Assembly (NCBI RefSeq): GCF_044647545.1
Contig: NZ_CP172818.1
Strand: one strand, 5' to 3'
Length of the DNA stretch: 64,000 nt
From: Escherichia coli
GTDB taxonomy: Bacteria > Pseudomonadota > Gammaproteobacteria > Enterobacterales > Enterobacteriaceae
Both the position numbers and the translations under genes were made by a program. This document shows positions 1 through 64,000 of this stretch, one piece after another. How positions within the stretch are numbered: the first letter of the stretch is position 1; every line of letters begins with the position of its first letter. Below the pieces are notes generated by a model that was not told the DNA's origin, made no database searches, and saw only the letters and a list, made by a program, of their open reading frames with translations.

Positions 1-538
1 AAAAGTACGCATTATGGAAGGGCAACTGGTGTCGATGATTAATGAATTGCGCCAGGGAGAACTGGATTTCACCATCAATACCTATTATCAGGGACCCTAC
101 GACCACGAATTTACTTTTGAGAAATTACTGGAAAAGCAATTCGCGATCTTTTGCCGCCCGGGACATCCCGCCATTGGTGCCCGTTCGATCAAACAGTTAC
201 TGGACTACAGCTGGACAATGCCGACGCCACACGGCAGCTACTACAAACAGTTGAGTGAATTGCTTGACGATCAGGCGCAAACGCCACAGGTCGGCGTAGT
301 CTGCGAGACGTTCTCAGCCTGTATCAGTCTGGTGGCAAAAAGCGATTTTCTCAGCATACTACCTGAAGAAATGGGCTGCGATCCCTTGCACGGACAGGGG
401 CTGGTGATGTTGCCGGTTAGCGAAATTTTACCGAAAGCGGCCTATTATTTGATTCAGCGGCGTGATAGTCGCCAGACACCACTGACCGCGTCATTAATCA
501 CGCAATTCCGGCGAGAATGCGGCTATCTGCAAAGTTAA
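1..538 (+). CDS. abgR: LysR-family transcriptional regulator, C-terminal portion (5' end lies outside the window)
   Basis: ORF 14..538 continues in frame to the window edge; LysR effector-domain-like sequence; position upstream of smrA/dgcM as in K-12. Confidence 0.75.
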   Translation, partial: KVRIMEGQLVSMINELRQGELDFTINTYYQGPYDHEFTFEKLLEKQFAIFCRPGHPAIGARSIKQLLDYSWTMPTPHGSYYKQLSELLDDQAQTPQVGVVCETFSACISLVAKSDFLSILPEEMGCDPLHGQGLVMLPVSEILPKAAYYLIQRRDSRQTPLTASLITQFRRECGYLQS

Positions 539-867
539 AACTGCATAAAAAAATAGAGTCTGTCGACATCCGCCAGACTCTACAGTACACACAGCAGTGC
601 ATCCGCGTCTTAAATCCGGCATGGTCTCCTCTGCGCCGGTGACTGTGTTATAACGGTTTTAACCTTTAGTTGCCAATTTTCTTCAGTGACAGATTTCACG
701 AAAATATAAGTTACATTATTAATATCGTGAATGAATAATCATGCATAAGCATTTTGCTTAAAATATCGGCAACATTTGGAACTTATTACTGGAAATTTGG
801 GTAATACGTTGTTGGACCAGCCCGGTCTGGTTATCATATCGCGCTCTTAATTGCGGGAGGATGTAAC

Positions 868-1431
868 ATGAACCTTGACGACAAATCGCTGTTTCTTGAC
901 GCCATGGAAGATGTCCAGCCGCTGAAACGTGCTACAGATGTCCACTGGCATCCAACGCGTAACCAACGTGCGCCGCAGCGTATCGACACGCTGCAACTTG
1001 ATAATTTCCTCACCACTGGATTTCTCGACATCATCCCGCTAACTCAGCCGCTGGAGTTTCGGCGGGAAGGGTTGCAACATGGGGTGCTGGATAAGCTGCG
1101 CAGTGGTAAATACCCGCAACAGGCGAGCCTGAATCTTTTGCGCCAGCCGGTGGAAGAGTGCCGCAAAATGGTGTTCAGTTTCATTCAACAAGCCCTGGCG
1201 GATGGTTTGCGTAATGTGCTGATTATTCATGGTAAAGGGCGGGAAGATAAATCGCATGCCAATATTGTCCGCAGCTATGTGGCGCGCTGGTTGACCGAAT
1301 TTGATGATGTCCAGGCATATTGTACCGCGCTACCGCATCATGGCGGCAGCGGGGCGTGTTACGTCGCACTACGTAAAACGGCACAGGCAAAGCAAGAAAA
1401 CTGGGAGCGCCACGCTAAGCGCAGTCGTTGA
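868..1431 (+). CDS. smrA: Smr-domain DNA endonuclease
   Basis: 187-aa ORF, Smr-like C-terminal region (LIIHGKG...); matches recalled YdaL/SmrA. Confidence 0.85.
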   Translation: MNLDDKSLFLDAMEDVQPLKRATDVHWHPTRNQRAPQRIDTLQLDNFLTTGFLDIIPLTQPLEFRREGLQHGVLDKLRSGKYPQQASLNLLRQPVEECRKMVFSFIQQALADGLRNVLIIHGKGREDKSHANIVRSYVARWLTEFDDVQAYCTALPHHGGSGACYVALRKTAQAKQENWERHAKRSR

Positions 1432-1451
1432 TCTCGAGACGCATCCGCGGC

Positions 1452-2684
1452 TTATGCCGCCAGCACGCGGTTGCGTCCATCATTTTTCGCCCGATACAAA
1501 GCATCATCAACGCGTTTAAACAGCTCATCGATGCTTTCATTTCCTTCGTGATGCGCCACACCAATGCTGACGGTAAAGCGTGGTAAGCCCGAAATACTCA
1601 CTTTTGCCACGCTTACGCGGATAGTTTCAGCCAGCGAAAGCGCGGTATCCAGTGGGGTTCTTGGTAGCAATAAGACAAACTCTTCGCCTCCCCAACGAAA
1701 CACCAAATCGCCTTTGCGAGCGCAACTTTCGAGGGTGCGGGCGAGGGCGCATAACACCTCATCACCTTTAGAATGCCCATAGAGATCGTTAATGTGTTTA
1801 AAACGATCGGTGTCGATGAGCAATAAGCTGTAATCCTGAGCGATGGCGAGGTGCTGCATTTGGCCAGGCTCGGTAATGTGATAAAACTGTCGCCGATTCA
1901 GTAATCCGGTCATCGCGTCATGGTGGGCAGCATGTTCCAGCTGCTCCTCCAGCCGTTTTTGCTCAGTAATATCATGCACAATACATAACATGAGCTTGTC
2001 GCCATAAATTTCAATCGGCCCAGCATAGGTCTGCACATGACGAGTCGAACCATCCGCCAATTTATGAACAAAATTCAAAGGCTTATGGCCACCGGGTAAA
2101 TGCGAAATTTCATGCATGATAGGCATGACGCGTCGCCCGAGCATATTTATTTCCCAGGTATGTTTCTGGCACATCGTTTCATGGTTATAACCATAGAAAT
2201 TGAGCGCGGCGAGGTTAGCATCAACGATTTGGCCATCTCGTGAGGGGTCAATCAACAACATTGGTGCAGAGTTAGTCAGAAAAAAGCGCGCATAAAAACC
2301 TTGTTTTTTGCGCTGATAATTTGCCGAGCGACTGGCTTTTAAACCCAGCGTTGCCGGCGCTTCGATACCTTCGAAAATAATCACCGGTTCTGTTTCTGTC
2401 AGCTCTCGCAAAACAAGCCGACAGCTTAATGCTGTTTCCTCTTCTTTACGTTGAACGGTGAGGATTTCGATAATATCGTGTTGGTTTTGCAGATCGGAGA
2501 GGTATTTCGGCAGTTCTTTTTGTGAGGAGACGGAATAGGGACCGGTTCGTAGCTGACTAAACGTGAGGTCTTGCATCAACAGTCGCGCCGCGCTGTTGGC
2601 ATAAATTAACTGTTCCTCAAAGGGCGAAACGATCCAGACAGGACTGGTGAGTAAGTCCAGGGTATTGAAGTTGTGCGTAATCAT
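1452..2684 (-). CDS. dgcM: Diguanylate cyclase with PAS domains
   Basis: ORF 1452..2744; GGEEF motif (RWGGEEF) visible; likely start at internal ATG (MITHNF) giving ~410 aa. Confidence 0.85.
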   Translation of the reverse strand: MITHNFNTLDLLTSPVWIVSPFEEQLIYANSAARLLMQDLTFSQLRTGPYSVSSQKELPKYLSDLQNQHDIIEILTVQRKEEETALSCRLVLRELTETEPVIIFEGIEAPATLGLKASRSANYQRKKQGFYARFFLTNSAPMLLIDPSRDGQIVDANLAALNFYGYNHETMCQKHTWEINMLGRRVMPIMHEISHLPGGHKPLNFVHKLADGSTRHVQTYAGPIEIYGDKLMLCIVHDITEQKRLEEQLEHAAHHDAMTGLLNRRQFYHITEPGQMQHLAIAQDYSLLLIDTDRFKHINDLYGHSKGDEVLCALARTLESCARKGDLVFRWGGEEFVLLLPRTPLDTALSLAETIRVSVAKVSISGLPRFTVSIGVAHHEGNESIDELFKRVDDALYRAKNDGRNRVLAA

Positions 2685-2917
2685 TGAGATCCCGTTATTT
2701 TTATCAATTTTTGTTGCTATCCGATCGCAAAAAAGCCACGTCATATGATCAGATAATTCTGATAATGATAGACGCTATTTAACACTTCACACGGTTTGTA
2801 TACGGAAAAGCATTTTGCTTTTTGTATTCAATTTAGACAGAATTTTATTAATCATTTCAGGGTAATGGGGTGATGAGATGTTGCGTAACAGGGCCAGAAG
2901 GCTAGACTACAAAATAA

Positions 2918-3922
<1,005 letters not shown>

Positions 3923-4111
3923 CAAAAGCAATTTCTCCGGGATTCTGTATACAAAAACGCCGTAAAGTTTGAGCGAAGTCAATAAACTCCCTACCTATTC
4001 AGGGCAATATCTCTCTCGCAGGTGAATGCAACGTCAAGCGATGGGCGTTGCGCTCCATATTGTCTTACTTCCTTTTTTGAATTACTGCATAGCACAATTG
4101 ATTCGTACGAC

Positions 4112-4139
4112 GCCGACTTTGATGAGTCGGCTTTTTTTT
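4112..4139 (+). terminator. Rho-independent terminator-like hairpin with T-run
   Basis: gccgactttgatgagtcggc followed by tttttttt. Confidence 0.5.
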
Positions 4140-4196
4140 GCCTGTTATTTATCAGCGTCTACCCTTTAAGAGTCCACCCAATGACCGGAGGGAAAT

Positions 4197-4370
4197 ATGA
4201 CGACACTTATTTATTTGCAAATTCCTGTCCCTGAACCGATTCCTGGCGATCCTGTTCCAGTACCAGATCCGATCCCTCGCCCGCAACCCATGCCTGACCC
4301 ACCACCCGATGAAGAACCGATTAAATTGTCGCATCGTGAGCGTAGATCTGCGAGGATACGCGCCTGCTAA
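4197..4370 (+). CDS. Candidate small proline-rich protein (57 aa), below the ORF-track size cutoff
   Basis: ATG preceded by ggaggg; translation MTTLIYLQIPVPEPIPGDPVPVPDPIPRPQPMPDPPPDEEPIKLSHRERRSARIRAC; immediately upstream of dbpA. Confidence 0.35.
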   Translation: MTTLIYLQIPVPEPIPGDPVPVPDPIPRPQPMPDPPPDEEPIKLSHRERRSARIRAC

Positions 4371-4399
4371 CTTTGCGTCGATGACCACGAGAATAGATT

Positions 4400-5773
4400 G
4401 TGACCGCTTTTTCTACCCTGAATGTTTTGCCTCCCGCCCAACTCACGAACCTTAATGAGTTGGGTTATTTAACTATGACGCCGGTGCAGGCTGCCGCGCT
4501 TCCGGCGATCCTTGCCGGAAAAGATGTTCGCGTGCAGGCGAAAACCGGCAGCGGCAAAACGGCGGCTTTTGGCCTCGGCTTGTTACAGCAAATTGATGCG
4601 TCGCTATTTCAAACCCAGGCTTTAGTGCTGTGTCCTACGCGTGAACTGGCGGATCAGGTGGCAGGTGAATTGCGTCGGCTGGCGCGTTTTCTGCCAAATA
4701 CCAAAATTTTGACGTTGTGCGGTGGTCAACCGTTCGGTATGCAGCGTGATTCGTTGCAACATGCGCCGCATATTATCGTGGCAACGCCGGGCCGTTTGCT
4801 GGATCACTTGCAAAAAGGCACGGTATCACTGGATGCGCTGAATACTTTGGTGATGGATGAGGCCGACCGCATGCTGGATATGGGATTTAGCGATGCCATT
4901 GATGATGTCATCCGTTTTGCGCCTGCATCTCGACAGACGCTTCTGTTTTCGGCAACCTGGCCGGAAGCCATCGCCGCAATCAGCGGAAGAGTGCAGCGCG
5001 ATCCTTTAGCGATTGAAATTGACTCAACAGATGCTCTGCCACCTATTGAACAACAATTTTATGAGACATCCAGCAAAGGCAAAATTCCGTTGTTGCAACG
5101 GTTATTAAGTTTGCATCAGCCATCCTCTTGCGTGGTGTTTTGCAATACCAAAAAAGATTGCCAGGCTGTCTGCGACGCGCTGAATGAAGTAGAGCAAAGT
5201 GCATTGTCGTTACACGGCGATCTGGAGCAACGTGATCGCGATCAGACCCTGGTACGTTTTGCTAACGGTAGCGCCCGTGTACTGGTTGCGACTGATGTTG
5301 CTGCGCGTGGTCTGGATATTAAATCGCTTGAGCTGGTGGTGAACTTTGAGCTGGCGTGGGACCCTGAAGTTCATGTACATCGCATCGGCCGTACAGCGCG
5401 TGCAGGAAATAGCGGTCTGGCGATCAGTTTCTGTGCCCCGGAAGAAGCACAGCGGGCCAATATCATTTCTGACATGTTGCAGATAAAACTTAACTGGCAA
5501 ACGCCGCCAGTTAATAGTTCCATTGTGCCGCTGGAAGCAGAAATGGCAACGTTATGTATCGATGGCGGGAAAAAAGCCAAAATGCGCCCGGGTGATGTAT
5601 TAGGTGCGCTGACAGGAGACATCGGGCTTGATGGCGCAGATATTGGCAAAATCGCCGTGCATCCGGCGCATGTCTATGTCGCGGTGCGTCAGGCTGTTGC
5701 TCATAAAGCATGGAAACAGTTACAGGGCGGGAAGATTAAAGGAAAAACGTGCCGGGTGCGGTTATTAAAATAA
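4400..5773 (+). CDS. dbpA: DEAD-box ATP-dependent RNA helicase DbpA
   Basis: 457 aa; GTG start; Walker A AKTGSGKT, DEAD box (VMDEAD), SAT motif. Confidence 0.92.
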   Translation: MTAFSTLNVLPPAQLTNLNELGYLTMTPVQAAALPAILAGKDVRVQAKTGSGKTAAFGLGLLQQIDASLFQTQALVLCPTRELADQVAGELRRLARFLPNTKILTLCGGQPFGMQRDSLQHAPHIIVATPGRLLDHLQKGTVSLDALNTLVMDEADRMLDMGFSDAIDDVIRFAPASRQTLLFSATWPEAIAAISGRVQRDPLAIEIDSTDALPPIEQQFYETSSKGKIPLLQRLLSLHQPSSCVVFCNTKKDCQAVCDALNEVEQSALSLHGDLEQRDRDQTLVRFANGSARVLVATDVAARGLDIKSLELVVNFELAWDPEVHVHRIGRTARAGNSGLAISFCAPEEAQRANIISDMLQIKLNWQTPPVNSSIVPLEAEMATLCIDGGKKAKMRPGDVLGALTGDIGLDGADIGKIAVHPAHVYVAVRQAVAHKAWKQLQGGKIKGKTCRVRLLK

Positions 5774-5817
5774 TGAAATGTTGAATTGCCGGGTGCAAGA
5801 GTAAACATCTTATTCGG

Positions 5818-5895
5818 GATTGCCGGATGCGACGCTGGCCGCGTCTTCTCCGGCCTCCATAAGAGTAGCCCGATAAGCTTGCGCATCGGGCGCTA
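5818..5895. repeat. REP/BIME-like extragenic palindromic element
   Basis: gccggatgcgacgctggccgcgtcttctccggcc-type palindromes between convergent dbpA and ttcA. Confidence 0.45.
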
Positions 5896-5901
5896 TCCGG
5901 G

Positions 5902-6837
5902 TTATTTCACTTCAACCACATTCAGTCGTAACTCATCCAACTGATTTTCATCTTCTTCAGGCTGCCAACCCGCCGGTTGTAGAGGGATCTCTTCGCGATC
6001 AAACGCCAGATCACCCCCGTTAACCACTTCAGAACCGTGGGTAATGCCTTTGAAATCGAACAGGTTGGTATCGCACAGATGCGACGGCACCACATTCTGC
6101 ATCGCGCTGAACATCGTCTCGATACGCCCCGGATAACGTTTATCCCAGTCACGCAACATGTCAGCAATCACCTGACGTTGCAGGTTAGGCTGTGAACCGC
6201 ACAGGTTGCACGGAATAATCGGGAACGCTTTTGCATCGGCAAAGCGCTGAATATCTTTCTCGCGGCAGTAGGCCAGCGGACGAATAACGATATGTTTGCC
6301 ATCATCGCTCATCAGTTTCGGAGGCATACCTTTCATCTTGCCGCCGTAGAACATATTTAAGAACAACGTTTGCAGGATATCGTCACGATGGTGACCCAGC
6401 GCGATCTTCGTCGCTCCCAGTTCCGTTGCGGTACGGTAAAGAATTCCGCGACGAAGACGAGAACACAGTGAGCAAGTGGTTTTGCCCTCCGGAATCTTCT
6501 CTTTCACGATACCGTAAGTGTTCTCTTCCACAATCTTGTACTCAACGCCCAGTTTTTCAAGATACTCGGGCAGAACGTGTTCCGGGAAGCCCGGTTGTTT
6601 TTGATCGAGGTTGACAGCCACCAGCGAAAAATTGATTGGCGCGCTTTGCTGCAAATTGCGCAGAATCTCCAGCATGGTATAGCTGTCTTTACCCCCTGAG
6701 AGGCAAACCATGATGCGATCGCCTTCTTCAATCATATTGAAGTCAGCAATGGCTTCGCCCACATTACGACGCAGACGTTTTTGTAATTTGTTCAGGTTGT
6801 ATTGTTCTTTCTTACTAATTTCTTGATTTTCTTGCAT
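5902..6837 (-). CDS. ttcA: tRNA 2-thiocytidine biosynthesis protein TtcA (5' end formed by the prophage junction)
   Basis: 311 aa; PP-loop SGGKDS and CxxC motifs; first ~16 codons lie in the att repeat. Confidence 0.9.
6788..6830. repeat. Prophage attachment-site core repeat, integrase-proximal copy
   Basis: 43-bp exact direct repeat ttgttcaggttgtattgttctttcttactaatttcttgatttt, also at 29887..29929. Confidence 0.75.
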
Positions 6838-6888
6838 TATTTCAGTTCTCTGGTACTAAATGGGGCAAATTGGGGGCAAACTTTGCAA

Positions 6889-8119
6889 CTACGATAACCG
6901 CGCATTCAACATGGCTATCTGTTCGTCGTTCATGTCATCAATCCACATACCGTAAATTTCATACACCATCTGCGCAGTTTCATGCCCCATTTGGCTGGCT
7001 ATAAATGCCGGGTTCGCTCCTGCCGTCAACAGCCAGCAGGCAAAAGTATGCCGCGTATGGTACGGATTACGGCGGCGAATACCAGCACGTTTTACTGCTG
7101 CATTCCACCTTGCCCCCAAACTGCTTACCGAGTAATAAGGTTTTTGTTTTCCGTTACACACCCTGGGCATGAAAACAAAATGCAGTTTTTGCTTTTCGGT
7201 TCTGCATACTGCCGATAATAAAAGGTGACGACTTTTGCGATGATGCCCGGTCAGTTTGTATTGCTCCTTCAGTGCTTCAAGAGCAGGCTGCAGTAGTGTT
7301 ACTGTTCGGATCCCGGCATTTGTTTTTGGGGGACCGAACATATCGAGCCCTCGTCAGGTTTCTTCTGACATTCACTATTCCCTTTTCGAGATCCACATCC
7401 TCCCACGCCAGAGCTGCCAGTTCCCCGTGACGAAGTCCTGAGTAAACGGCAAAGTTCCACAAGTTCTCGCTATCTCCTTTTTCACTTTCCATTAATGCAT
7501 TGAATTCTGTTTTAGATAACGGATCAGGCTTTATTCTGTTCGCTGTAATTTTTTTACTCCTTCAAATGGTTTGGTTGATATAAATCCGACTGATACGCAA
7601 AACGCAACAGCGAACAGAGCAAGGCAATATCGTATCAACTGTGCGCACGGTTCTTCCTTTTTTGTTGGATCTTGGATTATCCAGGTAAAGCGTTTCTCCA
7701 TGCAGCAGTTCATTCCGGTAGTTTAAGATATCGCTATAACGAATATGTGATATCGGGGTACTTTCACAAATTATTATTCTGAGTGTTTTTAATTGTGATT
7801 TCGTTTTCTTCATTGTGTTTGTTGTTAACTCTGTCTCTTTAATTTTTGTCCAGATATCACAAAGCTCTCCGAACGTTTTTATGACTCTCGTTGTCACCAT
7901 TTTTGCCCCAGTGCTGGACTGGGGAAAACGTCTTAAATACTCAAATTCACCGGAGTTTATTTCATGAACTATCAGCGCTCTTAAATTTCCGGCCTTTTTA
8001 ATATTACTGTTTGTAATCTCCCAGCCTTTTAATGTTTCCCGACATCGTTTTCCTCGAAACATGAACCAGATGCGAATGTATCTACCTCTAATCTCGACAC
8101 CTGTTGGTAATTTAGACAT
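6889..8119 (-). pseudogene. intR: Tyrosine integrase, frame-disrupted in this sequence
   Basis: Integrase-like translation split over ORFs 6889..7341, 7277..7492, 7531..7713 and 7562..8119 in different frames. Confidence 0.75.
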
Positions 8120-8120
8120 A

Positions 8121-8336
8121 TCATGAGTCTTTGATAAACTGATTTATCTTTGGATAGTTGTACCAGATAATCCCTCGTTTGCTGTCTGGCTTACCTAAAG
8201 GAGATACTCGTTTGAAGTGGAAGCCCTCCACCCAACAGTTCTGGCGGTATGCTTCAATTTGTCTGGCCCCCAGACCAGTGCGAAGCATCAGGCCGTATTC
8301 AACCATCCACTCTTCATTAAAGATTACTTGTGCCAT
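8121..8336 (-). CDS. xisR: Excisionase-like protein
   Basis: 71-aa ORF ([10 protein letters not shown]...) immediately upstream of integrase, overlapping arrangement. Confidence 0.8.
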
Positions 8337-8414
8337 CGCATCACCTCTGGCAGGCGCCAATGTTAGACTGAAATTGACGCCCGATGTTGATTATTAATAA
8401 TCAGCTATGAAGTT

Positions 8415-8624
8415 TTAATTTGAATACAATGCAATTCTCGAGGACTGAAGTTTCTCGCAATTAAAATTTATCAGTTTTACTTTCTGCTCTCTGGAAACGC
8501 CTGCTTCTTTTTTACCTGAGAGCATTTTTTCGCATTCTGATTTCGTTAGTTTAGATTTTGAATATCTTGTCCAGTTAGTAGGAGTGCCACCTTCCTTTTC
8601 AATAGTGGCGGTAATTTTATACAT
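8415..8624 (-). CDS. ydaC: Rac prophage small protein YdaC
   Basis: ORF 8415..8696; likely start at internal ATG (MYKITATIEKEGG). Confidence 0.65.
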   Translation of the reverse strand: MYKITATIEKEGGTPTNWTRYSKSKLTKSECEKMLSGKKEAGVSREQKVKLINFNCEKLQSSRIALYSN

Positions 8625-8811
8625 GAACACCTCCATTATTATTTCCAGTGGTTCGTTTATTCCATCTTTCGAGTGCTTCTTTTTCACTTCCACCATAACC
8701 GGTTCGGGATTCGCATCCGTTACACTTCGCTCGGTAATATCCTGAAATGGCTTTCACCGTTACTGATGGACAACCACAAAATGGACATGGTTTAACATTG
8801 TCATATCTCAT
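8617..8811 (-). CDS. ralR: Restriction alleviation protein / type I toxin RalR
   Basis: 64-aa Cys-rich product (MRYDNVKPCPFCGCPS...CNGCES) within ORF 8617..8850. Confidence 0.85.
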   Translation of the reverse strand: MRYDNVKPCPFCGCPSVTVKAISGYYRAKCNGCESRTGYGGSEKEALERWNKRTTGNNNGGVHV

Positions 8812-8867
8812 AATTTTTCTCATAAAAAATATTTCAAGTTGGCGGTGCATTACACCGCCAGGCTGAA

Positions 8868-9677
8868 TTATTCCTCTGAATTATCGATTACACTGTATTC
8901 CCCGGTTAATACAGAGGAATCTGCAGGATCGATTGTCAGTGGTTCCTTTTCATCCATTGATACTGCACGCTGGATCTCAATTGATACGGGCAAATATTTG
9001 AACAGGCGACGAATAGCCGTTTTCTTTGCCATTTCTTCCCAGTGAGTTACCCACGGCCCGTTATTACCAGCTTTACTCAGGCTGCGCACCAGCTCAATCT
9101 GTTTGCGCGTCATAACTTCAAACTGAGTACCTCCGTCTTTCAGTCTTGCGACAGCATAGACGTGGGTAACCGGGGCATCTTCGTTTTCTCCCGGGCGGTG
9201 TATTAACTTTTCATCAAGGCCAAATTCGAAGCTAAACTCGTCACCTTCACGGACAACACGGGCTGACAGGCTGGCGATTTGACCAGAACGGCGAGCCAGA
9301 TCAATCATGCCGCGATAGCCAATGATTAGCTGAACGTTCTTTTTACCGCTCTTTTCGTTTTTATTACCAAAAGGCAGTAAATATGCATGACCGAGGGCGC
9401 TACCTGGCTCAAGTCCGAGCTGTGAACACTGTACGATCGCACTGACAAAACTCATAGTGTCACAGTTTCCTAACGCCGGAACTTTACGAATTTCTGTGGT
9501 GGCGATACGGATCATACGTTCAGCCGTCATATGGCGTGGAAGAGCTGCTGCCAGTTGCTCTTTCATTGATGGCTGGTTAATAAAACTAATCACGTCGCTA
9601 TTTTTAACTGCTGCTGGTGCACGGTTTCCCTGAGTTTTTTGCAGATCGGCTTTTGCGATTGGTGGTTGCTTAGTCAT
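8868..9677 (-). CDS. recT: Recombinase RecT (single-strand annealing protein)
   Basis: ORF 8868..9734; recalled RecT N-terminus [12 protein letters not shown] at internal ATG. Confidence 0.9.
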
Positions 9678-12312
9678 TTGCATATTCCTTAGCCCAGCGG
9701 GGCAGTGATAATGTCTTAATAGCTGGCCATTCATCGGTATTCAGGCAGTCAGACAGGGTTCGCAGATTGCGGTGATATTCCTGTTGACCTGCCAGTTTTG
9801 CTTCTTCGCCCATCATGAAAATTTCAACCGGATAACGTCCGCATTCAATAGTTGTGCTGGCAACCAGAAAAACGAAAGTTGGCTGCACTCCAAACTGTGC
9901 TTCATAACCGTCACTGTAGAATGCATCCTGAACGTGATAGCGGTAGTCGTAATAAGCGGTTTTGAATCGTTGAATATCCGCCGTAGTTTTCACGTCCATG
10001 ATCCAGTGAAATTCAGGGATAATTTTGTCCGGACGGCACCGACACAAAATTCCTGTTTCAGGATCTTCCCAGTAAATTGATGATTCAGCGTGTCCGGCGC
10101 TTTCAACAAGCCATTGCCCCAGCGGCAAAGCCATAACGCTTTGATACATGAGTTCAATTTTCCGGCCTTCTTCCGCAGTGATAACCGTTTTTCCTGTGCT
10201 TGCGCATTCCATCAGAAACGCTTTCTCTTCTTCTTTTCCGGCGTTTGTACGGCGGTTAAATTCAGGTGCTACGATAAAGCGGTTACTGAATTCTTCCGGT
10301 TCAAGTACCCGGCAGTGGAAAGCAGTTCCTAAATCGAGCGTTTTTGTCTTTGTGGTGTCCACGGGGGCATTTTTACGCCACAAATATAGTGCCGGAGTAT
10401 CAGCAATGTCATCGAGCTGAGACTTACTGATACCGGGACCCGCGTGGTAATTCTCATTCGAAATTCCGTAATAAATACCTGGCTCTATGTCTTCTACGAT
10501 TAAGGGATCTGACGCCTCGCCAGTTTCACTATCGCTGGCATGATGCTGATTGCTGCCAGTGTTCTCCTTGTGCTGATGCGCAGTGCCTTCCATTTCCTCC
10601 AGATCATTTTTCTGAACTTCAGGCTGATTCTCTCCATCGAATATTTCCTGGTATGTTGCGTCACCCATCACCGCACCACAATCAGGGCAGTTGCCGCCAC
10701 CGCTCTGACCGCAGGCGGTGCAGATCTTTTCCGGTTCCTGTTGCACTACTGGTTCAGGTTGTTTCGTTTCTGGCTCGTTTTGTTGCGTATTTGGGCTGTT
10801 TTGTTCCGCTTTCTGGTCGTTCTGTTCCGTTTCTTGCTGGTTCTGGTTCACAGAATCGCGGGTCTGGATCCCCTTAATCCATTTCGGATCATTCGGGTCG
10901 CTAATCCCTTCAACAAATTCACCACGTGATACTGCAAGCAGTTCATCGTCATCGACAGGATTTTTTGATGGAATGTTTTTCCGGGCTTCATGGAGTTCTG
11001 CCCGCAGTTCCTGATATTTCGCATCAACAGAATTTACCTGTGACTGAGCATCCAGCGGCTGCGTGTCCTGATGATGTTCAGTTGCGTCCGGTTCCATTGT
11101 TTCAGCCTCTCCCTGTTCAACTGCCGTTGTTCCAGATGGTTGCGGTTTTTCTTCATCATCCTGTTTTCCTTCTTCTGTTACTCGCTGCGGCATCGGGGCA
11201 GAGGAGCGACCGCAGGCAATATCCACGATTTCCGGATCAGGGTTGGCATGATCGGTTTCAGTCAGTACTTTGTTCAGATATTCAGTGACGTGCGCGGGGA
11301 TGACCTCGATCCCAATTGGTGCTTCTTTTACGGACGCAACCACGATGGCGCGGGAATAATCCAGCCCGCCAGGCATGGTGATGAATTTGTCGCGGAAAAC
11401 AGAAAAGGGCGGTTTATTTTCAGCGATAATTTCCTCAATGCGTTTAGCGTGTGCCGGATGAAGGTTATAGATGTCCAGATCCATTGAACGGGCCAGTACG
11501 CCAGTGGCTACGTCGCGCGCCAGTGACGTCAGATCGTGTACGAAACCTTCGCCGCGATCGGTGAGGTTTCCGCCGCCAGCATTAGCACCGGAAGCCGTGC
11601 GAGTGATGTGTGAAACACGATTACCCTTCATCCACTCTTTTGTCAGCAGTCCTCGATCGGTGTAGTCAGCGTTCAGGTATGCTTCGAAAAAAGCAGTTAT
11701 CAGTCCCAGGTTTGAATTACCAGGATTAGGGAAAACTTTGTCAGTGTCACGAACCAGTTTGTGGAGTTCGCGAATTTCCAGCGGGTCGAGCAGGCTGGTT
11801 TTGTGGGAAACAGCCAGGGCAGTAACAGCCGGTAGTTCTTCAGCCCGAGCAATGTGTAATGCCTGGAGTCCGTCGCGTGAAACGTGCGTTACCGGTTTTT
11901 CGCTGCCGTGTTGAGCAAGCCAACGAATGGGCAGTTCCTGGCCAGAAATTGGGAGTAGCATATTCTCCTCAATCTCAGTCATGTCTTCGCCGTTGACGTT
12001 GGTATTGCCTTGATAGTGAGCGTTGTCTGGTGCTGCTCCCGGTTTTAGTTCCCATGTCATGGAGTCTTTGCTGAGTTGATAGCGTTCACTCCAGGTAAAA
12101 TCGATCTCACCTTCAGCGGGCAGGTCATTAACGACAGGAAAATTCGTGGCAACAGCTTTAAAATAGCTGCTCAGTTTTTTACCTGACTTAACGATCAGGT
12201 AGTCCAGAGTGGCACAGGTCGATTCAAAATCGTTGCTTGCCCACAGGACGACGTCAGGTTCACCGGATGATTTTTTCGCTTTCCGTAACAGGAAGAGTGG
12301 TTTTGTGCTCAT
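9670..12312 (-). CDS. recE: Exonuclease VIII RecE
   Basis: 880-aa ORF ending ...[11 protein letters not shown]; low-complexity acidic/Gln-rich middle region; overlaps recT start. Confidence 0.9.
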
Positions 12313-12413
12313 TGTTTTTTAACCTCAACTCAGATTAAAATTCGTTTTGTTCAGTGAATGATCTTGCCGGATACACACTGTTCATAGCCTGCGCCATACG
12401 CAGGCTATTTCTT

Positions 12414-12689
12414 TCAGATTTCACCTTTTAATTTCATTGCAATTAGAGTTGCCAGAAATTCGGCTTTTTTTTCTGCGGGCAGATTCTTTCCGATATGCAC
12501 CAGGCACATTTTTTTGACACCTTCATCAAGTGTTTTTACGTTGCCTGATGGACCATCGATATCAACCACAGTGAATGGGGTTTCTTTATTTTCTGTTTTA
12601 ATTACGTAGCCAATGCGCTTTCCTTCCAGATTCACCTCGTGAACAATGTCATCGGTAGTTACAACAGTGGCTTCATAATTGGTAATCAT
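12414..12689 (-). CDS. racC: Rac prophage protein RacC
   Basis: 91-aa product (MITNYEATVV...) within ORF 12414..12737. Confidence 0.8.
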   Translation of the reverse strand: MITNYEATVVTTDDIVHEVNLEGKRIGYVIKTENKETPFTVVDIDGPSGNVKTLDEGVKKMCLVHIGKNLPAEKKAEFLATLIAMKLKGEI

Positions 12690-12763
12690 GTTTTTCTCCT
12701 TAATTAAGGTTGAGCGAATACCTGCCATTTCTGGCATAAATTCAGTTTCGAATAGTCAATTAA

Positions 12764-12934
12764 TTAAAGTTCATGTGCCATCTGGTCTTTTTCGGCACAA
12801 GCTTCACTGCAATATTTTCTCGGTTCGTCTTTTGATAAAATCCCGTGCATGAAGTGAAGCATTCTTTCAATAGCTTTGCTTTCTTCAACGTCTTTTTTGC
12901 AAAGGTGGTAAGCACATTTTATTTTCTTAGTCAT
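12764..12934 (-). CDS. ydaE: Small Cys-rich zinc-ribbon-like protein (56 aa)
   Basis: Hand translation [56 protein letters not shown]; start overlaps kilR stop (TGATGA); not in ORF track (<60 aa). Confidence 0.7.
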   Translation of the reverse strand: MTKKIKCAYHLCKKDVEESKAIERMLHFMHGILSKDEPRKYCSEACAEKDQMAHEL

Positions 12935-13155
12935 CACCATGACTCCGCCTTTACAGGTAAACCATCACGACCGAGGAAGACTTTAATCATGCGGTCAGTA
13001 ATGAATGTTTTTGTGGTCAGGTTACGAATATATAGTTTTCGCTTTTTAATATTGTTTGCCGAGGCAATATATGTCCGGCCTTCATGAAGAACATAATCGC
13101 CAGGAGTCACACACTGACGTGGTATTTCATCAGTTCCGAAGTGATGTGCAATCAT
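12934..13155 (-). CDS. kilR: Cell division inhibitor KilR (FtsZ inhibitor)
   Basis: 73-aa product ([14 protein letters not shown]...) within ORF 12934..13167. Confidence 0.85.
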
Positions 13156-13596
13156 AATTATCTCCATTTTTACAAATGAACTTTGTTGATGCGGTGTCTG
13201 GTGCCTCCAGGTGACTGCAACCAGTTAACAATTACAGTCGGCTTTCCCACCCAAACCAATAAGGACTAACATGACTTTTAACTGTGCCACGTGCGCTTAG
13301 CCGCATTCACCGCATCACAAAATTCACTTTAAAAAGGGCGGACATCAGCCGAACTTCAAGAAAAAAACTGATGCCGCCAGGACTACACACAGCAATGTCG
13401 TTATTTACAACCGGAGGCGCACTCCCACCATTTAAATTTAACAGACAAGACCGACTCTTTATGGATATCGGAAATGCGCCTTCGTGTTGTGCCCGGTTTT
13501 ATTTCACCACCTCCGGGCTTCGGTGGTCTCGGCTATACCCCTACAGCGAGAGCTTGTGTTAACATTTCAATACCCTTACAGTTGAGAGTTATTGAT

Positions 13597-14085
13597 ATGT
13601 TGGATGTATTTACTCCATTGTTGAAACTTTTTGCTAACGAGCCACTCGAAAGACTTATGTATACGATTATCATTTTTGGTCTCACTCTCTGGCTGATACC
13701 GAAAGAGTTTACTGTCGCATTCAATGCTTATACTGAAATACCTTGGCTCTTTCAGATTATCGTTTTTGCCTTTTCTTTCGTGGTCGCCATTTCCTTCTCA
13801 AGATTGCGAGCACATATTCAAAAGCATTATTCATTACTACCAGAGCAACGAGTATTGCTTCGTTTATCTGAGAAAGAAATCGCTGTATTTAAAGATTTCC
13901 TTAAAACAGGAAATCTTATTATCACTTCTCCTTGCCGTAACCCGGTTATGAAAAAATTAGAACGGAAGGGCATCATTCAACATCAGAGTGATAGCGCAAA
14001 CTGTTCTTATTATCTCGTCACCGAAAAATACTCCCATTTTATGAAGTTATTCTGGAACAGCAGGAGTAGACGTTTTAATCGTTAG
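13597..14085 (+). CDS. sieB: Superinfection exclusion protein SieB
   Basis: 162-aa membrane protein from internal ATG (MLDVFTPLLK...) of ORF 13474..14085. Confidence 0.85.
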   Translation: MLDVFTPLLKLFANEPLERLMYTIIIFGLTLWLIPKEFTVAFNAYTEIPWLFQIIVFAFSFVVAISFSRLRAHIQKHYSLLPEQRVLLRLSEKEIAVFKDFLKTGNLIITSPCRNPVMKKLERKGIIQHQSDSANCSYYLVTEKYSHFMKLFWNSRSRRFNR

Positions 14086-14237
14086 CTTACTGTGTGCTTC
14101 TCCAACCATCGGCGCGCACCAGTTTCGGTTTTAAATGTTTTGCTTTTGGTATACGTCATGGCAGTGAACGTTCCATCCTGGTTGGGGAACACGCCGCACA
14201 CCAGGGATTCGTTGTTGCCGAGGTCGATTTTTTGCAT
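14082..14237 (-). CDS. ydaF: Small prophage protein (51 aa)
   Basis: Hand translation MQKIDLGNNESLVCGVFPNQDGTFTAMTYTKSKTFKTETGARRWLEKHTVS; stop overlaps sieB stop convergently. Confidence 0.55.
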   Translation of the reverse strand: MQKIDLGNNESLVCGVFPNQDGTFTAMTYTKSKTFKTETGARRWLEKHTVS

Positions 14238-14247
14238 TTTGCGAATC

Positions 14248-14382
14248 TCACATCTTGTTGCTACGTATAGCGACTTCTGCCTGCCAGAGATCCCAGTCGT
14301 TGCTGCGTAAAGCCTGCACAGCCTGGTTGTAAGTGATACCGCAACAATCCATCAAATACTGAACTACTTCGTAATGCACCAT
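14248..14382 (-). CDS. ydaG: Small prophage protein (44 aa)
   Basis: Hand translation MVHYEVVQYLMDCCGITYNQAVQALRSNDWDLWQAEVAIRSNKM. Confidence 0.55.
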   Translation of the reverse strand: MVHYEVVQYLMDCCGITYNQAVQALRSNDWDLWQAEVAIRSNKM

Positions 14383-14572
14383 CTTATCTCTCCCCTTAAC
14401 GCCGGGTGGCGGAACTAACTGCTGCACTGCAAAATTTGAATCCCGCCGTCATGTTCATACGCCTCGGGCTGGCTACTTAACCCCTTACCACTGCCTGGTA
14501 ACTCGAAGTATTGCCCGGCGTTCTGTGGGGCGGGGTGGGTGGTATGCTGGAACTATAGGTAATGCCTAATTG

Positions 14573-14596
14573 ATTGTCAATAGGCTATGCCTAATG
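14573..14596. promoter_or_regulatory. Operator-like 24-bp element distal to racR, inverted copy of 15219..15242
   Basis: attgtcaataggctatgcctaatg; 23/24 identical to reverse complement of 15219..15242; surrounded by extra GCCTAAT motifs. Confidence 0.4.
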
Positions 14597-14690
14597 TTTT
14601 GAGCGTAACCTAATAGGTGATGGCGACAGCAGAAAGTGATGGGGGGGTTAAATAACGGAATCCAGGAGTTTTCCGTCAGACCATATAAGT

Positions 14691-15167
14691 TTAAGTTCCA
14701 GTTTTTGTGATGTTCTGGCTTTTCCGTTCAGATTCAAGAGCTTTCAGATACTTACCCACTTTCATTTCCATCGCTGCTATGTAGGCGCGAACATCGTGGT
14801 CAACCCAATCTGGTTCTGTAGCATTTCCAGATAACAGGAAAGCTACAATCGCTCTTATTTCATCAGAGGCTGCTTGATAAAGGTTGTTTATATCTAAAAG
14901 TTCACTTTTTGTATCTGAATTGGTGGGGGTTGGTATGGGGTATTCGTTAAGCCCCCAATGCTCTGGACCAACAACATCAGAAAAGAAACGCCATAATTCT
15001 GGAAGTTTATCTTTACTTATAGAGCCTTTCTTAATCCAGTCATAAATTGATGGTGGTTGGACTTTAAAGTGGCGTGCGACCTCCGCCTTTGATTTGACGG
15101 ATCCCGATGCGATTTTTTTGTTAATGGCCTGCTCTATCGCTCGGCCTAAGTCTTTACCACTAAGCAT
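14691..15167 (-). CDS. racR: Prophage repressor RacR (CI-like)
   Basis: 158-aa ORF with N-terminal HTH-like region; divergent from ydaS. Confidence 0.9.
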   Translation of the reverse strand: MLSGKDLGRAIEQAINKKIASGSVKSKAEVARHFKVQPPSIYDWIKKGSISKDKLPELWRFFSDVVGPEHWGLNEYPIPTPTNSDTKSELLDINNLYQAASDEIRAIVAFLLSGNATEPDWVDHDVRAYIAAMEMKVGKYLKALESERKSQNITKTGT

Positions 15168-15218
15168 TGCTTAATATTCTCCTATGCGCATTACATTAGG
15201 CAATCCCTACCCTTACTG

Positions 15219-15242
15219 CATTAGGCACAGCCTATTGACAAT
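15219..15242. promoter_or_regulatory. Operator-like element in racR-ydaS divergent promoter region
   Basis: cattaggcacagcctattgacaat plus nearby palindrome ttaggcgtcgcctaa (15247..15261). Confidence 0.45.
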
Positions 15243-15290
15243 TGCGTTAGGCGTCGCCTAATATTTCTGTGTGTTTTTGGAGTTCATTCG

Positions 15291-15587
15291 ATGAAAAAAG
15301 AGAACTATTCATTCAAGCAAGCTTGTGCTGTTGTCGGTGGGCAATCAGCAATGGCTAGGCTTTTAGGTGTATCACCTCCAAGCGTAAATCAATGGATCAA
15401 AGGGGTACGTCAATTGCCTGCCGAGAGATGTCCAGCAATTGAACGTGCAACAAGAGGTGAGGTTCTGTGCGAAGAACTTCGTCCTGATATTGACTGGTCA
15501 TATTTACGACGTTCGGCATGTTGTTCGCAGAATATGTCAGTGAAGCAACTAAATGACAGTAACAAATCCTCATTTGATCATACCTGA
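15291..15587 (+). CDS. ydaS: Cro-like HTH protein YdaS
   Basis: 98 aa; HTH (QACAVVGGQSAMARLLGVSPPSVNQW). Confidence 0.88.
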   Translation: MKKENYSFKQACAVVGGQSAMARLLGVSPPSVNQWIKGVRQLPAERCPAIERATRGEVLCEELRPDIDWSYLRRSACCSQNMSVKQLNDSNKSSFDHT

Positions 15588-15609
15588 AACATCAAGAGGC
15601 AAATGATTC

Positions 15610-16032
15610 ATGAAAATCAAGCATGAGCACATCGAATCAGTGTTGTTTGCCCTAGCAGCCGAAAAAGGGCAGGCATGGGTAGCCAATGCAATTACTGAAG
15701 AATATCTGCGCCAGGGGGGCGGCGAATTGCCCCTGGTTCCAGGCAAGGACTGGAACAATCAGCAGAATATCTATCACCGTTGGTTGAAAGGTGAAACGAA
15801 AACGCAAAGAGAAAAAATTCAGAAGCTGATCCCAGCAATTCTGGCAATCCTTCCGCGCGAGCTGCGTCACCGACTCTGCATCTTCGATACCCTGGAACGC
15901 CGTGCATTACTGGCGGCGCAGGAAGCGTTAAGTACGGCAATTGATGCGCATGATGATGCAGTCCAAGCCGTTTACCGGAAAGCGCATTTCAGCGGCGGCG
16001 GTTCTTCCGACGATTCTGTCATTGTTCATTAA
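15610..16032 (+). CDS. ydaT: Rac prophage protein YdaT
   Basis: 140-aa ORF immediately downstream of ydaS. Confidence 0.88.
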   Translation: MKIKHEHIESVLFALAAEKGQAWVANAITEEYLRQGGGELPLVPGKDWNNQQNIYHRWLKGETKTQREKIQKLIPAILAILPRELRHRLCIFDTLERRALLAAQEALSTAIDAHDDAVQAVYRKAHFSGGGSSDDSVIVH

Positions 16033-16044
16033 GCAAAAGTTTCC

Positions 16045-16902
16045 ATGCTGTTTGTGCTTATTCTAAGCCACCGGGCAGCATCATACGGGGCAATTATGGC
16101 CGCATTACCATACATGCAACTGTACATAGCTGATTACCTGGCTGACACCATGCATTTGTCAGCAGAGGAGCATGGTGCGTATTTGTTGCTGATGTTCAAT
16201 TACTGGCAAACAGGAAAGCCAATACCTAAAAACAGGCTGGCAAAAATTGCCCGTCTGACTAACGAGCGATGGGCTGATGTTGAACCATCCTTGCAGGAGT
16301 TTTTTTGCGATAACGGCGAGGAATGGGTGCATCTTCGGATTGAGGAAGATCTGGCATCAGTCAGGGAAAAATTAACCAAAAAATCAGCCGCAGGAAAAGC
16401 ATCTGTTCAGGCCAGAAGAAGCAGAAAGGAAGCAGATGTTCAAACAAAACAAGAGAGAAATTTAACAGGTGTTCAAACAGATGTTGAAGTGGTGTTTGAA
16501 CATGATGTCAACACAAAGGCAACTAATAAAGATACAGATAAAGATCTAAAAACAGATCCCCCCCTAAATCCCCCCCGGGGGAATCGAGGTGTCAAAAAGT
16601 TTGACCCTCTGGATATTACTTTGCCGAACTGGATTTCTGTCTCGCTTTGGCGTGAGTGGGTTGAATTTCGCCAGGCATTGCGAAAACCGATTCGAACGGA
16701 GCAGGGCGCTAACGGGGCGATACGGGAGCTGGAAAAATTCCGCCAGCAGGGTTTTTCACCTGAGCAGGTGATTCGACACAGCATCGCCAATGAATACCAG
16801 GGCTTGTTCGCGCCGAAAGGTGTTCGACCTGAGACGTTACTCCGACAGGTTAACACCGTCTCGTTACCGGATAGTGCGATCCCGCCAGGCTTCAGGGGGT
16901 AA
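16045..16902 (+). CDS. ydaU: Replication initiation protein (lambda O-like role), YdaU
   Basis: 285 aa; internal iteron-like repeats and AT-rich segment in mid-gene. Confidence 0.8.
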   Translation: MLFVLILSHRAASYGAIMAALPYMQLYIADYLADTMHLSAEEHGAYLLLMFNYWQTGKPIPKNRLAKIARLTNERWADVEPSLQEFFCDNGEEWVHLRIEEDLASVREKLTKKSAAGKASVQARRSRKEADVQTKQERNLTGVQTDVEVVFEHDVNTKATNKDTDKDLKTDPPLNPPRGNRGVKKFDPLDITLPNWISVSLWREWVEFRQALRKPIRTEQGANGAIRELEKFRQQGFSPEQVIRHSIANEYQGLFAPKGVRPETLLRQVNTVSLPDSAIPPGFRG

Positions 16903-16908
16903 CTGACC

Positions 16909-17655
16909 ATGAAAAATATTGCGACAGGCGATGTTCTTGAACGTATCCGCAGACTGGCCCCGTCACATGTAACCGCGCCATTCAAGACGGTAGCGGAGTG
17001 GCGCGAGTGGCAACTTTCCGAAGGCCAGAAACGTTGTGAGGAGATCAACCGTCAGAATCGTCAGTTGCGGGTGGAAAAAATTCTGAATCGCTCTGGCATC
17101 CAGCCATTGCACCGCAAATGCTCGTTTTCGAATTACCAGGTGCAGAACGAAGGGCAGCGATACGCGTTGAGTCAGGCGAAATCCATCGCTGATGAACTGA
17201 TGACCGGGTGTACAAATTTTGCGTTCAGCGGAAAACCTGGTACCGGGAAGAACCACTTAGCGGCAGCTATCGGGAATCGCCTGCTGAAAGACGGTCAGAC
17301 AGTGATTGTGGTTACCGTGGCTGATGTTATGAGTGCCCTGCACGCCAGCTATGACGATGGGCAGTCAGGCGAAAAATTTTTGCGGGAACTGTGCGAAGTG
17401 GATCTGCTGGTTCTTGATGAAATTGGCATTCAGCGCGAGACGAAAAACGAGCAGGTGGTACTGCACCAGATTGTTGATCGCCGGACAGCGTCGATGCGCA
17501 GCGTGGGGATGCTGACAAACCTGAACTATGAGGCCATGAAAACATTGCTCGGCGAGCGGATTATGGATCGCATGACCATGAACGGCGGGCGATGGGTGAA
17601 TTTTAACTGGGAGAGCTGGCGTCCGAATGTCGTCCAGCCAGGAATTGCGAAGTAA
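16909..17655 (+). CDS. ydaV: DnaC-like helicase loader YdaV
   Basis: 248 aa; Walker [16 protein letters not shown], Walker B LLVLDEIG. Confidence 0.88.
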
Positions 17656-17677
17656 TTTTTACCGGGAGAAAAATTTA

Positions 17678-18199
17678 ATGGAGACTGTTTTTGACGCACT
17701 GAAAGCAATGGGAAAAGCCACATCCATAGAACTTGCTGCGCGACTTGATATCAGTCGTGAAGAAGTGCTGAACGAACTATGGGAACTGAAAAAGGCTGGT
17801 TTTGTTGATAAAAGCGCGTACACCTGGCGTGTGGCTGATAACAATGTTCAGCAGGAACAGCCAGCGCAGGCAGAACTGCCGGAAGAAATCACCACAGCAA
17901 CAGTAGCGAAAATCTCAGAGTGCGATTTAACCGCGACGATTGAACAACGAGGACCACAAACGGCTGATGAGCTGGCTACATTGTTTGGTACCACATCACG
18001 CAAAGTGGCTTCAACGCTGGCAATGGCAATCAGCAAAGGTCGTCTGATTCGCGTAAATCAGGGCGGTAAATTTCGTTACTGCATACCGGGCGATAATTTA
18101 CCAGCAGAGCCGAAAGCAGCATCGGTATCTCCGCTCTGGTTATCTGCATCATCGTCTGCCTGTCATGGGCTGTTAATCATTACCGTGATAACGCCATGA
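17678..18199 (+). CDS. ydaW: Putative winged-helix DNA-binding protein YdaW (possibly remnant)
   Basis: ATG with gggag SD at 17678; 3' end overlaps Rz-like frame. Confidence 0.5.
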
Positions 18200-18570
18200 C
18201 CTACAAAGAGCAGCGCGATAAAAAAGTCAGTGAGCTGAAGCAGGCGACTGCCACCATTACTGACATGCAGCAGCGCCAGCGTACTGCTGATGCACTTGAT
18301 GCTAAATACACGAAGGAGTTAGCTGATGCGAAAGCTGAAAATGATGCTCTGCGTGATGATGTTGCCGCTGGTCGTCGTCGGTTGCACATCAAAGCAGTCT
18401 GTCAGTCAGTGCGTGAAGCCACCACCGCCTCCGGCGTGGATAATGCAGCCTCCCCCCGACTGGCAGACACCGCTGAACGGGATTATTTCACCCTCCGGGA
18501 ACGACTGGTAATGATGCAGGCCCAACTTGAAGGTGCTCAGCAATACATAACCGAGCAGTGTTTAAAGTAA
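18100..18570 (+). pseudogene. rzpR: Rz-like i-spanin remnant (no ATG at the lambda-Rz-equivalent N-terminus)
   Basis: Frame encoding ...[36 protein letters not shown]... resembles lambda Rz; ORF track lists only 18196..18570. Confidence 0.65.
18326..18511 (+). CDS. rzoR: Rz1-like o-spanin lipoprotein, embedded in rzpR in +1 frame
   Basis: 61 aa; lipobox LVVVGC; proline-rich ([15 protein letters not shown]). Confidence 0.7.
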
Positions 18571-18707
18571 AATCTTAACTACAATATGATTCATTTTGAT
18601 GATTGTTTCATAAGGAACAGTGAAGTAAGATCTAAGAGGAGTTAAATTTTATACAGTATAATCATAATATTGCAGCAAGGTGGTTATAATTGAAAGAATA
18701 TTTAGAT

Positions 18708-20165
18708 ATGAATACATCTCATGTAAGAGTTGTTACTCATATGTGTGGGTTCCTGGTTTGGCTCTATAGTCTTTCAATGTTGCCACCAATGGTTGTAGCA
18801 TTGTTTTATAAAGAAAAAAGCCTGTTTGTTTTCTTTATAACTTTCGTTATATTTTTTTGCATTGGTGGCGGAGCGTGGTATACAACTAAGAAATCTGGCA
18901 TTCAATTACGTACCCGTGATGGGTTTATTATAATTGTAATGTTTTGGATTTTGTTTTCTGTTATTAGTGCATTCCCTTTATGGATTGACTCAGAACTTAA
19001 TTTAACGTTCATTGATGCTCTGTTTGAAGGGGTTTCTGGAATAACAACAACAGGAGCAACTGTAATTGATGATGTTAGTTCATTACCTCGGGCATATTTG
19101 TACTATCGGTCACAGTTAAATTTTATAGGTGGTTTAGGAGTTATTGTTCTGGCGGTTGCTGTATTGCCATTATTGGGTATTGGTGGTGCAAAGCTTTATC
19201 AGTCAGAAATGCCGGGGCCATTTAAGGATGACAAACTCACTCCCCGCCTGGCCGATACGTCACGGACACTGTGGATAACTTATTCTTTATTAGGTATTGC
19301 TTGTATTGTCTGTTATAGACTTGCAGGAATGCCTTTGTTTGATGCTATTTGTCACGGGATTTCCACAGTTTCGCTTGGTGGTTTCTCAACTCATAGCGAG
19401 AGTATCGGATATTTTAATAACTATTTGGTTGAGCTGGTGGCTGGTTCTTTTTCCCTGCTATCGGCTTTCAACTTCACTCTTTGGTATATTGTTATTAGCA
19501 GGAAAACGATAAAACCTTTAATCAGAGATATTGAACTTCGTTTCTTTCTGTTAATAGCCTTAGGGGTGATCATTGTTACCTCTTTCCAGGTCTGGCATAT
19601 AGGTATGTATGACTTGCATGGAAGTTTTATTCATTCGTTTTTTCTTGCCAGCTCCATGCTCACTGATAATGGTTTAGCTACGCAGGATTATGCAAGTTGG
19701 CCCACGCACACGATAGTGTTTTTGCTGTTGTCAAGTTTCTTTGGGGGATGTATAGGTTCAACTTGTGGTGGAATTAAGTCACTTCGATTTCTTATACTTT
19801 TCAAACAAAGCAAACACGAGATAAATCAGCTTTCTCATCCCAGAGCGTTGTTGAGTGTAAATGTAGGAGGGAAGATAGTTACAGATCGTGTAATGAGGTC
19901 TGTATGGAGTTTCTTTTTTCTTTATACTCTCTTCACGGTGTTTTTTATACTGGTGTTAAATGGTATGGGATATGATTTTCTTACATCATTTGCAACAGTG
20001 GCTGCATGTATTAATAATATGGGATTAGGTTTTGGGGCTACTGCATCGTCATTCGGAGTGCTTAATGACATTGCAAAATGCTTAATGTGCATAGCTATGA
20101 TTCTTGGTCGCCTTGAAATTTATCCTGTTATTATATTGTTTTCAGGTTTTTTTTGGCGCTCCTAA
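18708..20165 (+). CDS. trkG: Potassium uptake protein TrkG (TrkH paralog)
   Basis: 485 aa from internal ATG (MNTSHVRV); multi-pass membrane protein; AT-rich. Confidence 0.9.
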   Translation: MNTSHVRVVTHMCGFLVWLYSLSMLPPMVVALFYKEKSLFVFFITFVIFFCIGGGAWYTTKKSGIQLRTRDGFIIIVMFWILFSVISAFPLWIDSELNLTFIDALFEGVSGITTTGATVIDDVSSLPRAYLYYRSQLNFIGGLGVIVLAVAVLPLLGIGGAKLYQSEMPGPFKDDKLTPRLADTSRTLWITYSLLGIACIVCYRLAGMPLFDAICHGISTVSLGGFSTHSESIGYFNNYLVELVAGSFSLLSAFNFTLWYIVISRKTIKPLIRDIELRFFLLIALGVIIVTSFQVWHIGMYDLHGSFIHSFFLASSMLTDNGLATQDYASWPTHTIVFLLLSSFFGGCIGSTCGGIKSLRFLILFKQSKHEINQLSHPRALLSVNVGGKIVTDRVMRSVWSFFFLYTLFTVFFILVLNGMGYDFLTSFATVAACINNMGLGFGATASSFGVLNDIAKCLMCIAMILGRLEIYPVIILFSGFFWRS

Positions 20166-20302
20166 TATATGGCTGATTTATAATTGTGAGTTTAATATTA
20201 TGTTGACTCACTCATTGATCCAATACCTAACTTTACCAGCAACACCTCCGTCCCCAGTAGCACTGGCTGCTGGGGTGCGTTTTATTCATAAAGCAAGGCT
20301 GT

Positions 20303-20566
20303 ATGAGCGAGAAATTAAAGATAGTCTATCGCCCATTACAAGAATTGTCACCGTATGCGCACAACGCCAGGACGCACAGTACTGAGCAGGTGGCACAACT
20401 GGTAGAAAGTATTAAGCAATTCGGCTGGACTAATCCGGTGCTGATTGACGAAAAGGGCGAAATTATTGCGGGTCACGGTCGTGTTATGGCGGCTGAAATG
20501 CTCAAAATGGATTCTGTTCCGGTCATTGTTCTGTCTGGCCTGACGGATGAGCAGAAGCAGCGATAA
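20303..20566 (+). CDS. ynaK: ParB-like nuclease-domain fragment protein YnaK
   Basis: 87 aa with ParB N-terminal-like motif (GHGRVMAA). Confidence 0.75.
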   Translation: MSEKLKIVYRPLQELSPYAHNARTHSTEQVAQLVESIKQFGWTNPVLIDEKGEIIAGHGRVMAAEMLKMDSVPVIVLSGLTDEQKQR

Positions 20567-20906
20567 CGATCAGTATCGCTCCCGTAATGCATTAATCCGT
20601 CGCCACATTGAGAAAATGGATGCCAGTTTGCACGTCGGAACGAAGGAGTTTGATATTTCAAAGGTTTCCGAGGTGGATTCTGTTGATGATTTACTCATTG
20701 ATAATGCCGCTCGTTATCTGCTGAAAGACTGGAAAGGGGTTGGTGAACTGGTTAATGGTGTTGAGGTTGCACTGGAATATACGGCAGAACGAGGGATCGC
20801 GCTGCTTAAGCAGAATCCAGAGTTGTACTGGCAGATCCTTGCAGAAGCAGCCAGCATCGCCCAGGGTAAAGAGCAGCAGAAGCAGGATACGATAAAAAAG
20901 CCATAG
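20547..20906 (+). pseudogene. ydaY: Prophage gene remnant YdaY
   Basis: 119-aa ORF overlapping ynaK end; no recognisable complete domain. Confidence 0.5.
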
Positions 20907-20980
20907 CTGCCCAGCGGTGGTTATCGGAGTTCGGGGGAGAAAGGGGGGAAAAGGCAAGATGGAAGCGAGAAAAACTCAGG

Positions 20981-21214
20981 TTGCCACCGATACCGGAACC
21001 AGAAATAGACCCGGTGCTTAAGGAGTTGTTGTACGCCTATTCGGTAATATCCCGTGCCCGACGTTATGCTGGAATGGCTGGGGTGCCTTTGCCTTTATCT
21101 CTGACAGAGATAAATGAATATTTAGCCACTCATCCGGTATTGATTGAGCGCGATGAATTTGAAGCAGTGATCTTTGCACTGGATGACCAGTATTTTCAGG
21201 AGCAGTGTGTGTAG
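20981..21214 (+). CDS. Phage-related small ORF, possible tail-assembly fragment (uncertain)
   Basis: 77-aa ORF immediately upstream of tape-measure fragment. Confidence 0.3.
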   Translation: MPPIPEPEIDPVLKELLYAYSVISRARRYAGMAGVPLPLSLTEINEYLATHPVLIERDEFEAVIFALDDQYFQEQCV

Positions 21215-21379
21215 TTGTTAATTACGTACACTCTGTTACAGAGATGTGATGGTGTCTTTAATTAAATCGATGATGCTCCTGGAGAAAAGCATTGCGTGGC
21301 CTCGTAATCGCTATATCTACTATTATGTCGCCTGAAACCCACTTCGCGGTGGGTTTTTTGTTGTCAGGAGTTTTAATAA

Positions 21380-22408
21380 ATGGCAGAGCAAACCTCGCGT
21401 CTCGCAATAATTATTGATAGCACTGGAGCGAAAAATAATGCTGACAATCTGACCTCCTCATTAGTCAAAATGACGCAGGCTGGGGAAACTGCTGCAAATA
21501 GCGCAGGGAAAGTGACTAAGGCAACAGAAGATGAGAAGAACGCGCTCGCAAAATTAAAAGCAGCTATTGATCCAGTTGGTGCCGCAATTGATACTGTCGG
21601 TCGACGCTATTCTGAATTAAAGAAATTTTTCGATAAAGGGCTTATTGATAAAGAAGAATATGAATTTCTTGTCCGTAAACTTAATGAAACCACAGAGGAA
21701 TTGAGCGGGGTTGCGCAAGCGCAGAGAGAAGCCGAGAAGGCCGGAAAACTTGCTGCCGCTCAGCAGGAAGCGCAGGCTCAGGCCTTTCAAAGAATGCTGG
21801 ACAAGATCGACCCTCTGGCTGCGGCGCTAAGAAATCTTGAACAACAGCATGATGAACTTAATGCTGCGTTTGCATCCGGGAAAATAAATGGTTCTCAGTT
21901 TGAGAATTATAGCCGAAAAATACAGGAAACACGGCGAGAGCTTACCGGAGAGGCTCAGGCAGAGCGAGAAGCAGCAAAAGCGCATGATGAACAGGTTGTT
22001 GCTTTGCAACGTCTGATTGCTCAACTTGATCCTGTCGGAACTGCTTTTAATCGTCTGGTAGAACAACAGAAACAGCTCAATGAAGCAAAAGCTAAGGGGA
22101 TGCTTTCTCCTGAAATGTATGAGGAGCTTTCTGGAAAACTTCGTGCTATGCGGAGTGAGCTTGAGGTTACTCAATCACAATTAAGCAAAACCGGAATGTC
22201 GGCAAAACAAACGGCTTTTGCTATGCGCATGTTGCCTGCACAAATGACGGATATTGTTGTTGGGTTGTCCACTGGTCAGTCGCCATTTATGGTGTTAATG
22301 CAGCAGGGCGGCCATTCAGCTATGCAGGAGACAAGAATCGCCAGCTTACCCGTTACAGCGATACCCGCTGGCATGAAGATTCAGTGCGTAACCGCTGGTT
22401 CAGCATGA
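21380..22408 (+). pseudogene. tmpR: Tail tape-measure protein, N-terminal fragment
   Basis: 342-aa coiled-coil-rich ORF typical of tape-measure N-termini; far too short for a full TMP. Confidence 0.7.
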
Positions 22409-22524
22409 TGGCGGGGCCATCTGTACGCGTGAATGAATGGTTCAGTGCTTATGCGATGGCGGGTGTGGCTTACAGCCGTGTTTCGACGTTCTCCGGGGAT
22501 TATCTCCGCGTAACTGACAACAAG
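22407..22524 (+). pseudogene. lomR: Lom-family outer membrane protein, internal fragment upstream of IS5
   Basis: Frame MAGPSVRVNEWFSAYAMAGVAYSRVSTFSGDYLRVTDNK runs into IS5 left end. Confidence 0.5.
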
Positions 22525-23720
<1,196 letters not shown>

Positions 23721-23910
23721 CAAGGGGAAAACGCACGATGTGCTGACCGGAAGTGATGACGATCGCCACAGCAACACGTCTCTGGCGTGGGGAGCTGGCG
23801 TGCAGTTTAACCCGACCGAATCCGTGGCCATTGACATTGCTTATGAAGGCTCCGGCAGTGGCGACTGGCGCACTGACGGTTTCATCGTGGGTGTCGGTTA
23901 TAAATTCTGA
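23721..23910 (+). pseudogene. lomR: Lom-family outer membrane protein, C-terminal fragment
   Basis: Ends with OMP beta-barrel signature ...GFIVGVGYKF; resumes after IS5. Confidence 0.7.
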
Positions 23911-23974
23911 TTAGCCAGGTAACACAGTGTTATGACAGCCCGCCGGTTCAGGCGGGCTTTTTTGTGGAGTGGAT

Positions 23975-26900
23975 ATGGCAGCAGTAAAAATCTCAGGTGT
24001 GCTGAAAGATGGTGCGGGAAAACCAATACAGAACTGCACTATTCAACTGAGGGCAAAGCGTAACAGCACCACGGTACTGGTGAACACGGTGGCCTCTGAA
24101 AATCCGGATGAAGCCGGGCGTTACAGCATGGATGTTGAGTATGGCCAGTACAGCGTCACCCTGCTGGTTGAAGGTTTTCCGCCTTCACATGCCGGAACCA
24201 TTACCGTCTATGAAGGTTCCAGACCAGGTACGCTGAATGATTTTCTCGGTGCCATGACGGAAGATGATGTCATGCCGGAGGCATTGCGTCGTTTTGAGGC
24301 AATGGTGGAAGAAGCGGCACGCAACGCGTCCGCGGTGGCACAGAACACGGCAGCCGCGAAGAAGTCAGCCAGTGATGCCAGCACATCAGCCCGTGAGGCG
24401 GCAACCCATGCGGCTGATGCTGCGGACTCAGCACGCGCAGCCAGCACGTCAGCCGGACAGGCCGCGTCGTCGGCTCAGTCAGCGTCTTCCAGCGCAGGAA
24501 CGGCATCAACAAAGGCCACTGAAGCATCAAAAAGTGCTGCCGCTGCAGAGTCCTCAAAAAGCGCGGCGGCCACCAGTGCCGGTGCGGCGAAAACGTCAGA
24601 AACGAATGCTTCAGCGTCACTACAATCAGCAGCCACATCTGCATCCACCGCGACCACGAAGGCATCAGAAGCTGCGACCTCGGCCCGGGATGCGGCGGCC
24701 TCAAAAGAAGCGGCAAAATCATCAGAAACGAACGCATCATCAAGCGCCAGTAGTGCAGCTTCCTCGGCAACGGCGGCAGGAAATTCCGCGAAGGCGGCAA
24801 AAACGTCCGAGACGAACGCCAGGTCTTCTGAAACGGCAGCGGGACAGAGCGCCTCGGCTGCGGCAGGCTCAAAAACAGCGGCTGCGTCGTCTGCCAGTGC
24901 AGCGTCAACAAGTGCCGGGCAGGCCTCAGCCAGTGCCACCGCCGCCGGAAAATCGGCAGAAAGCGCCGCATCGTCTGCTTCAACAGCCACAACGAAGGCT
25001 GGCGAAGCCACTGAACAGGCCAGCGCAGCAGCGAGGTCTGCTTCCGCAGCGAAGACATCCGAAACGAACGCGAAAGCGTCGGAAACAAGCGCAGAATCCT
25101 CAAAAACGGCTGCCGCATCGTCAGCCAGTTCGGCGGCGTCATCGGCATCATCGGCGTCTGCTTCAAAAGATGAGGCGACCAGACAAGCGTCAGCAGCGAA
25201 GAGCAGCGCCACGACGGCATCCACGAAGGCGACAGAGGCTGCTGGCAGTGCGACGGCGGCAGCTCAGAGCAAAAGTACGGCGGAATCCGCGGCAACGCGC
25301 GCCGAGACAGCAGCTAAACGGGCAGAGGATATTGCATCCGCCGTGGCGCTTGAGGATGCAAGTACGACGAAAAAGGGGATAGTACAGCTCAGCAGTGCGA
25401 CCAACAGTACGTCTGAAACGCTGGCGGCAACGCCAAAGGCAGTAAAATCAGCCTATGACAATGCAGAGAAACGTCTGCAGAAAGACCAGAACGGCGCTGA
25501 TATACCCGATAAGGGATGCTTCCTGAACAACATTAACGCGGTCAGTAAAACAGACTTTGCTGATAAGCGTGGTATGCGTTATGTGCGGGTTAACGCTCCT
25601 GCAGGTGCAACATCTGGAAAATATTACCCTGTTGTTGTTATGCGTTCTGCTGGCTCAGTAAGCGAACTGGCATCAAGAGTCATTATCACCACGGCAACGC
25701 GAACCGCAGGCGATCCGATGAATAACTGCGAGTTTAACGGATTTGTTATGCCTGGTGGCTGGACTGACAGGGGGCGTTATGCTTATGGCATGTTCTGGCA
25801 ATATCAAAACAATGAACGAGCCATTCACTCAATAATGATGAGTAATAAGGGCGATGATTTGCGCTCTGTGTTCTATGTTGATGGCGCTGCTTTCCCTGTT
25901 TTTGCGTTTATTGAAGATGGCCTGTCAATATCCGCACCTGGTGCTGATCTCGTTGTTAATGATACGACCTATAAGTTTGGGGCAACAAATCCGGCGACTG
26001 AATGTATCGCGGCGGACGTTATCCTTGATTTTAAGAGTGGGCGTGGTTTTTATGAGTCTCATTCGTTAATCGTTAACGATAACTTGTCGTGCAAAAAACT
26101 TTTTGCCACAGACGAAATTGTAGCGCGTGGTGGTAATCAGATTCGAATGATAGGTGGGGAGTATGGTGCATTATGGCGTAATGATGGCGCTAAAACTTAC
26201 CTGCTGCTTACCAATCAAGGTGATGTTTATGGTGGCTGGAATACATTAAGACCGTTTGCTATTGATAACGCAACCGGCGAACTGGTTATTGGAACCAAAC
26301 TGTCCGCAAGTCTGAACGGTAATGCATTAACAGCAACAAAGCTGCAAACGCCAAGACGGGTTTCTGGTGTTGAGTTTGATGGTTCCAAAGATATTACTTT
26401 AACCGCCGCGCATGTGGCTGCTTTTGCCAGAAGGGCAACGGATACATATGCCGATGCGGATGGTGGCGTTCCATGGAATGCCGAATCTGGCGCTTACAAT
26501 GTCACCCGCTCTGGCGACAGCTATATTCTGGTTAACTTCTATACCGGAGTCGGAAGTTGCCGGACCCTGCAGATGAAGGCGCATTACAGAAATGGTGGTC
26601 TGTTCTACCGTTCTTCAAGAGACGGTTATGGTTTTGAGGAAGACTGGGCAGAAGTTTATACCTCGAAAAATCTTCCACCAGAAAGCTACCCAGTCGGCGC
26701 ACCAATCCCGTGGCCATCAGATACGCCACCTGCAGGTTATGCAATCATGCAGGGGCAGACGTTTGATAAGGCAGCATATCCGAAACTGGCTATTGCCTAT
26801 CCTTCTGGTGTTATTCCAGATATGCGCGGCTGGACAATCAAGGGCAAACCCGCCAGTGGTCGGGCCGTATTGTCTCAGGAACAGGATGGCATTAAATCGC

Positions 26901-27340
26901 ACACCCACAGTGCCAGCGCATCCAGTACGGATTTGGGTACGAAAACCACATCGTCGTTTGATTACGGTACTAAATCAACGAATAACACAGGTGCACATAC
27001 CCACAATGTATCTGGTACTGCAAATAGTGCTGGCGCACATACTCATACCGTTCCATTAAGGAGACCAAACAGTGGCGGTATGAATTTCGACTGGCTGGAT
27101 GGTTCATCAAGTGGCACGGTGGTGGGGAATGGAACTGTGCCTTCTTCTGGCGCACATACCCACTCAGTATCAGGTACCGCTACAAGTGCTGGGGCACATG
27201 CACACACTGTTGGTATTGGCGCTCATACGCACTCTGTTAAGATTGGTTCACATGGACACACCATCACCGTTAACGCTGCTGGTAACGCGGAAAACACCGT
27301 TAAAAACATCGCATTTAATTATATTGTGAGGCTTGCATAA
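23975..27340 (+). CDS. stfR: Side tail fiber protein
   Basis: ~1121 aa; Ala/Ser/Thr-rich repeats in the middle, HxH repeats near the C-terminus. Confidence 0.9.
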
Positions 27341-27915
27341 TGGCATTCAGAATGAGTGAACAATCACGTACCGTAAAAATTTATAACCTGCTGGCCGGAA
27401 CTAATGAGTTTATTGGTGAAGGTGACGCATATATTCCACCTCATACAGGGCTGCCAGCTAATTCTACAGATATCGCCCCACCGGAAATTCCTGCTGGCTT
27501 TGTGGCAGTTTTTAACAGTGAAAATGAATCGTGGAATATTGTTGAAGACCATCGTGGTAAAACGGTCTATGACGTGGCGTCGGGGGACGCATTGTTTATT
27601 TCTGAACTCGGACCGCTACCAGAGAATGTCACCTGGTTGTCGCCAGCAGGGGAGTATCAGAAGTGGGACGGCGTATCCTGGGTGAATGATGAGGAAGCAG
27701 AAAAACTGTTTCGGATACGGGAAGCGGAAGAAAGAAAAAGCAACCTGATGCAGGTAGCCAGTGAGCATATTGCGCCGCTTCAGGATGCTGCAGATCTGGA
27801 AATTGCAACGGAGGAAGAAACCCCGTTGCTGGAAGCATGGAAAAAGTATCGGGTATTGCTGAACCGTGTTGATACGTCAACTGCACAGGATATTGAATGG
27901 CCAGCACTGCCGTAG
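27340..27915 (+). CDS. tfaR: Tail fiber assembly protein
   Basis: 191-aa ORF start-overlapping stfR stop; Tfa-like. Confidence 0.85.
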
Positions 27916-28012
27916 GGTAAAACATATAAATTCTATAATTAGATGTATCTTTCCATTTACGGCAAGGAAGGGGGCTTGGAAGACGTAAAGCATCTCACAC
28001 CGAGATTATTTT

Positions 28013-28603
28013 TTATATGTCAGGTGTCTGAAGTTTTGCTTTGGCTCTTAAAATGGTTTGCCGCGAGGTTTTGAATTCCCGGGCAATGGCACTTATACTT
28101 ACACCTGACTTAATTCGTTCGAATACCACCTGTTTCTGTTCTTCATTTAACACAGGTGGTCGACCAAAACGTTTCCCTGCGCCGCGGGCTCTTACTATCC
28201 CGGAATGAGTGCGTTCAAGTAAAAGGTCTCGTTCAAATTCAGCGACTGCTGAAATTACTTGCATCATCATTTTTCCTGTTGGACTGGTCAGGTCAATGCC
28301 ACCCAATGCTAAGCAATGCACTCTGATACCTGTTTCGGTCAGTTGTTCCACTGTTTTCCTGATATCCATTGCATTACAACCAAGGCGATCCAGTTTTGTC
28401 ACAATCAATTGATCACCACATTTCAGGCGAGCAAGCAACCGGTTAAAACCAGGACGCTCACTGGTTGCTGCTGAGCCGCTAATGTGTTCTTCGATTATTT
28501 GCTGAGGTTTGATTTTAAAACCTGCACTTTCGATTTCCCGGCGTTGATTTTCGGTGGTCTGATCCAGCGTTGATATCCGACAGTAAGCAAAAATTCGAGA
28601 CAT
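28013..28603 (-). CDS. pinR: Serine recombinase / DNA invertase (Pin/Gin/Hin family)
   Basis: 196 aa; N-terminal catalytic Ser region (YCRISTLDQ); C-terminal HTH. Confidence 0.9.
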
Positions 28604-28919
28604 AGTGAGACTCTATACGAAATTGGTGTTCATATCATAATGCATCTCAGAAAATAATTATGATTATTTTTGTGCATATTTGTATGTACACGTTCGAAAA
28701 TAAACGAATGCGTATGCAACCCCGTAATTTTGGTGAGACCCAAAATCGATTTTGTGAAAAAAGGCTTTAACTCGGTTTGTTTTTCGAGTTCCGGGCGGAC
28801 TCAAGGAAGAAGAATAGTGTTGCGTGTTATTTTAACCAGATTTCAAGTTGTTTGGTCGTGGAAAAGTGGAGCAAAATGTTGTTAAAGTGGAAAAATGATA
28901 AAAAAGTAAGTTTATTATA

Positions 28920-29153
28920 TTACATTTTACCATTTAAATTTTGGTTGTCTTTAAGAACTGATATCGCTGTTTGTAATAATTCTTTGTTATCCAGCCATGA
29001 TTTTTTCTTTATGTTTCCTTCAATGTAATCAAGCAATGTTCTGGTATTGATAGGTCTTCCCTGTTTTGCTACTTCCACTACAGCATCCCCTAGGATAATT
29101 CTTACTTCAGGAAGCTGCGCAGGGAACCACTTTAGGGTGTCTTTTGATTTCAT
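28920..29153 (-). CDS. ynaE: Rac prophage protein YnaE (YdfK-like)
   Basis: 77-aa product from internal ATG (MKSKDTLKWF...) of ORF 28920..29258. Confidence 0.75.
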   Translation of the reverse strand: MKSKDTLKWFPAQLPEVRIILGDAVVEVAKQGRPINTRTLLDYIEGNIKKKSWLDNKELLQTAISVLKDNQNLNGKM

Positions 29154-29882
29154 GAAGATATTCCTTAAAATATTATTGATTTTCATTGCGATATTGTATG
29201 TCTGATTCAGGATATGTTGACTTATACATCGGTTTTGTCTGGTTATTGGATATGCCAATCCCTAATTTTATTAGAGCATGACTAAAAATGCTGAATATGA
29301 TAAGGAGCGAAGTGATTATCAGTATGCTGTTCATATAGCCTCGAATTAGTAATGTGTTATATATGATATAGTTGACAATTTTTATCCTGGGTGTTCTTAA
29401 AGTTCGTAGATAAACATTGTCGTTTCAGGTATACAGGAATGCTAACAGGTGGCGGCAAAAATCAGGCGGTTTATGGCGCAAGCTGAAGTGGCAACTGCAA
29501 ACTATCTTATGCAGAGACTCTACACGGATTGGGTTTAAAAGTATACATAGATAACAGTTTTTATCTGAAGAAGAAAAATATCAAGGTGATATAGCCTATA
29601 TGCCTTTGATGCGGAGGAATGAATGTGATGGGAGTGATGTATCTGAATAGTTGAAAAACCGCAGTCACGTCGTATGCAAGAACGTGCTGCGGTTGGTTTG
29701 ACTTTGATTGAGACGTTTTGGAATTTTTTTCGGTGGCAAAAATGGGGCAAAACGCTGCAAAAGGGGCAAAAAAGGGGCAAAAAAAGAGTGGATTATCGTA
29801 GCTTATTGTTGTCGCTGATGATATTTAACACATTGAAAAATAAGTAAAATACTTATGAGTCAGAGAGTTGTGATTTTTGCCC

Positions 29883-29936
29883 TTACTTGTTCAGGTTGTA
29901 TTGTTCTTTCTTACTAATTTCTTGATTTTGCGACAT
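29883..29936 (-). pseudogene. ttcC: Remnant of displaced original ttcA 5' end
   Basis: ATG at ~29936 reads [17 protein letters not shown] then stop at the att repeat boundary. Confidence 0.5.
29887..29929. repeat. Prophage attachment-site core repeat, distal copy
   Basis: Identical 43 bp to 6788..6830. Confidence 0.75.
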
Positions 29937-30111
29937 TTAAAAGCGACTCAATTCGTTATATGGCATCAGAAGAGTATGCGTCATGCCGGAACGCCCAGCA
30001 TAAGAAATCTGATATAAAAACTGTGGCGTGTATGGTACGGATTAGAGGGGAAAATGTCAGCACATTTGCGAAATGAATCAAAAAGCCCGCAGCAATGTGC
30101 GGGCGTTAGTG

Positions 30112-30627
<516 letters not shown>

Positions 30628-30686
30628 TTAGATCAAAGGAGGAAGAATAAGCAGAAAAAGCCCGCCATAACAGCGGGCAGGAGGAT

Positions 30687-31820
30687 TTAGAACTGATAAA
30701 CCAGACCTAAAGCGACAATATCATCGGTAGAGATGCCGTTGGCAGCGTAGAAGCTGTCATCTTCATCCAACAGGTTGATTTTATAGTCAACGTAGGTGGA
30801 CATATTTTTGTTGAAATAGTAAGTCGCGCCAACATCGGCGTATTTAACCAGATCTTTATCATCAACACCTGCCGGGTTGTCTGCACCACCGGCAGCGTGA
30901 AGGTCACGGCCTTTAGACATCAGGAAAGAGACTGCCGGACGCAGACCAAAATCAAACTGGTACTGTGCAGTAACTTCAAAGTTCTGGGTTTTGTTCGCAA
31001 CTGCATAATCGCTGTCGCCAAACGGGGTCATGTTACGCGTTTCTGAATACATGGTTGCCAGGTAAATATTGTTAGCATCGTATTTTAGCCCAGCAGTCCA
31101 CGCGTCTGCTTTATCACCACCTGCCGCAGTATGGTTAACCTGGTCATTGGTGCGGTCAGATGAGGTGTATGCCGCACCAGCGCTAAAGCCCATGCCTAAA
31201 TCATATGTTGTGGAAAGACCCCAGCCGTCACCGTTTTCATGGCGAACATCACGTCCGTTGTTGGTGCCTTCCTGACCATTACTGGCACCTTCGTTGTTAC
31301 CTTGATACTGCACCGCGAAGTTCAGACCATTTACCAGACCGAAGAAATCAGTATTACGATAAGTCGCGACGCCGTTGGCACGACCAGTCATAAAGTTGTC
31401 TGCATTGGTATAAGAGTCACCGCCAAATTCAGGCAGCATATCGGTCCAGCCTTCGATGTCGTACATTACGCCATAATTACGTCCGTAATCGAAAGAACCG
31501 TAATCTGCAAATTTCAGTCCGGCAAATGCCAGACGGGTCCATGACTGGTTTGTTGAAGATTCAGTGTTGTTTGCCTGAATATTGTATTCCCATTGACCGT
31601 AGCCAGTGAGTTGATCGTTAATTTGGGTTTCGCCTTTAAAACCCAGACGCGCATAGCTCTGGTCGCCATCTTTCGCTGAATTATCAGAAAAATAATGCAG
31701 GCCATCAACTTTGCCATACAGATCCAATTTGTTGCCGTCTTTATTATAAACTTCGGCTGCATGTGCAGCACCTGCGGCGAGCAGGGCAGGAATTAAAAGT
31801 GCCAGTACTTTGCTTTTCAT
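30687..31820 (-). CDS. ompN: Outer membrane porin N
   Basis: 377 aa; signal peptide; C-terminal ...YQF. Confidence 0.92.
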
Positions 31821-32047
31821 TGAATAAATCCTTTAGTTATTTTATTTGCCTTTTATCCCCATTTCGGGGAGTGAAAACATCCTAAAGGAGAAGTTCAGTT
31901 AGCCGATAAATATCATTTGTTACGCCTTAAGTAAAACCTTAATCAAATAATTCTACGGAAATGATAATAAGTTTGGTGAATATATTGTTGGCGACATATA
32001 CAAAATAAAAATTATACATTTAAATAGTGATGCGTTATTCTTCGCGG

Positions 32048-32152
32048 GTTATATGCCTTTATTGTCACAAAGATTATTTTCTGTTGGACCCTTGTTACTG
32101 TTTATCCAACAAATAATGAGACAAGCCCGAACAGTCGTCCGGGCTTTTTTTT
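32048..32152 (+). ncRNA. micC: MicC-like small regulatory RNA
   Basis: 5' gttatatgcctttattgtcaca matches recalled MicC seed; ends in hairpin cccgaacagtcgtccggg + T-run (32125..32150). Confidence 0.7.
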
Positions 32153-32180
32153 AGAATTGGATAATCCTTATCCAGAGCAT

Positions 32181-35100
32181 TTAATCGGTGTTGCTTTTTT
32201 CAGCTTTTCCGGCCATTTGTGCCAGGAAGTCATAGCGTTTTTGCAAATCAGCTGCAGCATCTTTCCATAACTGTTCTGCCACTTCTGGCTGCTGCGAATT
32301 CAGACGACGGAAACGCTGCTCGTGAAGTAACGTTTCTTCCAGTGCTTCTGACGGCGGGCGTGAATCCAGCGCCAGCGGTAGTTTGCCTTCATCGGCACGA
32401 CGAGGATCAAAGCGATATAACGGCCAGAAGCCGGTAGCAGTGAGTTGGCGCATCTGGTCGTGGCTGAGAGCCAGATCGTAACCATGCTCTTCACACGGGC
32501 TATAAGCAATGATCAGCGATGGTCCCGGATACGCTTCCGCTTCCTGAATCGCTTTCACCGTCTGGTTCAGCTGCGCGCCGAGAGAAATCTGCGCCACATA
32601 AACATGACCGTACATCATCATACTGACGCCAAGATCTTTACGCGCTTTACGTTTGCCGTGCTCGCCGAACTTAGTTACTGCACCCAGCGGTGTCGCTTTC
32701 GACGCCTGACCACCAGTGTTGGAATAGCATTGCGTATCCAGCACCAGAATATTGACGTTTTCCGTCAAACTCAATACATGATCCAGACCACCAAAGCCGA
32801 TATCGTAAGCCCAGCCGTCACCACCAATCAGCCAGATTGATTTTTCCACCAGAGCATCTGCGTCACGTAGCAGTTCATGTGCTTCGGCAACATCGTTGAG
32901 TTGCTGGCGTAAAGCTGCAACCTGTTCACGACGAATCTCTGGCGTAGCGTCTGATTTCAACGCAGTCAGTAATTCCGCCGGGATTTTATCGGCAAATTGA
33001 TCCAGCAGACGCAGCACGCGGACACGGTGTTGATCGACCGTCAGGCGGAAACCCAGGCCAAATTCGGCGTTATCTTCAAACAGCGAGTTCGCCCATGCCG
33101 GCCCGCGACCGTTGGCATCGGTAGTATACGGTGTAGAGGGCAGGTTACCGCCATAAATTGAAGAACATCCCGTAGCGTTAGCGATCAACATCCGGTCGCC
33201 ATACAGCTGAGTCAGCAATTTAATATACGGCGTCTCGCCACAACCGGAGCAAGCACCGGAATATTCAAACAGCGGTGTAATCAGCTGTGATGTACGAATA
33301 TCAATACGTTCCAGTTTGCTACGGTCGATTTCTGGCAGGTTGAGGAAGAAATCGTAATTGATTTTCTCTTCTTCGACATGTTCCAGCCGCGACATCATAT
33401 TGATGGCTTTAATCTCTGGATTCTGACGGTCTTTCGCCGGGCAAACTTCGACGCACAGGTTACAACCGGTGCAATCTTCCGGAGCCACCTGCAAGACATA
33501 TTTCTGCCCGCGCATATCACGCGATTTCACATCCAGCGAATGCAGGCTGGCAGGGGCGTTTTCCATCGCTTCAGGCGGTACCACTTTTGCGCGAATAGCT
33601 GAGTGTGGGCAAGCAGCGACGCAGTGGTTACATTGGGTACAGAGTTCCTCTTTCCAGATGGGGATCTCTTCGGCGATATTGCGTTTTTCCCAGCGCGTGG
33701 TGCCCATCGGCCAGGTGCCGTCTGGCGGCAGCGCCGAAACGGGGAGGGCATCACCAAGCCCGGCGAGCATCGCCGCGGTTACGGTTTTCACGAAATCAGG
33801 GGCGGCATCGGAAACCACTGGCGGTCGATTGGCGCTGTGCGGATTTACTGGTTGCAGCGGAACTTCTTCTACGGATTCACGTGCCAGCGCCAGAGCCTGC
33901 CAGTTGCGTTCCACCAGATCCTGACCTTTGCTACTGTAACTTTTGGCAATCGCACCCTGCAATTCTGCGAGGGCGCTATCGCCAGGCAGAATTTGCGTAA
34001 GATGGAAAAAAGCCATCTGCATGACGGTATTAATACGGGCCGCCAGGCCACATTCGCGGGCGATTTTCGCCGCGTTAATCACATAGAAGCGCGCTTTTTT
34101 CTGGTTTAACACGGCCTGAACTTCCTGCGGCAAGCGCGACCATACTTCATCTGCGCTGTACGGCGTGTTGAGCAGGAAAATGCCGCCAGGTTTTAAACGT
34201 TCAGCCATCTGATATTTATCGATAAACTGCAACTGGTGGCAGCCAACAAAATCAGCCTGGGGAATCAGATAAGCGGAACGAATCGGCTGCTCGCTCACGC
34301 GAAGGTGAGAAACCGTCAGGCCGCCCGCCTTTTTGGAGTCGTAAACAAAATAGCCCTGTGCGTACCACGGCGTGGAATTACCGATAATCTTGATATTGTT
34401 TTTGGTCGCGGAAACGCTGCCATCACTACCAAGGCCATAAAACAAGGCTTCAAGTTTCGCCGAGTTTGGCAGGGTGTTATCCGGCAACGGCAGTGACAGA
34501 TTGGTCACATCATCGTAAATACCAACCGTAAAGCGCGCTTTCGGTTTAGCCGCGTTGAGCTCGGCAAATACCGCCAGTACACAGTCCGGGCCAAATTCTT
34601 TGGATGAAAGACCATAGCGCCCACCAATGACACGGGGCAGGGTTTCGCGCTCACCATTATTAAAGGCTTCTGCCAGTGCGGTCATCACATCCAGATAGAG
34701 CGGTTCTGCCTGGGCACCGGGTTCTTTGGTTCTGTCCAGTACCGCCACGCTGCGTACGGATCCCGGCAGAGCTTGTAGCAAGTGTTTGGCGGAGAAGGGA
34801 CGGTACAGGCGAACTTTCAGCACGCCGACTTTTTCGCCACGGGTTAGCAGTTCATCAACCACTTCTTCACAGGTGCCAATGGCAGAGCCCATCAGGATAA
34901 TCACCCGTTCCGCTTGCGGATGCCCGTAATACTCAAACGGCTGATACTGACGACCTGTCGCGGCAGCGAAATCATTCATCGCCTGTTCAACATGGTCATA
35001 GACCGCGTTGTACCAGGGGTTGGTGGCTTCGCGAGACTGGAAATAAGTGTCAGGATTGGCGGACGTACCGCGGATCACCGGATGTTCCGGGTTGAGCGCC

Positions 35101-35705
35101 CGGGCGCGATGAGCATCAATTTCGGCCTGCGGCATGAGATCAAGAATAGTGTCATCGGCCAGCGGGACAATTTTATTGATTTCGTGGGACGTGCGGAAAC
35201 CATCAAAGAAATGAATAAATGGCACGCGGCTCTTCAGCGTTGCGATGTGCGAAATGAGAGCAAAGTCTTGCGCTTCCTGGACGTTAGCCGCACACAACAT
35301 CGCGCAACCCGTCTGGCGCACCGCCATAACGTCGGAATGATCGCCAAAAATAGAGAGTGCATGTGTGGCAACGGTACGTGCCGCTACATGCAGGACAAAT
35401 GGCGTCAGTTCGCCTGCCAGTTTGTACAGCGTCGGGATCATCAGCAGCAAACCCTGCGATGACGTAAACGATGTTGAAAGGGCACCCGTCTGCAAAGCGC
35501 CATGCACGGTAGCGATAGCACCCGCTTCCGACTGCATTTCAACCACGCGTGGTGTGTCTCCCCAAACGTTCTTCAAGCCGTTTCCGGCCCAGGCATCAGC
35601 CTGTTCTGCCATCGTGGAACTGGGGGTAATAGGGTAGATGGCGATAACTTCACTGGTGCGAAACGCCACCGAAGCAACCGCGCCATTACCGTCAATAGTA
35701 ATCAT
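32181..35705 (-). CDS. ydbK: Pyruvate:flavodoxin/ferredoxin oxidoreductase
   Basis: 1174 aa; two 4Fe-4S ferredoxin motifs (CTQCNHCVAACP, CTGCNLCVEVCP). Confidence 0.93.
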   Translation of the reverse strand: MITIDGNGAVASVAFRTSEVIAIYPITPSSTMAEQADAWAGNGLKNVWGDTPRVVEMQSEAGAIATVHGALQTGALSTSFTSSQGLLLMIPTLYKLAGELTPFVLHVAARTVATHALSIFGDHSDVMAVRQTGCAMLCAANVQEAQDFALISHIATLKSRVPFIHFFDGFRTSHEINKIVPLADDTILDLMPQAEIDAHRARALNPEHPVIRGTSANPDTYFQSREATNPWYNAVYDHVEQAMNDFAAATGRQYQPFEYYGHPQAERVIILMGSAIGTCEEVVDELLTRGEKVGVLKVRLYRPFSAKHLLQALPGSVRSVAVLDRTKEPGAQAEPLYLDVMTALAEAFNNGERETLPRVIGGRYGLSSKEFGPDCVLAVFAELNAAKPKARFTVGIYDDVTNLSLPLPDNTLPNSAKLEALFYGLGSDGSVSATKNNIKIIGNSTPWYAQGYFVYDSKKAGGLTVSHLRVSEQPIRSAYLIPQADFVGCHQLQFIDKYQMAERLKPGGIFLLNTPYSADEVWSRLPQEVQAVLNQKKARFYVINAAKIARECGLAARINTVMQMAFFHLTQILPGDSALAELQGAIAKSYSSKGQDLVERNWQALALARESVEEVPLQPVNPHSANRPPVVSDAAPDFVKTVTAAMLAGLGDALPVSALPPDGTWPMGTTRWEKRNIAEEIPIWKEELCTQCNHCVAACPHSAIRAKVVPPEAMENAPASLHSLDVKSRDMRGQKYVLQVAPEDCTGCNLCVEVCPAKDRQNPEIKAINMMSRLEHVEEEKINYDFFLNLPEIDRSKLERIDIRTSQLITPLFEYSGACSGCGETPYIKLLTQLYGDRMLIANATGCSSIYGGNLPSTPYTTDANGRGPAWANSLFEDNAEFGLGFRLTVDQHRVRVLRLLDQFADKIPAELLTALKSDATPEIRREQVAALRQQLNDVAEAHELLRDADALVEKSIWLIGGDGWAYDIGFGGLDHVLSLTENVNILVLDTQCYSNTGGQASKATPLGAVTKFGEHGKRKARKDLGVSMMMYGHVYVAQISLGAQLNQTVKAIQEAEAYPGPSLIIAYSPCEEHGYDLALSHDQMRQLTATGFWPLYRFDPRRADEGKLPLALDSRPPSEALEETLLHEQRFRRLNSQQPEVAEQLWKDAAADLQKRYDFLAQMAGKAEKSNTD

Positions 35706-35978
35706 ATGACACCCTTACATTGCGCAAATGAGGGGCGCACGAAATTGCTGCGCGCCCAGTAGTTATCTTTCAATTTTAGCAAATGGCTTTCTTCTGCATT
35801 TTCGCTTTTGTGTCCCCCATATCAGTGTAATGAATGTTTTGATCAAACAGAGGGCAAAAAAATAGCCATAAAAAAGTAAAAATGCGGGGCAACGCGCAGG
35901 ACAGCTCTCGACGCCGCCCTCTGTGCTGCCTATTATTTATGGCGGTGTCGTTTGGCTTGAAGATCAGAGGAAGAAAAG

Positions 35979-36245
35979 ATGCGAGCAGCGTTTTGGGTAG
36001 GGTGTGCCGCTTTATTATTGTCGGCGTGTAGTAGTGAACCTGTTCAGCAGGCGACTGCGGCGCACGTAGCGCCAGGTTTAAAAGCGTCGATGTCCAGTAG
36101 TGGAGAAGCAAATTGTGCAATGATCGGCGGTTCGCTTTCTGTTGCCCGTCAACTGGATGGTACGGCGATTGGGATGTGTGCATTACCCAACGGCAAACGC
36201 TGTAGCGAACAGTCACTTGCCGCCGGGAGCTGTGGCAGCTATTAA
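35979..36245 (+). CDS. ydbJ: Small lipoprotein YdbJ
   Basis: 88 aa; lipobox LLSAC. Confidence 0.8.
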   Translation: MRAAFWVGCAALLLSACSSEPVQQATAAHVAPGLKASMSSSGEANCAMIGGSLSVARQLDGTAIGMCALPNGKRCSEQSLAAGSCGSY

Positions 36246-36664
36246 TTCATTAAATCCGCCAGCTTATAAGTTAATGTCTGTTTCGCGGTCGCCAGCGTTA
36301 ACTGGTTCGCGGTCAGATCCACTTGTGCACCTTCTTTCAGCATTTCGCTAATGGTGTTATCGAGTTCATTAAGCTGTGGGTTGGCGCACATCATACGGGT
36401 CATTGCCAGTCCTTTGGCTGTCAGTTCACCATTAGACAGTTTGCCTTCACCGCTAAAGCGGTTACACATGCTGCCGGAAATCATCATTTTTTCACCAAAG
36501 CTGATTTCTGGCGGATTTTTATCGCTGGTCACGGGCTTACCGTTTACGCTTTCCAGCACAAAGCGATGATGCTGTAGCTGTTCTGGGGTTACAGCAATTT
36601 TGTCATTACTTACACATCCCGCCATCAGCAGGCTTAGCGCAACAAACGCGGCTACTTTCTTCAT
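36242..36664 (-). CDS. hslJ: Heat-shock lipoprotein HslJ
   Basis: 140 aa from internal ATG (MKKVAAF...); lipobox MAGC. Confidence 0.88.
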   Translation of the reverse strand: MKKVAAFVALSLLMAGCVSNDKIAVTPEQLQHHRFVLESVNGKPVTSDKNPPEISFGEKMMISGSMCNRFSGEGKLSNGELTAKGLAMTRMMCANPQLNELDNTISEMLKEGAQVDLTANQLTLATAKQTLTYKLADLMN

Positions 36665-36774
36665 TGTGGTTCTCAATTACAGTTTCTGACTCAGGGCTAT
36701 TTTAAGAATAGAGGATGAAAGGTCTTTGGGGATTATCTGAATAAGCTCCCCTGGAATGCAGGGGAGCGGCAAGA

Positions 36775-37764
36775 TTAAACCAGTTCGTTCGGGCAGGTTT
36801 CGCCTTTTTCCAGATTGCTTAAGTTTTGCAGCGTAGTCTGAGAAATACTGGTCAGAGCTTCTGCTGTCAGGAATGCCTGATGCCCGGTAAACAGCACGTT
36901 GTGGCAGGCAGACAGGCGACGGAATACGTCATCCTGAATTACGTCGTTGGATTTATCTTCAAAGAAAAGATCGCGTTCGTTCTCATACACGTCCATACCC
37001 AACGAACCAATTTTCTGATTTTTCAGCGCTTCAATTGCTGCCTGAGAATCAATCAATGCACCGCGACTGGTATTGACGATCATCACGCCATTTTTCATCT
37101 GTTCGAAGGCAGCTTCGTTCAACAGATGATAGTTTTCCGGTGTCAGCGGGCAGTGCAGAGAGATAACGTCTGATTCAGAGAACAGGGTTGGCAGATCGAC
37201 ATACTCCACACCGAGTTCCAGTGCCGCCGCACTTGGATACGGATCGAACGCCAGCAGACGCATACCAAAACCTTTCAGAATGCGCAGCATCGCCACACCG
37301 ATTTTGCCGGTACCGATAACGCCTGCCGTTTTGCCATACATAGTAAAGCCGGTCAGACCTTCCAGAGAGAAGTTGGCGTCACGGGTACGCTGATACGCGC
37401 GGTGAATACGGCGGTTCAGCGTCATCATCATACCGATGGCATGTTCAGCAACGGCTTCTGGATCATAGGCTGGAACACGGACTACTTTCAGCCCCAGTTC
37501 TTTTGCCGCGTCAAGGTCGACGTTATTGAAACCGGCACAGCGCAGGGCGATATATTTAACGCCGTGCTTTTTCAGCTCTTCCAGCACCGGGCGGCTGCCG
37601 TCATCGTTTACGAAAATACATACCGCTTCGCAGCCATTGGCAGTTTTAGCGGTTTTTTCCGTCAGCAGAAAGTCAAAAAATTCCAGCTCAAAGCCAAAGG
37701 ACTCGTTCACCTGTTGCAGGTACTTCTTGTCGTACTGTTTTGTGCTATAAACGGCGAGTTTCAT
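36775..37764 (-). CDS. ldhA: Fermentative D-lactate dehydrogenase
   Basis: 329 aa; NAD-binding GVIGTGKIG. Confidence 0.93.
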   Translation of the reverse strand: MKLAVYSTKQYDKKYLQQVNESFGFELEFFDFLLTEKTAKTANGCEAVCIFVNDDGSRPVLEELKKHGVKYIALRCAGFNNVDLDAAKELGLKVVRVPAYDPEAVAEHAIGMMMTLNRRIHRAYQRTRDANFSLEGLTGFTMYGKTAGVIGTGKIGVAMLRILKGFGMRLLAFDPYPSAAALELGVEYVDLPTLFSESDVISLHCPLTPENYHLLNEAAFEQMKNGVMIVNTSRGALIDSQAAIEALKNQKIGSLGMDVYENERDLFFEDKSNDVIQDDVFRRLSACHNVLFTGHQAFLTAEALTSISQTTLQNLSNLEKGETCPNELV

Positions 37765-37971
37765 AAGACTTTCTCCAGTGATGTTGAATCACATTTAAGC
37801 TACTAAAAATATTTTACAAAATTTCAAATATAATTGAAAGCTATGGCGATATTGAAAAATTCATCAACAACTATGCTTAGTGTAGGCGCAACCTTCAACT
37901 GAACGGTTAAACATGCCACAATACCCGTATTGAATGCTTAATTTTTCGCTAAATCAGGATATTAACTACCC

Positions 37972-40611
37972 ATGCTGGGTAAATATAAAGCCGTTCTCGC
38001 GCTGTTATTACTGATTATTCTTGTGCCGTTGACGCTGCTGATGACGCTCGGGCTGTGGGTTCCTACGCTGGCGGGCATCTGGCTACCGCTCGGGACACGT
38101 ATTGCATTAGATGAAAGCCCACGCATTACGCGTAAAGGTTTAATCATTCCCGATCTCCGTTATCTGGTGGGAGATTGTCAGCTTGCGCATATCACCAACG
38201 CCAGCCTTTCACATCCCAGCCGCTGGTTATTGAACGTCGGCACGGTAGAACTTGATTCTGCTTGTCTGGCGAAATTGCCGCAGACGGAGCAATCGCCAGC
38301 CGCTCCAAAAACCCTCGCGCAGTGGCAGGCCATGTTGCCTAACACCTGGATCAATATCGATAAACTGATTTTTTCTCCCTGGCAGGAATGGCAGGGAAAA
38401 CTCTCTCTCGCATTAACCTCCGATATCCAGCAACTGCGTTATCAGGGCGAAAAAGTTAAATTTCAAGGCCAGCTGAAAGGGCAACAACTTACAGTCAGCG
38501 AACTGGATGTCGTCGCGTTTGAAAATCAGCCGCCGGTTAAACTGGTGGGGGAATTTACTATGCCGCTCGTGCCGGATGGACTTCCGGTAAGTGGGCATGC
38601 TACTGCGACGTTAAACTTGCCGCAGGAACCGTCACTGGTGGATGCAGAGCTGGACTGGCAGGAAAATAGCGGGCAATTGATCGTGCTGGCACGGGATAAC
38701 GGCGATCCGTTGCTCGATTTGCCGTGGCAAATTACTCGTCAACAATTGACCGTAAGCGATGGTCGCTGGAGCTGGCCGTATGCAGGTTTTCCTTTGAGTG
38801 GCCGACTGGGTGTCAAAGTCGACAACTGGCAGGCAGGGCTCGAGAACGCTCTGGTCAGCGGACGACTGAGTGTGCTGACCCAGGGGCAAGCGGGTAAGGG
38901 CAACGCGGTGCTTAATTTTGGCCCTGGAAAATTAAGCATGGATAACAGCCAGCTGCCTATGCAGCTGACCGGTGAAGCGAAACAGGCGGATCTCATTTTA
39001 TACGCCCGCTTACCTGCGCAGCTAAGCGGAAGTCTGACTGACCCAACGCTGGCCTTTGAGCCAGGCGCGTTATTACGTTCGAAGGGAAGAGTCATCGATT
39101 CGCTGGACATCGATGAAATCCGCTGGCCTTTAGCGGGTGTAAAAGTCACCCAACGTGGTGTTGACGGACGTTTGCAGGCCATTTTGCAGGCGCATGAAAA
39201 TGAACTGGGCGATTTCGTGCTGCATATGGATGGACTGGCGAATGATTTTCTCCCTGACGCTGGCCGCTGGCAGTGGCGCTACTGGGGAAAAGGCAGTTTT
39301 ACACCGATGAATGCCACCTGGGATGTCGCAGGAAAGGGTGAGTGGCATGACAGCACGATTACGCTGACCGATCTCTCCACCGGTTTCGACCAGTTACAAT
39401 ACGGTACGATGACGGTTGAAAAGCCGCGACTAATTCTCGACAAGCCCGTCGTCTGGGTACGTGACGCACAGCATCCCTCCTTTAGCGGCGCGCTGTCACT
39501 GGACGCCGGGCAAACGCTGTTCACTGGCGGCAGTGTGTTACCGCCATCAACCTTAAAATTTAGCGTCGATGGACGCGATCCGACGTATTTCCTCTTTAAA
39601 GGCGATTTACATGCTGGTGAGATTGGCCCGGTTCGGGTAAATGGTCGCTGGGACGGTATTCGTCTGCGCGGTAACGCCTGGTGGCCTAAACAATCACTGA
39701 CCGTATTCCAGCCGCTGGTGCCACCCGACTGGAAGATGAACTTACGCGATGGCGAACTATATGCCCAGGTCGCATTTTCTGCTGCGCCTGAACAAGGATT
39801 CCGCGCGGGAGGGCACGGTGTGTTGAAAGGCGGTAGTGCCTGGATGCCAGATAATCAGGTTAACGGTGTCGATTTTGTCCTGCCTTTCCGTTTTGCCGAT
39901 GGAGCCTGGCATCTGGGGACTCGCGGCCCCGTTACGTTGCGAATTGCCGAAGTGATTAATCTGGTGACAGCGAAAAATATTACGGCTGATTTGCAAGGTC
40001 GTTATCCGTGGACTGAAGAAGAACCATTGCTGTTGACTGATGTTAGCGTTGATGTGTTAGGCGGTAACGTACTGATGAAACAATTACGTATGCCGCAACA
40101 TGACCCGGCGCTGTTGCGGCTGAATAATCTTTCCTCCAGCGAACTGGTTAGCGCCGTCAATCCGAAACAATTCGCCATGTCCGGGGCATTTAGTGGTGCA
40201 TTGCCGTTATGGCTAAACAACGAAAAATGGATAGTGAAAGATGGTTGGCTGGCAAATAGCGGGCCAATGACCTTGCGGCTGGATAAAGACACCGCAGATG
40301 CGGTGGTGAAAGACAATATGACTGCGGGTTCAGCAATTAACTGGTTGCGCTATATGGAAATTAGCCGTTCATCGACAAAAATTAATTTAGATAATCTCGG
40401 TTTATTAACCATGCAGGCCAACATTACAGGTACCAGTCGCGTTGATGGTAAAAGCGGTACGGTAAATCTTAATTACCATCATGAAGAGAATATTTTTACG
40501 CTGTGGCGCAGTTTACGCTTTGGCGATAATCTCCAGGCATGGTTGGAGCAGAACGCACGTCTGCCGGGAAATGACTGTCCGCAAGGAAAAGAGTGTGAGG
40601 AAAAACAATGA
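37972..40611 (+). CDS. ydbH: AsmA-like large envelope protein YdbH
   Basis: 879 aa; N-terminal TM helix. Confidence 0.9.
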   Translation: MLGKYKAVLALLLLIILVPLTLLMTLGLWVPTLAGIWLPLGTRIALDESPRITRKGLIIPDLRYLVGDCQLAHITNASLSHPSRWLLNVGTVELDSACLAKLPQTEQSPAAPKTLAQWQAMLPNTWINIDKLIFSPWQEWQGKLSLALTSDIQQLRYQGEKVKFQGQLKGQQLTVSELDVVAFENQPPVKLVGEFTMPLVPDGLPVSGHATATLNLPQEPSLVDAELDWQENSGQLIVLARDNGDPLLDLPWQITRQQLTVSDGRWSWPYAGFPLSGRLGVKVDNWQAGLENALVSGRLSVLTQGQAGKGNAVLNFGPGKLSMDNSQLPMQLTGEAKQADLILYARLPAQLSGSLTDPTLAFEPGALLRSKGRVIDSLDIDEIRWPLAGVKVTQRGVDGRLQAILQAHENELGDFVLHMDGLANDFLPDAGRWQWRYWGKGSFTPMNATWDVAGKGEWHDSTITLTDLSTGFDQLQYGTMTVEKPRLILDKPVVWVRDAQHPSFSGALSLDAGQTLFTGGSVLPPSTLKFSVDGRDPTYFLFKGDLHAGEIGPVRVNGRWDGIRLRGNAWWPKQSLTVFQPLVPPDWKMNLRDGELYAQVAFSAAPEQGFRAGGHGVLKGGSAWMPDNQVNGVDFVLPFRFADGAWHLGTRGPVTLRIAEVINLVTAKNITADLQGRYPWTEEEPLLLTDVSVDVLGGNVLMKQLRMPQHDPALLRLNNLSSSELVSAVNPKQFAMSGAFSGALPLWLNNEKWIVKDGWLANSGPMTLRLDKDTADAVVKDNMTAGSAINWLRYMEISRSSTKINLDNLGLLTMQANITGTSRVDGKSGTVNLNYHHEENIFTLWRSLRFGDNLQAWLEQNARLPGNDCPQGKECEEKQ

Positions 40612-40793
40612 AAATTTTACTGGCTGCGTTGACGTCATCTTTTATGCTGGTTGGCTGTACGCCTCGCATTGAAGTCGCTGCCCCTAAGGAACCGATCACT
40701 ATCAATATGAACGTTAAAATTGAGCATGAGATCATCATCAAGGCAGACAAAGATGTCGAAGAGCTGCTTGAAACTCGTAGCGATCTTTTCTGA
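40608..40793 (+). CDS. ynbE: Small lipoprotein YnbE
   Basis: 61 aa; lipobox LVGC; ATG overlaps ydbH stop (ATGA). Confidence 0.8.
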   Translation: MKILLAALTSSFMLVGCTPRIEVAAPKEPITINMNVKIEHEIIIKADKDVEELLETRSDLF

Positions 40794-40800
40794 GGCGATG

Positions 40801-41127
40801 ATGAAGAAAACATTACTTCTTTGTGCGTTTCTTGTTGGGCTGGTAAGCAGCAATGTAATGGCATTGACTCTGGATGAAGCCAGAACTCAGGGGCGGGTAG
40901 GTGAAACATTTTATGGTTATCTGGTTGCGCTGAAAACAGATGCTGAAACAGAGAAATTAGTAAACGACATTAATGCCGAACGTAAAGCGAGTTACCAACA
41001 ACTGGCAAAGCAAAATAATGTGTCGGTAGATGATATCGCGAAACTCGCCGGGCAAAAGCTCGTAGCTCGGGCCAAACCGGGGGAATATGTACAAGGGATA
41101 AACGGTAAATGGGTGCGAAAATTTTAA
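40801..41127 (+). CDS. ydbL: Periplasmic protein YdbL
   Basis: 108 aa with signal peptide (MKKTLLLCAFLVGLVSSNVMA). Confidence 0.8.
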   Translation: MKKTLLLCAFLVGLVSSNVMALTLDEARTQGRVGETFYGYLVALKTDAETEKLVNDINAERKASYQQLAKQNNVSVDDIAKLAGQKLVARAKPGEYVQGINGKWVRKF

Positions 41128-41297
41128 TAGCAAAACCGCACTATCGGGATAACGCTACAGGAGAAGGCGATTAATCTATTTTCCGGAAACAAGATGATTA
41201 TTCAAAAACTCCTGTCAAATTGCCTTTCGCCCTGAAAATGAATAGTCAAATATCTGTTTTAACTAATTAGCGTTGCTGTACATGCAACGCTAATTAG

Positions 41298-42203
41298 TTA
41301 GCGGAATTTACGTCGATACTCGCCTGGCGTCATCCCAAAGCGTTGCTTAAATACCGTTGAAAAATGACTCTGGTCGGAAAATCCCCAATGAAAGCCAATG
41401 CCTGCCAGTTTTTCATCATCTGCGGCATGGCGAATCGCATCTGCACAAAAATCGAGACGACGGTTACGGATATATTGCGCGACTACCAAACCTTTATCGG
41501 CAAACATTCGGTACAAACTACGTACTGACATACCTGTCTCTCCGGCTATCCACTCCGGGCGTAATATCTCTTCGCGAATATTATCGTCTATCAACGTAAC
41601 CACTTTTTGAAACTGACGTTCACGACGAGGTTGAACAGATTCCCGCTGATGAAGTACCGGGCGCAGCAGACACACCATCGCCTGTAGCGCAGCTTCACTT
41701 TCTGTTTCAGAAAGTGCCGGATTATTCATGCTCTCCTGTAACAGGCGATGACTGAGTTGCACCATGGGTAAGTCAGCGTCCAGTCTTTCTGCGCAGATAG
41801 GTTTTTGATGGGGAAAATATTGTTCCAGCAGAGTGCGTGGCAAAAGTAATGAAATCTGTTTAGAAGACTCCTGCCAGTAAAGCGAACAGGGGCGTGAGGC
41901 ATCGAGTAACGTAATATCGCCAGCGCCAATCTGCACCTGACGCTCATCCTGCTCCATTATTGCCTGACCACTAAGCTGAAAAACGGTGTAAAACCAGGCA
42001 TCGTCGCTGCCTTTTACTTCCTGCCAGGTGCGGGATAAATTCACCCCGCTGGTTGTCACGGTACTCAGCTTTAGTCCTTTGGCAAAATGCGTGTCCAGTA
42101 CACCCGTGTAACGCTCAGTCAGCAGGCGTCCGGTAAAATTTCCGCATACCTGATTGATTTGGGAAAGCCATTGCTGAAACTCATTATCCACTGCGGGGTT
42201 CAT
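41298..42203 (-). CDS. feaR: AraC-family activator FeaR
   Basis: 301 aa; C-terminal AraC HTH; divergent from feaB. Confidence 0.9.
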   Translation of the reverse strand: MNPAVDNEFQQWLSQINQVCGNFTGRLLTERYTGVLDTHFAKGLKLSTVTTSGVNLSRTWQEVKGSDDAWFYTVFQLSGQAIMEQDERQVQIGAGDITLLDASRPCSLYWQESSKQISLLLPRTLLEQYFPHQKPICAERLDADLPMVQLSHRLLQESMNNPALSETESEAALQAMVCLLRPVLHQRESVQPRRERQFQKVVTLIDDNIREEILRPEWIAGETGMSVRSLYRMFADKGLVVAQYIRNRRLDFCADAIRHAADDEKLAGIGFHWGFSDQSHFSTVFKQRFGMTPGEYRRKFR

Positions 42204-42435
42204 GGCACGTTTTCGCTCTGTGAAATGTATTTTTATTGTTGCATTTGTGTTGCAATAAACGAAGCTAATGAGCCTGACTATAGGAAATAAGTCTTGTCAG
42301 GCATAGAGACATAAGCGGTTATTGTCACGATTTGCGGAGCTTGTCACAGCTGACAAAGCGAATGTCACAGCGAAAAAAGTGACTTTTCTTGTCGCTGCGT
42401 ACACTGAAATCACACTGGGTAAATAATAAGGAAAA

Positions 42436-43932
42436 GTGATGACAGAGCCGCATGTAGCAGTATTAAGCCAGGTCCAACAGTTTCTCGATCGTCAACACGG
42501 TCTTTATATTGATGGTCGTCCTGGCCCCGCACAAAGTGAAAAACGGTTGGCGATCTTTGATCCGGCCACCGGGCAAGAAATTGCGTCTACTGCTGATGCC
42601 AACGAAGCGGATGTAGATAACGCAGTCATGTCTGCCTGGCGGGCCTTTGTCTCGCGTCGCTGGGCCGGGCGATTACCCGCAGAGCGTGAACGTATTCTGC
42701 TACGTTTTGCTGATCTGGTGGAGCAGCACAGTGAGGAGCTGGCGCAACTGGAAACCCTGGAGCAAGGCAAGTCAATTGCCATTTCCCGTGCTTTTGAAGT
42801 GGGCTGTACGCTGAACTGGATGCGTTATACCGCCGGGTTAACGACCAAAATCGCGGGTAAAACGCTGGACTTGTCGATTCCCTTACCCCAGGGGGCGCGT
42901 TATCAGGCCTGGACGCGTAAAGAGCCGGTTGGCGTAGTGGCGGGAATTGTGCCATGGAACTTTCCGTTGATGATTGGTATGTGGAAGGTGATGCCAGCAC
43001 TGGCAGCAGGCTGTTCAATCGTGATTAAGCCTTCGGAAACCACGCCACTGACGATGTTGCGCGTGGCGGAACTGGCCAGCGAGGCTGGTATCCCTGATGG
43101 CGTTTTTAATGTCGTCACCGGGTCAGGTGCTGTATGCGGCGCGGCCCTGACGTCACATCCTCATGTTGCGAAAATCAGTTTTACCGGTTCAACCGCGACG
43201 GGAAAAGGTATTGCCAGAACTGCTGCTGATCACTTAACGCGTGTAACGCTGGAACTGGGCGGTAAAAACCCGGCAATTGTATTAAAAGATGCTGATCCGC
43301 AATGGGTTATTGAAGGCTTGATGACCGGAAGCTTCCTGAATCAAGGGCAAGTATGCGCCGCCAGTTCGCGAATTTATATTGAAGCGCCGTTGTTTGACAC
43401 GCTGGTTAGTGGATTTGAGCAGGCGGTAAAATCGTTGCAAGTGGGACCGGGGATGTCACCTGTTGCACAGATTAACCCTTTGGTTTCTCGTGCGCACTGC
43501 GACAAAGTGTGTTCATTCCTCGACGATGCGCAGGCACAGCAAGCAGAGCTGATTCGCGGGTCGAATGGACCACCAGAGGTATTATGTTGCGCCAACGCTA
43601 GTGCGGTAAAATCCCGATGCTAAATTGCGCTTAACTCGTGAAGAGGTGTTTGGTCCGGTGGTAAACCTGGTGCGAGTAAGCGGTGGAAGAGGCGTTACAA
43701 CTGGCAAACGACACGGAATATGGCTTAACTGCCAGTGTCTGGACGCAAAATCTCTCCAGGCTCTGGAATATAGCGATCGCTTACAGGCAGGGACGGTGTG
43801 GGTAAACAGCCATACCTTGATTGACGCTAACTACCGTTTGGTGGGATGAAGCAGTCAGGAACGGGCCGTGATTTTGGCCCCGACTGGCTGGACGGTTGGT
43901 GTGAAACTAAGTCGGTGTGTGTACGGTATTAA
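42436..43932 (+). pseudogene. feaB: Phenylacetaldehyde dehydrogenase, 3' part frame-disrupted here
   Basis: Aldehyde dehydrogenase ORF stops at 43623 (395 aa); homologous sequence continues in another frame (43625..43849). Confidence 0.75.
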
Positions 43933-43952
43933 TATTGGTTCGCTAATTAAGT

Positions 43953-43979
43953 AAAAAACGGCACCTGGTGCCGTTTTTT
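43953..43979. terminator. Bidirectional rho-independent terminator between convergent feaB and tynA
   Basis: aaaaaacggcacctggtgccgtttttt (A-run, hairpin, T-run). Confidence 0.55.
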
Positions 43980-43991
43980 GTCTGAAAACAA

Positions 43992-46266
43992 TCACTTATC
44001 TTTCTTCAGCGCCCCTAGCGTTGGCGTTTCATAAAGAAGTTCCATGGTTTAAGCAGAGTATGTACCCATTCGGTCGGCATAATCGGCCACTCTTCAGCAC
44101 GGGCCACATGTGTGGTGCCGGTGGGTCATCCAGACAACGGCGTCGGTGTTGTCCAGCGACTCGTTATCTTTACTGTATTGTCCAAGACCGGTGTCATCAG
44201 TAGAACGGTTCAGGATATTTGCCTTCCGGGAAACGCTCGCCAGGATGATAACGCGTTACCCAGAAAGCTGCTTTGTCCATAAAGCTTAAACGATGATAGA
44301 TCCACTCATCCCAGGCGCCACTGGGCACCTTTTGCTACCGGGTGAGTACCGCCTGCATAAGGAATAATTTGATAGGAAACTGGATTGCCCATGCGGTTCT
44401 CTTTGTTGCGGGTTACTCAACAGACGAATCATGCCCCGGATCAAACTACGGCATCCTGTTCATTGCCGATGTTGTACTGATTAACTTGCATCAAGGTACT
44501 GGTGCGTCGGCCACCGGCAGTATTCGGTTTCCACTGGGTCCATCGCCACCAGGCTGTTATTCTCGCCATCTACATAAGGAATCGAGGCAGAAATTATCGA
44601 TCTGTTTGGTGTCAGTACCCACGATACTGTGATCGATAAGCGTGCCGTAGCGCGTGTCATCTTTCGCCGTCTCATCGTGCATGGTTTTCGCTTTAACACC
44701 TTTCACCGCTTCGATGCCCGTAGCACCGGCATCAATGCCAATAGTGCCGTTTTCATGGAAGATCCAGTCAAAATGTAGTCATAGTTACCCACTGTACTGA
44801 TCCAGCGCACCACTGACTCCCAGCATTCAGGTACTGACGTTGGGCTGGCCCATTTCCTGATGCTTATACTCCGGCCCGGCATAACGTTTCAAATACCGCG
44901 ATAGCGCGAGGATCTCCATCGGCACGCCAGTGTAGTCGGCGATGGTTTCATTAAGGAGCACTGCGTTAGACGGGGCATCTTTACCACGGCGAAATTGGTG
45001 AGGTTAGCGTGCCCATACCGTAGTCACCAGAGTCCAGATACGCTTTAAAGTACCAGCCAATATCCAGGATCACCGTAAGGCACAATAATGTCGCCGAGGA
45101 GAACCTTCGTGCATGACTTTGCGTTTGGTGCCGATATTGGTATATAGTCACGGTGGAGATCATAGGCCCGACGCGAGAGTTCATGCTGAGGTGAAAATCC
45201 CAGTTCCGCCAGTGAATAGTATCTCGCCAGTAATGGTGTAATTTTTACCTTCAGGCTCAATGATTTGCATAGGCTTGACTGCCGGAGCAACGCGGTCACG
45301 GCTATCAAATGGGCGTGCGGTCATTCACACGGAACTCCGGACCTTCTTCAATCTTAACGATTTTTTTCTGTTTCTGATCAACGACCGCCACCAGGTTTTC
45401 GATGGGATGTGCCCAGTAGTTCCATCGCCGACAGTCAAGATAGCTGATGACTTTGAGCAACCGGGCATCTTGTTTCAGGCCATCTTTACCATCGAAATAA
45501 CCTACGGTCAGCGGCGTGGTAATCACTTTTTTCGCATCAGTAATACCGCGTTTCTTCACGGCAGCGGCAAATTCTTCACTGTTGTTAATAATGTTCTGCA
45601 CACTGGCGAAATCATCCAGCAACACCATACCCGTGGCGTGTTTAATGGGTTCCAGGAGAGCAGTTTGTTGTTTTGCAGATCCACCACCGCTTCGATGATA
45701 TGTTTGCCGTCGAGCATAATGACGTCGGCTTTGCGCGGCTGGTCAACCGGTTTGTTTTCCAGCGCAAACGCCCAGACAGCTTCTTTATCTGGCGGTAGCA
45801 GGAGATCTCAGTAAAACAGGGTATTGGGTTTGAAGTCCCGCGGAAGCTTTAACAATTTCAACGGCCTGTTTAATTTCGTACCACAGTTCACGCATTAAGT
45901 GGGTGAGGGCGCTTTTATTACCTGAAAGGTTTGATCCAGACCGGACTGGAAAACATCGTTAATAAAGGTGTCGCAAAACCCAGGCCTTATTGTCTTTCAT
46001 ACGCTCCCGGCACTTGCAGTGCCAAGGTAGCCATTAACAATTGCTGTTTTGCGCACCAGGCTTCACTTTCACGTACGCGCCATCTTTAATCAGGGTAAAG
46101 ATCTGGGCGTAGTCGTCCCACTGCACATCGGCACCAAATTCTTTAAGCGTTTCATCCATTGGCACCATATGCGCTTCACCACCGTGGGCAAATACCGGCG
46201 CTTGCCAGGCGAAACTTAAGGCGACTGCCAACGCCAGGGTTGTTTTACGGGCAGAATCCGGAGAAA
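43992..46266 (-). pseudogene. tynA: Copper amine oxidase, heavily frame-disrupted here
   Basis: C-terminus GALKKDK at 43992; recognisable TynA-like fragments in ORFs 44481..44699, 44981..45184, 45305..45628, 46034..46315 in different frames. Confidence 0.7.
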
Positions 46267-46525
46267 GAGGGCTTCCAGTTATTAACCTCGTCAGATGTTG
46301 TGTTCTTGTTAGCAACCGCGCTCTGTGGGCGGTTTAGTCAGGTTCACATTATGAGTACTGATGCAAAGAAATCCTGCACCTCAGAGTTATTTGGCAGGTG
46401 TGCCCACTTTTTCATACAGTGGGTGCCCTGAAAATCAATGTACACATCATGCATAATGTGACAACGTCACAAAAGTTAGTGAAATGAAAAAGGGCAACTG
46501 TTCGGGCCGTTGCCCTTCATTCACC

Positions 46526-48563
46526 GATTAATCGACAAAATCACCATATCCTGGCCACCAGCGTCAGAATTGAATACAGCGCCACCGGGGTTTGATGCTG
46601 ATTGAATACCTCTACCGCCCATTCCACCACCTGTTGGTTTTTCTTCTGCGCTACGCTGTTTTTTCAGCGTCTTGCGCTTACAGGTGAGACGCACCTGGAT
46701 GGTATCGCCTGGCTTTACGGGTTCGATAAGCGCAAGTTTTCCAGCCCATAATTAGCAATGACCGGACCGACACCGGCATCGACAAACAGACCCGCAGAGC
46801 CGCAGAAAAAGCACAAAATACCCATGCACCACACGCTCACCGAAAATAGATTCGGCAGCAGCAGAATATTATCCATATGCGCATAGAAATAATCGCCGCT
46901 GAGGCAAGCAAAGTTAACAATATCGGCCTCTGTCATTGTGCGGCGGGAGTGGCAGGTATCCGCCTGGTTGTAGCTCCTCAAAATATTTGCGGAACGGATG
47001 AATACGATCTTCTTCGACTTTCGCACCACGCACCCACTGTTTACTGATAGCTGCAAGCATCGTCGGACTACCCTGAACAGCGGTTCGCTGCGTGTGATCC
47101 TTCACCCGCTCGTAAACCACCTAATTCTTCACCGCCTCCTGCGCGACCAGGCCCACCATGTAACAGTTGTGGCAGTCGGAGAGCCATGCCGGTGGATTCT
47201 TTTGCCGATTCCTCATTGAGGATCTGAATTCGCCCATGCGTACGTGCCGCGTCGGTAATAAACTGACGCGCAATTTGCGGATCAGCCGTCACCAGCGTTC
47301 CGCAAGGCTACCGCCGCCTGCACAAGCCAGTTGCAGAGCATGTCGCTGGTTTTGTGCTGGCATCAGCGTTGCGACAGGGCCAAAGGCTTCTGTTGCATGT
47401 ACCGCCGGTGTTTCATCCGGCTGCGGACAGTACAATAAGGTTGGCGGGAAAGAGCACCCGCAGCAGATAAATCCGCCTGACCACCGAGGCGAATCTCGCA
47501 TCCTGCAGCCAGCAATATGTTCACTTTTTCCTGCACATCGGCACGCTGCTCAGCATTTACCAGTGCGCCCATATTCACGCCTTCCTGAGCAGGATCACCG
47601 ACCACGACTTTCTGTAATCGCGCAACCAGGACGATTCACTGACAGCATTAACCAATGCCTGCGGCGCGATAATCCGCCGGATTGCCGTACATTTTTGCCC
47701 GGCTTTTGTGGTCATCTCACGCACAACTTCACGAATAAACAGCGCAAACTCCGAGTTAAATGCGGGTAACATCTTCGCCCAGTACGCAGCAGTTCAGGGA
47801 ATCAGCTTCCATAGTGAAGGGGATAGATTTGGCGACGATATTTGGCTGAACTCGCGGCGTCTCTGCAGGTCGCCGCTGACCCGTGAAAGTCACCACATCC
47901 TGGCTGTCCAGATAATCCAAAAGGTCGCCCGCACTACCGCAGATCAGACTAATTGCGCCTTCGGGAACAAGACCACTATCGACAATTGATTTCACCATCG
48001 CCTGAGTACGTTGGGCCGTCGCGGTAGCTGGTTTGATGATGGCTGGCATTCCGCCCAGCCACGTTGGTGCCAGCTTCCGGCGTTTTGCCACAGGGGAAGT
48101 TAAAGGCGTTAATATGCACTGCCACGCCTGAGCTTTGAGGTCAGTACATGGCGCGCGGCAAATCCACCTTCTTTCGATAAGGGGATCAATTCATCTTCCG
48201 GCCACAGCGTATCGTCGGCGGCTGCCCGGCTACCGAGGCTGGCGTAAGTAAATAACGTCCCAATGCCACCTTCAAATCAACCGAACTGTTGCCGCGTTGC
48301 GCCTGTTTGCGCAGAAAGACATAGAAGCGCTCTTTTTTCACTCAGCAGATGTTTAGCGACCGCTTTAAGCATCGCCGCACGTTCGATAAAGGTCATCACG
48401 CAGAAGCAGCCTTTTCAATGGCAAACTGCAACGGGCCACCGCCATATAGACCTTTCACTGGTCACTTCCCATAACGCCTCGCCGCTGATAGCGTGGTGAA
48501 TCAAACGGCTACCACCCCGCCAGACTGCCAGGTACCGGATAAGAAACTGGCTAACTGCTGCAT
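46526..48563 (-). pseudogene. paaZ: Bifunctional PaaZ, heavily frame-disrupted here
   Basis: N-terminus MQQLASFLSGTWQSG at ~48563; fragments spread over at least 7 short ORFs; terminator hairpin at ~46488..46516. Confidence 0.7.
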
Positions 48564-48796
48564 CGCTACTCTCCAGATGTTTCACATTTATGTTGCTAAT
48601 AGTTAAATTGCGAATCATAAAAAGCAAGGGTTCTTTTAACGAAATGTTAACTATGCAAATATGTATCACAACTGCGGAAAACATTAATGCACTGATAAAT
48701 AATGATTTATAAAAAATCGGGTGCGAAATCCGTCACAGTTCAAGCATACAAAATTTGTGATTTTAGTTAACCATTGTGTAACTTTCATAAACAATG

Positions 48797-48834
48797 TGAT
48801 TCGTGTTTTTAATTAATTCGCGAACTTGGAATCG
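48797..48834. promoter_or_regulatory. PaaX-operator-like inverted repeat in paaZ-paaA divergent promoter region
   Basis: TGATTC ... GAATCG half-sites ~26 nt apart. Confidence 0.35.
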
Positions 48835-48846
48835 TAAAGGTAATAA

Positions 48847-49773
48847 CATAACCCAAGAAGAACGCTTTGAGCAACGGATAGCCCAGGAAACGGCTATCGA
48901 GCCGCAGGACTGGATGCCAATAAGAAAGCACTGATCCGCCAGATTGGGCAGCATGCACACTGCAAATTGTGGTATGTTCCTGAAGGTAACTGGATCACTG
49001 GCGCACGACCTTTTGCAGCATAAAGCCATTCTGTTCGCCAAAGTCCAGGATGAAGCCGGTCATCGTCTGTATCTCTATAGCGCCGCCGAAACACTGGGCT
49101 GCACAGAGAAGACATCTACCAAAAAATGCTCAAACAACGATAAATATTCCTCCATCTTTAATTATCCGACATTGGTCTCCAGGGGCTGATATCGGCGTTA
49201 TCGGCTGGCTGGTGGAGTAGCAGCGATCGTCAATCAGGTGGCGTTATGTCGCACTTCTTATGGCCCGTATGCCAGAGCAATGGTGAAGATCTGCAAAGAA
49301 GAGAGTTTTTCACCAGCGTCAGGGGTTTGAAGCCTGCATGGCACTGGCGCAGGCGGCGAAGGACGCTCAAAAGCAGATGTTGCAAGACGCCATTAACCGT
49401 TTCTGGTGGCCAGCCTTAATGATGTTCGGGCCAAACGATGATAACTCGCCAAACAGCGCCAGAAGTACCGCCTGGAAAATCAAACGTTTCACCAACGACG
49501 AACTCGCCAGCGTTTCGTGGATAACACCATTCCACAGGTTGAAATGCTCGGTATGACCGTTCCTGACCCGGATCTGCATTTTGACACTGAAAGCGGTCAC
49601 TACCGCTTTGGTGGAAATCAACTGGCAGGAGTTTAACGAAGTAATTAACGGTCGCCGGAATTTGTAATCAGGAGAGGCTCGACGCCAAACGTAAAGCCTG
49701 GGAAGAAGGTACCTGGGTACGGGAAGCAGCGCTGGCCCATGCACAAAAACAACTTGCCCGTAAGGTCGCATAA
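48847..49773 (+). pseudogene. paaA: PaaA-like monooxygenase subunit, frame-disrupted, no ATG at expected start
   Basis: Frame begins ata-acc-caa (ITQEERFEQRIAQETAIEPQDW) then stops; later fragment in ORF 49338..49556. Confidence 0.65.
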
Positions 49774-49784
49774 GGAGATTCAAA

Positions 49785-50077
49785 ATGAGTAATGTTTATT
49801 GGCCGTTATACGAAGTTTACCCGTTCGTGGCAAACAGGGCTTATCACACCGCCATGTTGGCAGTTTTTACATGCTGCCGATGAGCGGATGGCACTGAAAA
49901 TGCCGGTGATTGTTACACCGTCGTAGCGAAGGATGTTCAATTTGGGTGGTGAAGGCGAGTGAAATTGTTGCCTCGCAACCGGAAGAACGCGGTGAATTTT
50001 TTGATCCGGCTGAAGCAAGGTCTATCGCCATCCAACGTTTTACACCATCCCTGATGGCATTCAACATGAGGTCGGAA
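49785..50077 (+). pseudogene. paaB: PaaB-like subunit, 3' end frame-disrupted
   Basis: MSNVYWPLYEV... start at 49785; later part in shifted frame (ORF 49910..50149). Confidence 0.6.
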
Positions 50078-50820
50078 ATGAATCAGTTAACGGCTTACAC
50101 CTTCGCCTGGGCGATAACTGCCTGGTGCTTCCAGCGGTTGGGTGAATAGTGCGGTCATGCACCGGAACTGGAAATCGATCTCGCACTGGCAAATATTGGA
50201 CTCGATTTATTAGGCCAGGCACGCAACTTCTTATCGTATGCCGCTGAATTAGCGGGAGAAGGCGATGAAGATACCCTGGCCTTCACCCCAACAAGCACCA
50301 GTTCAGCAACTTATTGTTGGTTGAACAGCCAAACGGCAATTTTGCCGACAACCGTCGCCAGTATTTCATCGATGCATGGCATGTGGCGCTCTTTACCATT
50401 CTGATGGAGAGCCGTGATCCGCGACTGGCGGCGATTTCTGCAAAGCGATTAAAGAAGCGCGTTATAGCCTGCGTTTTATTCGTGGCTGGCTGGAGCAACT
50501 GGGCAATGGTACTGACGTATACGGGCGAAAGAATGCCAGCAGGCCATCAACAAGTTGTGGCGTTTTACCGCCGAACTGTAGATGCCGACGAGATTGATAT
50601 TGCACTGAGTGAAGAGGGTATTGCGGTTGATCCACGCGCTTTTACGCGCAGCGTGGGAAGCCGAAGTTTTTGCCGGGATCAACGAAGCCACATTCAACGT
50701 ACCGCAGAGCAGGCGTATCGCACTGGCGGTAAAAAAGGACTGCATACCGAACACCTTGGACCCATGCTGGCAGAAATGCAGTTATTGTTTGAGCGTGTCT
50801 TGCCCGGTCAGCAATGGTAA
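50078..50820 (+). pseudogene. paaC: PaaC-like subunit, frame-disrupted
   Basis: MNQLTAY start at 50078; C-terminal part in ORF 50314..50820. Confidence 0.65.
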
Positions 50821-50834
50821 CAGAGGAGGTGGGT

Positions 50835-51325
50835 ATGCAACGTATCAGCCACCATTCCGCCGCCACAGGTTCATCCAGATATGGGCGCTACTGGGCGCGA
50901 TCCCGGACCGGAGATCCCGGTGCTGACCATTACCGATTTAGGCATGGTGCGTAATGTGACACAGATGGAAAGAATGGGTGATCGGCTTTACGCCGACTTA
51001 TTCCGGTTGTCCGGCAACGGAACGTTGATTGGCGCGATACGTGAGGCAATGACAACCCACGGGTTTACCCGTACGGTTGTGCTGCAACTCGACCCGGCAT
51101 GGACCACCGACTGGATGACCCCCGATGCCCGTGAGCGTCTGCGACGGTATGGCATTAGCCCGCCCGGCCGGAACAGTTGCCGGCCCATTTGCCGCCAGAA
51201 GTACGTTGCCCGCGCTGCGCCAGCGTCCATCCACACTTATCAGTGAATTTGGTTCCACGGCCTGCAAAGCATTGTACCGCTGCGATAGTTGCCACAAACC
51301 TTTCGATTATTTCAAATGTATTTGA
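50835..51325 (+). pseudogene. paaD: PaaD-like protein, frame-disrupted
   Basis: MQRISHH... start; fragments in ORFs 50881..51246 and 51125..51325 (ends ...FDYFKCI). Confidence 0.65.
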
Positions 51326-51332
51326 GGATGCC

Positions 51333-52406
51333 ATGACAACGTTTCATTCCTTAACAGTGGCAAAAGTGGGCCCGGAAACCCGTGATGCGGTGACCATTAC
51401 CTTTGCATGCAGCCTTTGCAGGAGGCGTATCACTTTCGCCCCGGTCAACATTTGACCTTAAAAGCCAGTCTTGATGGTGAAGAATTAGCCATTGTTCTCC
51501 ATTTGCCGCAGCTACCTGCCTGGCGAAATTAGTGTGGCGGTGAAAGCCATTGAAGGCGGACGTTTCTCCCGCTATGCCCGCGAACACATCCGCCAGGGTA
51601 TGACGCTGGAGGTCATGGTGCCGCAGGGGCATTTCGGCTATCAGCCACAGGCCGAACACCAGGGCCGCTATCTGGCTATTGCAGCAGGATCAGGTATTAC
51701 GCCAATGCTGGCGATTATCGCCACCACTTTCAAACCGAGCCTGAAAGTCAGTTCACCCTGATCTACGGTAACCGTACCAGCCAGAGCATGATGTTTCGCC
51801 AGGCACTGGCAGACCTGAAAGACAAATATCCTCAGCGTTTACAGTTGTTGTGCATTTTCAGTCAGGAAACCCTCGACAGCGATCTGCTTCACGGGCGTAT
51901 TGACGGTGAAAAATTACGTGGCTTGGGGCCTCGCTCATTGATTTTTCGTCTTTATGATGAGGCGTTTGCTTTGTGGTCCGGCGGCGATGATGGATGAGAC
52001 GGAAGCCGCCTTAAAAGCACTGGGAATGCCAGATAAAACCATTCATCTGGAGCGGTTTAATACGCCTGGCACGCGCGTCAAAGCGTCGCGTTAACGTGCA
52101 AAGTGACGGACAAAAGTGACTGTACGTCAGGATCGGCGGGATCGGGAAATCGTGCTTAATGCCGACGATGAAAGCATTCTCGATGCGGCATTGCGCCAGG
52201 GGGCTGATCTGCCCTATGCCTGCAAAGGCGGCGTCTGTGCGACCTGCAAATGCAAAGTGCTGCGTGGCGAAGTGGCGATGGAAACCAATTACAGTCTGGA
52301 ACCGGATGAACTGGCCGCAGGTTATGTGTTGAGTTGCCAGGCACTGCCGCTGACCAGCGATGTGGTGGTTGACTTTGACGCGAAGGGGATGGCATCAGCG
52401 AACTGA
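51333..52406 (+). pseudogene. paaE: PaaE-like reductase, frame-disrupted
   Basis: MTTFHSLTVAKV start at 51333; 2Fe-2S ferredoxin C-terminal fragment in ORF 52116..52406. Confidence 0.68.
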
Positions 52407-53172
52407 TCGTCAGCCGTCAGCAACAGGTGCTTGCTGCTGACCCTTAACCGTCCCGCCGCACGTAATGCGCTGAGAATAATGCCCTTCTGACGCAACTGGT
52501 AAATGAACTGGAAGCTGCGGCTACCGATAGCAGCATTTCGGTCTGTGTGATTACCGGTAATGCACGCTTTTTTGCCGCTGGGGCCGATCTCAACGAAATG
52601 GCAGAAAAAGATCTCGCGGCCACCTTAAACGATACACGTCCGCAGCTATGGGCGCGATTGCAGGCCTTTAATAAACCACTTATCGCAGCCGTCAATGGTT
52701 ACGCGCTTGGGGCGGGTTGCGAACTGGCATTGTTGTGCGATGTGGTGGTTGCCGGAGAGAACGCGCGTTTTGCGTTGCTTTTTACAGGAAATCACTCTCG
52801 GCATCATGCCAGGCGCAGGAGGAACGCAACGTTTAATCCGTAGTGTCGGTAAATCGTTAGCCAGCAAAAATGGTGCTGAGCGGAGAAAGTATCACCGCTC
52901 AGCAAGCACAGCAGGCCGGGCTGGTTAGCAACATCTTCCCCAGCGATTTAACCCTCGAATACGCCTTACAGCTGGCATCGAAAATGGCACGTCACTCGCC
53001 GCTGGCCTTACAAGCGGCAAAGCAAGCGCTGCGCCAGTCGCAGGAAGTGGCTTTGCAAGCCGGACTTGCCCAGGAGCGACAGTTATTCACCTTGCTGGCG
53101 GCAACAGAAGATCGTCATGAAGGCATCTCCGCTTTCTTACAAAAACGCACGCCCGACTTTAAAGGACGCTAA
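52389..53172 (+). pseudogene. paaF: PaaF-like enoyl-CoA hydratase, frame-disrupted
   Basis: Crotonase motifs split between ORFs 52547..52843 and 52870..53172. Confidence 0.68.
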
Positions 53173-53960
53173 TGATGGAATTCATCCTCAGTCATGTAGA
53201 AAAGGGCGTGATGACACTAACGCTCAACCGCCCGGAACGCCTGAACAGTTTTAATGATGAGATGCACGCACAACTGGCAGAGTGCCTGAAACAGGTCGAG
53301 CGCGACGACACTATCCGTTGCCTGTTACTTACAGGTGCCGGGCGCGGATTTTGTGCTGGTCAGGATCTTAACGATCGTAACGTTGATCCCACAGGCCCCG
53401 CACCGGATTTAGGGATGTCAGTTGAACGTTTCTATAACCCACTGGTACGTCGCCTGGCAAAACTGCCAAAACCGGTGATCTGTGCAGTCAATGGCGTGGC
53501 GGCAGGGGCAGGCGCAACACTGGCACTGGGGGGCGACATCGTTATTGCTGCCCGTTCAGCAAAATTCGTCATGGCGTTTAGTAAGTTAGGCTTAATACCC
53601 GATTGCGGTGGAACCTGGTTACTGCCACGCGTTGCCGGACGAGCGCGCGCCATGGGGCTGGCACTGCTGGGGAATCAACTGAGTGCTGAACAGGCGCACG
53701 AATGGGGGATGATCTGGCAGGTTGTTGATGATGAAACGCTGGCAGATACCGCGCAACAGCTGGCACGGCATCTGGCGACACAACCGACATTTGGTCTTGG
53801 ACTTATCAAGCAAGCGATAAATAGCGCTGAAACCAATACGCTCGATACGCAACTGGATCTGGAACGTGACTATCAGCGACTTGCCGGACGGAGCGCAGAT
53901 TATCGTGAAGGTGTCAGTGCGTTCCTGGCTAAACGCTCACCGCAGTTCACGGGGAAATAG
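53172..53960 (+). CDS. paaG: Crotonase-family isomerase PaaG
   Basis: 262-aa intact ORF; enoyl-CoA hydratase/isomerase fold. Confidence 0.9.
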   Translation: MMEFILSHVEKGVMTLTLNRPERLNSFNDEMHAQLAECLKQVERDDTIRCLLLTGAGRGFCAGQDLNDRNVDPTGPAPDLGMSVERFYNPLVRRLAKLPKPVICAVNGVAAGAGATLALGGDIVIAARSAKFVMAFSKLGLIPDCGGTWLLPRVAGRARAMGLALLGNQLSAEQAHEWGMIWQVVDDETLADTAQQLARHLATQPTFGLGLIKQAINSAETNTLDTQLDLERDYQRLAGRSADYREGVSAFLAKRSPQFTGK

Positions 53961-53961
53961 C

Positions 53962-55389
53962 ATGATGATAAATGTGCAAACTGTGGCAGTGATTGGGAGC
54001 GGCACCATGGGGGCAGGCATTGCTGAAGTTGCTGCCAGTCATGGACACCAGGTTTTACTGTATGACATTTCTGCTGAAGCGCTGACCCGCGCAATCGACG
54101 GGATACACGCGCGGCTAAATTCACGCGTGACGCGGGGAAAACTGACTGCTGAAACCTGTGAACGCACATTGAAACGCCTGATCCCGGTGACCGATATTCA
54201 CGCGCTGGCAGCTGCGGACCTGGTCATTGAAGCGGCGTCTGAACGTCTGGAAGTCAAAAAAGCGCTCTTTGCACAGCTGGCGGAAGTTTGCCCGCCACAA
54301 ACGCTATTGACCACTAACACTTCGTCAATCTCTATAACCGCGATTGCTGCGGAGATAAAAAATCCTGAACGTGTTGCGGGGCTGCATTTTTTTAACCCGG
54401 CACCGGTGATGAAGTTGGTGGAGGTGGTCAGTGGGCTGGCAACGGCGGCGGAAGTTGTTGAGCAGTTGTGTGAACTAACGTTGAGTTGGGGTAAGCAGCC
54501 TGTGCGCTGTCATTCGACTCCTGGATTTATCGTTAACCGTGTTGCGCGTCCTTATTATTCCGAGGCCTGGCGGGCACTGGAAGAGCAGGTTGCTGCACCA
54601 GAAGTGATTGACGCTGCACTTCGCGATGGCGCTGGTTTCCCGATGGGGCCGCTGGAATTAACCGATCTGATTGGTCAGGACGTCAATTTTGCTGTCACCT
54701 GTTCGGTGTTTAACGCTTTCTGGCAGGAGCGTCGTTTTTTACCTTCGCTGGTGCAACAGGAACTGGTGATTGGTGGACGGTTGGGCAAGAAAAGTGGGCT
54801 GGGCGTGTACGACTGGCGCGCGGAACGTGAGGCAGTTGTTGGCCTGGAAGCGGTAAGCGACAGTTTTAGCCCAATGAAAGTAGAAAAGAAAAGTGACGGT
54901 GTCACGGAAATTGACGATGTTTTATTGATTGAGACACAAGGCGAGACGGCACAGGCGCTGGCAATACGACTGGCACGCCCGGTGGTAGTGATCGATAAAA
55001 TGGCGGGCAAGGTGGTGACCATTGCTGCTGCAGCGGTGAACCCGGACTCAGCGACCCGCAAGGCCATTTATTACCTGCAACAGCAGGGCAAAACAGTGCT
55101 GCAAATTGCAGATTACCCAGGAATGCTGATTTGGCGAACGGTAGCAATGATCATCAATGAAGCCCTTGATGCGCTTCAAAAAGGCGTGGCCTCTGAACAG
55201 GATATCGATACCGCCATGCGTCTTGGGGTGAATTATCCATATGGCCCACTTGCCTGGGGAGCGCAACTTGGCTGGCAGCGAATATTAAGGCTCCTTGAAA
55301 ATCTACAGCATCACTATGGCGAAGAACGCTATCGCCCATGTTCATTGCTGCGCCAACGGGCGCTTCTGGAGAGCGGTTATGAGTCATAA
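53962..55389 (+). CDS. paaH: 3-hydroxyadipyl-CoA dehydrogenase PaaH
   Basis: 475 aa from internal ATG (MMINVQ); Rossmann motif VAVIGSGTMGAGIA. Confidence 0.9.
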   Translation: MMINVQTVAVIGSGTMGAGIAEVAASHGHQVLLYDISAEALTRAIDGIHARLNSRVTRGKLTAETCERTLKRLIPVTDIHALAAADLVIEAASERLEVKKALFAQLAEVCPPQTLLTTNTSSISITAIAAEIKNPERVAGLHFFNPAPVMKLVEVVSGLATAAEVVEQLCELTLSWGKQPVRCHSTPGFIVNRVARPYYSEAWRALEEQVAAPEVIDAALRDGAGFPMGPLELTDLIGQDVNFAVTCSVFNAFWQERRFLPSLVQQELVIGGRLGKKSGLGVYDWRAEREAVVGLEAVSDSFSPMKVEKKSDGVTEIDDVLLIETQGETAQALAIRLARPVVVIDKMAGKVVTIAAAAVNPDSATRKAIYYLQQQGKTVLQIADYPGMLIWRTVAMIINEALDALQKGVASEQDIDTAMRLGVNYPYGPLAWGAQLGWQRILRLLENLQHHYGEERYRPCSLLRQRALLESGYES

Positions 55390-55801
55390 GGCCTGGCAAA
55401 ATGCCCATGCAATGTATGAGAACGATGCCTGCGCCAAAGCGCTTGGCATCGACATTATCTCAATGGATGAAGGCTTTGCTGTAGTGACCATGACCGTCAC
55501 TGCACAAATGCTTAACGGTCATCAAAGTTGCCACGGCGGGCAGCTATTTTCACTGGCTGATACTGCCTTTGCCTACGCCTGCAATAGCCAGGGGCTGGCA
55601 GCCGTCGCTTCTGCCTGCACGATTGATTTTTTGCGTCCAGGCTTTGCCGGAGACACCTTAACTGCTACTGCGCAGGTACGTCATCAGGGCAAGCAAACCG
55701 GTGTTTACGACATCGAAATTGTTAACCAACAACAAAAAACGGTTGCGCTGTTTCGCGGTAAATCTCACCGCATCGGCGGCACCATTACAGGAGAAGCCTG
55801 A
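55379..55801 (+). CDS. paaI: Hotdog-fold thioesterase PaaI
   Basis: 140 aa from internal ATG (MSHKAWQ). Confidence 0.88.
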   Translation: MSHKAWQNAHAMYENDACAKALGIDIISMDEGFAVVTMTVTAQMLNGHQSCHGGQLFSLADTAFAYACNSQGLAAVASACTIDFLRPGFAGDTLTATAQVRHQGKQTGVYDIEIVNQQQKTVALFRGKSHRIGGTITGEA

Positions 55802-57006
55802 TGCGTGAAGCCTTTATTTGTGACGGAATTCGTACGCCAATTGGTCGCTACGGCGGGGCATTATCAAGTGTTCGGGCTGATGATCTGGCTGCTATCCCTT
55901 TGCGGGAACTGCTGGTGCGAAACCCGCGTCTCGATGCGGAGTGTATCGATGATGTGATCCTCGGCTGTGCTAATCAGGCGGGAGAAGATAACCGTAACGT
56001 AGCCCGGATGGCGACTTTACTGGCGGGGCTGCCGCAGAGTGTTTCCGGCACAACCATTAACCGCTTGTGTGGTTCCGGGCTGGACGCACTGGGGTTTGCC
56101 GCACGGGCGATTAAAGCGGGCGATGGCGATTTGCTGATCGCCGGTGGCGTGGAGTCAATGTCACGGGCACCGTTTGTTATGGGCAAGGCAGCCAGTGCAT
56201 TTTCTCGTCAGGCTGAGATGTTCGATACCACTATTGGCTGGCGATTTGTGAACCCGCTCATGGCTCAGCAATTTGGAACTGACAGCATGCCGGAAACGGC
56301 AGAGAATGTAGCTGAACTGTTAAAAATCTCACGAGAAGATCAAGATAGTTTTGCGCTACGCAGTCAGCAACGTACGGCAAAAGCGCAATCCTCAGGCATT
56401 CTGGCTGAGGAGATTGTTCCGGTTGTGTTGAAAAACAAGAAAGGTGTTGTAACAGAAATACAACATGATGAGCATCTGCGCCCGGAAACGACGCTGGAAC
56501 AGTTACGTGGGTTAAAAGCACCATTTCGTGCCAATGGGGTGATTACCGCAGGCAATGCTTCCGGGGTGAATGACGGAGCCGCTGCGTTGATTATTGCCAG
56601 TGAACAGATGGCAGCAGCGCAAGGACTGACACCGCGGGCGCGTATCGTAGCCATGGCAACCGCCGGGGTGGAACCGCGCCTGATGGGGCTTGGTCCGGTG
56701 CCTGCAACTCGCCGGGTGCTGGAACGCGCAGGGCTGAGTATTCACGATATGGACGTGATTGAACTGAACGAAGCGTTCGCGGCCCAGGCGTTGGGTGTAC
56801 TACGCGAATTGGGGCTGCCTGATGATGCCCCACATGTTAACCCCAACGGAGGCGCTATCGCCTTAGGCCATCCGTTGGGAATGAGTGGTGCCCGCCTGGC
56901 ACTGGCTGCCAGCCATGAGCTGCATCGGCGTAACGGTCGTTACGCATTGTGCACCATGTGCATCGGTGTCGGTCAGGGCATCGCCATGATTCTGGAGCGT
57001 GTTTGA
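55801..57006 (+). CDS. paaJ: Thiolase PaaJ
   Basis: 401 aa; thiolase active-site region [10 protein letters not shown]. Confidence 0.92.
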
Positions 57007-57032
57007 GCATATCAACCTGCGAGTACCCTACA

Positions 57033-58346
57033 ATGATAACCAATACAAAGCTTGACCCGATTGAAACCGCGTCTGTTGATGAGTTACAGGCGTTGCAAAC
57101 ACAGCGTCTGAAATGGACGCTCAAACACGCGTATGAAAATGTGCCGATGTATCGGCGCAAATTCGACGCAGCAGGCGTACATCCTGATGATTTCAGGGAA
57201 CTTTCAGACCTGCGTAAATTTCCCTGTACCACCAAACAGGATCTGCGCGACAACTATCCCTTTGACACCTTTGCCGTGCCAATGGAACAAGTGGTGCGCA
57301 TTCATGCTTCTTCGGGAACCACAGGTAAACCGACAGTTGTCGGCTATACGCAAAACGATATTGATAACTGGGCCAATATTGTAGCGCGTTCTTTGCGTGC
57401 GGCAGGGGGCTCGCCCAAAGACAAAATTCATGTTGCCTATGGTTACGGCCTGTTTACTGGTGGGCTGGGTGCGCACTATGGTGCCGAACGTCTGGGCGCT
57501 ACGGTGATCCCGATGTCTGGCGGGCAGACGGAAAAACAAGCGCAACTGATCCGTGATTTTCAACCAGATATGATCATGGTTACGCCATCTTATTGCCTTA
57601 ACCTGATTGAAGAGCTGGAGCGGCAGTTGGGCGGTGATGCCAGCGGTTGCTCGCTGCGGGTTGGAGTATTTGGTGCTGAGCCGTGGACACAGGCCATGCG
57701 TAAAGAGATTGAGCGTCGCCTGGGGATCACCGCACTGGATATTTATGGCCTGTCAGAAGTGATGGGGCCGGGGGTGGCGATGGAGTGTCTGGAAACTACC
57801 GACGGCCCAACCATTTGGGAAGATCATTTCTATCCTGAAATTGTTAATCCTCATGACGGCACACCGCTTGCCGATGGTGAACATGGCGAACTGTTATTCA
57901 CCACGCTGACCAAAGAAGCATTGCCGGTCATTCGTTACCGCACGCGTGATTTAACCCGACTGTTACCAGGAACGGCGCGGACTATGCGCCGCATGGATCG
58001 CATCAGCGGACGCAGCGATGACATGTTGATTATTCGCGGTGTAAATGTCTTTCCGTCACAACTGGAAGAAGAGATTGTCAAATTCGAACATTTATCGCCG
58101 CATTACCAACTGGAGGTGAACCGCCGGGGGCATCTTGATTCACTTTCTGTGAAAGTGGAGTTGAAAGAAAGTAGCCTGACATTGACGCATGAGCAGCGTT
58201 GCCAGGTATGCCACCAGCTGCGCCATCGGATTAAGTCGATGGTGGGGATCTCTACCGATGTGATGATCGTTAACTGTGGCAGTATCCCGCGTTCAGAAGG
58301 CAAGGCGTGTCGGGTGTTTGATCTGCGCAATATTGTTGGTGCCTGA
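57033..58346 (+). CDS. paaK: Phenylacetate-CoA ligase PaaK
   Basis: 437 aa from internal ATG (MITNTKLDP); AMP-binding motif SSGTTGKPT. Confidence 0.9.
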   Translation: MITNTKLDPIETASVDELQALQTQRLKWTLKHAYENVPMYRRKFDAAGVHPDDFRELSDLRKFPCTTKQDLRDNYPFDTFAVPMEQVVRIHASSGTTGKPTVVGYTQNDIDNWANIVARSLRAAGGSPKDKIHVAYGYGLFTGGLGAHYGAERLGATVIPMSGGQTEKQAQLIRDFQPDMIMVTPSYCLNLIEELERQLGGDASGCSLRVGVFGAEPWTQAMRKEIERRLGITALDIYGLSEVMGPGVAMECLETTDGPTIWEDHFYPEIVNPHDGTPLADGEHGELLFTTLTKEALPVIRYRTRDLTRLLPGTARTMRRMDRISGRSDDMLIIRGVNVFPSQLEEEIVKFEHLSPHYQLEVNRRGHLDSLSVKVELKESSLTLTHEQRCQVCHQLRHRIKSMVGISTDVMIVNCGSIPRSEGKACRVFDLRNIVGA

Positions 58347-58446
58347 CGTATCGTCTGGCCCTGGTGGGGTAAAGCGCCAGGGCCAGAAGTCGATACGACC
58401 TGTGCTATGATTCATAAATCACAACAATAACAACAGACTGAAGCGA

Positions 58447-64000: not shown

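Follow-up and report, generated by a model that had tools for sequence, protein, structure and literature searches.

The DNA analysed here is a stretch of 64,000 nucleotides from Escherichia coli, referred to below as the window. Positions 15600-17700 of the window are 100% identical to E. coli K-12 MG1655, and window positions are obtained by subtracting 1,405,074 from the position in NC_000913.3. Together with the reference record, this identity places the gene ydaU in Rac, a cryptic prophage of E. coli K-12. In the reference gene order, ydaU is part of a rightward operon, ydaS-ydaT-ydaU-ydaV-ydaW, and the repressor gene racR lies opposite. Upstream of ydaS and opposite racR, there is a promoter-like site (15235..15264, + strand); we infer that transcription from this site would cross the origin proposed below. 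The gene ydaU (16045..16902, + strand), which would encode the initiator, is a 100% match to ydaU of K-12 MG1655, where the reference record names the product just as a DUF1376 protein. Because aligned homologues begin at MAALPY, corresponding to window position 16096, the annotated start of ydaU may be 17 codons too long.

Domain structure of YdaU and identity of YdaV

In YdaU, Pfam DUF1376 (PF07120) was detected over residues 22-104 (E = 5.1e-26), and no other Pfam domain was found. PHROG matches label the N-terminal part a 'primosomal protein' and the C-terminal part 'replication initiation O-like'. According to PHROG and tblastn, the protein splits at residues 141-172, with some phages carrying the N part only and others the C part only. 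In an AlphaFold2 model based on 29 homologues, the N-domain is predicted with confidence to be helical with a hairpin; it is followed by a long helix, disorder (predicted at model residues 125-170) and a helical C-domain. The winged-helix-like DUF1376 domain and the long helix (16096..16467, + strand) are proposed to be the origin-binding and dimerising part of the protein. The C-terminal helical domain (16582..16902, + strand) is common to O-like proteins that are paired with DnaC-like loaders, and it is the proposed contact to YdaV.

The downstream gene ydaV (16909..17655, + strand) had been called DnaC-like in an earlier note on this DNA, and the databases agree: Pfam reports IstB_IS21 (1.1e-19) and Bac_DnaA, PHROG a DnaC-like helicase loader, and NCBIfam a score above the cut-off of subfamily PRK12377. 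Against the DnaC equivalog model, YdaV reaches 309 bits, which is below the cut-off of 357; it is therefore a paralogue of DnaC and not DnaC itself. The same note had described ydaU as 'O-like'. This applies to its architecture and to the family of its C-domain, but the N-domain is DUF1376, and YdaU is not homologous in sequence to lambda O. A BLASTP comparison of YdaU with lambda O gave no similarity (E = 0.77), and the same was true of the P-partnered allele L005. Both YdaU and lambda O match phrog_678, albeit via different parts.

The host's own dnaT-dnaC operon has the same gene-pair layout as ydaU-ydaV, with the DnaC-type loader in second position. DnaT, however, is without a DUF1376 domain, no origin is known in dnaT, and its likeness to YdaU is weak: residues 210-285 of YdaU match the DnaT C-terminal domain (2ru8) with E = 0.0027. 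A profile search did not confirm this relationship and delivered just an unrelated entry, Gogy, at E = 0.038. A Foldseek search of YdaU against the PDB yielded nothing at E <= 0.001, and a search of plasmids for YdaU-type replicons gave prophage-like or partial matches only.

Repeats, A-rich stretch and C-tract within ydaU

The core sequence TGTTCAAACA occurs in exactly three perfect copies in the window, all of them within 66 bp of ydaU. Copy 1 (16437..16446, + strand) is contained in the motif ATGTTCAAACA (16436-16446, + strand), and copy 2 (16470..16479, + strand), 33 bp from copy 1, is contained in GTGTTCAAACA (16469-16479, + strand). Copy 3 (16493..16502, - strand), 23 bp from copy 2, appears as the reverse complement of the core, TGTTTGAACA. 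Two degenerate motifs on the + strand complete the set: GATGTTGAAG (16480-16489), which includes the site TGTTGAAG at 16482..16489, 11 bp from the centre of copy 2, and GATGTCAACA (16505-16514), which includes the site TGTCAACA at 16507..16514. The sites are quasi-palindromic with the form TGTT-N2-AACA (TGTT-CA-AACA in the perfect copies) and thus have internal dyad symmetry. From centre to centre they are 33, 11, 12 and 13 bp apart, which puts them on roughly one face of the helix. A perfect match to the family consensus described below, GTTGAAC, is present on the + strand in the N-domain coding region (16278..16284) and may be an auxiliary site, although this is uncertain.

Among 43 E. coli haplotypes, the common polymorphisms spare the three core copies and strike the two degenerate motifs. 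Copy 2 is invariant at positions 2-10, with its first T varying in two haplotypes, and variants of copy 3 are rare (1-2 of 43). Copy 1 is the least conserved, with a C>A variant in some alleles. The two degenerate sites are not conserved between E. coli allele types. The five related motifs in both orientations that had been noted earlier are thus all found as placed, but just the three perfect copies are conserved among alleles.

We used several background models to assess this cluster. When the window was searched for any non-trivial 10-mer occurring at least three times within 70 nt, the ydaU cluster alone was found, and a comparable 10-mer cluster appeared in none of 100 dinucleotide shuffles. 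With synonymous codons resampled and the peptide held fixed, a 10-mer in three copies was obtained in 0 of 20,000 trials, and at least three GTT-N1-2-AAC sites were obtained with P of about 0.002. In a window-wide scan for 7-mer repeats, the ydaU cluster ranks second, the top cluster being located near the right end of Rac.

That the repeats lie in an interdomain linker, as had been suggested, is borne out by the domain split at residues 141-172 and by the predicted disorder. In the AlphaFold2 model, the disordered stretch takes in copies 2 and 3, the A-rich stretch and the C-tract, and copy 1 corresponds to the low-confidence end of the long helix. A disordered linker could also harbour a peptide repeat made by slippage (DVQT/GVQT/DVEV/DVNT), of which the DNA repeats would be a by-product with no function at the DNA level. 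The direct copies are indeed in frame, 11 codons apart, and encode (D/G)VQT, and microsatellite slippage is clear nearby. The inverted copy, however, encodes VVFEH, and neither codon-order nor synonymous shuffles reproduce the repeats. Moreover, at the anchored homologous loci described below, the DNA core occurs in five of the six possible combinations of frame and orientation and encodes differing peptides. We therefore regard an origin of the repeats in the peptide as extremely improbable; the linker element is constrained at the DNA level.

The repeats are followed by an A/T-rich stretch, which had been noted earlier and is confirmed here at about 16511-16557 as the least stable duplex of the operon. 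GC content falls to 0.32-0.37 over 16420-16560. The stretch itself (16511..16557, + strand) is 47 bp long, A-rich and strand-asymmetric (A27 C7 G6 T6 for 16511-16556), and we propose it as the DNA unwinding element. The 40-bp window starting at 16520 has a stability of -43.3 kcal/mol, which is the least stable value in the ydaS-ydaW operon and corresponds to the 99.2nd percentile of the window. A (GATACA)n/(GATAAA)n microsatellite, now decayed, makes up the stretch, which encodes KDTDKDLKTD; GATC is enriched, with two GATC sites inside the stretch. A search for 13-mers of the oriC type (GATCTnTTnTTTT) gave a single match with two mismatches (16546-16558), and the number of matches in the window was 17 compared to 24 expected, so this candidate was dismissed. 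No DnaA box (TTWTNCACA) was found in the Rac replication region.

Next to the A-rich stretch lies a ATCCCCCCCTAA tandem repeat plus G5 (16556..16581, + strand), which encodes PPLNPPRG. Its homopolymer tracts, C7 (16558-16564), TAAAT (16565-16569), C7 (16570-16576) and G5 (16577-81), are present where the earlier note had seen them as part of the same element. Judged from sequence, however, C7-TAAAT-C7-G5 is the left boundary of the C-domain module and lies outside the cassette that travels with the N-domain. It is kept together with other N-domains in E. coli strain AR_0067 (L003) and in phage mEpX1. The tract is prone to slippage: 52 loci have two copies of the repeat and L002 has three, and in L010 a C6 variant causes a frameshift. 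A C5/G5 hairpin in the tract was considered and rejected, as its single-strand folding was no better than that of shuffles (z = -0.73). In 16430-16585, no promoter-like or terminator-like sites were found, and there was no Rfam match to an RNA element even at E <= 1.

Module exchange and the DUF1376 family

To define alleles and breakpoints, 80 near-identical E. coli viral-contig loci and several genomes were used. One combination of N-domain, repeats and A-rich stretch is joined to three types of C-domain. The breakpoint is at about 16540 in type B and at about 16557 in type C, which means that the repeats, along with the first half or more of the A-rich stretch, always accompany the N-domain. 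The C-domains in turn go with the helicase loader: YdaV is found at 56 of the 58 type A loci and at all four type C loci, and a lambda-P-like loader at 15 of the 17 type B loci. Strain AR_0067 has a different N-domain with the same C-domain, and its linker contains repeats of its own (GTAAC/GTTAC). In the cases examined, a change of N-domain thus goes along with a change of linker element, and the O/P-type module that had been suggested for this region holds, with sites that keep to the N-domain and a C-domain that matches the helicase loader.

Phage mEpX1 provides an especially close comparison. Its initiator has a Phage_rep_O N-domain, three classic iterons of the form TGTCTC..GAGACA with a 24-bp period and, after these, an A-rich stretch, CCCCCTATATCCCCC (C5-N5-C5), a C-domain of the YdaU type and a DnaC-like loader. 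The C-domain is the same as in Rac (KFDPL..LP(D/N)W..W), with the C-tract CCCCC-N5-CCCCC at its start and the loader gene downstream, and the order of the elements is identical: N-domain, repeats, A-rich stretch, C-tract, C-domain. The two differ in that mEpX1 combines Phage_rep_O with 24-bp-spaced TGTCTC..GAGACA and Rac combines DUF1376 with TGTTCAAACA sites. The Rac repeats therefore occupy exactly the position of the iterons in a recognised O gene.

Since the breakpoints of the allele types cluster at about 16540-16560, the segment might be a recombination junction only, i.e. boundary homology for module shuffling with no role in replication. In line with this, ACTAATAAAGATACAGAT and the C-tract are common to otherwise different modules. 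Such a function would, however, leave unexplained why 11-bp-phased quasi-palindromic sites are found upstream of the breakpoints and why these sites change with the type of N-domain. Clustered junctions would be no surprise at an origin cassette either, and lambdoid O genes are an example. We consider it highly improbable that the segment is nothing but a junction.

To examine related proteins in other species, we performed a scan with the N-domain alignment using one genome per species. It yielded 59 loci, to which three phage loci were added; the 59 loci span Citrobacter, Kluyvera, Serratia, Pseudomonas, Acinetobacter, Achromobacter, Bordetella, Methylococcaceae and others. At most loci, a conserved GKAS motif is followed by two to four GTT(C/G)AAC cores, often in the form CGTTCAACG, and then by a coding microsatellite, which can be (GATACA)n, (AACCAG)n or (GAAGA)n. 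The Rac A-rich stretch is found at the homologous position to these microsatellites. In 49 anchored loci of 4.3 kb, the density of GTT(C/G)AAC is 12.0 per kb over the 100 nt that follow GKAS, compared to about 0.15 per kb elsewhere. The site spacings are 11 (14 times), 22 (6 times), 33 (twice) and 55 bp (5 times); the exceptions are three long gaps, which measure 116-122 bp. As a consensus for the family, we obtain an 11-bp repeat unit with CGTTCAACG at its centre. A variant with an 8-bp core, GTT-NN-AAC, is found in Rac and its close relatives among the enterobacteria.

The family loci are phylogenetically related and their counts are not fully independent, but the signal survives dereplication. 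In 26 dereplicated linker clusters, 37 sites were counted compared to 1.18 in codon-order shuffles, with at least one site in 21 clusters and at least two in 13. A scan for 7-mer repeats that makes no use of the motif placed the densest window inside the linker in 36 of 63 loci, and in the lambda control it landed on the annotated iterons. Divergent N-domain subfamilies have other repeats with 11-bp phasing, such as AACCCAG (nine times in L120), GTTCCAACGG (six times) and TGCGCGC. Pseudomonas phage UFJF_PfDIW6 is a family member with sites of the GTTCAAC type.

On this basis, there is about an even chance that DUF1376 (YdaU-family) proteins constitute a widespread, uncharacterised class of phage and prophage initiators in Proteobacteria. 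Their shared design would consist of quasi-palindromic, 11-bp-phased GTT-N1-2-AAC sites, or subfamily equivalents such as AACCCAG, in the codons of the disordered linker and a coding microsatellite as the unwinding element. If so, microsatellite length, which is changed by slippage, could tune origin firing, and the Rac segment would be the first experimentally tractable member of the class, in E. coli K-12 itself. The signature of 11-bp-phased GTT(C/G)AAC plus a microsatellite directly after GKAS would then permit the annotation of origins in many prophages and phages of Enterobacteriaceae, Pseudomonas, Acinetobacter, Achromobacter/Bordetella and other groups.

A candidate replication origin and its relation to oriJ

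In our view, the segment 16430-16557 in the ydaU linker is quite probably a cis-acting origin of replication of Rac, and as a candidate it would most probably correspond to oriJ. In lambdoid O genes, this position is occupied by the origin. Binding by DUF1376, unwinding, YdaV-mediated loading of DnaB and origin activity are steps that we infer from the lambda paradigm and from the matching patterns found here. In such a scheme, the RacR-controlled rightward operon would provide YdaU, whose DUF1376 N-domain, probably as a dimer, would bind TGTT-N2-AACA at the three perfect sites and at the weaker ones. The resulting nucleoprotein complex would destabilise the adjoining 47-bp A-rich stretch, and the C-domain of YdaU would bring in DnaC-like YdaV together with host DnaB, to be loaded onto the opened DNA. 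Several points speak against an origin: YdaU and lambda O are dissimilar in sequence, the sites are short (10 bp) and few compared to lambda, copy 1 is variable in some alleles, and there are published 'oriJ' primers in ydaV and a description of Rac as replication-defective, both taken up below.

The resemblance to lambda ori in the layout of the linker, which had been pointed out before, is upheld by the repeats, the A-rich stretch, their position and the module exchange. As proposed here for Rac, the lambda origin lies inside the initiator gene, between the N-terminal origin-binding and the C-terminal loader-binding domains, and the repeats are located at nt 349-433 of 900 in the lambda gene and at nt 393-470 of 858 in ydaU. 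In both cases, dyad-symmetric repeated sites are followed by an A-rich, strand-asymmetric stretch, and the least stable 40-bp window of lambda begins right after iteron 4. The stretches are very similar in stability per 40 bp (-43.3 kcal/mol in Rac, -43.0 kcal/mol in lambda) and in composition (A27 C7 G6 T6 and A26 C7 G5 T8, respectively). The sites themselves differ, as Rac has 10-bp sites, three of them strong and one of these inverted, whereas lambda has four direct iterons of 18-19 bp. The proteins differ as well, with a DUF1376 N-domain and a DnaC-like loader in Rac compared to a Phage_rep_O N-domain and the loader P in lambda. In lambda, sites belong with the N-domain and the C-domain with the loader. 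The lambda design might thus be rebuildable with an unrelated DNA-binding domain, with N-domain and sites forming one cassette and C-domain and loader another.

The main alternative is that the repeats are binding sites of YdaU or another protein with a regulatory role (for example autoregulation, or a roadblock by which ydaV expression is tuned), and that the true origin is elsewhere in Rac. The comparative data show that the sites change with the N-domain and not what the sites do, and in the family there is a second concentration of the motif inside the N-domain coding region. On the other hand, promoters within 2 kb on either side show no enrichment of the motif, the sites are without exception followed by an A-rich stretch of unusually low stability, and the equivalent position in mEpX1 and lambda is taken by origin iterons. 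There is also no other comparable repeat cluster in the replication region. A purely regulatory role is thus unlikely, though the location of published 'oriJ' primers in ydaV would be in keeping with it.

These primers, the only pair labelled oriJ that we found, map to 17167-17185 and 17303-17321, about 650-800 bp downstream of the repeats, and they may merely mark the locus. They could also indicate that oriJ lies outside ydaU, for example within ydaV or upstream, in which case the repeats in ydaU would be relics left by an ancestral origin; a recent paper describes Rac as replication-defective. However, the primers enclose the Walker A region of ydaV, where our scans found no repeat cluster. 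A relic would moreover be expected to decay, but the three core copies persist across the 43 haplotypes of E. coli, and an induced phage with a YdaU of 99.3% identity has them too. We consider it very unlikely that the repeats are remnants of this kind. Like the peptide repeat and the recombination junction discussed above, such a relic fits the data poorly, and an origin in the ydaU linker remains the preferred reading.

Rac is lambdoid and its origin has been known since the late 1970s, and the surprise to a specialist is accordingly limited. As a genetically defined element, oriJ reportedly goes back to Diaz and Pritchard in 1978 and to Potrykus et al. in 2000 (Plasmid 44:111). Within the open literature consulted, no mapping of oriJ was found, and the older primary papers may already have placed oriJ in the ydaU linker. 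The K-12 RefSeq record NC_000913.3 is without oriJ or any other origin feature. That Rac has an active origin, oriJ, is stated in open papers (PMC3945230, legend to Fig. S3; PMC11014345, reference 62), with Potrykus et al. 2000 as the source cited. In the open literature, we also found no link between DUF1376 and an origin. Our prediction would locate to the base pair, in the best-studied of all bacteria, an origin that has long been known but not mapped, and it would assign a function to DUF1376, so far a domain without one.

The proposed origin also differs from the iteron origins of plasmids such as pSC101, R6K, P1, F and RK2, which depend on winged-helix Rep proteins, as Rac is without a nearby DnaA box. 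In comparison with these plasmids, the Rac sites are inside the initiator's own coding sequence, and the helicase would be recruited via a phage-encoded loader. A similar arrangement exists in the Bacillus phage SPP1, where oriL, with initiator sites and an AT-rich region, lies within gene 38, the gene of the replisome organiser G38P, and is followed by a separate helicase loader gene. The SPP1 proteins and sites are unrelated to those of Rac, and the host is Gram-positive.

Sequence variation in the A-rich stretch and the C-tract

In the enterobacterial members, GATC (Dam) sites are about sixfold enriched in the A-rich stretch of the ydaU linker, which is the proposed unwinding element. Counted over positions 16511-16560 of the window and the equivalent stretch in the homologous loci L090-L101, they occur at 23 per kb, compared to 3.8 per kb in the rest of the loci, the loci being related and the count thus not independent. 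The Rac stretch itself carries two such sites (16543 and 16555). This enrichment is reminiscent of oriC, whose unwinding region is likewise rich in GATC. The stretch also contains microsatellites, which were compared among L091-L097 and between L072/L077/L079 and the other type B alleles (classified by their C-domain). Leclercia, Citrobacter and Kluyvera carry between 1 and 5 units of (GATACA)n, and the E. coli alleles differ by a 6-nt indel. Because copy number is unequal even among close relatives, the proposed unwinding element varies in length by slippage.

The C7-TAAAT-C7 tract (16556-16581), which lies at the start of the C-domain, is a tandem repeat of the 12-bp unit ATCCCCCCCTAA with variable copy number. 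There are two copies in 52 loci and three in L002 (E. coli O145), and a C6 variant of the tract in L010 results in a frameshift of ydaU. A similar C5-7/N3-5/C5-7 element opens the same C-domain in phage mEpX1, as it does in homologues from Bordetella and Achromobacter (the comparison draws on the window tract, L002, L010, L003, L149, L008, L131 and L138). The proline codon of the element is always CCC, which hints at a constraint at the DNA level or a slippage switch.

Consensus sites and start codon in the N-domain coding region

The family-consensus site GTTGAAC is also present at 16278-16284, within the N-domain coding region of ydaU, where it encodes D-V-E-P. Several homologues carry two sites of this type 11 bp apart in the same region (peptides DVERTLNEFF and AVEQVLNEFF; loci listed besides the window are L006, L101, L104, L135 and L140), and a second maximum in site density (5.9 per kb) lies 100-200 nt upstream of GKAS, the conserved motif that marks the linker start. 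These sites could serve as auxiliary sites for binding or reflect how the linker array arose.

The annotated start of ydaU is at 16045 (MLFVLILSHRAASYGAI...). Since the Pseudomonas phage homologues and the E. coli allele partnered with a lambda-P-like loader begin at MAALPY (16096 in the window), the annotated gene may be 17 codons too long.

Module junction and resemblance to dnaT-dnaC

Extra domains occur in L046, L051, L087 and L089, which are type C alleles, and in L106, L111 and L116. Some alleles contain a phrog_1347 domain of unknown function (about 110 aa) whose insertion point falls precisely at the border of the origin cassette and the C-domain, and in others a "VKIGYSKNPW..LNELR" domain follows the N-domain. 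These may be nuclease-like insertions at the junction of the modules. The ydaU-ydaV order (16045-17655) matches that of E. coli dnaT-dnaC, and residues 210-285 of YdaU are weakly similar to the C-terminal domain of DnaT (2ru8, E = 0.0027; 9zbt, E = 0.01). A profile search did not confirm this C-terminal similarity.

Published oriJ primers and a repeat cluster near the right end of Rac

PMC3945230 (supplementary file 4) gives a primer pair described as "framing oriJ". Both primers (17167-17185 and 17303-17321) map within ydaV, around its Walker A region, and no repeat cluster was found at these positions.

Among short-repeat windows in a scan of the whole 64 kb, the highest score was obtained for 29733-29786, where five copies of (G)GGGCAAAA(A) are spaced about 10-11 bp apart (GGTGGCAAAAAT, GGGGCAAAAC, GCTGCAAAA, GGGGCAAAAAA and GGGGCAAAAAAA). 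As this cluster lies inside the prophage, about 100 bp from its right end, its repeats could represent arm-type sites for Int, or sites for Xis, close to attR.

Follow-up and report, generated by a model that had tools for sequence, protein, structure and literature searches.

The closest described systems to the locus examined here are the spanin genes of phage lambda and those of the lambdoid prophages of Escherichia coli. In lambda, residues 1-24 of the i-spanin Rz form its membrane anchor, and lysis fails when the Rz start codon is lost (M1K) (PMC5295617). The o-spanin gene Rz1 is nested within Rz in the +1 frame, and the next gene downstream is bor. The cryptic prophage Rac of E. coli K-12 has the same kind of nesting, with rzoR inside rzpR, and this arrangement has been discussed previously (PMC9431181). 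The MG1655 annotation lists ydaW (b1361), rzpR (b1362, pseudogene), rzoR (b4528), and trkG (b1363) in this region and labels the product of rzoR, which is nested in rzpR, as a 'putative prophage outer membrane lipoprotein'. DLP12 (essD-rrrD-rzpD/rzoD) is likewise a lambdoid cryptic prophage of K-12 with nested Rz and Rz1 genes, and its RzoD is nearly identical to RzoR. Mentions of the Rac lysis deletion in the literature searched were incidental, and no dedicated published account of it was found.

Undeleted relatives of Rac are available for comparison. The prophage of E. coli APEC 102026 (NZ_CP087290), which occupies the same ttcA attachment site, is essentially complete at about 54 kb and was used as the comparator. 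Phage vB_EcoS-666R9 (ON470614.1) and related ON4706xx records contain Q, S, R, Rz, trkG, a ParB-like gene, and terminase; the phage database thus includes complete Rac-type phages that bring trkG along as a cargo gene. Records of this type carry the K-12 rzpR allele at 99.8% identity.

Identity of the locus and its features

The window, meaning the whole 64-kb stretch of E. coli DNA that was analyzed, is colinear with positions 1,405,112-1,469,089 of E. coli K-12 MG1655. Its Rac element spans approximately 6.8-29.9 kb, is integrated at ttcA, and has an intR to pinR gene order colinear with that of K-12, including the same internal deletion junctions. The stretch 17678-18570 is the ydaW/rzpR/rzoR part of this cryptic prophage (Table 1). 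Locus, gene order, and junction are the same as in K-12, with 100% identity over 111 bp around the junction and an identical RzoR protein. Two reading frames differ in length. The truncated ydaW gene (ydaW') encodes 186 aa in K-12 versus 173 aa in the window, where substitutions have moved the stop codon, and the annotated Rz-frame ORF comprises 99 aa in K-12 versus 124 aa in the window, where it begins at an ATG at Rz codon 31.

We conclude, with a probability of roughly 0.93, that the locus is what remains, in inactive form, of the lambdoid Rac prophage's lysis cassette after a deletion of about 11.4 kb. A chance origin of the feature is excluded, since the homologies have E values of 1e-19 to 1e-50.

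Table 1. Coordinates of the features at the ydaW'/Rz junction and in its surroundings (window positions)
Feature	Position	Strand	Basis
ydaW' fusion ORF, 173 aa, ATG 17678, stop TGA 18197-18199	17678..18199	+	Pfam DUF1627, tblastn
Deletion junction, 2-bp 'TA' common to both parental sequences	18126..18127	.	BLAST versus intact Rac, three-way junction display
Rz remnant, codons 8-154, equivalent to K-12 rzpR pseudogene	18127..18570	+	PF03245, DNA alignment, no canonical start
124-aa ORF, Rz residues 31-154	18196..18570	+	First canonical start in Rz frame
Foreign Rz allele patch, 25 substitutions versus K-12 rzpR	18198..18303	+	Identity to P22-like prophage Rz
AAGGAG Shine-Dalgarno sequence for Rz1/rzoR	18313..18318	+	7 nt before ATG
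Rz1/rzoR, o-spanin lipoprotein, 61 aa, intact	18326..18511	+	PF06085, E = 2e-19
trkG, potassium transporter, phage cargo	18708..20165	+	Rz-trkG adjacency in intact Rac and phage

The deletion between ydaW and Rz

In the comparator, the left part of Rac contains intR, xisR, ralR, recT, recE, kilR, sieB, and racR, followed by ydaS, ydaT, ydaU, ydaV, and a full-length 253-aa homologue of ydaW (DUF1627). Beyond this homologue lie genes for DUF977, several hypothetical proteins, DUF1367, DUF1364, and DUF1133, then tolA-like fragments, essD (holin), rrrD (lysozyme), a 154-aa Rz, and trkG, with the terminase, head, and tail genes downstream of trkG. A BLAST comparison aligned window positions 10825-18127 to comparator segment 8810-16117 and window positions 18126-19151 to comparator segment 27476-28501, with identities of 98.4% on the left flank and 97.6-98.8% on the right flank. 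The comparator segment 16118-27477, amounting to 11,360 bp, is absent from the window; this size and the corresponding gene content are relative to a single comparator, and the true ancestor may have differed. The left breakpoint falls after codon 150 of the 253-codon ydaW homologue and the right breakpoint at Rz codon 7/8.

The missing segment carries the C-terminus of the ydaW homologue, the nin-like genes, a Q-like gene, a holin of the essD type, the lysozyme gene rrrD, and codons 1-7 of Rz. The DUF1133 protein encoded in this segment is 98% identical to the antitermination protein Q annotated in phage vB_EcoS-666R9. Both this phage and the APEC 102026 prophage share with the window the ydaS-T-U-V operon, the Rz/Rz1-trkG-ynaK block, and the ttcA integration site, but they retain the 11.4 kb between ydaW and Rz, with its nin-like genes, Q, holin, and endolysin, as well as the head and tail genes, all of which the window lacks.

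The same breakpoints emerged from a larger collection of genomes. Among 5,426 complete E. coli genomes, matches to the full-length ydaW homologue (DUF1627) end at 18127 and matches to Rz begin at 18126. The ydaW'/Rz junction was present in 336-339 of these genomes, and those that were sampled were K-12, K-12 derivatives, or O16:H48 isolates, all 100% identical around the join. The undeleted rrrD-Rz-trkG arrangement was found in 718 genomes of the set and in phage records. The initial annotation had proposed that the locus is a deletion scar that fused the remains of a lysis cassette to an upstream gene, and an undeleted Rac from the same ttcA site, when compared directly, bears this out. Its left limit of 18100 has to be corrected, since the feature begins with the start of ydaW at 17678 and the junction lies at 18127|18128.

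The loss of the lysis genes extends to the entire window. Using tblastn at E ≤ 0.1, the 64-kb window gave no match to holins (EssD/class II, lambda S), to endolysins (RrrD lysozyme, lambda R), or to the Rac Q-like antiterminator, and none of these genes is listed in the colinear MG1655 annotation of Rac. The claim that the element contains neither gene was therefore correct, and no homologue turned up elsewhere in the window either. The remnant does not lie within a holin/endolysin cassette under late-gene control; in intact Rac those genes are located in the deleted 11.4 kb. DLP12, by comparison, keeps its holin, its lysozyme, and a full-length 153-aa RzpD with a start codon.

Only the 2-bp sequence 'TA' is shared at the join, which therefore points to illegitimate recombination and not to homologous exchange. 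The order Q, S, R, Rz, trkG in phage vB_EcoS-666R9 indicates that the linkage of Rz with trkG is ancestral. We infer that codon 150 of the early-operon gene ydaW (DUF1627) came to be joined to codon 8 of Rz in one step, through an illegitimate-recombination deletion that spanned about 11.4 kb and had a microhomology of 2 bp. Along with the nin-like genes, this one event would have taken out Q and the late-promoter region, both the holin and the endolysin, and the beginning of Rz from its start codon through codon 7. Alternatively, the deletion may be of multi-step origin.

Two further internal deletions of Rac were observed. At 20555-20556, ynaK is joined to ydaY and the genes from terminase through tail tube are gone (about 11.6 kb), and at 22313-22314, the tape-measure gene is joined to lom (about 9.8 kb gone). 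In addition, an IS5 element at 22527-23720 is inserted in lomR. Relative to APEC 102026, the second and third deletions are common to the window and K-12, as is the IS5 insertion, so that the two share all three internal deletions. The K-12 YnaK protein (87 aa) is a fragment of a 263-aa ParB-like protein found in phage vB_EcoS-666R9.

Allele patch and sequence quality

The Rz DNA was aligned with the Rz genes of K-12, intact Rac, lambda, and a P22-like prophage. The window differs from K-12 by 27 substitutions, all located in 18151-18303, and no other difference was found in 10945-22382. Two of the substitutions, at 18151 and 18170, lie outside the patch listed in Table 1. The patch comprises 106 bp, matches the Rz allele carried by a P22-like prophage of strain WCHEC050613 at 100% identity, and creates the ATG at 18196. 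Beyond the patch, the first donor-specific difference comes at 18351; here the base in the window is that of K-12.

The patch may be a short-tract gene conversion from a co-resident lambdoid Rz or a consensus artefact, and we assign roughly even odds to the two. In the case of an artefact, the patch, and with it the ATG at 18196 and its ATGA overlap with the stop codon of ydaW', would stem from a K-12-templated or paralogue-contaminated consensus assembly. Several features of the window are in line with such an origin. Blocks with zero differences from MG1655 alternate with blocks of 1.5-3% divergence, and the IS5 and IS2 sites are common to K-12. The region 43.5-53 kb, which in K-12 contains feaB, tynA, paaZ, and paaA-E, shows about 170 indel events and only four ORFs of at least 150 aa. 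The hybrid Rz allele adjoining trkG occurred in 0 of the 5,426 complete genomes, while BHUCD02, a K-12-sized WGS chromosome, has a different patch from a third allele at the same spot. The patch also falls within a stretch where the donor-type allele can still be aligned to K-12. Against an artefact, the donor allele is genuine and natural, and true gene conversion over a short tract, with a co-resident lambdoid Rz as donor, would leave the same pattern. Whatever the origin of the patch, the main conclusion is unaffected because the junction itself is present in the MG1655 reference.

As such, the region 43500-53000 has the appearance of a consensus that is reference-templated or of low quality, or alternatively of extreme gene decay.

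Reading frames left at the scar

The initial annotation had spoken of an orphaned spanin pair. This term claims too much, as only the o-spanin gene Rz1/rzoR is intact and the i-spanin gene has lost its start codon and three anchor residues. The embedded lipoprotein gene was found as described, entirely inside the Rz remnant and in the +1 frame, (18326-18196) mod 3 being 1. Its product has the features of an o-spanin lipoprotein, namely a signal peptide, the lipobox LVVVGC with Cys20, a further cysteine (Cys29), and a proline-rich PPPPP stretch. The protein is also 100% identical to Rz1 of intact Rac and matches lambda Rz1 at 57/60 of the latter's residues. Aligned with lambda Rz/Rz1, the DNA of the locus is approximately 93% identical over much of the gene, and the likeness extends to the anchor, coiled-coil, lipobox, penta-proline, and cysteine features. 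The window differs from lambda in that Rz codons 1-7 with the start are missing, no S, R, Q, or pR' lies upstream, and the downstream gene is trkG in place of bor.

The intact rzoR could have been kept by selection, either because the host has domesticated it as a lipoprotein of the outer membrane or because other lambdoid phages and prophages can use it as a spare o-spanin. No damage is seen in its ORF, ribosome-binding site, lipobox, or Cys29, all of which are identical to those of the version in functional phages, and a MALDI study attributed one mass peak to RzoR following eugenol stress (PMC6115441), a claim of induction that we counted against the decay reading. However, the sampled junction-bearing genomes belong to a single recent lineage whose members are 100% identical around the join, and the intactness of rzoR therefore needs no selection. 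The exact Rz1 sequence carries the names RzoD or RzoR on more than 1000 contigs, and because RzoR and the RzoD of other prophages have identical or almost identical sequences, proteomics or ribosome profiling cannot assign a signal to the rzoR locus; this includes the signals of K-12 rzoR, which are inseparable from those of rzoD. In addition, an o-spanin alone has no known activity. Selection on rzoR is accordingly improbable. Under the decay reading, rzoR has an intact ORF and ribosome-binding site but would receive no partner subunit from its own element, and the remnant is probably not expressed or not functional.

Upstream of the junction, codons 1-150 of YdaW' correspond to the N-terminal part of the 253-aa DUF1627 phage protein, and in the last 23 codons (151-173) the membrane-anchor region of Rz is read out of frame. 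The claim that ydaW ends in another frame while overlapping Rz was confirmed: the overlap with Rz-derived DNA is 72 nt, and the Rz frame is +2 relative to ydaW'. YdaW' is not full-length, as it covers only positions 1-64 of the 155 in the DUF1627 profile (PF07789), while the intact homologue covers 1-155; likewise, tblastn with the full-length 253-aa protein covered only residues 1-151 in the window, and PGAP labels ydaW 'incomplete, missing C-terminus'. The out-of-frame tail is moderately hydrophobic, with a maximum 17-residue hydropathy of 1.63. In the literature, K-12 YdaW sometimes figures as a transcription factor whose function is unknown and whose length depends on the strain (PMC9308461), and overexpressed K-12 ydaW blocks a retron toxin (bioRxiv 10.1101/2020.06.22.160242). 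The length difference between strains arises because the protein is truncated and takes its last residues from Rz read out of frame. The YdaW of K-12 should thus be regarded as a truncated DUF1627 protein that ends in out-of-frame Rz residues.

No intrinsic terminator was predicted on the + strand from ydaV to trkG. Transcription of rzoR would most likely be read-through from the RacR-repressed early operon (ydaS-T-U-V-W'). No Rfam family reached the gathering score in the 17.6-18.7 kb region. Gathering-score hits elsewhere in the window were the RalA antitoxin sRNA at 8440-8618 (+), IS009 at 27683-27881 (+), FnrS at 4018-4135 (+), McaS at 545-640 (-), and MicC at 32045-32160 (+).

A more speculative and rather unlikely view is that the scar has been co-opted, with rzoR and possibly trkG placed immediately behind the RacR-repressed operon and no terminator intervening, YdaW' acting as a functional short regulator, and RzoR being a stress-induced lipoprotein of the outer membrane under the control of RacR. 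In a weaker form, the remnant may be a live recombination partner that trades Rz sequence with incoming lambdoid phages, provided that the patch is real.

Exchange between elements might also be invoked for the junction itself, which would then be a recombination joint linking the early region of Rac to late-region sequence from another lambdoid element. Lambdoid prophages are mosaic, and the Rz coding region does show allele patches from other phages. Nevertheless, a single intact prophage, integrated at the same attachment site, contains both flanks in the same orientation with 11.4 kb between them, and a homology of 2 bp at the join does not fit homologous exchange, which makes such a joint very unlikely.

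The remaining part of the scar is the Rz remnant. The Rz-like coiled-coil frame reported by the initial annotation is open from 18097 to its stop codon at 18568-18570 and matches Pfam PF03245 (Phage_lysis) with E = 3.5e-50 over profile positions 1-125 of 126. The remnant shares 92% identity with residues 8-154 of Rz from intact Rac, is uninterrupted, and keeps the periplasmic coiled-coil domain with Cys99 and Cys152. Pseudogene decay was rejected as the source of the differences between K-12 rzpR and lambda, the K-12 gene being 99.8% identical to Rz of Rac-like phages with a complete lysis cassette. What has been deleted is the start codon with codons 1-7. The lambda-type Rz start (MSRVTAI or MNRVTAI) is not present, and between the upstream stop codon (18094) and the ATG at 18196 the frame contains no ATG, GTG, or TTG, only ATC and CTG codons. 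The absence of an ATG at the lambda-type start was thus rightly noted, and no canonical start upstream of 18196 could take its place. This first canonical start corresponds to Rz codon 31 and lies beyond the membrane anchor, and consequently no translatable N-terminal anchor, comprising a start codon and residues 1-24, was found in the remnant.

The 124-aa ORF that begins at 18196 has no Shine-Dalgarno sequence and no hydrophobic segment, its maximum 17-residue hydropathy being 0.36 versus 2.88 for full Rz. Since the ATG overlaps the stop codon of ydaW' (ATGA), this ORF might conceivably be translated to some extent by coupled re-initiation. The protein made from it would be a periplasmic domain located in the cytoplasm. 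A membrane-anchored i-spanin could thus presumably not be made, and at most a cytoplasmic 124-aa fragment from ATG 18196 would be expected.

The available annotations conflict on this point. On the K-12 sequence, PGAP models a 149-aa 'lysis protein' (WP_024262039.1) with an ATC start equivalent to window position 18121, as seen in the ER1709 annotation, while the MG1655 curators class rzpR as a pseudogene. The PGAP model was counted against the decay reading, since the ATC start, if used, would yield a protein in which most of the membrane anchor is preserved. In E. coli, translation initiates very weakly at ATC and CTG codons. A programmed frameshift from ydaW' into Rz was rejected, as no slippery heptamer was visible around 18100-18130. 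That the remnant is a working i-spanin, translated from ATC 18121/18127 or CTG 18136 or by a frameshift fusion to YdaW', so that the spanin pair would be complete, is the least credible of the alternatives, for although the frame is open from 18097, 16-18 hydrophobic anchor residues are left, and PGAP annotates such an ATC-start CDS in K-12 derivatives, the best upstream Shine-Dalgarno match is 4/6 with poor spacing, inspection revealed no slippery heptamer near the junction, the MG1655 curators treat rzpR as a pseudogene, and a spanin without a holin and an endolysin has no role in lysis.

The gene downstream of the remnant is the phage cargo gene trkG. It has a GC content of 38% versus about 52% in the flanking phage genes. 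The intergenic region between Rz and trkG (18571-18707) comprises 137 bp with 25.5% GC, and the low GC of the gene and of this region is typical of horizontally acquired cargo. A weak sigma-70-like match was observed at 18561-18590. Rz and trkG are adjacent in intact Rac, in phage vB_EcoS-666R9, and in 718 genomes. trkG is among the best-conserved Rac genes (PMC5700373), and a small island of trkG and spanin sequence between two deletions fits with this conservation. The remnant therefore probably survives by hitch-hiking, owing to its position 137 bp upstream of the host-useful trkG.

The scar is a known and already annotated case of ordinary prophage decay in the defective Rac of K-12-type strains. 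The present analysis adds the exact breakpoints, shows how large the deletion is and what it contained when measured against intact Rac, identifies the microhomology of 2 bp at the join, and attaches a caveat to the allele patch. As it stands, the Rac element in the window would be unable to lyse its host. The scar shows how Rac lost host lysis, with Q, the holin, the endolysin, and the Rz start removed and the host-useful trkG kept.

Follow-up and report, generated by a model that had tools for sequence, protein, structure and literature searches.

trkG of the Escherichia coli Rac prophage as a probable AT-rich, self-contained cargo cassette

The moron concept, which reportedly goes back to Hendrix and colleagues, is classically illustrated among the lambdoid phages by bor and lom of phage lambda, the former occupying the slot just downstream of Rz, ahead of the packaging genes. 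The trkG gene of the Rac prophage resembles this type of moron in being a compositionally distinct extra gene that has a terminator-like hairpin as well as a promoter of its own and is expressed while the prophage is repressed (the promoter and the expression of trkG are published, and its hairpin is predicted), and it shares with bor the position just downstream of Rz. However, trkG encodes a 491-aa housekeeping-type ion transporter, and not a small surface or virulence protein such as those specified by bor and lom. It also differs from both in that its cassette shares the strand of the late genes, and no sibling phage without trkG was found.

Other described systems are close to trkG in function or in history. 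Vibrio parahaemolyticus TrkH, whose structure is available alone (3PJZ) and in complex with TrkA (4J9U), belongs, like TrkG, to the PF02386 family, and the two could be aligned over residues 13-491 of the 491 of TrkG. E. coli TrkH is a further member of this family; enterobacterial TrkH shares about 41% identity with TrkG, and the need of Na+ for K+ uptake is a property of TrkG (PMC9898762). The argF gene of the cryptic prophage CP4-6 is, like trkG, a core-gene paralogue residing in a cryptic prophage and provided with its own constitutive promoter, but argF has been treated as a duplicate or transposed copy of argI (PMC5811629), whereas trkG belongs to a clade distinct from trkH.

The analysed window, by which we mean the whole stretch of 64 kb of DNA, was chromosomal DNA of E. 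coli, running from abgR and ttcA onwards, in which the Rac prophage resides. The gene at 18690..20165 on the plus strand is trkG, encoding the membrane subunit through which the Trk uptake system translocates K+, and it was found as an intact reading frame of 491 aa when read from a TTG codon, the RefSeq and K-12 annotation starting at ATG 18708 and giving 485 aa. Its product matched the Pfam TrkH profile (PF02386) with 484 bits against a cut-off of 27, in a match that extended over residues 46-489 of the protein and positions 3-500 of the 502 in the profile, and the closest solved structures were those of Vibrio TrkH (3PJZ and 4J9U, E=1e-120). Work by Schlosser et al. from 1991 and 1995 is reportedly associated with trkG (b1363) of the K-12 Rac prophage. 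The window and K-12 MG1655 could be aligned end to end over 40 kb, with 98.1-98.2% identity and a patchy distribution of differences: the chromosomal flanks diverged by about 1.5-2%; the Rac stretches at 8-10 kb, 11-18 kb and 19-22 kb were identical; and recE, the ydaW/Rz junction, stfR/tfaR and intR were the parts of Rac that differed. Across 18560-20310, which includes the trkG leader, gene and trailer, there were 0 differences from K-12 MG1655, the whole cassette being the same base for base, and a search with 18571-20302 recovered K-12 strains at 100% identity. Since this region is identical in K-12, the published work on K-12 trkG applies to it directly.

The order of the Rac genes was collinear with that of K-12 (intR, recET, racR, ydaS-V, trkG, stfR, tfaR, pinR), which bears out the reading of trkG as prophage cargo that a preliminary description of this DNA had offered. 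The K-12 prophage further agrees with the window in the remnants of rzpR and ynaK that flank trkG, in the deletions around the gene and in having IS5 within lomR. The left neighbour (18196..18570, plus strand) is a truncated Rz i-spanin gene, the rzpR remnant, with 124 aa, a GC content of 0.525 and a Pfam Phage_lysis match of 169 bits, as against 154 aa in intact relatives. The right neighbour (20303..20566, plus strand) is a truncated ParB/Srx-like ynaK with 87 aa, a GC content of 0.481 and a ParB_N domain, whose homologue has 263 aa in intact relatives. As in K-12, one deletion runs from mid-ydaW to Rz, with loss of Q, S and R, and another from ynaK to the tape-measure gene; trkG was intact despite these losses around it.

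The arrangement from which these remnants derive is visible in two intact relatives (L002 and L012), one a predicted prophage deposited as Escherichia phage vB_EcoS-683R6 and the other residing in the chromosome of a wild E. coli; the "phage" records that contain trkG are PHASTER-predicted prophages and not isolated virions. In both of them S, R and Rz directly precede trkG, and the intact order is Q, tRNA-Thr, tRNA-Gly, S, R, Rz, trkG, parB, two small genes and terminase, the full-length ynaK homologue of L002 being followed by the terminase genes. The trkG slot is thus the junction between lysis and packaging genes and, as judged from this gene order, late transcription should cross trkG.

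The most conspicuous property of trkG is its base composition. The gene had a GC content of 0.378-0.381, with 0.32 at third codon positions (GC3), and its leader (18571-18689) was as low as 0.27, whereas the neighbouring genes reached 0.527 (ydaV), 0.525 (Rz remnant), 0.481 (truncated ynaK) and 0.472 (ydaY). Over 2 kb on either side of the cassette the GC content was 0.518 (left) and 0.466 (right), in comparison with 0.374 for the cassette and 0.49 for the whole window, so that the cassette is AT-rich relative to its host (0.37-0.38, leader 0.27). GC3 was 0.50-0.61 in the adjacent intact genes and in the Rz and ynaK remnants, and only 1.5% of 1458-bp segments in the 64 kb were as GC-poor as trkG. 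The transitions were sharp, at about 18570 and at 20200-20300, the composition shifting within tens of bases. The greater A/T-richness of trkG that the preliminary description had reported was thus confirmed, and the comparison of codon usage that it had suggested likewise set the gene apart: the synonymous codon usage of trkG differed both from that of the chromosomal flanks (G=236, p=3e-29) and from that of the Rac genes taken together (G=106, df 41, p=1e-7).

Because T-rich codons are common in genes for membrane proteins, the amino acid content was controlled for in this comparison. When the amino acids of TrkG were encoded with the synonymous codons of the chromosomal flanks, the expected GC was 0.466 and the expected GC3 was 0.54, and with the synonymous codons of the other Rac genes the corresponding values were 0.439 and 0.47. 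The low GC content of trkG is therefore not merely the composition of a membrane protein. The window contained three AT-rich islands, at 7.4-9.0 kb, 18.3-20.4 kb (trkG) and 27.8-30.4 kb, and small Rac genes such as rcbA (0.348), ydaE (0.368), sieB (0.372) and ynaE (0.355) were equally AT-rich, for which reason low GC alone does not single trkG out.

The unit that comprises leader, gene and trailer could be delimited at 18573..20313 (plus strand), a cassette of 1.74 kb that is kept together across phage backbones. A query joining Rz and leader to trailer and ParB, representing the empty site, found 0 of 5426 E. coli genomes at a coverage of at least 80%, and the phage collection held no sibling with Rz directly beside this ParB, the ParB module always occurring with trkG. 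Since no empty site was found, the edges were taken from a UTI89 prophage and from a second backbone. The UTI89 prophage lacks trkG, and its homology to the window reached approximately the stop codon of Rz and was lost after about 18573, its slot between Rz and terminase holding other cargo (DUF1398 and ynfO) instead. On the right, five IMG/VR loci with a different packaging module (L046, L049, L050, L054 and L056) showed homology to be lost at about 20306-20319, after the first 11-17 nt of the next gene; their cassettes were 97-99% identical and lay upstream of a Terminase_2 small subunit and Phage_portal_3, with no ParB. The same cassette, at 97-100% identity, thus precedes two packaging modules, one with ParB and terminase and the other with Terminase_2 and Phage_portal_3. 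These explicit edges and the occurrence in two backbones are a modest refinement of what was known about trkG.

The signals that such a cassette may carry were predicted at the level of consensus matches. The AT-rich leader (18571..18689, plus strand) included a perfect -10 hexamer, TATAAT, at 18657-18662, and the alignment showed this hexamer ahead of the E. fergusonii homologue as well. A second candidate, a promoter-like site matching the consensus, was seen at 18561-18590. However, the promoter consensus scan gave no more sites than shuffled sequence (7 versus 7.9), and the promoter claim for trkG accordingly rests on the literature. An Rfam scan of 17000-22000 at E<=1 returned no match, indicating that the leader contains no riboswitch or known sRNA. 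Downstream of the gene, a putative terminator-like G+C-rich hairpin was called by the terminator scan at 20249..20285 (plus strand), with a stem at 20252-20275 followed by TGCGTTTTAT, a short and interrupted U-tract, the terminator call being at consensus level. The hairpin has an RNAfold energy of -22.5 kcal/mol and lies 87 nt past the trkG stop codon, just before ynaK, and the trailer bearing it was 99-100% identical wherever it was complete (37 of 46 IMG/VR loci).

The activity of this promoter, the binding and repression by H-NS, and the transport function are published for the identical K-12 sequence. By genomic SELEX, Yamamoto et al. (2018, PMC5811629) found a constitutive RpoD (sigma-70) promoter at trkG, one of the few located inside prophages, and described the gene as inserted together with its promoter. 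Tanudjaja et al. (2022, PMC9898762) noted the contrast between the 38% GC of trkG and the 53% of trkH, together with the location of trkG in rac, and considered the gene horizontally acquired. In the same study, performed in K-12, the upstream region of trkG drove a lux reporter, and qRT-PCR was used; trkG mRNA increased in an hns deletion strain and when hns and stpA were both mutated, in keeping with ChIP-chip results obtained earlier. TrkG mediated Na+-dependent K+ uptake and also some Na+ uptake, neither of which was found for TrkH, both proteins depended on TrkA, and a trkG deletion strain had no growth phenotype under the stress conditions tested (PMC9898762). Moreover, trkG was present in two H-NS ChIP target lists and was 3.8-fold up on overproduction of SlyA (Curran et al. 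2017, PMC5797941), so that the H-NS ChIP data suggested as a check by the preliminary description are available and include the locus. That description had also considered trkG likely to be silenced by nucleoid proteins. The binding of H-NS and the derepression in its absence agree with this proposal (PMC5797941, PMC9898762), but silencing is too strong a word: the repression is partial, the gene being "downregulated but not completely silenced", expressed at approximately the level of trkH and functional (PMC9898762). Within the cassette, the high-affinity H-NS motif TCGATAAATT was not enriched (74th percentile, with 4 sites when up to 2 mismatches were allowed), which makes this motif scan uninformative.

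Of the 5426 complete E. coli genomes searched, 1550 (29%) carried the cassette, nearly always as a single copy, and 1515 of the 1554 matching records from these 1550 genomes were at least 99% identical. In IMG/VR, a scan with clade-invariant peptides located 46 trkG loci, all of them at least 96% identical, and Rz was upstream in each of the 45 loci that include the 5′ end of trkG. Outside this group, the protein search found the nearest relatives in E. fergusonii (79% identity), Citrobacter (77%) and Pectobacterium (75%), followed by Pantoea, Enterobacter, Leclercia, Cronobacter, Buttiauxella, Serratia and Xenorhabdus (61-73%); regarding the donor, it gave no relative above 79% amino acid identity. 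The contexts of six homologues were examined and proved to be unrelated, mutually different, non-prophage places: the E. fergusonii gene adjoins porin genes, that of Pectobacterium follows ychF, that of Enterobacter lies between a ygiQ-like gene and ftsP-parC, that of Xenorhabdus is between lipB and ybeD, that of Serratia marcescens is in a P4-like island, and that of Buttiauxella is found among accessory genes. Some of these homologues have the GC content of their hosts (0.567 vs 0.573 in Enterobacter, 0.435 vs 0.446 in Xenorhabdus), and others, such as that of Pectobacterium (0.428 vs 0.505), are AT-rich in comparison with theirs. The closest relatives had GC contents of 0.42-0.43 and none was as AT-rich as trkG, so that part of the AT-richness of trkG may postdate its capture. 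Since all phage-borne copies found are at least 96% identical and the nearest relatives occupy non-phage loci, these data point to one capture, and a single capture by a Rac-like phage ancestor from an AT-rich enterobacterial source is the simplest reading that fits them. Because no relative without the cassette was found, we infer this capture, the insertion itself not having been seen; the nature of the donor and a function in lysogenic conversion are suggested in the same manner. Altogether, trkG is very probably an AT-rich, self-contained cargo cassette, or moron, within a Rac-type lambdoid prophage. The separate acquisition as a moron that had been proposed at the outset is supported by the sharp GC steps, the delimited 1.74-kb cassette, the relatives of 61-79% identity in non-phage loci and the published promoter of its own (PMC5811629, PMC9898762).

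Two other origins were considered for trkG. According to the first, its AT-richness would reflect the codons of a hydrophobic protein and the general AT bias of phage accessory genes, trkG being an old part of Rac. The low GC1 and GC2 of the gene (0.42 and 0.40) are as anticipated for a protein rich in Phe, Ile and Leu, the amino acid content alone brings the expected GC down to 0.44-0.47, several Rac genes are as AT-rich, and the failure to find a sibling phage without trkG points in the same direction. However, the GC3 control largely refutes this explanation, as trkG has 0.32 where 0.47-0.54 would be expected, and the native paralogue trkH has 53% GC (PMC9898762). The change of composition within tens of bases at the cassette edges, the recurrence of the cassette in two backbones and the existence of relatives in non-phage loci are also against it, and we regard it as very unlikely. 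Less credible still, to the point of being hardly tenable, is that trkG would be a prophage-acquired duplicate of the host trkH, after the manner of argF and argI in CP4-6. It is true that trkG has been called closely related to trkH, with the analogy to argF being drawn (PMC5811629), and that both proteins work with TrkA (PMC9898762), but TrkG has only about 41% identity to the enterobacterial TrkH proteins, as opposed to 61-79% to the second Trk genes of other Enterobacterales, which form a clade of their own, and the GC contents are far apart (38% against 53%, PMC9898762). The identity values exclude a recent duplication of trkH.

A different matter is whether trkG, however it was acquired, serves the phage itself. 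The statement in the preliminary description that trkG has no role in phage biology is an assumption. Given that intact Rac-like phages have the cassette within their late region, TrkG could be a late protein, acting in Na+-coupled K+ retention during holin and spanin action or in phage exclusion, a proposal that we consider improbable. In its broader form, trkG would not be purely a lysogenic-conversion gene, and its product would be made from the late region in lytic growth, for instance to retain K+ while the envelope is compromised. This is equally doubtful, even though trkG is on the same strand, in the interval from Rz to terminase and downstream of Q, where late transcription would have to cross it, and even though at least 99% identity is kept in the great majority of the E. 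coli genomes that carry it. On the other hand, a constitutive promoter belongs to trkG itself, and the gene is active in a prophage devoid of Q and the late promoter (PMC5811629, PMC9898762), and the trkG deletion strain grew normally under the stress conditions tested (PMC9898762). Moreover, the gene is intact and apparently under purifying selection in defective prophages that are unable to grow lytically. Five of five E. coli alleles compared were intact and differed from the window by 21 synonymous and 8 non-synonymous changes, corresponding to a pN/pS of about 0.11, which is approximate given the small number of sequences, and this polymorphism is consistent with purifying selection. Intact alleles and a low pN/pS, with truncated phage genes on both sides, fit a gene that selection in the host retains.

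The moron reading would imply the following history. A Rac-like phage ancestor would have captured, once and from an AT-rich enterobacterial source, a unit of 1.7 kb consisting of a promoter-bearing leader, the gene and the terminator-like hairpin, and this unit would have been inserted where the lysis cassette (S-R-Rz) meets the packaging genes. It would then have travelled with the phage lineage to the approximately 29% of complete E. coli genomes in which it is now found. In the lysogen, trkG would be transcribed from its own sigma-70 promoter, H-NS, together with StpA, would bind its AT-rich DNA and lower transcription without abolishing it, and TrkG would pair with the host TrkA for Na+-dependent K+ uptake beside the native TrkH. 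In the window, as in K-12, deletions have removed most of the phage genes around trkG and spared trkG itself.

A literature search on trkG as a moron, on its TTG start or on its xenogeneic nature yielded nothing relevant. That trkG is foreign, has a promoter of its own and is partly repressed by H-NS can be found in the literature, which makes it an ordinary feature: the earlier interpretation was correct and had been established before, partial repression being the sole correction to it. The edges of the cassette, its occurrence in two backbones, the indications of a single capture and the start codon discussed below are small additions, refinements and not a new kind of thing. As an AT-rich gene carried by a prophage (Rac), adopted by the host and tempered by H-NS, trkG is a textbook case, and it matters little beyond this confirmation.

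The start codon of trkG is probably not the one that is annotated. The TTG/ATG start context remarked upon in the preliminary description is real, TTG 18690 being located six in-frame codons upstream of ATG 18708. A Shine-Dalgarno sequence, AAGGTGG (18677..18683, plus strand), precedes the TTG by 6 nt, and its predicted duplex with the anti-Shine-Dalgarno sequence has -7.7 kcal/mol, a value within the top 2.7% of random positions of the window, compared with -0.9 before ATG 18708. The N-terminus extended upstream of the E. coli Met1 in 10 of 16 aligned homologues, and nine of these ten (with 491 aa) begin exactly at the position of the TTG; in all ten, the E. coli Met1 is replaced by I, L, F, H, V or S. 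The Pectobacterium homologue starts with TTG after GGGAG and the Enterobacter homologue with GTG, and in E. fergusonii the arrangement GGAGG-TATAA-TTG is found in frame, six codons upstream of the annotated ATG. It was also observed that the 491-aa form is already annotated in one deposited prophage record. Published data sets were consulted on this point. In the INRI-seq data for E. coli K-12, 0 footprints were recorded at the annotated trkG ATG in five of five replicates, the template being abundant (1586 CPM) and 74% of annotated starts being detected, and no alternative trkG start was called; however, no more than 12 nt of the synthetic template precede the TTG, for which reason these data do not bear on it. 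The TRAINSPOTTER N-terminomics data had no trkG entry. With a strong Shine-Dalgarno sequence and a start conserved at the same place in the homologues, TTG 18690 appears better supported than ATG 18708, and we favour, with some reserve, the view that translation begins at the TTG, six residues upstream of the annotated Met, and that the standard annotation is wrong. This start is far more likely than a role of trkG in lytic growth and, if true, would change the N-terminus to be used in expression constructs and in structural work.

The trkG cassette, which comprises the leader, the gene and the trailer (about 18573-20313), was also found in front of another packaging module. In five IMG/VR loci (L046, L049, L050, L054 and L056), the same cassette was located upstream of a module composed of Terminase_2 and Phage_portal_3, without ParB. 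These loci retained the initial 11-17 nt of ynaK (ATGAGCGAGA...), the truncated ParB-like gene that is the right neighbour of trkG in the window, followed by stop codons in frame; in L046, the stretch concerned is at about 7470-7630.

Homologues of the TrkG clade occurred in other genera as single genes flanked by conserved core genes. In the Enterobacter cloacae complex, the gene (L008, 8001-9476) was found between a ygiQ-like gene and ftsP-plsC-parC, and in Xenorhabdus poinarii (L011, 8001-9461) it was placed between lipB and ybeD-dacA. Since the GC content of both genes is in line with that of their hosts, the second Trk gene seems to have been resident in Enterobacter and Xenorhabdus for a long time.

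The homologues also bear on the trkG start codon. In the region 18677-18710, a Shine-Dalgarno sequence was absent before the annotated ATG at 18708, whereas a strong one preceded the in-frame TTG at 18690. This position corresponded to the start in homologues, being a TTG in Pectobacterium and a GTG in Enterobacter, and the E. fergusonii homologue harbored an in-frame TTG at the same position, which was unannotated. The standard trkG annotation of 485 aa may be 6 residues too short.

Within E. coli, two double-nucleotide codon changes separated the trkG allele shared by K-12 and the window from the other alleles compared. Numbering from the TTG, codon 336 (19695-19697) encodes S in K-12 and the window and was changed in three of the four divergent alleles (S336N), while codon 464 (20079-20081) encodes C and was changed in all four (C464Y). 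In the E. coli complete-genome collection, plasmid-typed records held 15 of the 1557 trkG places, which may represent assembly artefacts, phage-plasmids or integrated prophage fragments.

As for the Rac prophage itself, the integrase gene intR (6889-8119, minus strand) is broken. Relative to K-12, it presented several single-base indels, at about 7205, 7229-7231, 7348, 7539, 7586 and 7633, and was broken up into ORFs of 150, 71, 60 and 185 aa. With intR disrupted by these indels, the prophage in the window should no longer be able to excise by means of the integrase that it encodes. Part of intR also lies in one of the two further AT-rich islands of the window, defined by a GC content of 0.40 or less over 1.46 kb. 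This island occupied the left end of Rac (7359-9038; intR, xisR, rcbA and ralR); the other, at the right end (27766-30394), included pinR, ynaE and the junction region. Nowhere else in the window was the DNA as AT-rich as in this second island, where GC fell to a minimum of 0.357.

The comparison of positions 1-40000 with K-12 revealed a mosaic of identity, in which the chromosomal flanks were 1.5-2% different and identity reached 100% in the Rac segments at 8-10, 11-18 and 19-22 kb; both sequences also have the IS5 insertion in lomR. This pattern suggests that lineages have recently exchanged Rac DNA, instead of each having simply inherited it vertically; among complete RefSeq E. coli genomes, none matched better than K-12 strains. 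At 10-11 kb, 69 differences and small indels formed a cluster (10500-10800) in recE, whose ORF (9670-12312) remained intact, with 2643 nt versus 2601 nt in K-12. The densest divergence was found in the tail-fibre genes stfR and tfaR (24000-28000), with 49, 43 and 145 differences per kb and many indels near 27.0-27.15 kb, a pattern typical of a host-range cassette.

Follow-up and report, generated by a model that had tools for sequence, protein, structure and literature searches.

The window, that is, the whole stretch of 64,000 nucleotides of Escherichia coli DNA analysed here, carries at positions 20303-22524 the ynaK-ydaY-ynaA-lomR' segment of the E. coli K-12 cryptic prophage Rac. The prophage spans positions 6831-29886, with flanks that match an empty-site genome; its integration in ttcA and its late gene order (trkG-ynaK-ydaY-ynaA-lomR'-IS5-'lomR-stfR), colinear with the K-12 annotation, identify it as Rac. 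K-12 is 100% identical to the window over positions 20166-22382, with the first difference at 22383, and the K-12 reference (NC_000913.3) carries the same features within 'cryptic prophage Rac'. The region is the known and already annotated remains of the Rac virion-gene block, marked by two deletions, an IS5 and four broken genes; Rac is a prophage long known to be defective, and these genes have already been flagged as prophage remnants. The features are as follows.

ynaK, 20303..20566, + strand: 87 aa, codons 1-85 of a stand-alone ParB/Srx gene (263 aa when intact) plus 2 codons.
ydaY, 20547..20906, + strand: 119-aa chimeric ORF, what is left of a tail assembly chaperone (lambda gpG analogue) after N-terminal truncation.
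Deletion junction J1, 20555/20556, no strand: 2-bp 'AA' microhomology, 11,562 bp removed relative to E275a.
Slippery heptamer A-AAA-AAG, 20894..20900, + strand: in phase with ydaY, two codons ahead of its stop.
Unannotated -1 frame ORF (lambda gpT analogue), 20900..21214, + strand: frame open from 20870.
Terminator-like hairpin with a T-run, 21334..21357, + strand: from a pattern scan only, in which sites were not above shuffle expectation.
ynaA (tmpR), 21380..22408, + strand: 342-aa ORF, 311 tape-measure codons plus 31 out-of-frame codons.
Deletion junction J2, 22314/22315 (22313..22315), no strand: 0-2 bp microhomology, 8,345 bp removed relative to E275a.
lom fragment 1, 22315..22524, + strand: Lom residues 69-138 of 199 (phrog_108, E = 6.6e-33).
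IS5, 22525..23720, - strand: 1196 bp with 16-bp terminal inverted repeats, IS5Y in the K-12 annotation.
lom fragment 2, 23721..23910, + strand: Lom residues 138-199 of 199 (Ail_Lom, E = 1e-30; phrog_108, 138-199/199).

As references, we used the intact Rac-like prophages at the ttcA/uspF locus of E. coli E275a (NZ_CP035865) and E. coli 042 (NC_017626), together with the GenBank records of phage vB_EcoS-673R7 and its relatives (ON4706xx). The full virion gene set is present in the same order in 042, E275a and the vB_EcoS-* records, and with intact Rac-like prophages at the same ttcA site for comparison, both deletion junctions can be placed to the base. Comparison by blastn, which takes up the synteny check suggested in an earlier sequence-only reading, shows that the window is colinear with the intact prophage of E275a except for two gaps, of 11,562 and 8,345 bp. 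Both junctions were mapped by three-way alignment of the window with the left and right parents. J1 joins codon 85 of the 263-aa ParB/Srx gene to codon 34 of the 149-aa tail chaperone gene, and the segment removed (positions 3096-14657 of the E275a locus, L004) carries the TAGT-like glycosyltransferase gene and the terminase, portal, capsid, connector and tail-tube genes. At J2, lom codon 69 follows codon 311 of the gene for the 1077-aa tape measure in a different reading frame, and the segment removed (L004 16416-24760) carries the tail tip genes M, L, K, I and J. Megablast matches break sharply at query 390/391 (J1) in hundreds of genomes, and database matches do so at query 414/415 (J2). 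The retained segments differ from the intact prophage by 1 mismatch in 1,760 bp; the deletions and IS5 are therefore the sole lesions. A separate deletion, affecting the early and lysis regions of the prophage, lies outside these segments at about 18126. All four elements that the sequence-only reading had named between 20303 and 22524 (the ParB-like fragment, ydaY, the tape-measure N-terminus and a lom piece) were recovered there, both by profile searches and in the NC_000913.3 annotation. Each of the four ORFs matches part of its family profile only, with E-values far beyond chance, whereas the intact orthologues cover the profiles fully and are spaced, in the intact Rac-like prophages, by ~20 kb of virion genes; the view that truncated remnants mark the loss of the head and most tail genes is borne out by these partial profiles and full-length relatives.

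In ynaK, residues 23-77 belong to ParB_N (PF02195; 31 bits vs. a gathering cut-off of 26.3), and the GxxR of box II is present, with AGHGRVMAA aligned to AGERRYRAA of Spo0J (PDB 1vz0); this alignment was made with the E275a orthologue, which is identical to ynaK over residues 1-85 (85/85 aa). Orthologues in the closest phage records are 97.7-98.8% identical. The phrog_620 profile matches ynaK with E = 2.7e-43 but only over positions 3-88/217, compared with 3-217/217 for the intact 263-aa orthologue, and because it falls short of full-length coverage, ynaK is a fragment. The ORF ends in the junction-derived codons Q and R, followed by a stop from chaperone-side DNA, and the stump has lost the last ParB_N helix (the 'YRLADN' stretch, which corresponds in the alignment to box III of Spo0J). 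The sequence-only reading had rightly seen a ParB N-terminal-like domain and nothing more in ynaK, but its label of structural gene is wrong.

For ydaY, which the same reading had listed among the remnants by name only, the identity can now be given as a tail assembly chaperone shortened at its N-terminus. Its first three codons, the ATG included, derive from ynaK-side (ParB) DNA, and residues 4-119 correspond to residues 34-149 of the 149-aa chaperone, of which residues 1-33 are lost. Homology to the chaperone family is clear from phrog_313 ('tail assembly chaperone'), which matches ydaY at positions 47-149/258 (E = 6.9e-37) and the intact 149-aa form at positions 15-149/258 (E = 4.9e-46), so that profile positions before 47 are absent from ydaY; among Pfam and NCBIfam, no model recognised the G part, and PHROGs alone did. 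In intact prophages the ORF starts further upstream, at an ATG after GAGG, and encodes 149-153 aa; phage GenBank records give the 153-aa form, and the N-terminus that ydaY lacks has conserved counterparts, of 50-65% identity, in Klebsiella and Erwinia phages. In 042, E275a, vB_EcoS-673R7 and Erwinia phage Gungnir39, the chaperone gene has the tail tube gene on one side and the tape measure gene on the other; in the window the tube gene is deleted. The ydaY C-terminus, the slippery site and the -1 partner ORF are intact. A Klebsiella phage homologue (65% protein identity) has the identical heptamer in the corresponding place, and the peptide of the overlapping -1 frame is conserved in Klebsiella and Erwinia phages. 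The predicted frameshift fusion of ydaY and the -1 ORF (222 aa, with the predicted junction peptide ...DTIKKAIAAQR...) is colinear with phrog_313 over positions 47-246/258, scoring 144 bits vs. 128 bits for ydaY alone. The T part alone matches phrog_1189 (E = 6e-36), and the Phage_TAC_18 match in the -1 ORF (E = 3e-4) is below the cut-off. The sequence downstream of the heptamer, examined for a structure that could stimulate frameshifting, folds no more stably than shuffles (z = 0.91). The truncated ydaY with its -1 ORF could conceivably still be a working A-AAA-AAG frameshift cassette, which, if so, would add an unlisted programmed-frameshift product to K-12.

The hairpin at 21334-21357 sits in the gap ahead of the tape-measure start; the promoter and terminator pattern scan gave a number of sites not above shuffle expectation, and an Rfam search of positions 18000-24500 at a permissive E-value returned two sub-threshold chance matches and nothing else. 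In ynaA, 311 codons of the 1077-aa tape measure gene, up to position 22312/22314, are followed by 31 codons that read lom DNA, and the tape-measure part is identical to the E275a protein in 311/311 residues. TMP_2 (PF06791) matches ynaA at positions 2-46/208 only (E = 4e-17), whereas the intact 1077-aa protein contains TMP_2 (2-208/208), TMP_4 and Tape_meas_lam_C; the 342-aa ORF is, as had been proposed, an N-terminal fragment. The description of lom as short pieces is equally accurate (residues 69-138 and 138-199 of 199). Fragment 1, labelled 'gene fragment 1 of lomR' in NC_000913.3, has neither a start codon nor a signal peptide, and fragment 2 lies outside 20303-22524, yet is part of the same wreck. 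No complete Ail/Lom barrel (PF06316, 199 positions plus signal peptide) is left, residues 1-68 being deleted and the rest split by IS5. Position 22524 is the final base ahead of the IS5 inverted repeat; the element has the size (about 1.2 kb), the terminal inverted repeats, the single transposase ORF (326 aa, 22672-23652) and the 4-bp target duplication (CAAG, at 22521-22524 and 23721-23724) of an IS5.

Taken together, these findings indicate that the region is almost certainly the decayed late (virion) operon of Rac, shaped by two separate illegitimate-recombination deletions and, presumably later, by IS5. No genome with J1 alone or J2 alone appeared among the matches listed, and the order of the events and their separation in time are thus presumed. 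The ancestor would have been a complete lambdoid prophage with lysis genes, trkG, the ParB/Srx gene, the TAGT-like gene, terminase, portal, P22-type capsid and connectors, followed in order by tail tube, a G/GT-type tail chaperone, tape measure, M-L-K-I-J, lom and stf. The J1 deletion (11.6 kb) has its ends within the ParB and chaperone genes and the J2 deletion (8.3 kb) within the tape-measure gene and lom; both probably arose by microhomology-level end joining or replication slippage, and IS5 would then have inserted into the lom stump. Each fusion has left an artefactual ORF, with ynaK taking its stop from chaperone DNA, ydaY its ATG from ParB DNA, and ynaA running on into lom. Because domains and frames are broken, the direction was probably loss in K-12 rather than gain elsewhere. 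In BL21, an independent and different deletion begins in the same ParB gene; decay at this locus is recurrent. Since terminase, portal, capsid, tail tube, tail tip and two thirds of the tape measure are gone, the remnants are presumably non-functional for virion assembly. Their persistence would reflect recency and their place between cargo (trkG; stfR/tfaR/pinR) rather than selection on the fragments.

Compatible with this deletion history, although improbable, is the alternative that the fragments persist by exaptation of one or more of them. Candidates would be the ParB_N stump, as a peptide with a nucleotide-binding or regulatory role, the product of the YdaY'/T' frameshift, and the Lom pieces. 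The same scar occurs in the window on a non-K-12 chromosomal background, ydaY transcripts are detectable, with RNA up in an rpoZ mutant (PMC5811629), and a preprint (10.1101/2021.11.15.468771) reports that the 3' lomR piece is transcribed and suffices, when assayed heterologously, for an inducer activity; it is because of these reports on ydaY and lomR that 'non-functional' is meant here for virion assembly only. The 5' lomR piece, however, was inactive according to the same preprint, lom fragment 1 is without a start codon and a signal peptide, as noted above, and the ynaK stump lacks the last ParB_N helix. Moreover, the fragments hardly differ from the genes of the intact prophage, so that there has been too little time for visible selection, and in BL21 ydaY, the tape-measure stump and lom are gone altogether and ynaK is cut elsewhere.

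A single deletion, as the sequence-only reading had supposed, or IS5-mediated adjacent deletions, would be another origin of the whole scar. IS elements are known to cause adjacent deletions, and IS5 is present in the region. J1, J2 and IS5 also co-occur in about the same 345 genomes (nearly equal counts of 350, 344 and 345). Against this, a colinear block of 1,760 bp (20555-22314: chaperone stump, T ORF and tape-measure N-terminus) survives between J1 and J2, and at least two breaks and joins are therefore needed. No IS5 end lies at either junction (the distance from J2 is 210 bp), so the deletions were not IS5-mediated, and the intact 4-bp target duplication of IS5 points to a simple insertion with no later adjacent deletion. 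With the target duplication intact and the junctions free of IS5, IS5-mediated deletion was rejected, and we regard this alternative as a whole as very unlikely; two deletions (11,562 and 8,345 bp) plus IS5, with the block kept between them, replace the single event.

It is highly improbable that ynaK began as the N-terminal part of a phage protein in which ParB is fused to a DNA methyltransferase, as had been suggested. Such fusions are frequent among phages (PMC12704722), the phrog_498 'DNA methyltransferase' N-terminus aligns with ynaK (E = 2e-29, positions 31-116/633), and the N-terminus of the Verrucomicrobia phage P8625 methylase is 55% identical to ynaK. The direct orthologues, however, are 263-aa stand-alone ParB/Srx proteins with full coverage of phrog_620, itself a stand-alone ParB-like family. 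In the 263-aa form ParB_N is the only Pfam domain and a methyltransferase domain is absent; its alignment with phrog_498 covers positions 31-171/633 only, which places it outside the fusions, and methyltransferase-fused relatives appear only at ~55% identity, in a distant phage. The next gene in E275a, deleted from the window, is a separate TAGT-family glycosyltransferase-like gene (PF20691, E = 6e-35; phrog_842, E = 1e-103), not a methyltransferase. On this Pfam content and phrog_620/phrog_498 coverage of the orthologue, a methyltransferase-fused direct ancestor was rejected. We give almost no credence to the idea that the ORFs are complete small-protein families (a mini-ParB, a 119-aa YdaY, a short tape-measure-like protein): RefSeq does treat ynaK and ydaY as ordinary CDSs and calls a 119-aa 'protein YdaY' even inside intact prophages, but the profile search that the sequence-only reading had proposed gives partial coverage throughout (ynaK 3-88/217, ydaY 47-149/258, TMP_2 2-46/208, Lom 69-138/199), intact prophages and phage records carry the longer ydaY with its conserved N-terminus, and the ydaY start codon and ynaK stop codon of K-12 were produced by J1 itself.

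The importance of the two-deletion history is slight beyond annotation hygiene. The gains are base-exact deletion junctions with a named intact reference prophage, and the recognition of 'YdaY' as a beheaded tail assembly chaperone; the 119-aa K-12 form has been spread by automated annotation to intact prophages, where the real gene encodes 149-153 aa and has a frameshift partner. As a further pointer, full-length YnaK belongs to a recently noticed class of phage ParB proteins whose genes stand beside those of DNA-modifying enzymes.

Comparison of the window with K-12 Rac (ynaK b1365, ydaY b1366, ynaA/tmpR b1368, lomR' b4570, IS5Y/insH5) shows that gene order, ORF lengths, lomR fragment boundaries and IS5 position are shared, whereas the window chromosome is non-K-12, with flanks 100% identical to an ST648 genome with an empty ttcA site, and scattered SNP patches distinguish its lom pieces, IS5 and stfR. 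The intact Rac-like prophages share the ttcA/uspF locus and the trkG cargo, with retained segments 98.9-99.9% identical; unlike the window, they lack IS5 and retain the 11.6 kb and 8.3 kb, which comprise the full ParB/Srx and TAGT-like genes, terminase, portal, P22-type capsid, tail tube, the full chaperone, the 1077-aa tape measure, M-L-K-I-J and an intact lom.

Phage orphan ParB/Srx proteins (ParB-CTPase fold) are encoded beside DNA-modifying enzymes (PMC12704722; PMC13229309), and ParB-dependent phage base-modifying enzymes have recently been described. Like these proteins, ynaK has the ParB_N fold and the GxxR box (AGHGR), and its intact relatives adjoin a DNA-modification-type enzyme just upstream of terminase; unlike them, the Rac lineage has no dioxygenase or methyltransferase partner, the partner being the TAGT-like gene. 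The closest ParB homologues elsewhere adjoin a Mom-family gene or are methylase-fused. The ynaK stump could conceivably, though we think it rather doubtful, be the relic of a two-gene DNA-modification module of Rac-like phages upstream of terminase. In such a module, and just as tentatively, the stand-alone ParB/Srx would target or activate the adjacent TAGT-family glycosyltransferase.

The lambda tail chaperone is made as gpG and, by a programmed -1 frameshift, as gpGT. As in lambda G/GT, the gene of the intact relatives is flanked by those for tail tube and tape measure, ends shortly after a slippery heptamer and is overlapped by a -1 ORF that is conserved as protein. The ydaY family (phrog_313) differs in that it is without detectable sequence similarity to lambda G, its heptamer is A-AAA-AAG (as in dnaX) rather than the G-GGA-AAG of lambda, and the chaperone of the window is without its first 33 residues.

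A scan of the window for open reading frames (ORFs) gave the following, together with an IS5-type transposase gene with Lom-like reading frames on both sides.

Reading frames from the ORF scan (window positions)
20303-20566: ynaK, 87 aa
20547-20906: ydaY, 119 aa
21380-22408: ynaA, a 342-aa ORF

In a megablast comparison with 5,426 complete E. coli genomes, the segment fell in the cryptic prophage Rac, annotated in the order trkG-ynaK-ydaY-ynaA-lomR'-IS5-'lomR-stfR. Window positions 20166-21379 were 100% identical to K-12 MG1655, and this identity extended over 20166-22382, with the earliest mismatch in the area at 22383. The feature is already known and annotated, and the literature describes Rac as defective, a fossil whose structural genes are disabled (PMC4632033, PMC11879457). 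The sequence-only reading had described 20303-22524 as a run of truncated structural-gene remnants, and its limits agree with the annotation: ynaK starts at 20303, and 'gene fragment 1 of lomR' ends at 22524, directly ahead of the IS5 inverted repeat. Its observation of truncated remnants was confirmed and its interpretation was largely right, except for the guess that ynaK derives from a ParB-methyltransferase. The present analysis adds the exact mapping of the junctions, the recognition that ydaY, with a -1 partner that lacks annotation, forms a G/GT-type chaperone cassette shorn of its N-terminal part, and the correction of the ParB-methyltransferase guess.

Database matches to window 20166-21379 fell into three classes (about 350 genomes at full length, many at query 390-1214 only, and others at 1-391 only), and the split at 390/391 marks a deletion junction at window 20555/20556 (J1). 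At the second junction (J2, window 22314/22315), the matches broke equally sharply, at query 414/415. Comparison by blastn with the prophage of E. coli E275a showed colinearity in four blocks.

Colinear blocks (window; E275a locus; identity)
18126-20556; 665-3095; 98.9%
20555-22314; 14656-16415; 99.94%
22315-22526; 24761-24972; 94.8%
23721 onward; 24967 onward; 93.1%

In three-way alignments, J1 joins ...GATGAGCAGAA to GCAGCGATAACG..., with 'AA' alone in common and 11,562 bp gone, and J2 joins ...GGCGGCCA to TTCAGCTATGC..., with 0-2 bases in common and 8,345 bp gone. IS5 (22525-23720, 1196 bp) has 16-bp inverted repeats and is flanked by a CAAG duplication, which indicates a simple insertion, so that IS5 caused neither deletion. 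What the alignments show is a pair of non-homologous junctions plus a simple IS insertion; the junctions would have been made by illegitimate recombination (microhomology-level end joining or slippage), and IS5 could have transposed before or after the deletions. The kept DNA differs from intact prophages by 1 mismatch in 1,760 bp; this near-identity indicates that the deletions are recent relative to sequence divergence, and it makes selection on the fragments unreadable from substitutions. A third junction lies at about 18126-18127, between a ydaW stump and an rzpR stump, where about 5.9 kb is absent relative to the prophage of E. coli 042; lost with it are nin-region genes, a Q-like antiterminator, two tRNAs, the genes for holin and lysozyme, and the beginning of Rz.

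At the same ttcA/uspF site, a Rac-like prophage that appears complete is present in strains 042 and E275a, and the phage GenBank records vB_EcoS-673R7 and relatives hold the same module.

Gene order in the intact prophages
Start: lysis genes, trkG, 263-aa ParB/Srx gene, 310-aa gene, 69-aa gene
Next: small and large terminase, portal, minor head protein, scaffold-like protein, P22-type capsid protein
Then: five small genes, tail terminator, tail tube
End: 'ydaY', 1077-aa tape measure gene, M, L, K, I, J, lom (199 aa), stf

In all Rac-like prophages examined, intact or decayed, trkG (18690-20165; 37.8% G+C vs. 46-56% in its prophage neighbours) is preceded by the lysis genes and followed by the ParB gene, and it is a conserved cargo gene in the late operon.

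Had the ORFs been complete members of small-protein families, the reading as remnants would fall; in profile searches, all four failed as complete. Although ynaK scored above the Pfam ParB_N cut-off (31 bits vs. 26.3), it spans only positions 3-88 of the 217 in phrog_620, vs. 3-217 for the 263-aa orthologue. On phrog_313 ('tail assembly chaperone'), ydaY covers 47-149 of 258 (E = 6.9e-37), and the intact protein begins at position 15. The 342-aa ORF spans just 2-46 of 208 in TMP_2, whereas the intact 1077-aa tape measure protein has TMP_2, TMP_4 and Tape_meas_lam_C all complete, and the lom pieces cover 69-138 and 138-199 of a 199-position profile. The ynaA frame consists of 311 tape-measure codons, all identical to E275a, and 31 out-of-frame codons through lom, and lom fragment 1 has neither start codon nor signal peptide.

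The first 85 codons of ynaK are those of the ParB gene and match E275a without a difference; DNA from the chaperone side supplies the final Q and R and the stop codon. The stump is missing the final helix of ParB_N. A ParB-methyltransferase origin is rejected for the Rac lineage, as the full-length orthologue stands alone: it is a ParB/Srx protein of 263 aa, in which a Pfam search found no second domain and whose box II region (AGHGRVMAA) is alignable with Spo0J. Directly downstream, with an 8-nt overlap, comes a glycosyltransferase-like gene of the TAGT (TET-associated glycosyltransferase) family (PF20691, E = 6e-35; phrog_842, E = 1e-103), with terminase after it.

ParB and TAGT-family pair, just upstream of terminase
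E275a locus, 2842-4558
042 locus, 8139-9855

No dioxygenase or methyltransferase was found among the annotated genes of the loci examined, and the pair may be an uncharacterised DNA-modification pair. The neighbour of distant YnaK-like ParB genes varies by phage: a helix-turn-helix protein adjoins them in Vibrio and Yersinia phages, and a methylase is fused to the ParB domain in a Verrucomicrobia phage. In Psychrobacter phage vB_PmaS_Y8A (3492-4749 of its locus), a YnaK-like ParB (58% identity) is followed by an overlapping Mom-family gene (PF25680, E = 2e-55) and then terminase, which is another ParB/DNA-modifier pairing. Orphan phage proteins of the ParB fold that are joined to a DNA-modifying enzyme, or have one as partner, have been described recently (PMC12704722, PMC13229309). 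The methyltransferase idea was therefore close as to function but mistaken about the architecture.

Two ORFs cross the ends of IS5. An 88-aa ATG-started ORF (23644-23910) ending with lom fragment 2 has its first ~25 codons inside the right end, and is probably the 'LomR B3' given as 86 aa in a preprint (10.1101/2021.11.15.468771) that reported inducer activity on a vibriophage reporter for the 3' lomR piece and none for the 5' piece (in 20303-22524). Numbered from the putative start, the residues A7-P8-D9, reported in that work as essential, would be IS5-derived, not Lom-derived. At the left end, an 82-aa ORF (22442-22690, minus strand) runs antisense into lom fragment 1; it is a 'hypothetical protein' in some RefSeq K-12 records and probably an annotation artefact. 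On either side of IS5, the window differs from K-12 by SNPs in dense patches (22383-22488, 23739-24500 and 26500-28000): lom fragment 1 has 10 differences within ~105 bp, fragment 2 has 5 and stfR has many, compared to only 5 differing sites in IS5 and none left of 22383. These patches suggest gene conversion, with other lambdoid lom/stf copies as the source, once IS5 was in place.

The Rac of BL21 carries an independent, larger deletion that removed ydaY, the tape-measure stump and lom; trkG, directly upstream, is kept in both this and the K-12-type deletion. The BL21 deletion (seen at 7138-7380 of its locus) starts at another point in ynaK (window-equivalent 20533) and joins that gene to tail-fibre-region genes. 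In the window, the flanks (1-6830 and 29887-41505) match, at 100% identity, an ST648 E. coli genome with an empty ttcA-uspF site, and the prophage between them (6831-29886) has the K-12-specific J1, J2 and IS5-in-lom lesions. The window therefore has a decayed, virion-less Rac in a non-K-12 background, one not represented among the 5,426 complete genomes, and this combination implies horizontal movement or recombination of a defective element.

The ydaY gene is listed as a pseudogene yet transcribed (PMC5811629). RefSeq gives 'protein YdaY' as 119 aa from GTG even in intact prophages (19993-20352 in the 042 locus, 14648-15007 in E275a), which appears to be the K-12 pseudogene length propagated. 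In the window, the ydaY ATG (20547) lies left of J1 within former ParB coding DNA, and residues 4-119 alone are chaperone, matching residues 34-149 of the intact protein. In intact prophages, the frame reaches an upstream ATG preceded by GAGG as ribosome-binding site (149 aa; 153 aa from an earlier ATG). Homologues in Klebsiella and Erwinia phages (50-65% identity) align from residue 1 and keep an N-terminal ...ERWF.P... block absent from K-12 YdaY; the Erwinia homologue carries the annotation 'tail assembly chaperone', with the tail tube gene on one side and the tape measure gene on the other.

Two codons ahead of the ydaY stop lies an in-phase A-AAA-AAG (20894-20900), identical in the Klebsiella phage; a search for a stabilising structure downstream of it found none. 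From 20870 to 21214 the -1 frame contains no stop, and this ORF has no annotation in NC_000913.3; its peptide (KKAIAAQRWLSEFGG...LPPIPEPEIDPV...) is kept in the Klebsiella and Erwinia phages, and alone it matches phrog_1189 (E = 6e-36), with Pfam Phage_TAC_18 below threshold. The predicted fusion is colinear with phrog_313 as far as 246 of 258, at 144 bits vs. 128 for ydaY alone. Together, ydaY and its -1 ORF have the arrangement of lambda G/GT, the tail chaperone and its -1 frameshift product.

Follow-up and report, generated by a model that had tools for sequence, protein, structure and literature searches.

The closest described systems for the locus examined here are the side tail fibre of bacteriophage lambda and gp37 of bacteriophage T4. 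Lambda Stf (gpStf of Ur-lambda) is a trimer whose N-terminal part, gpStfN, forms a collar on the tail; a proximal coiled coil (residues 102-393) is followed directly by a hinge, and a gp37-like receptor-binding domain binds OmpC (PMC12617516). In T4, the gp37 needle holds seven coordinated irons (PMC6957217, PMC11705849), and the residues binding LPS and OmpC lie in the tip subdomain (PMC6957217). Fibres of the Stf type are known from earlier work, as are their coiled-coil rod and their gp37-like, iron-binding tip, and there is little in the present locus that is biologically new.

We analyzed a stretch of 64,000 nucleotides from Escherichia coli (assembly GCF_044647545.1, contig NZ_CP172818.1), hereafter the window, in which a gene on the plus strand (23975..27340) codes for 1121 aa if the count starts at the ATG at 23975; a GTG in the same frame precedes it, at 23969. 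Judged by its sequence, it is stfR, the gene of a modular side tail fibre, in a K-12-like Rac lambdoid prophage. The name stfR had been proposed in a preliminary description made from the letters alone, and it is right, though the allele is only 94.8% identical to that of K-12 over its full length. Its neighbours are those found in K-12, namely the ynaA/tmpR pseudogene, an IS5 inside lomR, tfaR, and pinR. The lomR fragment (23449-23910, PF06316) lies upstream of stfR, and tfaR (27340..27915, plus strand; PF02413 Caudo_TAP, E=2.5e-42; tfaR in the K-12 annotation), which codes for a tail fibre assembly chaperone, overlaps the end of stfR by one base, giving the gene order lomR, stfR, tfaR. TfaR, whose gene adjoins stfR, would be the folding chaperone of the fibre. 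The prophage is defective, with a truncated tape-measure gene and the IS5 in lomR, so that assembly of the fibre may never take place in this host. The complete reading set out below, i.e., a modular Rac fibre with a coiled-coil rod, a gp37-type tip, and accidental overlapping ORFs, is in our view highly probable; the three earlier observations on this DNA (the repeats, the overlapping frames, and the HxH block) are real, and known biology accounts for them.

The Pfam families found in StfR are PF08400, PF21446, PF07484, and PF03335. The first corresponds to the N-terminal tail-attachment (collar) domain (23981..24379, plus strand; phage_tail_N, E=1.4e-67, 226 bits for a cut-off of 26.6), which also matches the N-terminal domain of the lambda tail fibre in the cryo-EM entries 9e7m/9mgh (E=4e-48) and would attach StfR to the tail. 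After the rod, the fibre would continue with a hinge and with distal domains that have relatives in Mu S and T4 gp34: the post-rod segment, or hinge region (25295..25540, plus strand), is homologous to fibre protein S of phage Mu (phmmer matches to 5yvq and 8ju3, covering StfR query aa 441-522), and a T4 gp34-like trimerisation domain lies further downstream (25964..26263, plus strand; PF21446, E=3.4e-27; PDB 4uxe, 5nxf, and 9x3r, E~1e-11). StfR has the PF08400 domain, the position between lom and tfa, and the long proximal coiled coil of lambda Stf-type fibres. It shares with lambda Stf the order lom, stf, tfa, the Ala/Ser heptad rod (83.6% DNA identity where aligned), the gp37-like C-terminus, and the Tfa chaperone; it differs in that its rod exceeds that of lambda by 15 heptads (315 nt), its distal part includes an additional gp34-like domain (PF21446), its receptor-contact loop is another one, and the host element is a defective prophage.

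The rod (24299..25348, plus strand) is a proximal coiled coil of about 50 uninterrupted heptads of the form x-S-A-x-x-A-x, in which the core positions a and d are Ala and g is Ser. The preliminary description saw here a low-complexity quasi-repeat of AAKTSETNA units; the periodicity stands, and a period shows up in the self-comparison of StfR as it had expected, while its wording under-describes a strict, unbroken run of heptads. AAKTSETNA occurs in three exact copies and K[ST]SETNA in four, with spacings of 42, 28, and 84 residues, every one a multiple of 7, the real period being 7 residues (21 nt). The autocorrelation of identities has a peak at each multiple of 7 between lags 7 and 119 and at no other lag (z = 7-10.7 against 300 shuffles; about 10 at lag 7), and the stacked register holds for about 50 rows, or for 47 heptads (24362-25348) under stricter scoring. 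Tandem Repeats Finder, run on 23900-27400, returned only one array (9 nt x 2.4 copies) and missed the heptads, because their copies have diverged too much as DNA; it took the protein sequence to reveal the period. An AF2 monomer of aa 90-530 is helical throughout the rod region; as it folds back into a bundle, a monomer artefact that says nothing on the oligomeric state, we took it as evidence of helicity only. With Ala at both core positions, some 50 heptads would build a thin alpha-helical coiled-coil rod, about 50 nm long at 0.148 nm per residue, and the fibre would, like that of lambda, be a trimer.

The C-terminus carries a receptor-binding tip of the T4 gp37 type, made of collar, needle, and tip (26681..27337, plus strand; PF07484 Collar, E=9.5e-11, and PF03335). 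With phmmer, aa 903-1121 of StfR match chain residues 27-242 of the T4 structure 2XGF with E=1.3e-84 over 219 aa. Within it, a block of seven HxH motifs (26900..27259, plus strand), putative Fe2+ sites, has its motifs at aa 976, 1008, 1022, 1061, 1075, 1084, and 1093, counted from the ATG at 23975; when the last 250 aa are shuffled, chance gives a mean of 0.7 motifs, and seven or more were reached in 0 of 10,000 shuffles. The block contains an internal duplication of 63 nt (26990-27052 and 27149-27211). These motifs had been said to resemble the HxH repeats of phage fibre tips, and the likeness goes beyond resemblance, as the block matches the solved gp37 tip with all seven motifs aligned. An AF2 monomer of the C-terminal 228 aa, built on a 3-sequence alignment, gave a pLDDT of 37.2 and a pTM of 0.16, too poor a model to inform on the needle fold; an intertwined, metal-bound trimer is not expected to model as a monomer, and the match to a crystal structure makes this modelling test unnecessary.

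StfR and gp37 share the collar domain and the seven HxH motifs over about 219 residues, including an identical C-terminal stretch of 11 residues, and both need a chaperone encoded directly downstream. The likeness is limited to the last ~220 residues, the rest of the protein being unrelated; conservation does not extend to the tip subdomain (T4 residues 932-959), and the chaperone is of the Tfa type (PF02413) instead of gp38 plus gp57A. The StfR equivalent of that subdomain is a hypervariable loop between HxH 3 and HxH 4 (27047..27154, plus strand), in which the differences from K-12 StfR, as well as those from T4, cluster. By analogy with T4 and lambda, this loop is probably the receptor contact, the receptor probably being OmpC and/or LPS, and in the trimer the seven HxH motifs contributed by each chain would come together as seven octahedral Fe2+ sites. 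The heptad period, the homologies, and the statistics of the ORFs discussed below are shown by the present analysis; we infer the trimeric state, the iron binding, and the receptor of StfR from its relatives.

Two other readings of these protein features have to be weighed. The Ala/Ser/Thr-rich region could be an unstructured, flexible linker produced by repeat slippage rather than a folded rod: its composition is extreme (74% A+S+T over the 352 residues at ~115-466, nt ~24310-25370, with 133 Ala, 86 Ser, and 41 Thr), no Pfam domain covers it, and Tandem Repeats Finder finds almost nothing there, the copies being only 60-80% alike as DNA. The heptad phase, however, is unbroken across about 350 residues, with Ala almost always at position 6 of the heptad and Ser almost always at position 2, and the AF2 model is helical with a pLDDT of 70-88 over much of the region. 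Length differences between homologous rods, as read from their sequences, are whole heptads or ±3 residues, preserving the register: besides the rod of lambda, that of P0108 is 28 aa shorter, and those of P0046 and P0057 carry register shifts of −3 and +3 aa, known in classical terms as stutter and stammer. A coiled-coil model of the lambda Stf side fibres has, moreover, been fitted into cryo-ET density (PMC12617516). We, thus, give the linker very little credence; the region is a coiled-coil rod of the type already described for lambda Stf and not unstructured low complexity. For the tip, the HxH motifs could be a conserved beta-strand signature binding no metal here, or a metal other than iron, T4 gp37 being the only case of known iron occupancy. 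Against this, the alignment to 2XGF is nearly gap-free, most residues being identical (about 70% by eye), and the seven HxH pairs keep register; of the 14 His residues between aa 970 and aa 1100, none lies outside an HxH motif; and the motifs are invariant in the allele of the window, in K-12 StfR, and in the fibre of a phage-plasmid discussed below, while the loop between them diverges. A tip without iron is, in our opinion, very unlikely, and we retain seven iron sites as the preferred reading.

Turning to the ORFs overlapping stfR, the preliminary description had listed three long frames that should not be annotated, and all of them are present in the ORF list at exactly the coordinates it gave. 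One is in the +1 shifted frame of the plus strand (24264..25382, 372 aa). The other two are antisense: 24270..25295 (minus strand, 341 aa), whose codons read positions 2 and 3 of a stfR codon and position 1 of the next one, and 24475..25224 (minus strand, 249 aa), which shares the wobble position with stfR and in which an Ala codon still means Ala when taken from the other strand. Ala, Ser, and Thr are encoded by GCN, TCN, and ACN. Such codons cannot make a stop in the majority of the shifted and antisense phases, and T precedes A so seldom where two codons meet that the remaining stops are lost as well; this is why the frames are open on both strands. In the frame of 24264..25382, the heptads bring no stop at all, since Ala, Ser, and Thr codons have C as their second base; 39% of synonymous recodings left a stretch of equal or greater length open, and the product matches no Pfam or PHROG family. 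For 24475..25224, a run at least as long appeared in 27-49% of recodings, so that neither of these frames is longer than expected. Nominally, 24270..25295 is, its length being equalled in 0 of 1000 recodings; it exceeds them because NCT|A (CTA) codon junctions are depleted in its region (1 observed vs. 8.0 expected, p≈2e-4 within the region). The view that the ORFs are by-products is supported by these simulations, by the comparison of homologues, and by the phase of substitutions; it holds for all three, with the reservation that 24270..25295 is longer than the amino-acid sequence predicts and also needs the avoidance of CTA junctions.

Could at least one of these ORFs, for instance 24270..25295 or the phrog_560 frame, be a real gene? 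Antisense ORFs of this kind are annotated in lambda and ev099 and form PHROG families. The product of 24475..25224 matches phrog_560 end to end (E=1.4e-121), and its counterpart by position is likely the lambda orf206b, an antisense annotation within the equivalent region of lambda stf; the first 63 aa of the 24270..25295 product match phrog_3324. A PHROG family, however, reflects here only repeated calls by gene finders; the products are of nonsense-like composition, and no promoter-like site was found upstream of either antisense start. That orf206b was scored as non-essential by CRISPRi is uninformative on coding. The depletion of stops in 24270..25295, which goes beyond the amino-acid explanation, speaks for a gene, but avoidance of the junctions concerned extends to the remainder of stfR (OR 0.28) and to the other, unrelated genes of the window (OR 0.59). 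The depletion has p≈0.15 when the rest of stfR is taken as background and p≈0.01 with the other genes of the window, and this measured codon-context bias explains it only partly. What decides against antisense coding of 24270..25295 is that stops interrupt the frame in four of six homologues (ev099, 2H10, mEp332, and mEp460), at different places, and that substitutions among homologues follow the frame of stfR (302, 78, and 62 at codon positions 3, 1, and 2, respectively), the most variable sites falling on the second codon position of the antisense frame. As for 24475..25224, a first test showed fewer transversions at its two-fold degenerate sites (OR 0.43, p=0.014), but this signal follows the next base, that is, whether a GCN codon comes after, and not antisense degeneracy, and ordinary genes used as a control show it in the same direction. 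We, therefore, rejected antisense coding of this frame too, the signal being a next-base context effect. The homologues give no sign of a frame kept intact under purifying selection of its own, and there is no degeneracy-linked constraint once context is controlled for. A real gene among these ORFs is thereby very improbable, and we put a slimmer chance still on the antisense frames being something other than pure accident in the form of a real antisense product or of a selection on the antisense strand common to lambdoid stf genes, which the scarcity of stops in 24270..25295 and the recurrent calls of 24475..25224 (phrog_560) would then reflect. We keep the reading of all three ORFs as by-products of the rod.

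The StfR of K-12 Rac (WP_000279097.1) occupies the same locus with the same neighbours, including the IS5 in lomR. No differences were found in the alignment across about 24400-26700, and megablast against K-12 gave 99.7% identity for 24300-25500; the two proteins differ by a patch in the N-terminal ~140 residues and by the tip. In a three-way alignment read in 50-nt bins, a replacement patch (about 26720..27700) covering the tip of stfR and about two thirds of tfaR shows no difference from the fibre tip and tfa of a P2-like phage-plasmid of E. coli of about 48 kb (NZ_CP024865.1), while its flanks are identical to K-12; it is this phage-plasmid allele that alters the loop between HxH 3 and HxH 4. 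DNA identity to the phage-plasmid is 100% over ≈26750-27700, i.e., the fibre tip and most of tfa, whereas the N-terminal two thirds of its fibre are unrelated and its context is a myovirus-type baseplate, with V/J/I genes; the plasmid also carries repA. Among the matches listed, 26850-27340 is found at 100% in at least 12 records of ~47-49 kb. The exact combination of a K-12-like body and a swapped tip was found in none of 5,426 complete E. coli genomes; the complete genomes that match best belong to K-12 strains, at 97.5%.

As pinR (28013-28603) is adjacent to the tfa end of the fibre locus, we considered a pinR-controlled invertible fibre segment of the Mu G, P1 C, or e14 P type, and rejected it: no crossover core of the AAACCNNGGTTT type was found near pinR, nor were convincing inverted repeats found flanking the fibre segment. 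The locus holds only one fibre C-terminus and one tfa.

The clean swap of about 1 kb, comprising the tip and its chaperone, is a textbook case of receptor-tip exchange between siphovirus-type and myovirus-type elements. The main value of the present analysis lies in annotation, as by-product ORFs of the rod are present in public data (lambda orf206b, ev099 gp23/gp24, phrog_560, and phrog_3324) and sit as “hypothetical proteins” in the lambda reference genome and in ev099; in the RefSeq record of the latter, they even take the place of the real fibre gene over its 5' half. Any open frame overlapping an Ala/Ser/Thr heptad rod should, thus, be flagged, especially if it shares the wobble position of the real gene.

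At 20-32 kb the window holds the right-hand end of a Rac-type prophage, in the same arrangement as in E. coli K-12. This end carries a tape-measure pseudogene (21380-22408, truncated), an IS5 element inserted in lomR (transposase 22672-23652, minus strand), the side tail fibre gene stfR (1121 codons, from the ATG at 23975 to 27340), the chaperone gene tfaR (191 codons, 27340-27915, Pfam Caudo_TAP) and the resolvase-family gene pinR (28013-28603, minus strand, Pfam Resolvase). The best full-length megablast matches are K-12 stfR/tfaR, at 94.8% identity; their neighbours in the MG1655 annotation are those of the window, with pinR adjoining tfaR in both, and collinearity with K-12 extends over all 64 kb of the window, from abgR to the paa operon by way of Rac (97.5-99.6% identity). 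A strong terminator-like hairpin (23937-23958; 8 pairs, 7/8 of them G-C, then a T run) separates the lomR remnant from the stfR start, and a rho-independent terminator is annotated between lom and stf of phage mEp460. Around pinR and tfaR (25500-30000), neither a gix/hix-type crossover core nor flanking inverted repeats nor an alternative fibre C-terminus were found, and this stretch appears to be without an invertible segment. Further along, 42000-53000 differs from K-12 by about 190 indels, mostly of one base, and no ORF above 200 aa is present at ~43.6-53 kb, the K-12 counterpart of which includes tynA, paaZ and paaA-C; the difference points either to poor sequence quality in that part or to heavy gene decay, and the neighbouring 54-58 kb is identical to K-12.

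Pfam recognizes four domains in the stfR product: phage_tail_N (aa 5-137), Gp34_trimer (666-765), Collar (910-957) and a Phage_fiber repeat. PDB searches recover the N-terminal domain of the lambda fibre (9e7m) with aa 3-95, fibre protein S of Mu (5yvq and 8ju3) with aa 441-522 and with aa 814-908, and T4 gp34 with aa 707-778; StfR is a mosaic of fibre modules common to lambda-, Mu/P2- and T4-type phages. Such module mosaicism in fibres has been recognized since the early 1990s. The lambda–T4 similarity is cited in the Ur-lambda structure paper (PMC12617516). The comparison with MG1655 is itself patchy, with zero differences at ~24400-26700 and beyond 27750, and two divergent patches at 23800-24400 (the N-terminal domain) and ≈26720-27700. 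The latter covers the fibre tip and the first two thirds of tfaR between flanks identical to K-12; it shows 0 differences from the fibre tip/tfa of a ~48-kb plasmid carrying P2-like baseplate genes and repA (NZ_CP024865.1), and a dozen plasmids of this sort also match it at 100%. Tip and chaperone have thus been cleanly exchanged, and the same full-length stfR allele is absent from all 5,426 complete E. coli genomes searched.

The resemblance of the C-terminal HxH repeats to the metal-coordinating tips of phage fibres, proposed in the preliminary description, turned out to be stronger than claimed. Seven HxH motifs (aa 976, 1008, 1022, 1061, 1075, 1084 and 1093; nt 26900-27259) contain all 14 histidines of the segment, a number of motifs never reached in shuffled sequences (mean 0.7), and a 63-nt unit encoding GAHTHxVSGTAxSAGAHxHTV is duplicated, with one copy on each side of a central loop. 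In a PDB sequence search, aa 903-1121 match the T4 gp37 receptor-binding tip (2XGF) with E=1.3e-84, in a nearly gap-free alignment where 7/7 motifs are in register. Along the T4 gp37 needle, seven iron atoms are coordinated by HxH motifs from the three chains; the third and fourth motifs flank the "tip" subdomain (residues 932-959), which holds the LPS- and OmpC-binding residues (PMC6957217, PMC11705849). The equivalent StfR loop (aa ~1025-1060, nt 27047-27154) is the most divergent part of the protein with respect to both T4 and K-12 StfR; no variation is seen in any HxH motif or in the last 40 residues. By homology, the StfR tip would bind iron and may use a receptor of the same kind. An AlphaFold2 (AF2) model of the tip as a single chain reached a pLDDT of 37, a low confidence that is expected because the tip would be an intertwined, metal-bound trimer.

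The central part of StfR had been described as a low-complexity Ala/Ser/Thr quasi-repeat. The repeat is real: residues ~115-466 are 74% A+S+T, AAKTSETNA is present in three copies and K[ST]SETNA in four. "Low complexity" is not the right term, as these motifs are the conspicuous parts of a far stricter seven-residue pattern. Residue-identity autocorrelation is raised at all multiples of 7 between lags 7 and 119 (z = 7.1 to 10.7, from 300 shuffles) and is at or below expectation at all other lags; stacked seven residues to a row, the protein shows x-S-A-x-x-A-x in about 50 successive rows (nt 24299-25348; 47 rows under stricter scoring), the register never being lost. In coiled-coil terms, the a and d core sites are positions 3 and 6: Ala almost always occupies position 6, and position 3 holds Ala, occasionally Glu, Lys or Leu. 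Modelled by AF2 as a monomer, aa 90-530 are helical throughout the heptad region, with a pLDDT of 70-88 over much of it; the folding back of this model into a bundle is a monomer artefact. The alignment of lambda stf shows a deletion of exactly 315 nt, or 15 heptads, the E. coli homologue P0108 is 28 residues (4 heptads) shorter, and homologues P0046 and P0057 deviate by -3 and +3 residues, accompanied by a corresponding shift of register, the stutter and stammer classically known from coiled coils; homologues keep the heptad register. The 2025 Ur-lambda paper describes gpStf as a trimer whose chain begins with a collar domain (1-91) and continues through a linker, a proximal coiled coil (102-393) and a hinge into a distal part, where a gp37-like receptor-binding domain binds OmpC (PMC12617516). 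Given the heptad register and this description, the region is a rod of a known kind rather than unstructured sequence, and its length would be ~50 nm if each residue adds 0.148 nm. Within 24551-25285, the otherwise all-Ala core has Glu at position a in six heptads and Lys in six (SETNA and SK-type heptads, often neighbouring), which may form salt-bridged or hydrated layers. Two genes, ltf (L-shaped tail fibre) of phage T5 and the one for the long tail fibre in a T5-like Salmonella phage, are 83-84% identical to ~116 nt of the rod (24704-24819), so T5-type fibres share this module.

Three long ORFs lie over the heptads in other frames, exactly where they had been reported: 24264..25382 (+), 24270..25295 (−) and 24475..25224 (−). 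Across the heptads, the stfR frame and the +1 frame have 0 stops, the +2 frame 10, the antisense frame in phase with stfR codons 29, and the antisense frames of 24475..25224 and 24270..25295 2 and 1, respectively. We kept the StfR protein fixed and redrew its synonymous codons 1000 times. The 374-codon +1 run was equalled or exceeded in 39% of recodings and the 262-codon run of 24475..25224 in 27% (49% with uniform codon usage), so these two ORFs follow from the amino-acid sequence alone, as by-products of the repeat. The 347-codon run of 24270..25295 was reached in 0/1000 recodings (median 99, 95th percentile 152 codons) and needs a further ingredient, the avoidance of CTA at codon junctions. 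This frame meets a stop only where an NCT codon precedes one that begins with A, a junction observed once against 8.0 expected (permutation p≈2e-4; Fisher p=7e-4). This junction is also avoided elsewhere in stfR (odds ratio 0.28) and across 37 further ORFs of the window (odds ratio 0.59, p=6e-6), and most of the effect is thus an ordinary bias against T preceding A where two codons meet; by hand calculation from the odds ratios, the residual p for the deficit is ~0.15 against stfR's own background and ~0.01 against that of the window.

Comparison with six phage homologues (ev099, lambda, mEp332, 2H10, Cyrano and mEp460) points the same way: substitutions in the heptad region fall at stfR codon positions 3/1/2 in numbers of 302/78/62, and the 24270..25295 frame has stops at differing internal positions in ev099, 2H10, mEp332 and mEp460, which suggests by-products rather than genes. 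Substitution phase is unable to separate 24475..25224 from stfR because the two share their wobble position (GCN reads GCN on both strands), which is probably why gene finders favour this frame. Antisense constraint on this ORF seemed at first to be supported by fewer transversions at sites two-fold degenerate in its frame (OR 0.43, p=0.014), a direction also found in ordinary genes (OR 0.77). The contrast arises only from sites followed by GCN, 37% of which carry transversions; sites before ACN or AGY, four-fold degenerate in antisense, are as low (12-17%) as those before TCN or AAR (15-16%). As this breakdown tracks the following codon and not antisense degeneracy, the signal is a next-base context effect. 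No promoter-like site was found upstream of either antisense start.

Such ORFs have nevertheless entered public annotation. In lambda (NC_001416), orf206b is annotated on the opposite strand inside stf (20147-20767, minus) and is a likely counterpart of 24475..25224. The one functional result found on these ORFs is that CRISPRi knock-down of orf206b, like that of stf, leaves plaques without a phenotype (PMC10695390). The RefSeq record of phage ev099 has two antisense "hypothetical proteins", gp23 and gp24, over the stf heptad region (995-1857 of the ev099 stretch, L002), and leaves the 5' half of the fibre gene unannotated. The 249-position profile phrog_560 matches the 24475..25224 product end to end (E=1.4e-121), and phrog_3324 matches the start of the 24270..25295 product. 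NCBI records of near-identical StfR fragments (P0011, P0016, P0025 and P0031) are named "short-chain fatty acid transporter, partial", apparently a misnaming of tail fibre proteins. Overall, the observation in the preliminary description is confirmed and its interpretation supported, with the heptad coiled coil and the CTA-junction avoidance for one ORF as refinements. All the features belong to already-known kinds; the useful by-product is to show phantom ORFs inside reference annotations and a phage protein-family library.

Follow-up and report, generated by a model that had tools for sequence, protein, structure and literature searches.

The GGGGCAAA repeats at both ends of the Rac-type prophage in the window (the whole 64-kb stretch of E. 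coli DNA that was analysed) are putative arm-type sites of the integrase IntR, a reading that we hold with a probability of about 0.8. It is favoured because the repeats form non-random clusters, are conserved family-wide, match an integrase that carries the PF12167 domain, and are not shifted as an array by the excisionase XisR. The features of an arm-type system that can be looked for in sequence are all present, namely an arm-binding domain, sites on two arms, conservation and matches to bend sites. Among the cryptic prophages of E. coli K-12, Rac is the best known, and it has kept the ability to excise; its relatives in the IntR integrase family include Shiga-toxin phages and Salmonella Gifsy-2. 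The putative arm sites, together with the geometry of attP, provide a concrete and testable model of integration and excision for these elements. If it is true, the family signature would delimit attP and the prophage ends of medically important phages from sequence alone. Arm-type sites are the expected kind of element and imply no new mechanism; for the IntR family they are undescribed in the searchable literature. In that literature, outside which most subscription journals fall, we found no prior description of the motif or of arm-type sites in Rac, Stx phages, Gifsy or phiCTX, and no published assay of IntR binding to these sites or of their requirement in recombination.

The element is a Rac-type cryptic prophage of ~23 kb inserted in the 5' end of ttcA. 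In gene order, ttcA is followed by intR and xisR, and the far end consists of tfaR, pinR, ydfK/ynaE and ynaM, then uspF and ompN. The features are as follows:

5902-6837, minus strand: ttcA, the prophage target
6788..6830, no strand assigned: attL copy of the 43-bp att identity, an exact direct repeat, within the ttcA 5' end
6816..6828, minus strand: IHF-like site AATCAAGAAATTA, a perfect match to WATCAANNNNTTR, located between the 26-bp core and the P' pair, with its start 50 bp from the first P' unit
6861..6881, plus strand: int-proximal (P'-arm) pair of putative sites, tGGGGCAAAt / tGGGGGCAAAc, 11 bp apart, 8 bp from the intR stop codon (6889-6891) and 31 bp from the core
6889..8119, minus strand: intR, tyrosine integrase with an N-terminal arm-binding domain, in three ORFs in the window
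8121..8336, minus strand: xisR (ydaQ), excisionase, Pfam DUF1233, with its experimental role taken from PMC4632033
29733..29786, plus strand: int-distal (P-arm) array of five 9-11-bp units, GGTGGCAAAAA / GGGGCAAAAC / GCTGCAAAA (degenerate) / GGGGCAAAAAA / GGGGCAAAAAAA
29826..29838, minus strand: second IHF-like site TTTCAATGTGTTA, one mismatch to WATCAANNNNTTR, between the core and the P-arm array
29887..29929, no strand assigned: attR copy of the 43-bp att identity, an exact direct repeat

In K-12 the identity between attL and attR extends over only 26 bp (6788-6813), and three bases differ in the K-12 attL. Because the att identity is 43 bp here, the IHF-like site at 6816-6828 is duplicated at 29915-29927. 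The 26-bp core contains direct repeats rather than obvious inverted ones. At 6814-6822 the K-12 attL bases match the phage-type sequence of PHB10 and those of the window do not; from this comparison, the attL of this strain looks to have been converted to the bacterial type. Over the distal arm, the window and E. coli K-12 MG1655 are 100% identical.

The surroundings of attR show several further features. The DNA from 29887 onward, comprising the attR core and its flank, is also found in E. coli genomes without Rac. Just right of attR, in this 'bacterial' flank, lies a 22-aa IntR-like integrase relic (30017-30082, minus strand, FDSFRKCADIFPSNPYHTRHSF, corresponding to IntR 339-360), which looks like the fossil of an earlier ttcA-targeting prophage. 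Directly adjoining the attR core on the other side is an inverted GGGCAAAAA (29875-29883, minus strand) that is kept in most E. coli Rac variants, is degenerate in strain U90, and is not present in PHB10. This inverted copy may belong to an XisR site or a core-type site. The stretch left of the att module (29554-29696) holds a GC-rich hairpin, and its Rfam match to the Shigella sRNA CssrB is weak and sub-threshold (28 bits, against a gathering score of 76). Within it, 29640-29696 is ~91-98% identical to intergenic DNA of HK97, mEp460 and other lambdoid phages.

The distal cluster spans 29733-29786 and contains three exact copies of GGGGCAAA (29744, 29763 and 29774, all on the plus strand), one near copy with a single mismatch (GGTGGCAAAAA at 29733) and one degenerate copy (GCTGCAAAA at 29754). 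Read contiguously on the plus strand it is GGTGGCAAAAA-TGGGGCAAAAC-GCTGCAAAA-GGGGCAAAAAA-GGGGCAAAAAAA, which can be taken as two putative pairs of IntR arm-type sites with a degenerate unit between them. An earlier, sequence-only reading of this DNA had counted at least four copies of (A/T)GGGGCAAAA here; the cluster is real, although that count was slightly generous. The two further copies it had placed at 6862..6881, beside the integrase-proximal core, are both exact, beginning at 6862 (tGGGGCAAA) and 6873 (gGGGGCAAA) in the sequence aaaTGGGGCAAATTGGGGGCAAAc. All units of both clusters are on the same strand and are spaced by 9-11 bp. Both clusters lie inside the prophage, each less than about 160 bp from the 43-bp att repeat (31-50 bp from this core for the P' units and 100-154 bp for the P units). 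GCCCC is absent from the core, and the repeat units, in both attP arms, lie outside it and are unlike it.

The clustering of these repeats at the att ends is far beyond chance. In 300 dinucleotide-preserving shuffles of the 64-kb window, two or more same-strand copies of GGGGCAAA within 60 bp were never obtained (0/300, versus three copies observed), nor was a pair of GGGGCAAA exactly 11 bp apart (0/300, versus two observed). For the shorter GGGGCA, one pair at this spacing occurred in 4 of the 300 shuffles. The real 64 kb contains two, and these are only those at the two att arms.

A motif search in related att regions, which the sequence-only reading had named as a check, was positive in nine relatives. 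The alignment of layouts includes nine attP or att-end sequences with integrases 43-69% identical to IntR, among them PHB10, phi367 (Stx-type), CharmingMan, Gifsy-2, Fraca, IdasGreatGrand, mEp460_ev081 and a Providencia phage. The TGCCCC/GGGGCA unit, its pairing at 11 bp, its orientation and its distance from int are conserved in the nine, and several of these use core sites other than ttcA yet keep both unit and layout. The DNA between the conserved elements (units, IHF-like sites and core) is not conserved. In the common layout, the int 3' end contains or borders a pair of TGCCCC units 11 bp apart, an IHF-like site follows 50 bp on, and then the core. Beyond the core there is in some cases a second IHF-like site, and one or two further TGCCCC pairs are located ~200-210 bp from the first pair.

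The attP of Rac was built by joining both prophage ends, and positions were counted from the first base of the int stop codon in the int direction. TGCCCC units fall at 13 and 24, then at 211, 222 and 241 nt from the stop, with degenerate units between and after the latter. PHB10, a complete phage genome with an integrase 69% identical to IntR and a ttcA-like core, carries units at 11, 22, 208, 219, 238 and 250, and thus has the same five-unit P-arm layout as Rac; the arms otherwise align poorly. Two P-arm pairs are also seen in phi367 (Int ~43-44% identical to IntR; units at -58 and -47, both within the 3' end of int, followed by 153, 164, 184 and 195) and in CharmingMan (-61, -50, 159, 189 and 200). 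Measured from the first P' unit, the P-arm offsets are 198, 209 and 228 in Rac, 197, 208, 227 and 239 in PHB10, 211, 222, 242 and 253 in phi367, and 220, 250 and 261 in CharmingMan, with a TGTCCC at 209. In IdasGreatGrand, Fraca, mEp460_ev081, the Providencia phage and Gifsy-2 the P' pair is in the int 3' end and the second pair starts at 206-208. Recognisable arms were not found in one Halomonas phage and one Pseudomonas phage (~30% identity to IntR) or at the start of the Klebsiella phage 2 record.

In every relative examined, the P' pair either follows the int 3' end directly or lies within it. It is kept in ttcA-integrated IMG/VR relatives (Int 65-71% identical), where the rest of the short arm is variable; most of the 80 IMG/VR contigs are trimmed at the int stop, and these P' arms come from five only. 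In the 43%-identity clade the pair shows up at protein level as a conserved 'AP..PQ' integrase tail. Stx-type and related phages carry it in the coding 3' end of int (2440-2461 in L005, 2430-2454 in L006 and ~2431-2447 in L007). Since the pair is inside the coding sequence, the 'AP..PQ' tail of Stx-type integrases represents a DNA-level constraint.

Homology of the distal arm among E. coli and phage records begins at ~29727-29734, exactly at the first unit; other Rac variants have unrelated DNA to the left of it. Four units of the array (1, 2, 4 and 5) are conserved, and unit 3 is variable and degenerate. In strain G3 one 11-bp unit is missing from the array. This absence and the degeneracy of the third unit indicate that not every unit need be a site.

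A scan of viral contigs with the loose pattern TGCCCCN{4,7}TGCCCCN{10,30}TGCCCC returned at least 120 loci, and among the matches listed 116 of 120 are without an IntR-family integrase (tblastn), the pattern being too loose for this collection to weigh against the arm-site reading. Some of the loci are GCCCC/GGGGCA clusters ~55-330 bp downstream of distantly related tyrosine integrases with 23-25% identity (L165 198-237, L216 10599-10638, L189 379-417 and 614-630, and L183 5292-5400), and two of these clusters adjoin a tRNA-like core. The use of GC-rich arm units may extend beyond the IntR family.

The arms are separated from the core by candidate bend sites. An IHF-like match with no or one mismatch is found at offset 49-50 in seven of the nine attP sequences, and another at offset 138-141 in four of the nine (Rac, PHB10, where it is perfect, phi367 and the Providencia phage), both counted as sequence matches only. 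The second block is conserved in the P-arm alignment.

The integrase carries a domain suited to such sites. IntR of K-12 (411 aa) matches Pfam Arm-DNA-bind_2 (PF12167) over residues 5-69 with an E-value of 3.9e-26, and also contains a SAM-like core-binding domain and a Phage_integrase catalytic domain. PF12167/DUF3596 is the arm-binding domain of the IntBPP-1 subgroup of tyrosine recombinases, whose members include the integrases of a Stx2a phage, Gifsy-2 and BPP-1 (Smyshlyaev et al. 2021, PMC8138268); that study classifies proteins only, as putative integrases, and arm sites are not defined there. The presence of this domain, conservation in relatives and the failure of XisR to shift the array all support the initial suggestion of integrase arm-type sites. 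A model of IntR residues 1-80 (mfa6aa613d410) has as its best structural matches the GCC-box-binding domains of eukaryotic AP2/ERF proteins, which likewise read a GC-rich box.

In the window, seven indels relative to K-12 break intR into three ORFs. The best match to this stretch among the complete E. coli genomes in the collection is 98.6%, and none shares the allele. The frameshifts could be either real decay or sequencing error. Because intR is frameshifted, the putative arm sites in the window have probably lost their activity and are relics, except where Int is provided in trans.

A different protein could be responsible for the conservation of the repeats. Excisionase sites normally lie on one attP arm, and lambda Xis polymerises on the tandem repeats X1-X1.5-X2. 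By analogy, the array might consist of sites for XisR, a recombination directionality factor, polymerising on tandem direct repeats. The helical spacing of these repeats is typical of excisionase sites, and a DUF1233 excisionase is present next to int in all relatives examined, each of them motif-bearing, so that comparison by itself does not tell Int sites from Xis sites. XisR also binds an attR fragment. However, Liu et al. (PMC4632033) found by EMSA that purified XisR shifts a 294-bp AttR probe and not a 291-bp AttM probe. Mapped to the window by their primers, AttR corresponds to 29717-30010 and AttM to 29596-29886. AttM contains the whole array, and AttR differs by adding 29887-30010, which places the XisR requirement at or beyond 29887. 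The array is therefore not bound by its cognate excisionase in this assay (the sequence is the same in K-12). Nor are the units confined to one attP arm, as they occur on both and include the pair abutting or inside the int 3' end. In phiCTX the paired-repeat layout is kept and the motif differs along with a divergent Int, which also argues against XisR. Int is favoured over Xis because of the one published EMSA and the presence of the motif on both arms, and we regard recognition of the array by XisR as improbable. The Rac transcription factor YdaT was also considered as the binder and was rejected, its own box being TTGATT-N6-AATCAA.

The array could also be maintained for a physical property of its DNA. 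Helically phased A-tracts are a classical signature of intrinsic curvature, and the distal array contains five (A5, A4, A4, A6 and A7, starting at 29738, 29749, 29759, 29768 and 29779) at spacings of 11, 10, 9 and 11 bp, the highest 10-11-bp A-tract periodicity anywhere in the 64-kb window. The array might then be merely intrinsically curved DNA with a structural or nucleoid-protein (H-NS/Fis) role and no specific recognition of GGGGCA. However, the portion conserved in relatives is GCCCC and not the A-tract (e.g. TGCCCCACAGATGCCCC, TGCCCCATCCATGCCCC and TGCCCCACTGGTGCCCC), and the proximal pair has A3 runs only. Since the A-tracts are not conserved outside the Rac/PHB10 clade and GCCCC is, curvature appears to be an add-on and not the primary function, at most an extra property within that clade. 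To judge from their phasing, the five A-tracts probably do add intrinsic curvature to the Rac distal array, but curvature as the whole explanation seems very improbable. Still less probable is that replication slippage has generated the repeats as a neutral 11-bp minisatellite, or that they belong to a small gene. Strain G3 lacks exactly one 11-bp unit, which is variation of the slippage type, but motif, pairing and position are kept in phages whose arms are otherwise unalignable, and this holds against a coding role as well. Two ORFs do overlap the array: one of 57 aa on the plus strand (29674-29847), annotated as a 'hypothetical protein' by PGAP in some RefSeq genomes (strain AH65), and one of 81 aa on the minus strand (29535..29780) with a TTG start. 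However, neither has a match in a Pfam search, no gene is annotated between ynaM and ttcC in K-12, and a mosaic breakpoint at ~29730 together with the 11-bp indel disrupts both frames in other strains. The same observations support the sequence-only view of the minus-strand ORF as non-coding. Rfam gave no match over 29733-29790, and promoter and terminator scans over the array gave no signal; thus neither a known RNA family nor a protein-coding gene was found over the array.

With the repeats taken as putative IntR arm-type sites, a mechanism can be proposed. IntR would be a heterobivalent tyrosine recombinase whose C-terminal domains act on the core inside ttcA and whose small N-terminal domain, of three strands and a helix, binds the TGCCCC(A/T) units. 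In the prophage state the sites would be split between attL (6861-6881) and attR (29733-29786), and in the excised phage both clusters would flank the core in one attP. Read in the int direction, this attP would present the P' pair just past the int stop, an IHF-like bend, the 26-bp core, the second IHF-like site and two pairs, with the two distal pairs of Rac ~200-240 bp from the first pair. An 11-bp spacing puts units on one helix face, which leaves room for two Int N-terminal domains next to each other. Bending by IHF at +50 and ~+139 would fold the arms back, allowing arm-bound Int to reach the core and form the intasome, with the C-terminal domains of the same protomers engaging the core in ttcA. 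XisR would then bias the reaction towards excision. We infer the N-terminal domain of IntR as the binder, IHF at both sites, and the stoichiometry.

A broader proposal, which we offer tentatively and at somewhat less than even odds, is that the whole PF12167 (IntBPP-1) family, including Rac, Stx-converting phages, Gifsy-2 and many lambdoid coliphages, may share one undescribed arm code. This code would consist of 11-bp pairs of TGCCCC in a fixed geometry (P' pair, IHF at +50, core, P pair at ~+200-210), with core specificity varying. The P-arm sites of the Rac/PHB10 group would additionally carry phased A-tracts whose curvature may replace a host bending site.

One system for comparison is lambda Int, with its arm sites P1, P2 and P'1-P'3 and its IHF sites H1, H2 and H'. 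As in lambda, the Rac units are short direct repeats outside the core on both attP arms and unlike the core, adjacent sites are about one helical turn apart, and the P' sites directly adjoin the int 3' end. Both systems have bend sites, candidate ones in Rac, between arms and core, and the integrase N-terminal domain consists of three strands and a helix. However, the Rac motif is TGCCCC(A/T), whereas the lambda arm-site motif is C/AAGTCACTAT, and the N-terminal domain is PF12167 in Rac and PF09003 in lambda. The Rac sites also differ in occurring in pairs, one in P' and one or two in P, all in the same orientation, in having one recognisable IHF-like site per arm, and in being known from sequence.

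A second comparison is the phiCTX attP, which has 11-bp pairs of TGTTCCCA on both sides of the annotated core, downstream of int, where the record annotates R1/R2 repeats; IHF sites are annotated as well. The phiCTX Int is ~31% identical to the phi367 integrase. In contrast to Rac, the unit is TGTTCCCA and not TGCCCC, distances to the core are shorter, and the phage is P2-like and integrates into a tRNA gene. IntR itself resembles the IntBPP-1 subgroup (PMC8138268), with which it shares PF12167/DUF3596, a likeness of domain and sequence identity. IntR is 43-44% identical to Stx-phage integrases, and Gifsy-2 and the Stx-type phages carry the same TGCCCC pairs.

Follow-up and report, generated by a model that had tools for sequence, protein, structure and literature searches.

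A minority Escherichia coli haplotype of the small RNA gene micC that spares the seed, central stem and terminator

MicC is an Hfq-dependent small RNA that represses synthesis of the OmpC porin - its dependence on Hfq being known from the family - and what marks the family is a discrete RNA of about 109 nt with a promoter of its own. In Escherichia coli K-12 the gene (b4427) is annotated in the interval between ompN and ydbK, so that micC as a gene call at this locus is textbook knowledge. The RNA represses an ompC::gfp fusion more than 20-fold via an extended imperfect duplex with the 5' UTR (PMC1807950), and reporter work has micC and ompN reacting jointly to beta-lactams, to depletion of sigma-E and to the loss of H-NS, in a micC-ompN region without a sigma-E core motif (PMC5745476). 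Here, we compare with these descriptions the corresponding locus from a stretch of E. coli DNA of 64,000 nucleotides (the window), whose features are collected in Table 1. Because of its Rfam match, synteny, structural conservation, complementarity to ompC and allele frequency, we regard the interval as very probably a functional micC gene, present as a minority haplotype and expected to do the same job as micC of K-12.

A preliminary description, made from the letters of the window, had placed a MicC-like small RNA between ompN and ydbK, divergent from ompN. The covariance-model search it had suggested as a check finds RF00121 (MicC) at 32045..32160 (+) with 105.7 bits over a gathering score of 90 (E 1.7e-15), spanning the full model (positions 1-123 of 123), and the layout is identical to that of K-12, where b4427 occupies the same position and strand. 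The alignment to K-12 that it had likewise proposed agrees: when the intergenic regions are aligned, the ends of b4427 fall exactly on the two ends of the window gene. Names of the neighbours, ompN and nifJ (= ydbK), were taken from RefSeq strain FDAARGOS_497, which is 100% identical to the window across this intergenic region. Counting against a functional micC is that the match scores 19 bits below K-12 micC (125.0 bits in the same test) and exceeds the threshold by only 16 bits; E. whittamii (119.4), the E69 lineage (116.3) and S. arizonae (124.9) also score higher. It is the body of the RNA, with 18 differences from K-12, that lowers the score.

Table 1. Features at the micC locus of the window, with differences from K-12 where these were counted by element
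Feature	Position	Strand	Description	Differences from K-12
ompN porin gene	30687..31820	-	377 aa; NCBIfam OmpC-subfamily porin; annotated ompN in the 100%-identical RefSeq strain; divergent from micC	
Hyperdivergent haplotype segment	31953..32125		micC upstream region and RNA body	
Putative micC core promoter	32001..32041	+	A/T-rich block AAAATAAAAAT, -35, 17-bp spacer and -10; placed by conservation and distance to the K-12 5' end	
Putative -35	32013..32018	+	TATACA; 17-bp spacer downstream	
Putative -10	32036..32041	+	TATTCT; six bases before the RNA start	
micC small RNA gene	32048..32152	+	105 nt; minority E. coli allele; Rfam RF00121; aligns end to end with K-12 b4427	
5' target-pairing region (seed)	32048..32069	+	22 nt, GTTATATGCCTTTATTGTCACA	0/22
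First linker, U-rich, single-stranded	32070..32081	+	AAGAUUAUUUUC; candidate Hfq contact	3/12
Central hairpin	32082..32111	+	stem UGUUGGA / UCCAACA, 16-nt loop (22 in K-12); agrees with the Rfam consensus hairpin	
Central stem, 5' arm			closing pair A-U (G-U in K-12)	1/7 (G to A)
Central loop			6 nt shorter in the window allele	10/22
Central stem, 3' arm				0/7
Second linker				3/8
Intrinsic terminator	32120..32152	+	hairpin and U8 tail; predicted fold (((((((.((....)).))))))) then U-run	
Terminator hairpin				0/29
U-tail				one U fewer
ydbK/nifJ pyruvate:flavodoxin oxidoreductase gene	32181..35705	-	1174 aa; TIGR02176, 1630.8 bits; nifJ or ydbK in RefSeq; converges on micC	

Further Rfam matches above gathering scores lie elsewhere in the window: McaS (545-640, -), FnrS (4018-4135, +), RalA, the RalR antitoxin RNA (8440-8618, +), and IS009 (27683-27881, +). 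McaS, FnrS and RalA followed by ompN-micC is what we take to be the order of the K-12 map around the Rac prophage. Just past uspF, FDAARGOS_497 carries the iron/manganese transporter gene sitA, whereas in K-12 this place is taken by the ttcC pseudogene and the end of the Rac prophage (window 29525-30618). Among the matches listed, RefSeq E. coli records hold no annotated feature over micC and the curated K-12 record holds b4427; for these matches, then, the gene goes without RefSeq pipeline annotation in E. coli genomes other than K-12, and sequence scans will continue to come upon it anew.

Between the window and K-12, 18 of 112 aligned columns of the RNA differ, which bears out the earlier remark that the body departs from K-12 MicC. 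Strain variation or an inexact notion of the K-12 sequence had been offered as reasons; the former holds, since across the divergent 181 bp as many as 497 of 5,426 complete E. coli genomes (about 9%) match the window allele with at least 95% identity, and the latter can be set aside. Sixteen of the 18 differences sit in the loop and linkers, with one in the U-tail and one in the stem (Table 1). The UUAUUUUC core of the U-rich linker is kept in both alleles, and from what is known of the family this linker is a candidate for Hfq contact. Judged from the comparison, the changes are confined to parts of no apparent importance for function, and we found no evidence that the window allele is altered in function.

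Support for the fold comes from an alignment of 11 MicC sequences from Escherichia, Salmonella, Citrobacter and two further genera, all retrieved with the exact 22-mer of the seed. Here the central hairpin covaries: over the seven pairs of its stem (helix 1) 93.9% of cells are paired, three of the seven pairs are changed on both sides, and these compensating changes support the stem. For the whole Rfam-style structure 94.9% of cells pair, compared to 34-56% once partners are slid by one to three columns. As a single sequence, the window RNA folds only modestly better than its shuffles (z -2.3), which counts against it but is true of the K-12 RNA as well. One of the loci, on a Citrobacter MAG contig, has MicC (131-250) directly adjoined by the Hfq-binding RNA STnc490 (145 bits, 6-129, -); this contig also carries FnrS, and its MicC neighbourhood differs from that of E. 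coli.

The 5' seed that the preliminary description had named for MicC is indeed present, 22 of 22 positions being identical to K-12. GTTATATGCCTTTATTGTCACA occurs once in the 64-kb window, at the start of micC on the plus strand; no further site turned up there even at three mismatches, and 100 shuffles gave no match. That the seed is invariant in 11 of 11 aligned MicC sequences follows by construction from their retrieval with this very 22-mer, but four E. coli alleles that came from a similarity search have the identical seed as well. Its first 16 nucleotides (GUUAUAUGCCUUUAUU) are the perfect Watson-Crick complement of AAUAAAGGCAUAUAAC, positions -30..-15 of the K-12 ompC leader and immediately upstream of the GAGGG ribosome-binding site, while nucleotides 17-21 pair further upstream on the leader, across an internal loop. 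Calculated for the 5' 30 nt alone, with a shuffle control, the duplex with the ompC leader reaches -26.5 kcal/mol against -12.8 +/- 2.5 for shuffled sequences, none of 1000 being as good. Duplex prediction for the full-length RNAs was dropped, as it returned long and physically meaningless duplexes that ignore folding within each RNA. In the predicted fold nucleotides 1-16 are unpaired. The leader we read is that of K-12 rather than of this strain; since 5,342 of the 5,370 genomes possessing this site keep it at 99% identity or more, carriers of the window allele almost certainly have the ompC target.

By analogy with K-12, the window allele would then follow the standard mechanism: its single-stranded 5' end would pair with the leader of the ompC mRNA, immediately before the ribosome-binding site, and thereby block initiation of translation. 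The pairing would be aided by Hfq sitting on the U-rich linker and on the U-tail at the 3' end. Transcription of the window allele, its dependence on Hfq and actual repression of ompC are what we infer on these grounds.

How such an RNA may be made can be read from its two ends. In the 110 bp upstream of the RNA start, the 11 sequences share a near-invariant AAAT(A/T)(A/T)AAATTATAC block and a TA(T/A)(T/G)(C/A)T hexamer, both at fixed spacing in Escherichia, Salmonella, Citrobacter and Pseudocitrobacter, and it is this conservation that suggests the putative core promoter in Table 1. A consensus promoter scan called no promoter for micC because the two hexamers agree with the consensus at 8 of 12 positions and the cut-off is 9. 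Where the promoter region differs from K-12, it does so in the spacer between -35 and -10 and further upstream, outside the conserved motifs. The RNA would start from a weak sigma-70-type promoter (TATACA, 17 bp, TATTCT), run for about 105 nt and end at the intrinsic terminator. The latter had also been proposed from the letters and consists of a G+C-rich hairpin (GCCCGAAC AGTC GTCCGGGC) followed by eight T, the last of which is the final base of the gene. A simple terminator scan of the window did not call it, which we attribute to an A.C mismatch in the stem that leaves the uninterrupted stem around a loop larger than the limit of 8. The silence of the two scans counts against a functional micC, but as their thresholds can account for it we do not read it as a sign that either element is missing. 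On the opposite strand, the same hairpin forms 28 nt past the ydbK stop codon and, we infer, may terminate both convergent genes, micC and ydbK.

What sets the haplotype apart is how sharply its divergence is bounded. Three 100-base bins (31901..32200) hold 38 differences from K-12 over a background of about 2 per 100 bases in ompN and ydbK, and these differences are confined to about 31953..32125. Over a segment of 177 bases the window allele shares 78.0% identity with K-12, as compared to 98.6% for ompN and 95.7% for ydbK in the flanks; the 133 intergenic bases adjoining ompN are identical to K-12, and so is the sequence from the terminator through to ydbK except for one T in the U-run. Carriers, one of them a strain labelled ST38, keep the window allele at 95-100% identity, and the remaining E. 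coli genomes have K-12-type sequence, about 90% identical to the window over the whole 360-bp intergenic region. In the same 177-base segment, micC of other Escherichia lineages is 79.3-81.1% identical to K-12 and 74.3-78.6% identical to the window allele. As the window allele is as far from K-12 as is micC of other Escherichia species, its sequence suggests an old haplotype or an import from an unsampled relative. No donor lineage emerged from a metagenome scan with the allele-specific loop, all 13 contigs having E. coli-type flanks, nor was any close donor found in other species among nine seed-matched loci, in a scan without the main E. coli and S. enterica representatives. Among metagenome carriers ydbK is 96.8-100% identical to the window and the segment at least 98.3%, i.e. 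the flanks differ among carriers and the segment hardly does. This fits a haplotype that has passed between E. coli backgrounds while purifying selection acted on its functional elements. A limited literature search found no papers on allelic variation or dimorphism of micC.

Several retrieved loci are disrupted or variable. In E. coli K_EC180 (about 2600-3370 of the retrieved locus), an IS1 insertion, accompanied by a 9-bp target duplication (CGCGGGTTA), lies at micC positions -5..+4 and so splits the promoter from the RNA body of a window-type allele; ETEC1701 (H70) has the same match pattern. In E. coli 300709 (1574-3084), a copy of IS1A has taken the place of most of micC, its entire promoter and the 5' part of ompN, and only the last 83 intergenic bases remain beside it. 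At the ompN site of E. coli 2014C-3075 (245-1363), a porin of about 80% identity, annotated ompC, lies beside a K-12-type micC. ompN itself is frameshifted in O157:H7 NE92 and has an internal stop in K_EC180.

If the interval is micC, it could still be that the haplotype works differently from K-12 through promoter regulation, given its altered spacer and upstream region, or through RNA stability and Hfq affinity, given its shorter loop and changed linkers, so that carriers set OmpC levels differently. The case for this lies solely in where the changes fall: they make up a segment of about 170 bp that is 78% identical to K-12 between flanks of 96-99%, they reach the -35/-10 spacer, the region from -50 to -95 and both linkers flanking the stem, and they belong to a haplotype that is common, at about 9% of genomes, and that carriers conserve well despite differing flanks. 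However, seed, stem, terminator, U-tail, -35, -10 and the A/T block are unchanged or compensated, and the pattern resembles neutral divergence under purifying selection, so to our minds a functionally different allele is rather unlikely. The broader idea that E. coli maintains two deeply diverged micC haplotypes, as an old balanced polymorphism or by import, which might change micC regulation or RNA stability and hence OmpC levels and antibiotic permeability, we hold to be just as doubtful.

Much less probable still is a decaying, non-functional remnant whose body diverged through relaxed constraint. One might point here to an Rfam score below that of every other Escherichia copy tested, to a gene dispensable enough for disruption by IS1 in some strains and to a neighbour, ompN, that is often a pseudogene. 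The changes, however, avoid every functional element, sparing seed, stem, terminator and core promoter, and it is for this reason that we think decay so improbable; besides, the lone change in the stem strengthens its pair and carriers hold the allele at 95-100% identity. A small protein encoded instead of, or besides, a regulatory RNA we consider hardly credible: an ATG-initiated frame of 33 codons (32053..32154, +) does span the RNA, but in K-12 this frame stops after 17 codons and meets two further stops, its start codon lies 5 nt from the RNA 5' end without a ribosome-binding site, and the change in loop length from allele to allele does not preserve the frame in every species. As a conserved gene this frame was therefore rejected, and with three stop codons in K-12 we take it to be a chance frame.

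As a functional micC, the window allele offers a natural record of where MicC tolerates change and where it does not. Change is accepted in the loop, in the two linkers and in the promoter spacer, but not in the seed, stem or terminator, nor in the A/T block and the hexamers at -35 and -10. As an Hfq-binding scaffold for synthetic small RNAs, the body of K-12 MicC is in wide use, so such a map of tolerance should be useful there. Were the haplotypes to differ in expression, this would have a bearing on how OmpC-dependent uptake of antibiotics differs between strains.

Set beside its closest relative, K-12 MicC (b4427, RF00121), the window allele has the same locus, strand and ends, the same 22-nt 5' end, terminator hairpin and central stem and the same complement to ompC. 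It departs from K-12 MicC in a loop shorter by 6 nt, in both linkers, in one G to A change of the stem, in a U-tail shorter by one base and in a diverged promoter spacer and upstream region, as well as in its score (105.7 vs 125.0 bits). With MicC of E. whittamii, the E. coli E69 lineage and S. enterica arizonae and diarizonae it shares the seed and the position of the hairpin with its compensating changes, and the terminator architecture and promoter motifs are those of MicC in other Escherichia and Salmonella. Unlike these, the window allele keeps the E. coli-type terminator loop and the A.C stem mismatch, and at 74-79% identity in the 177-bp variable segment it is near none of them. The porin/small RNA layout analogous to ompC/micF, which the preliminary description had pointed out, is evident too, as K-12 micF adjoins ompC on the opposite strand. 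In both cases a porin gene is accompanied by a divergent small RNA that represses the mRNA of a different porin by pairing with its 5' leader (PMC1807950), yet MicF is unrelated in sequence, targets ompF and forms a separate Rfam family.
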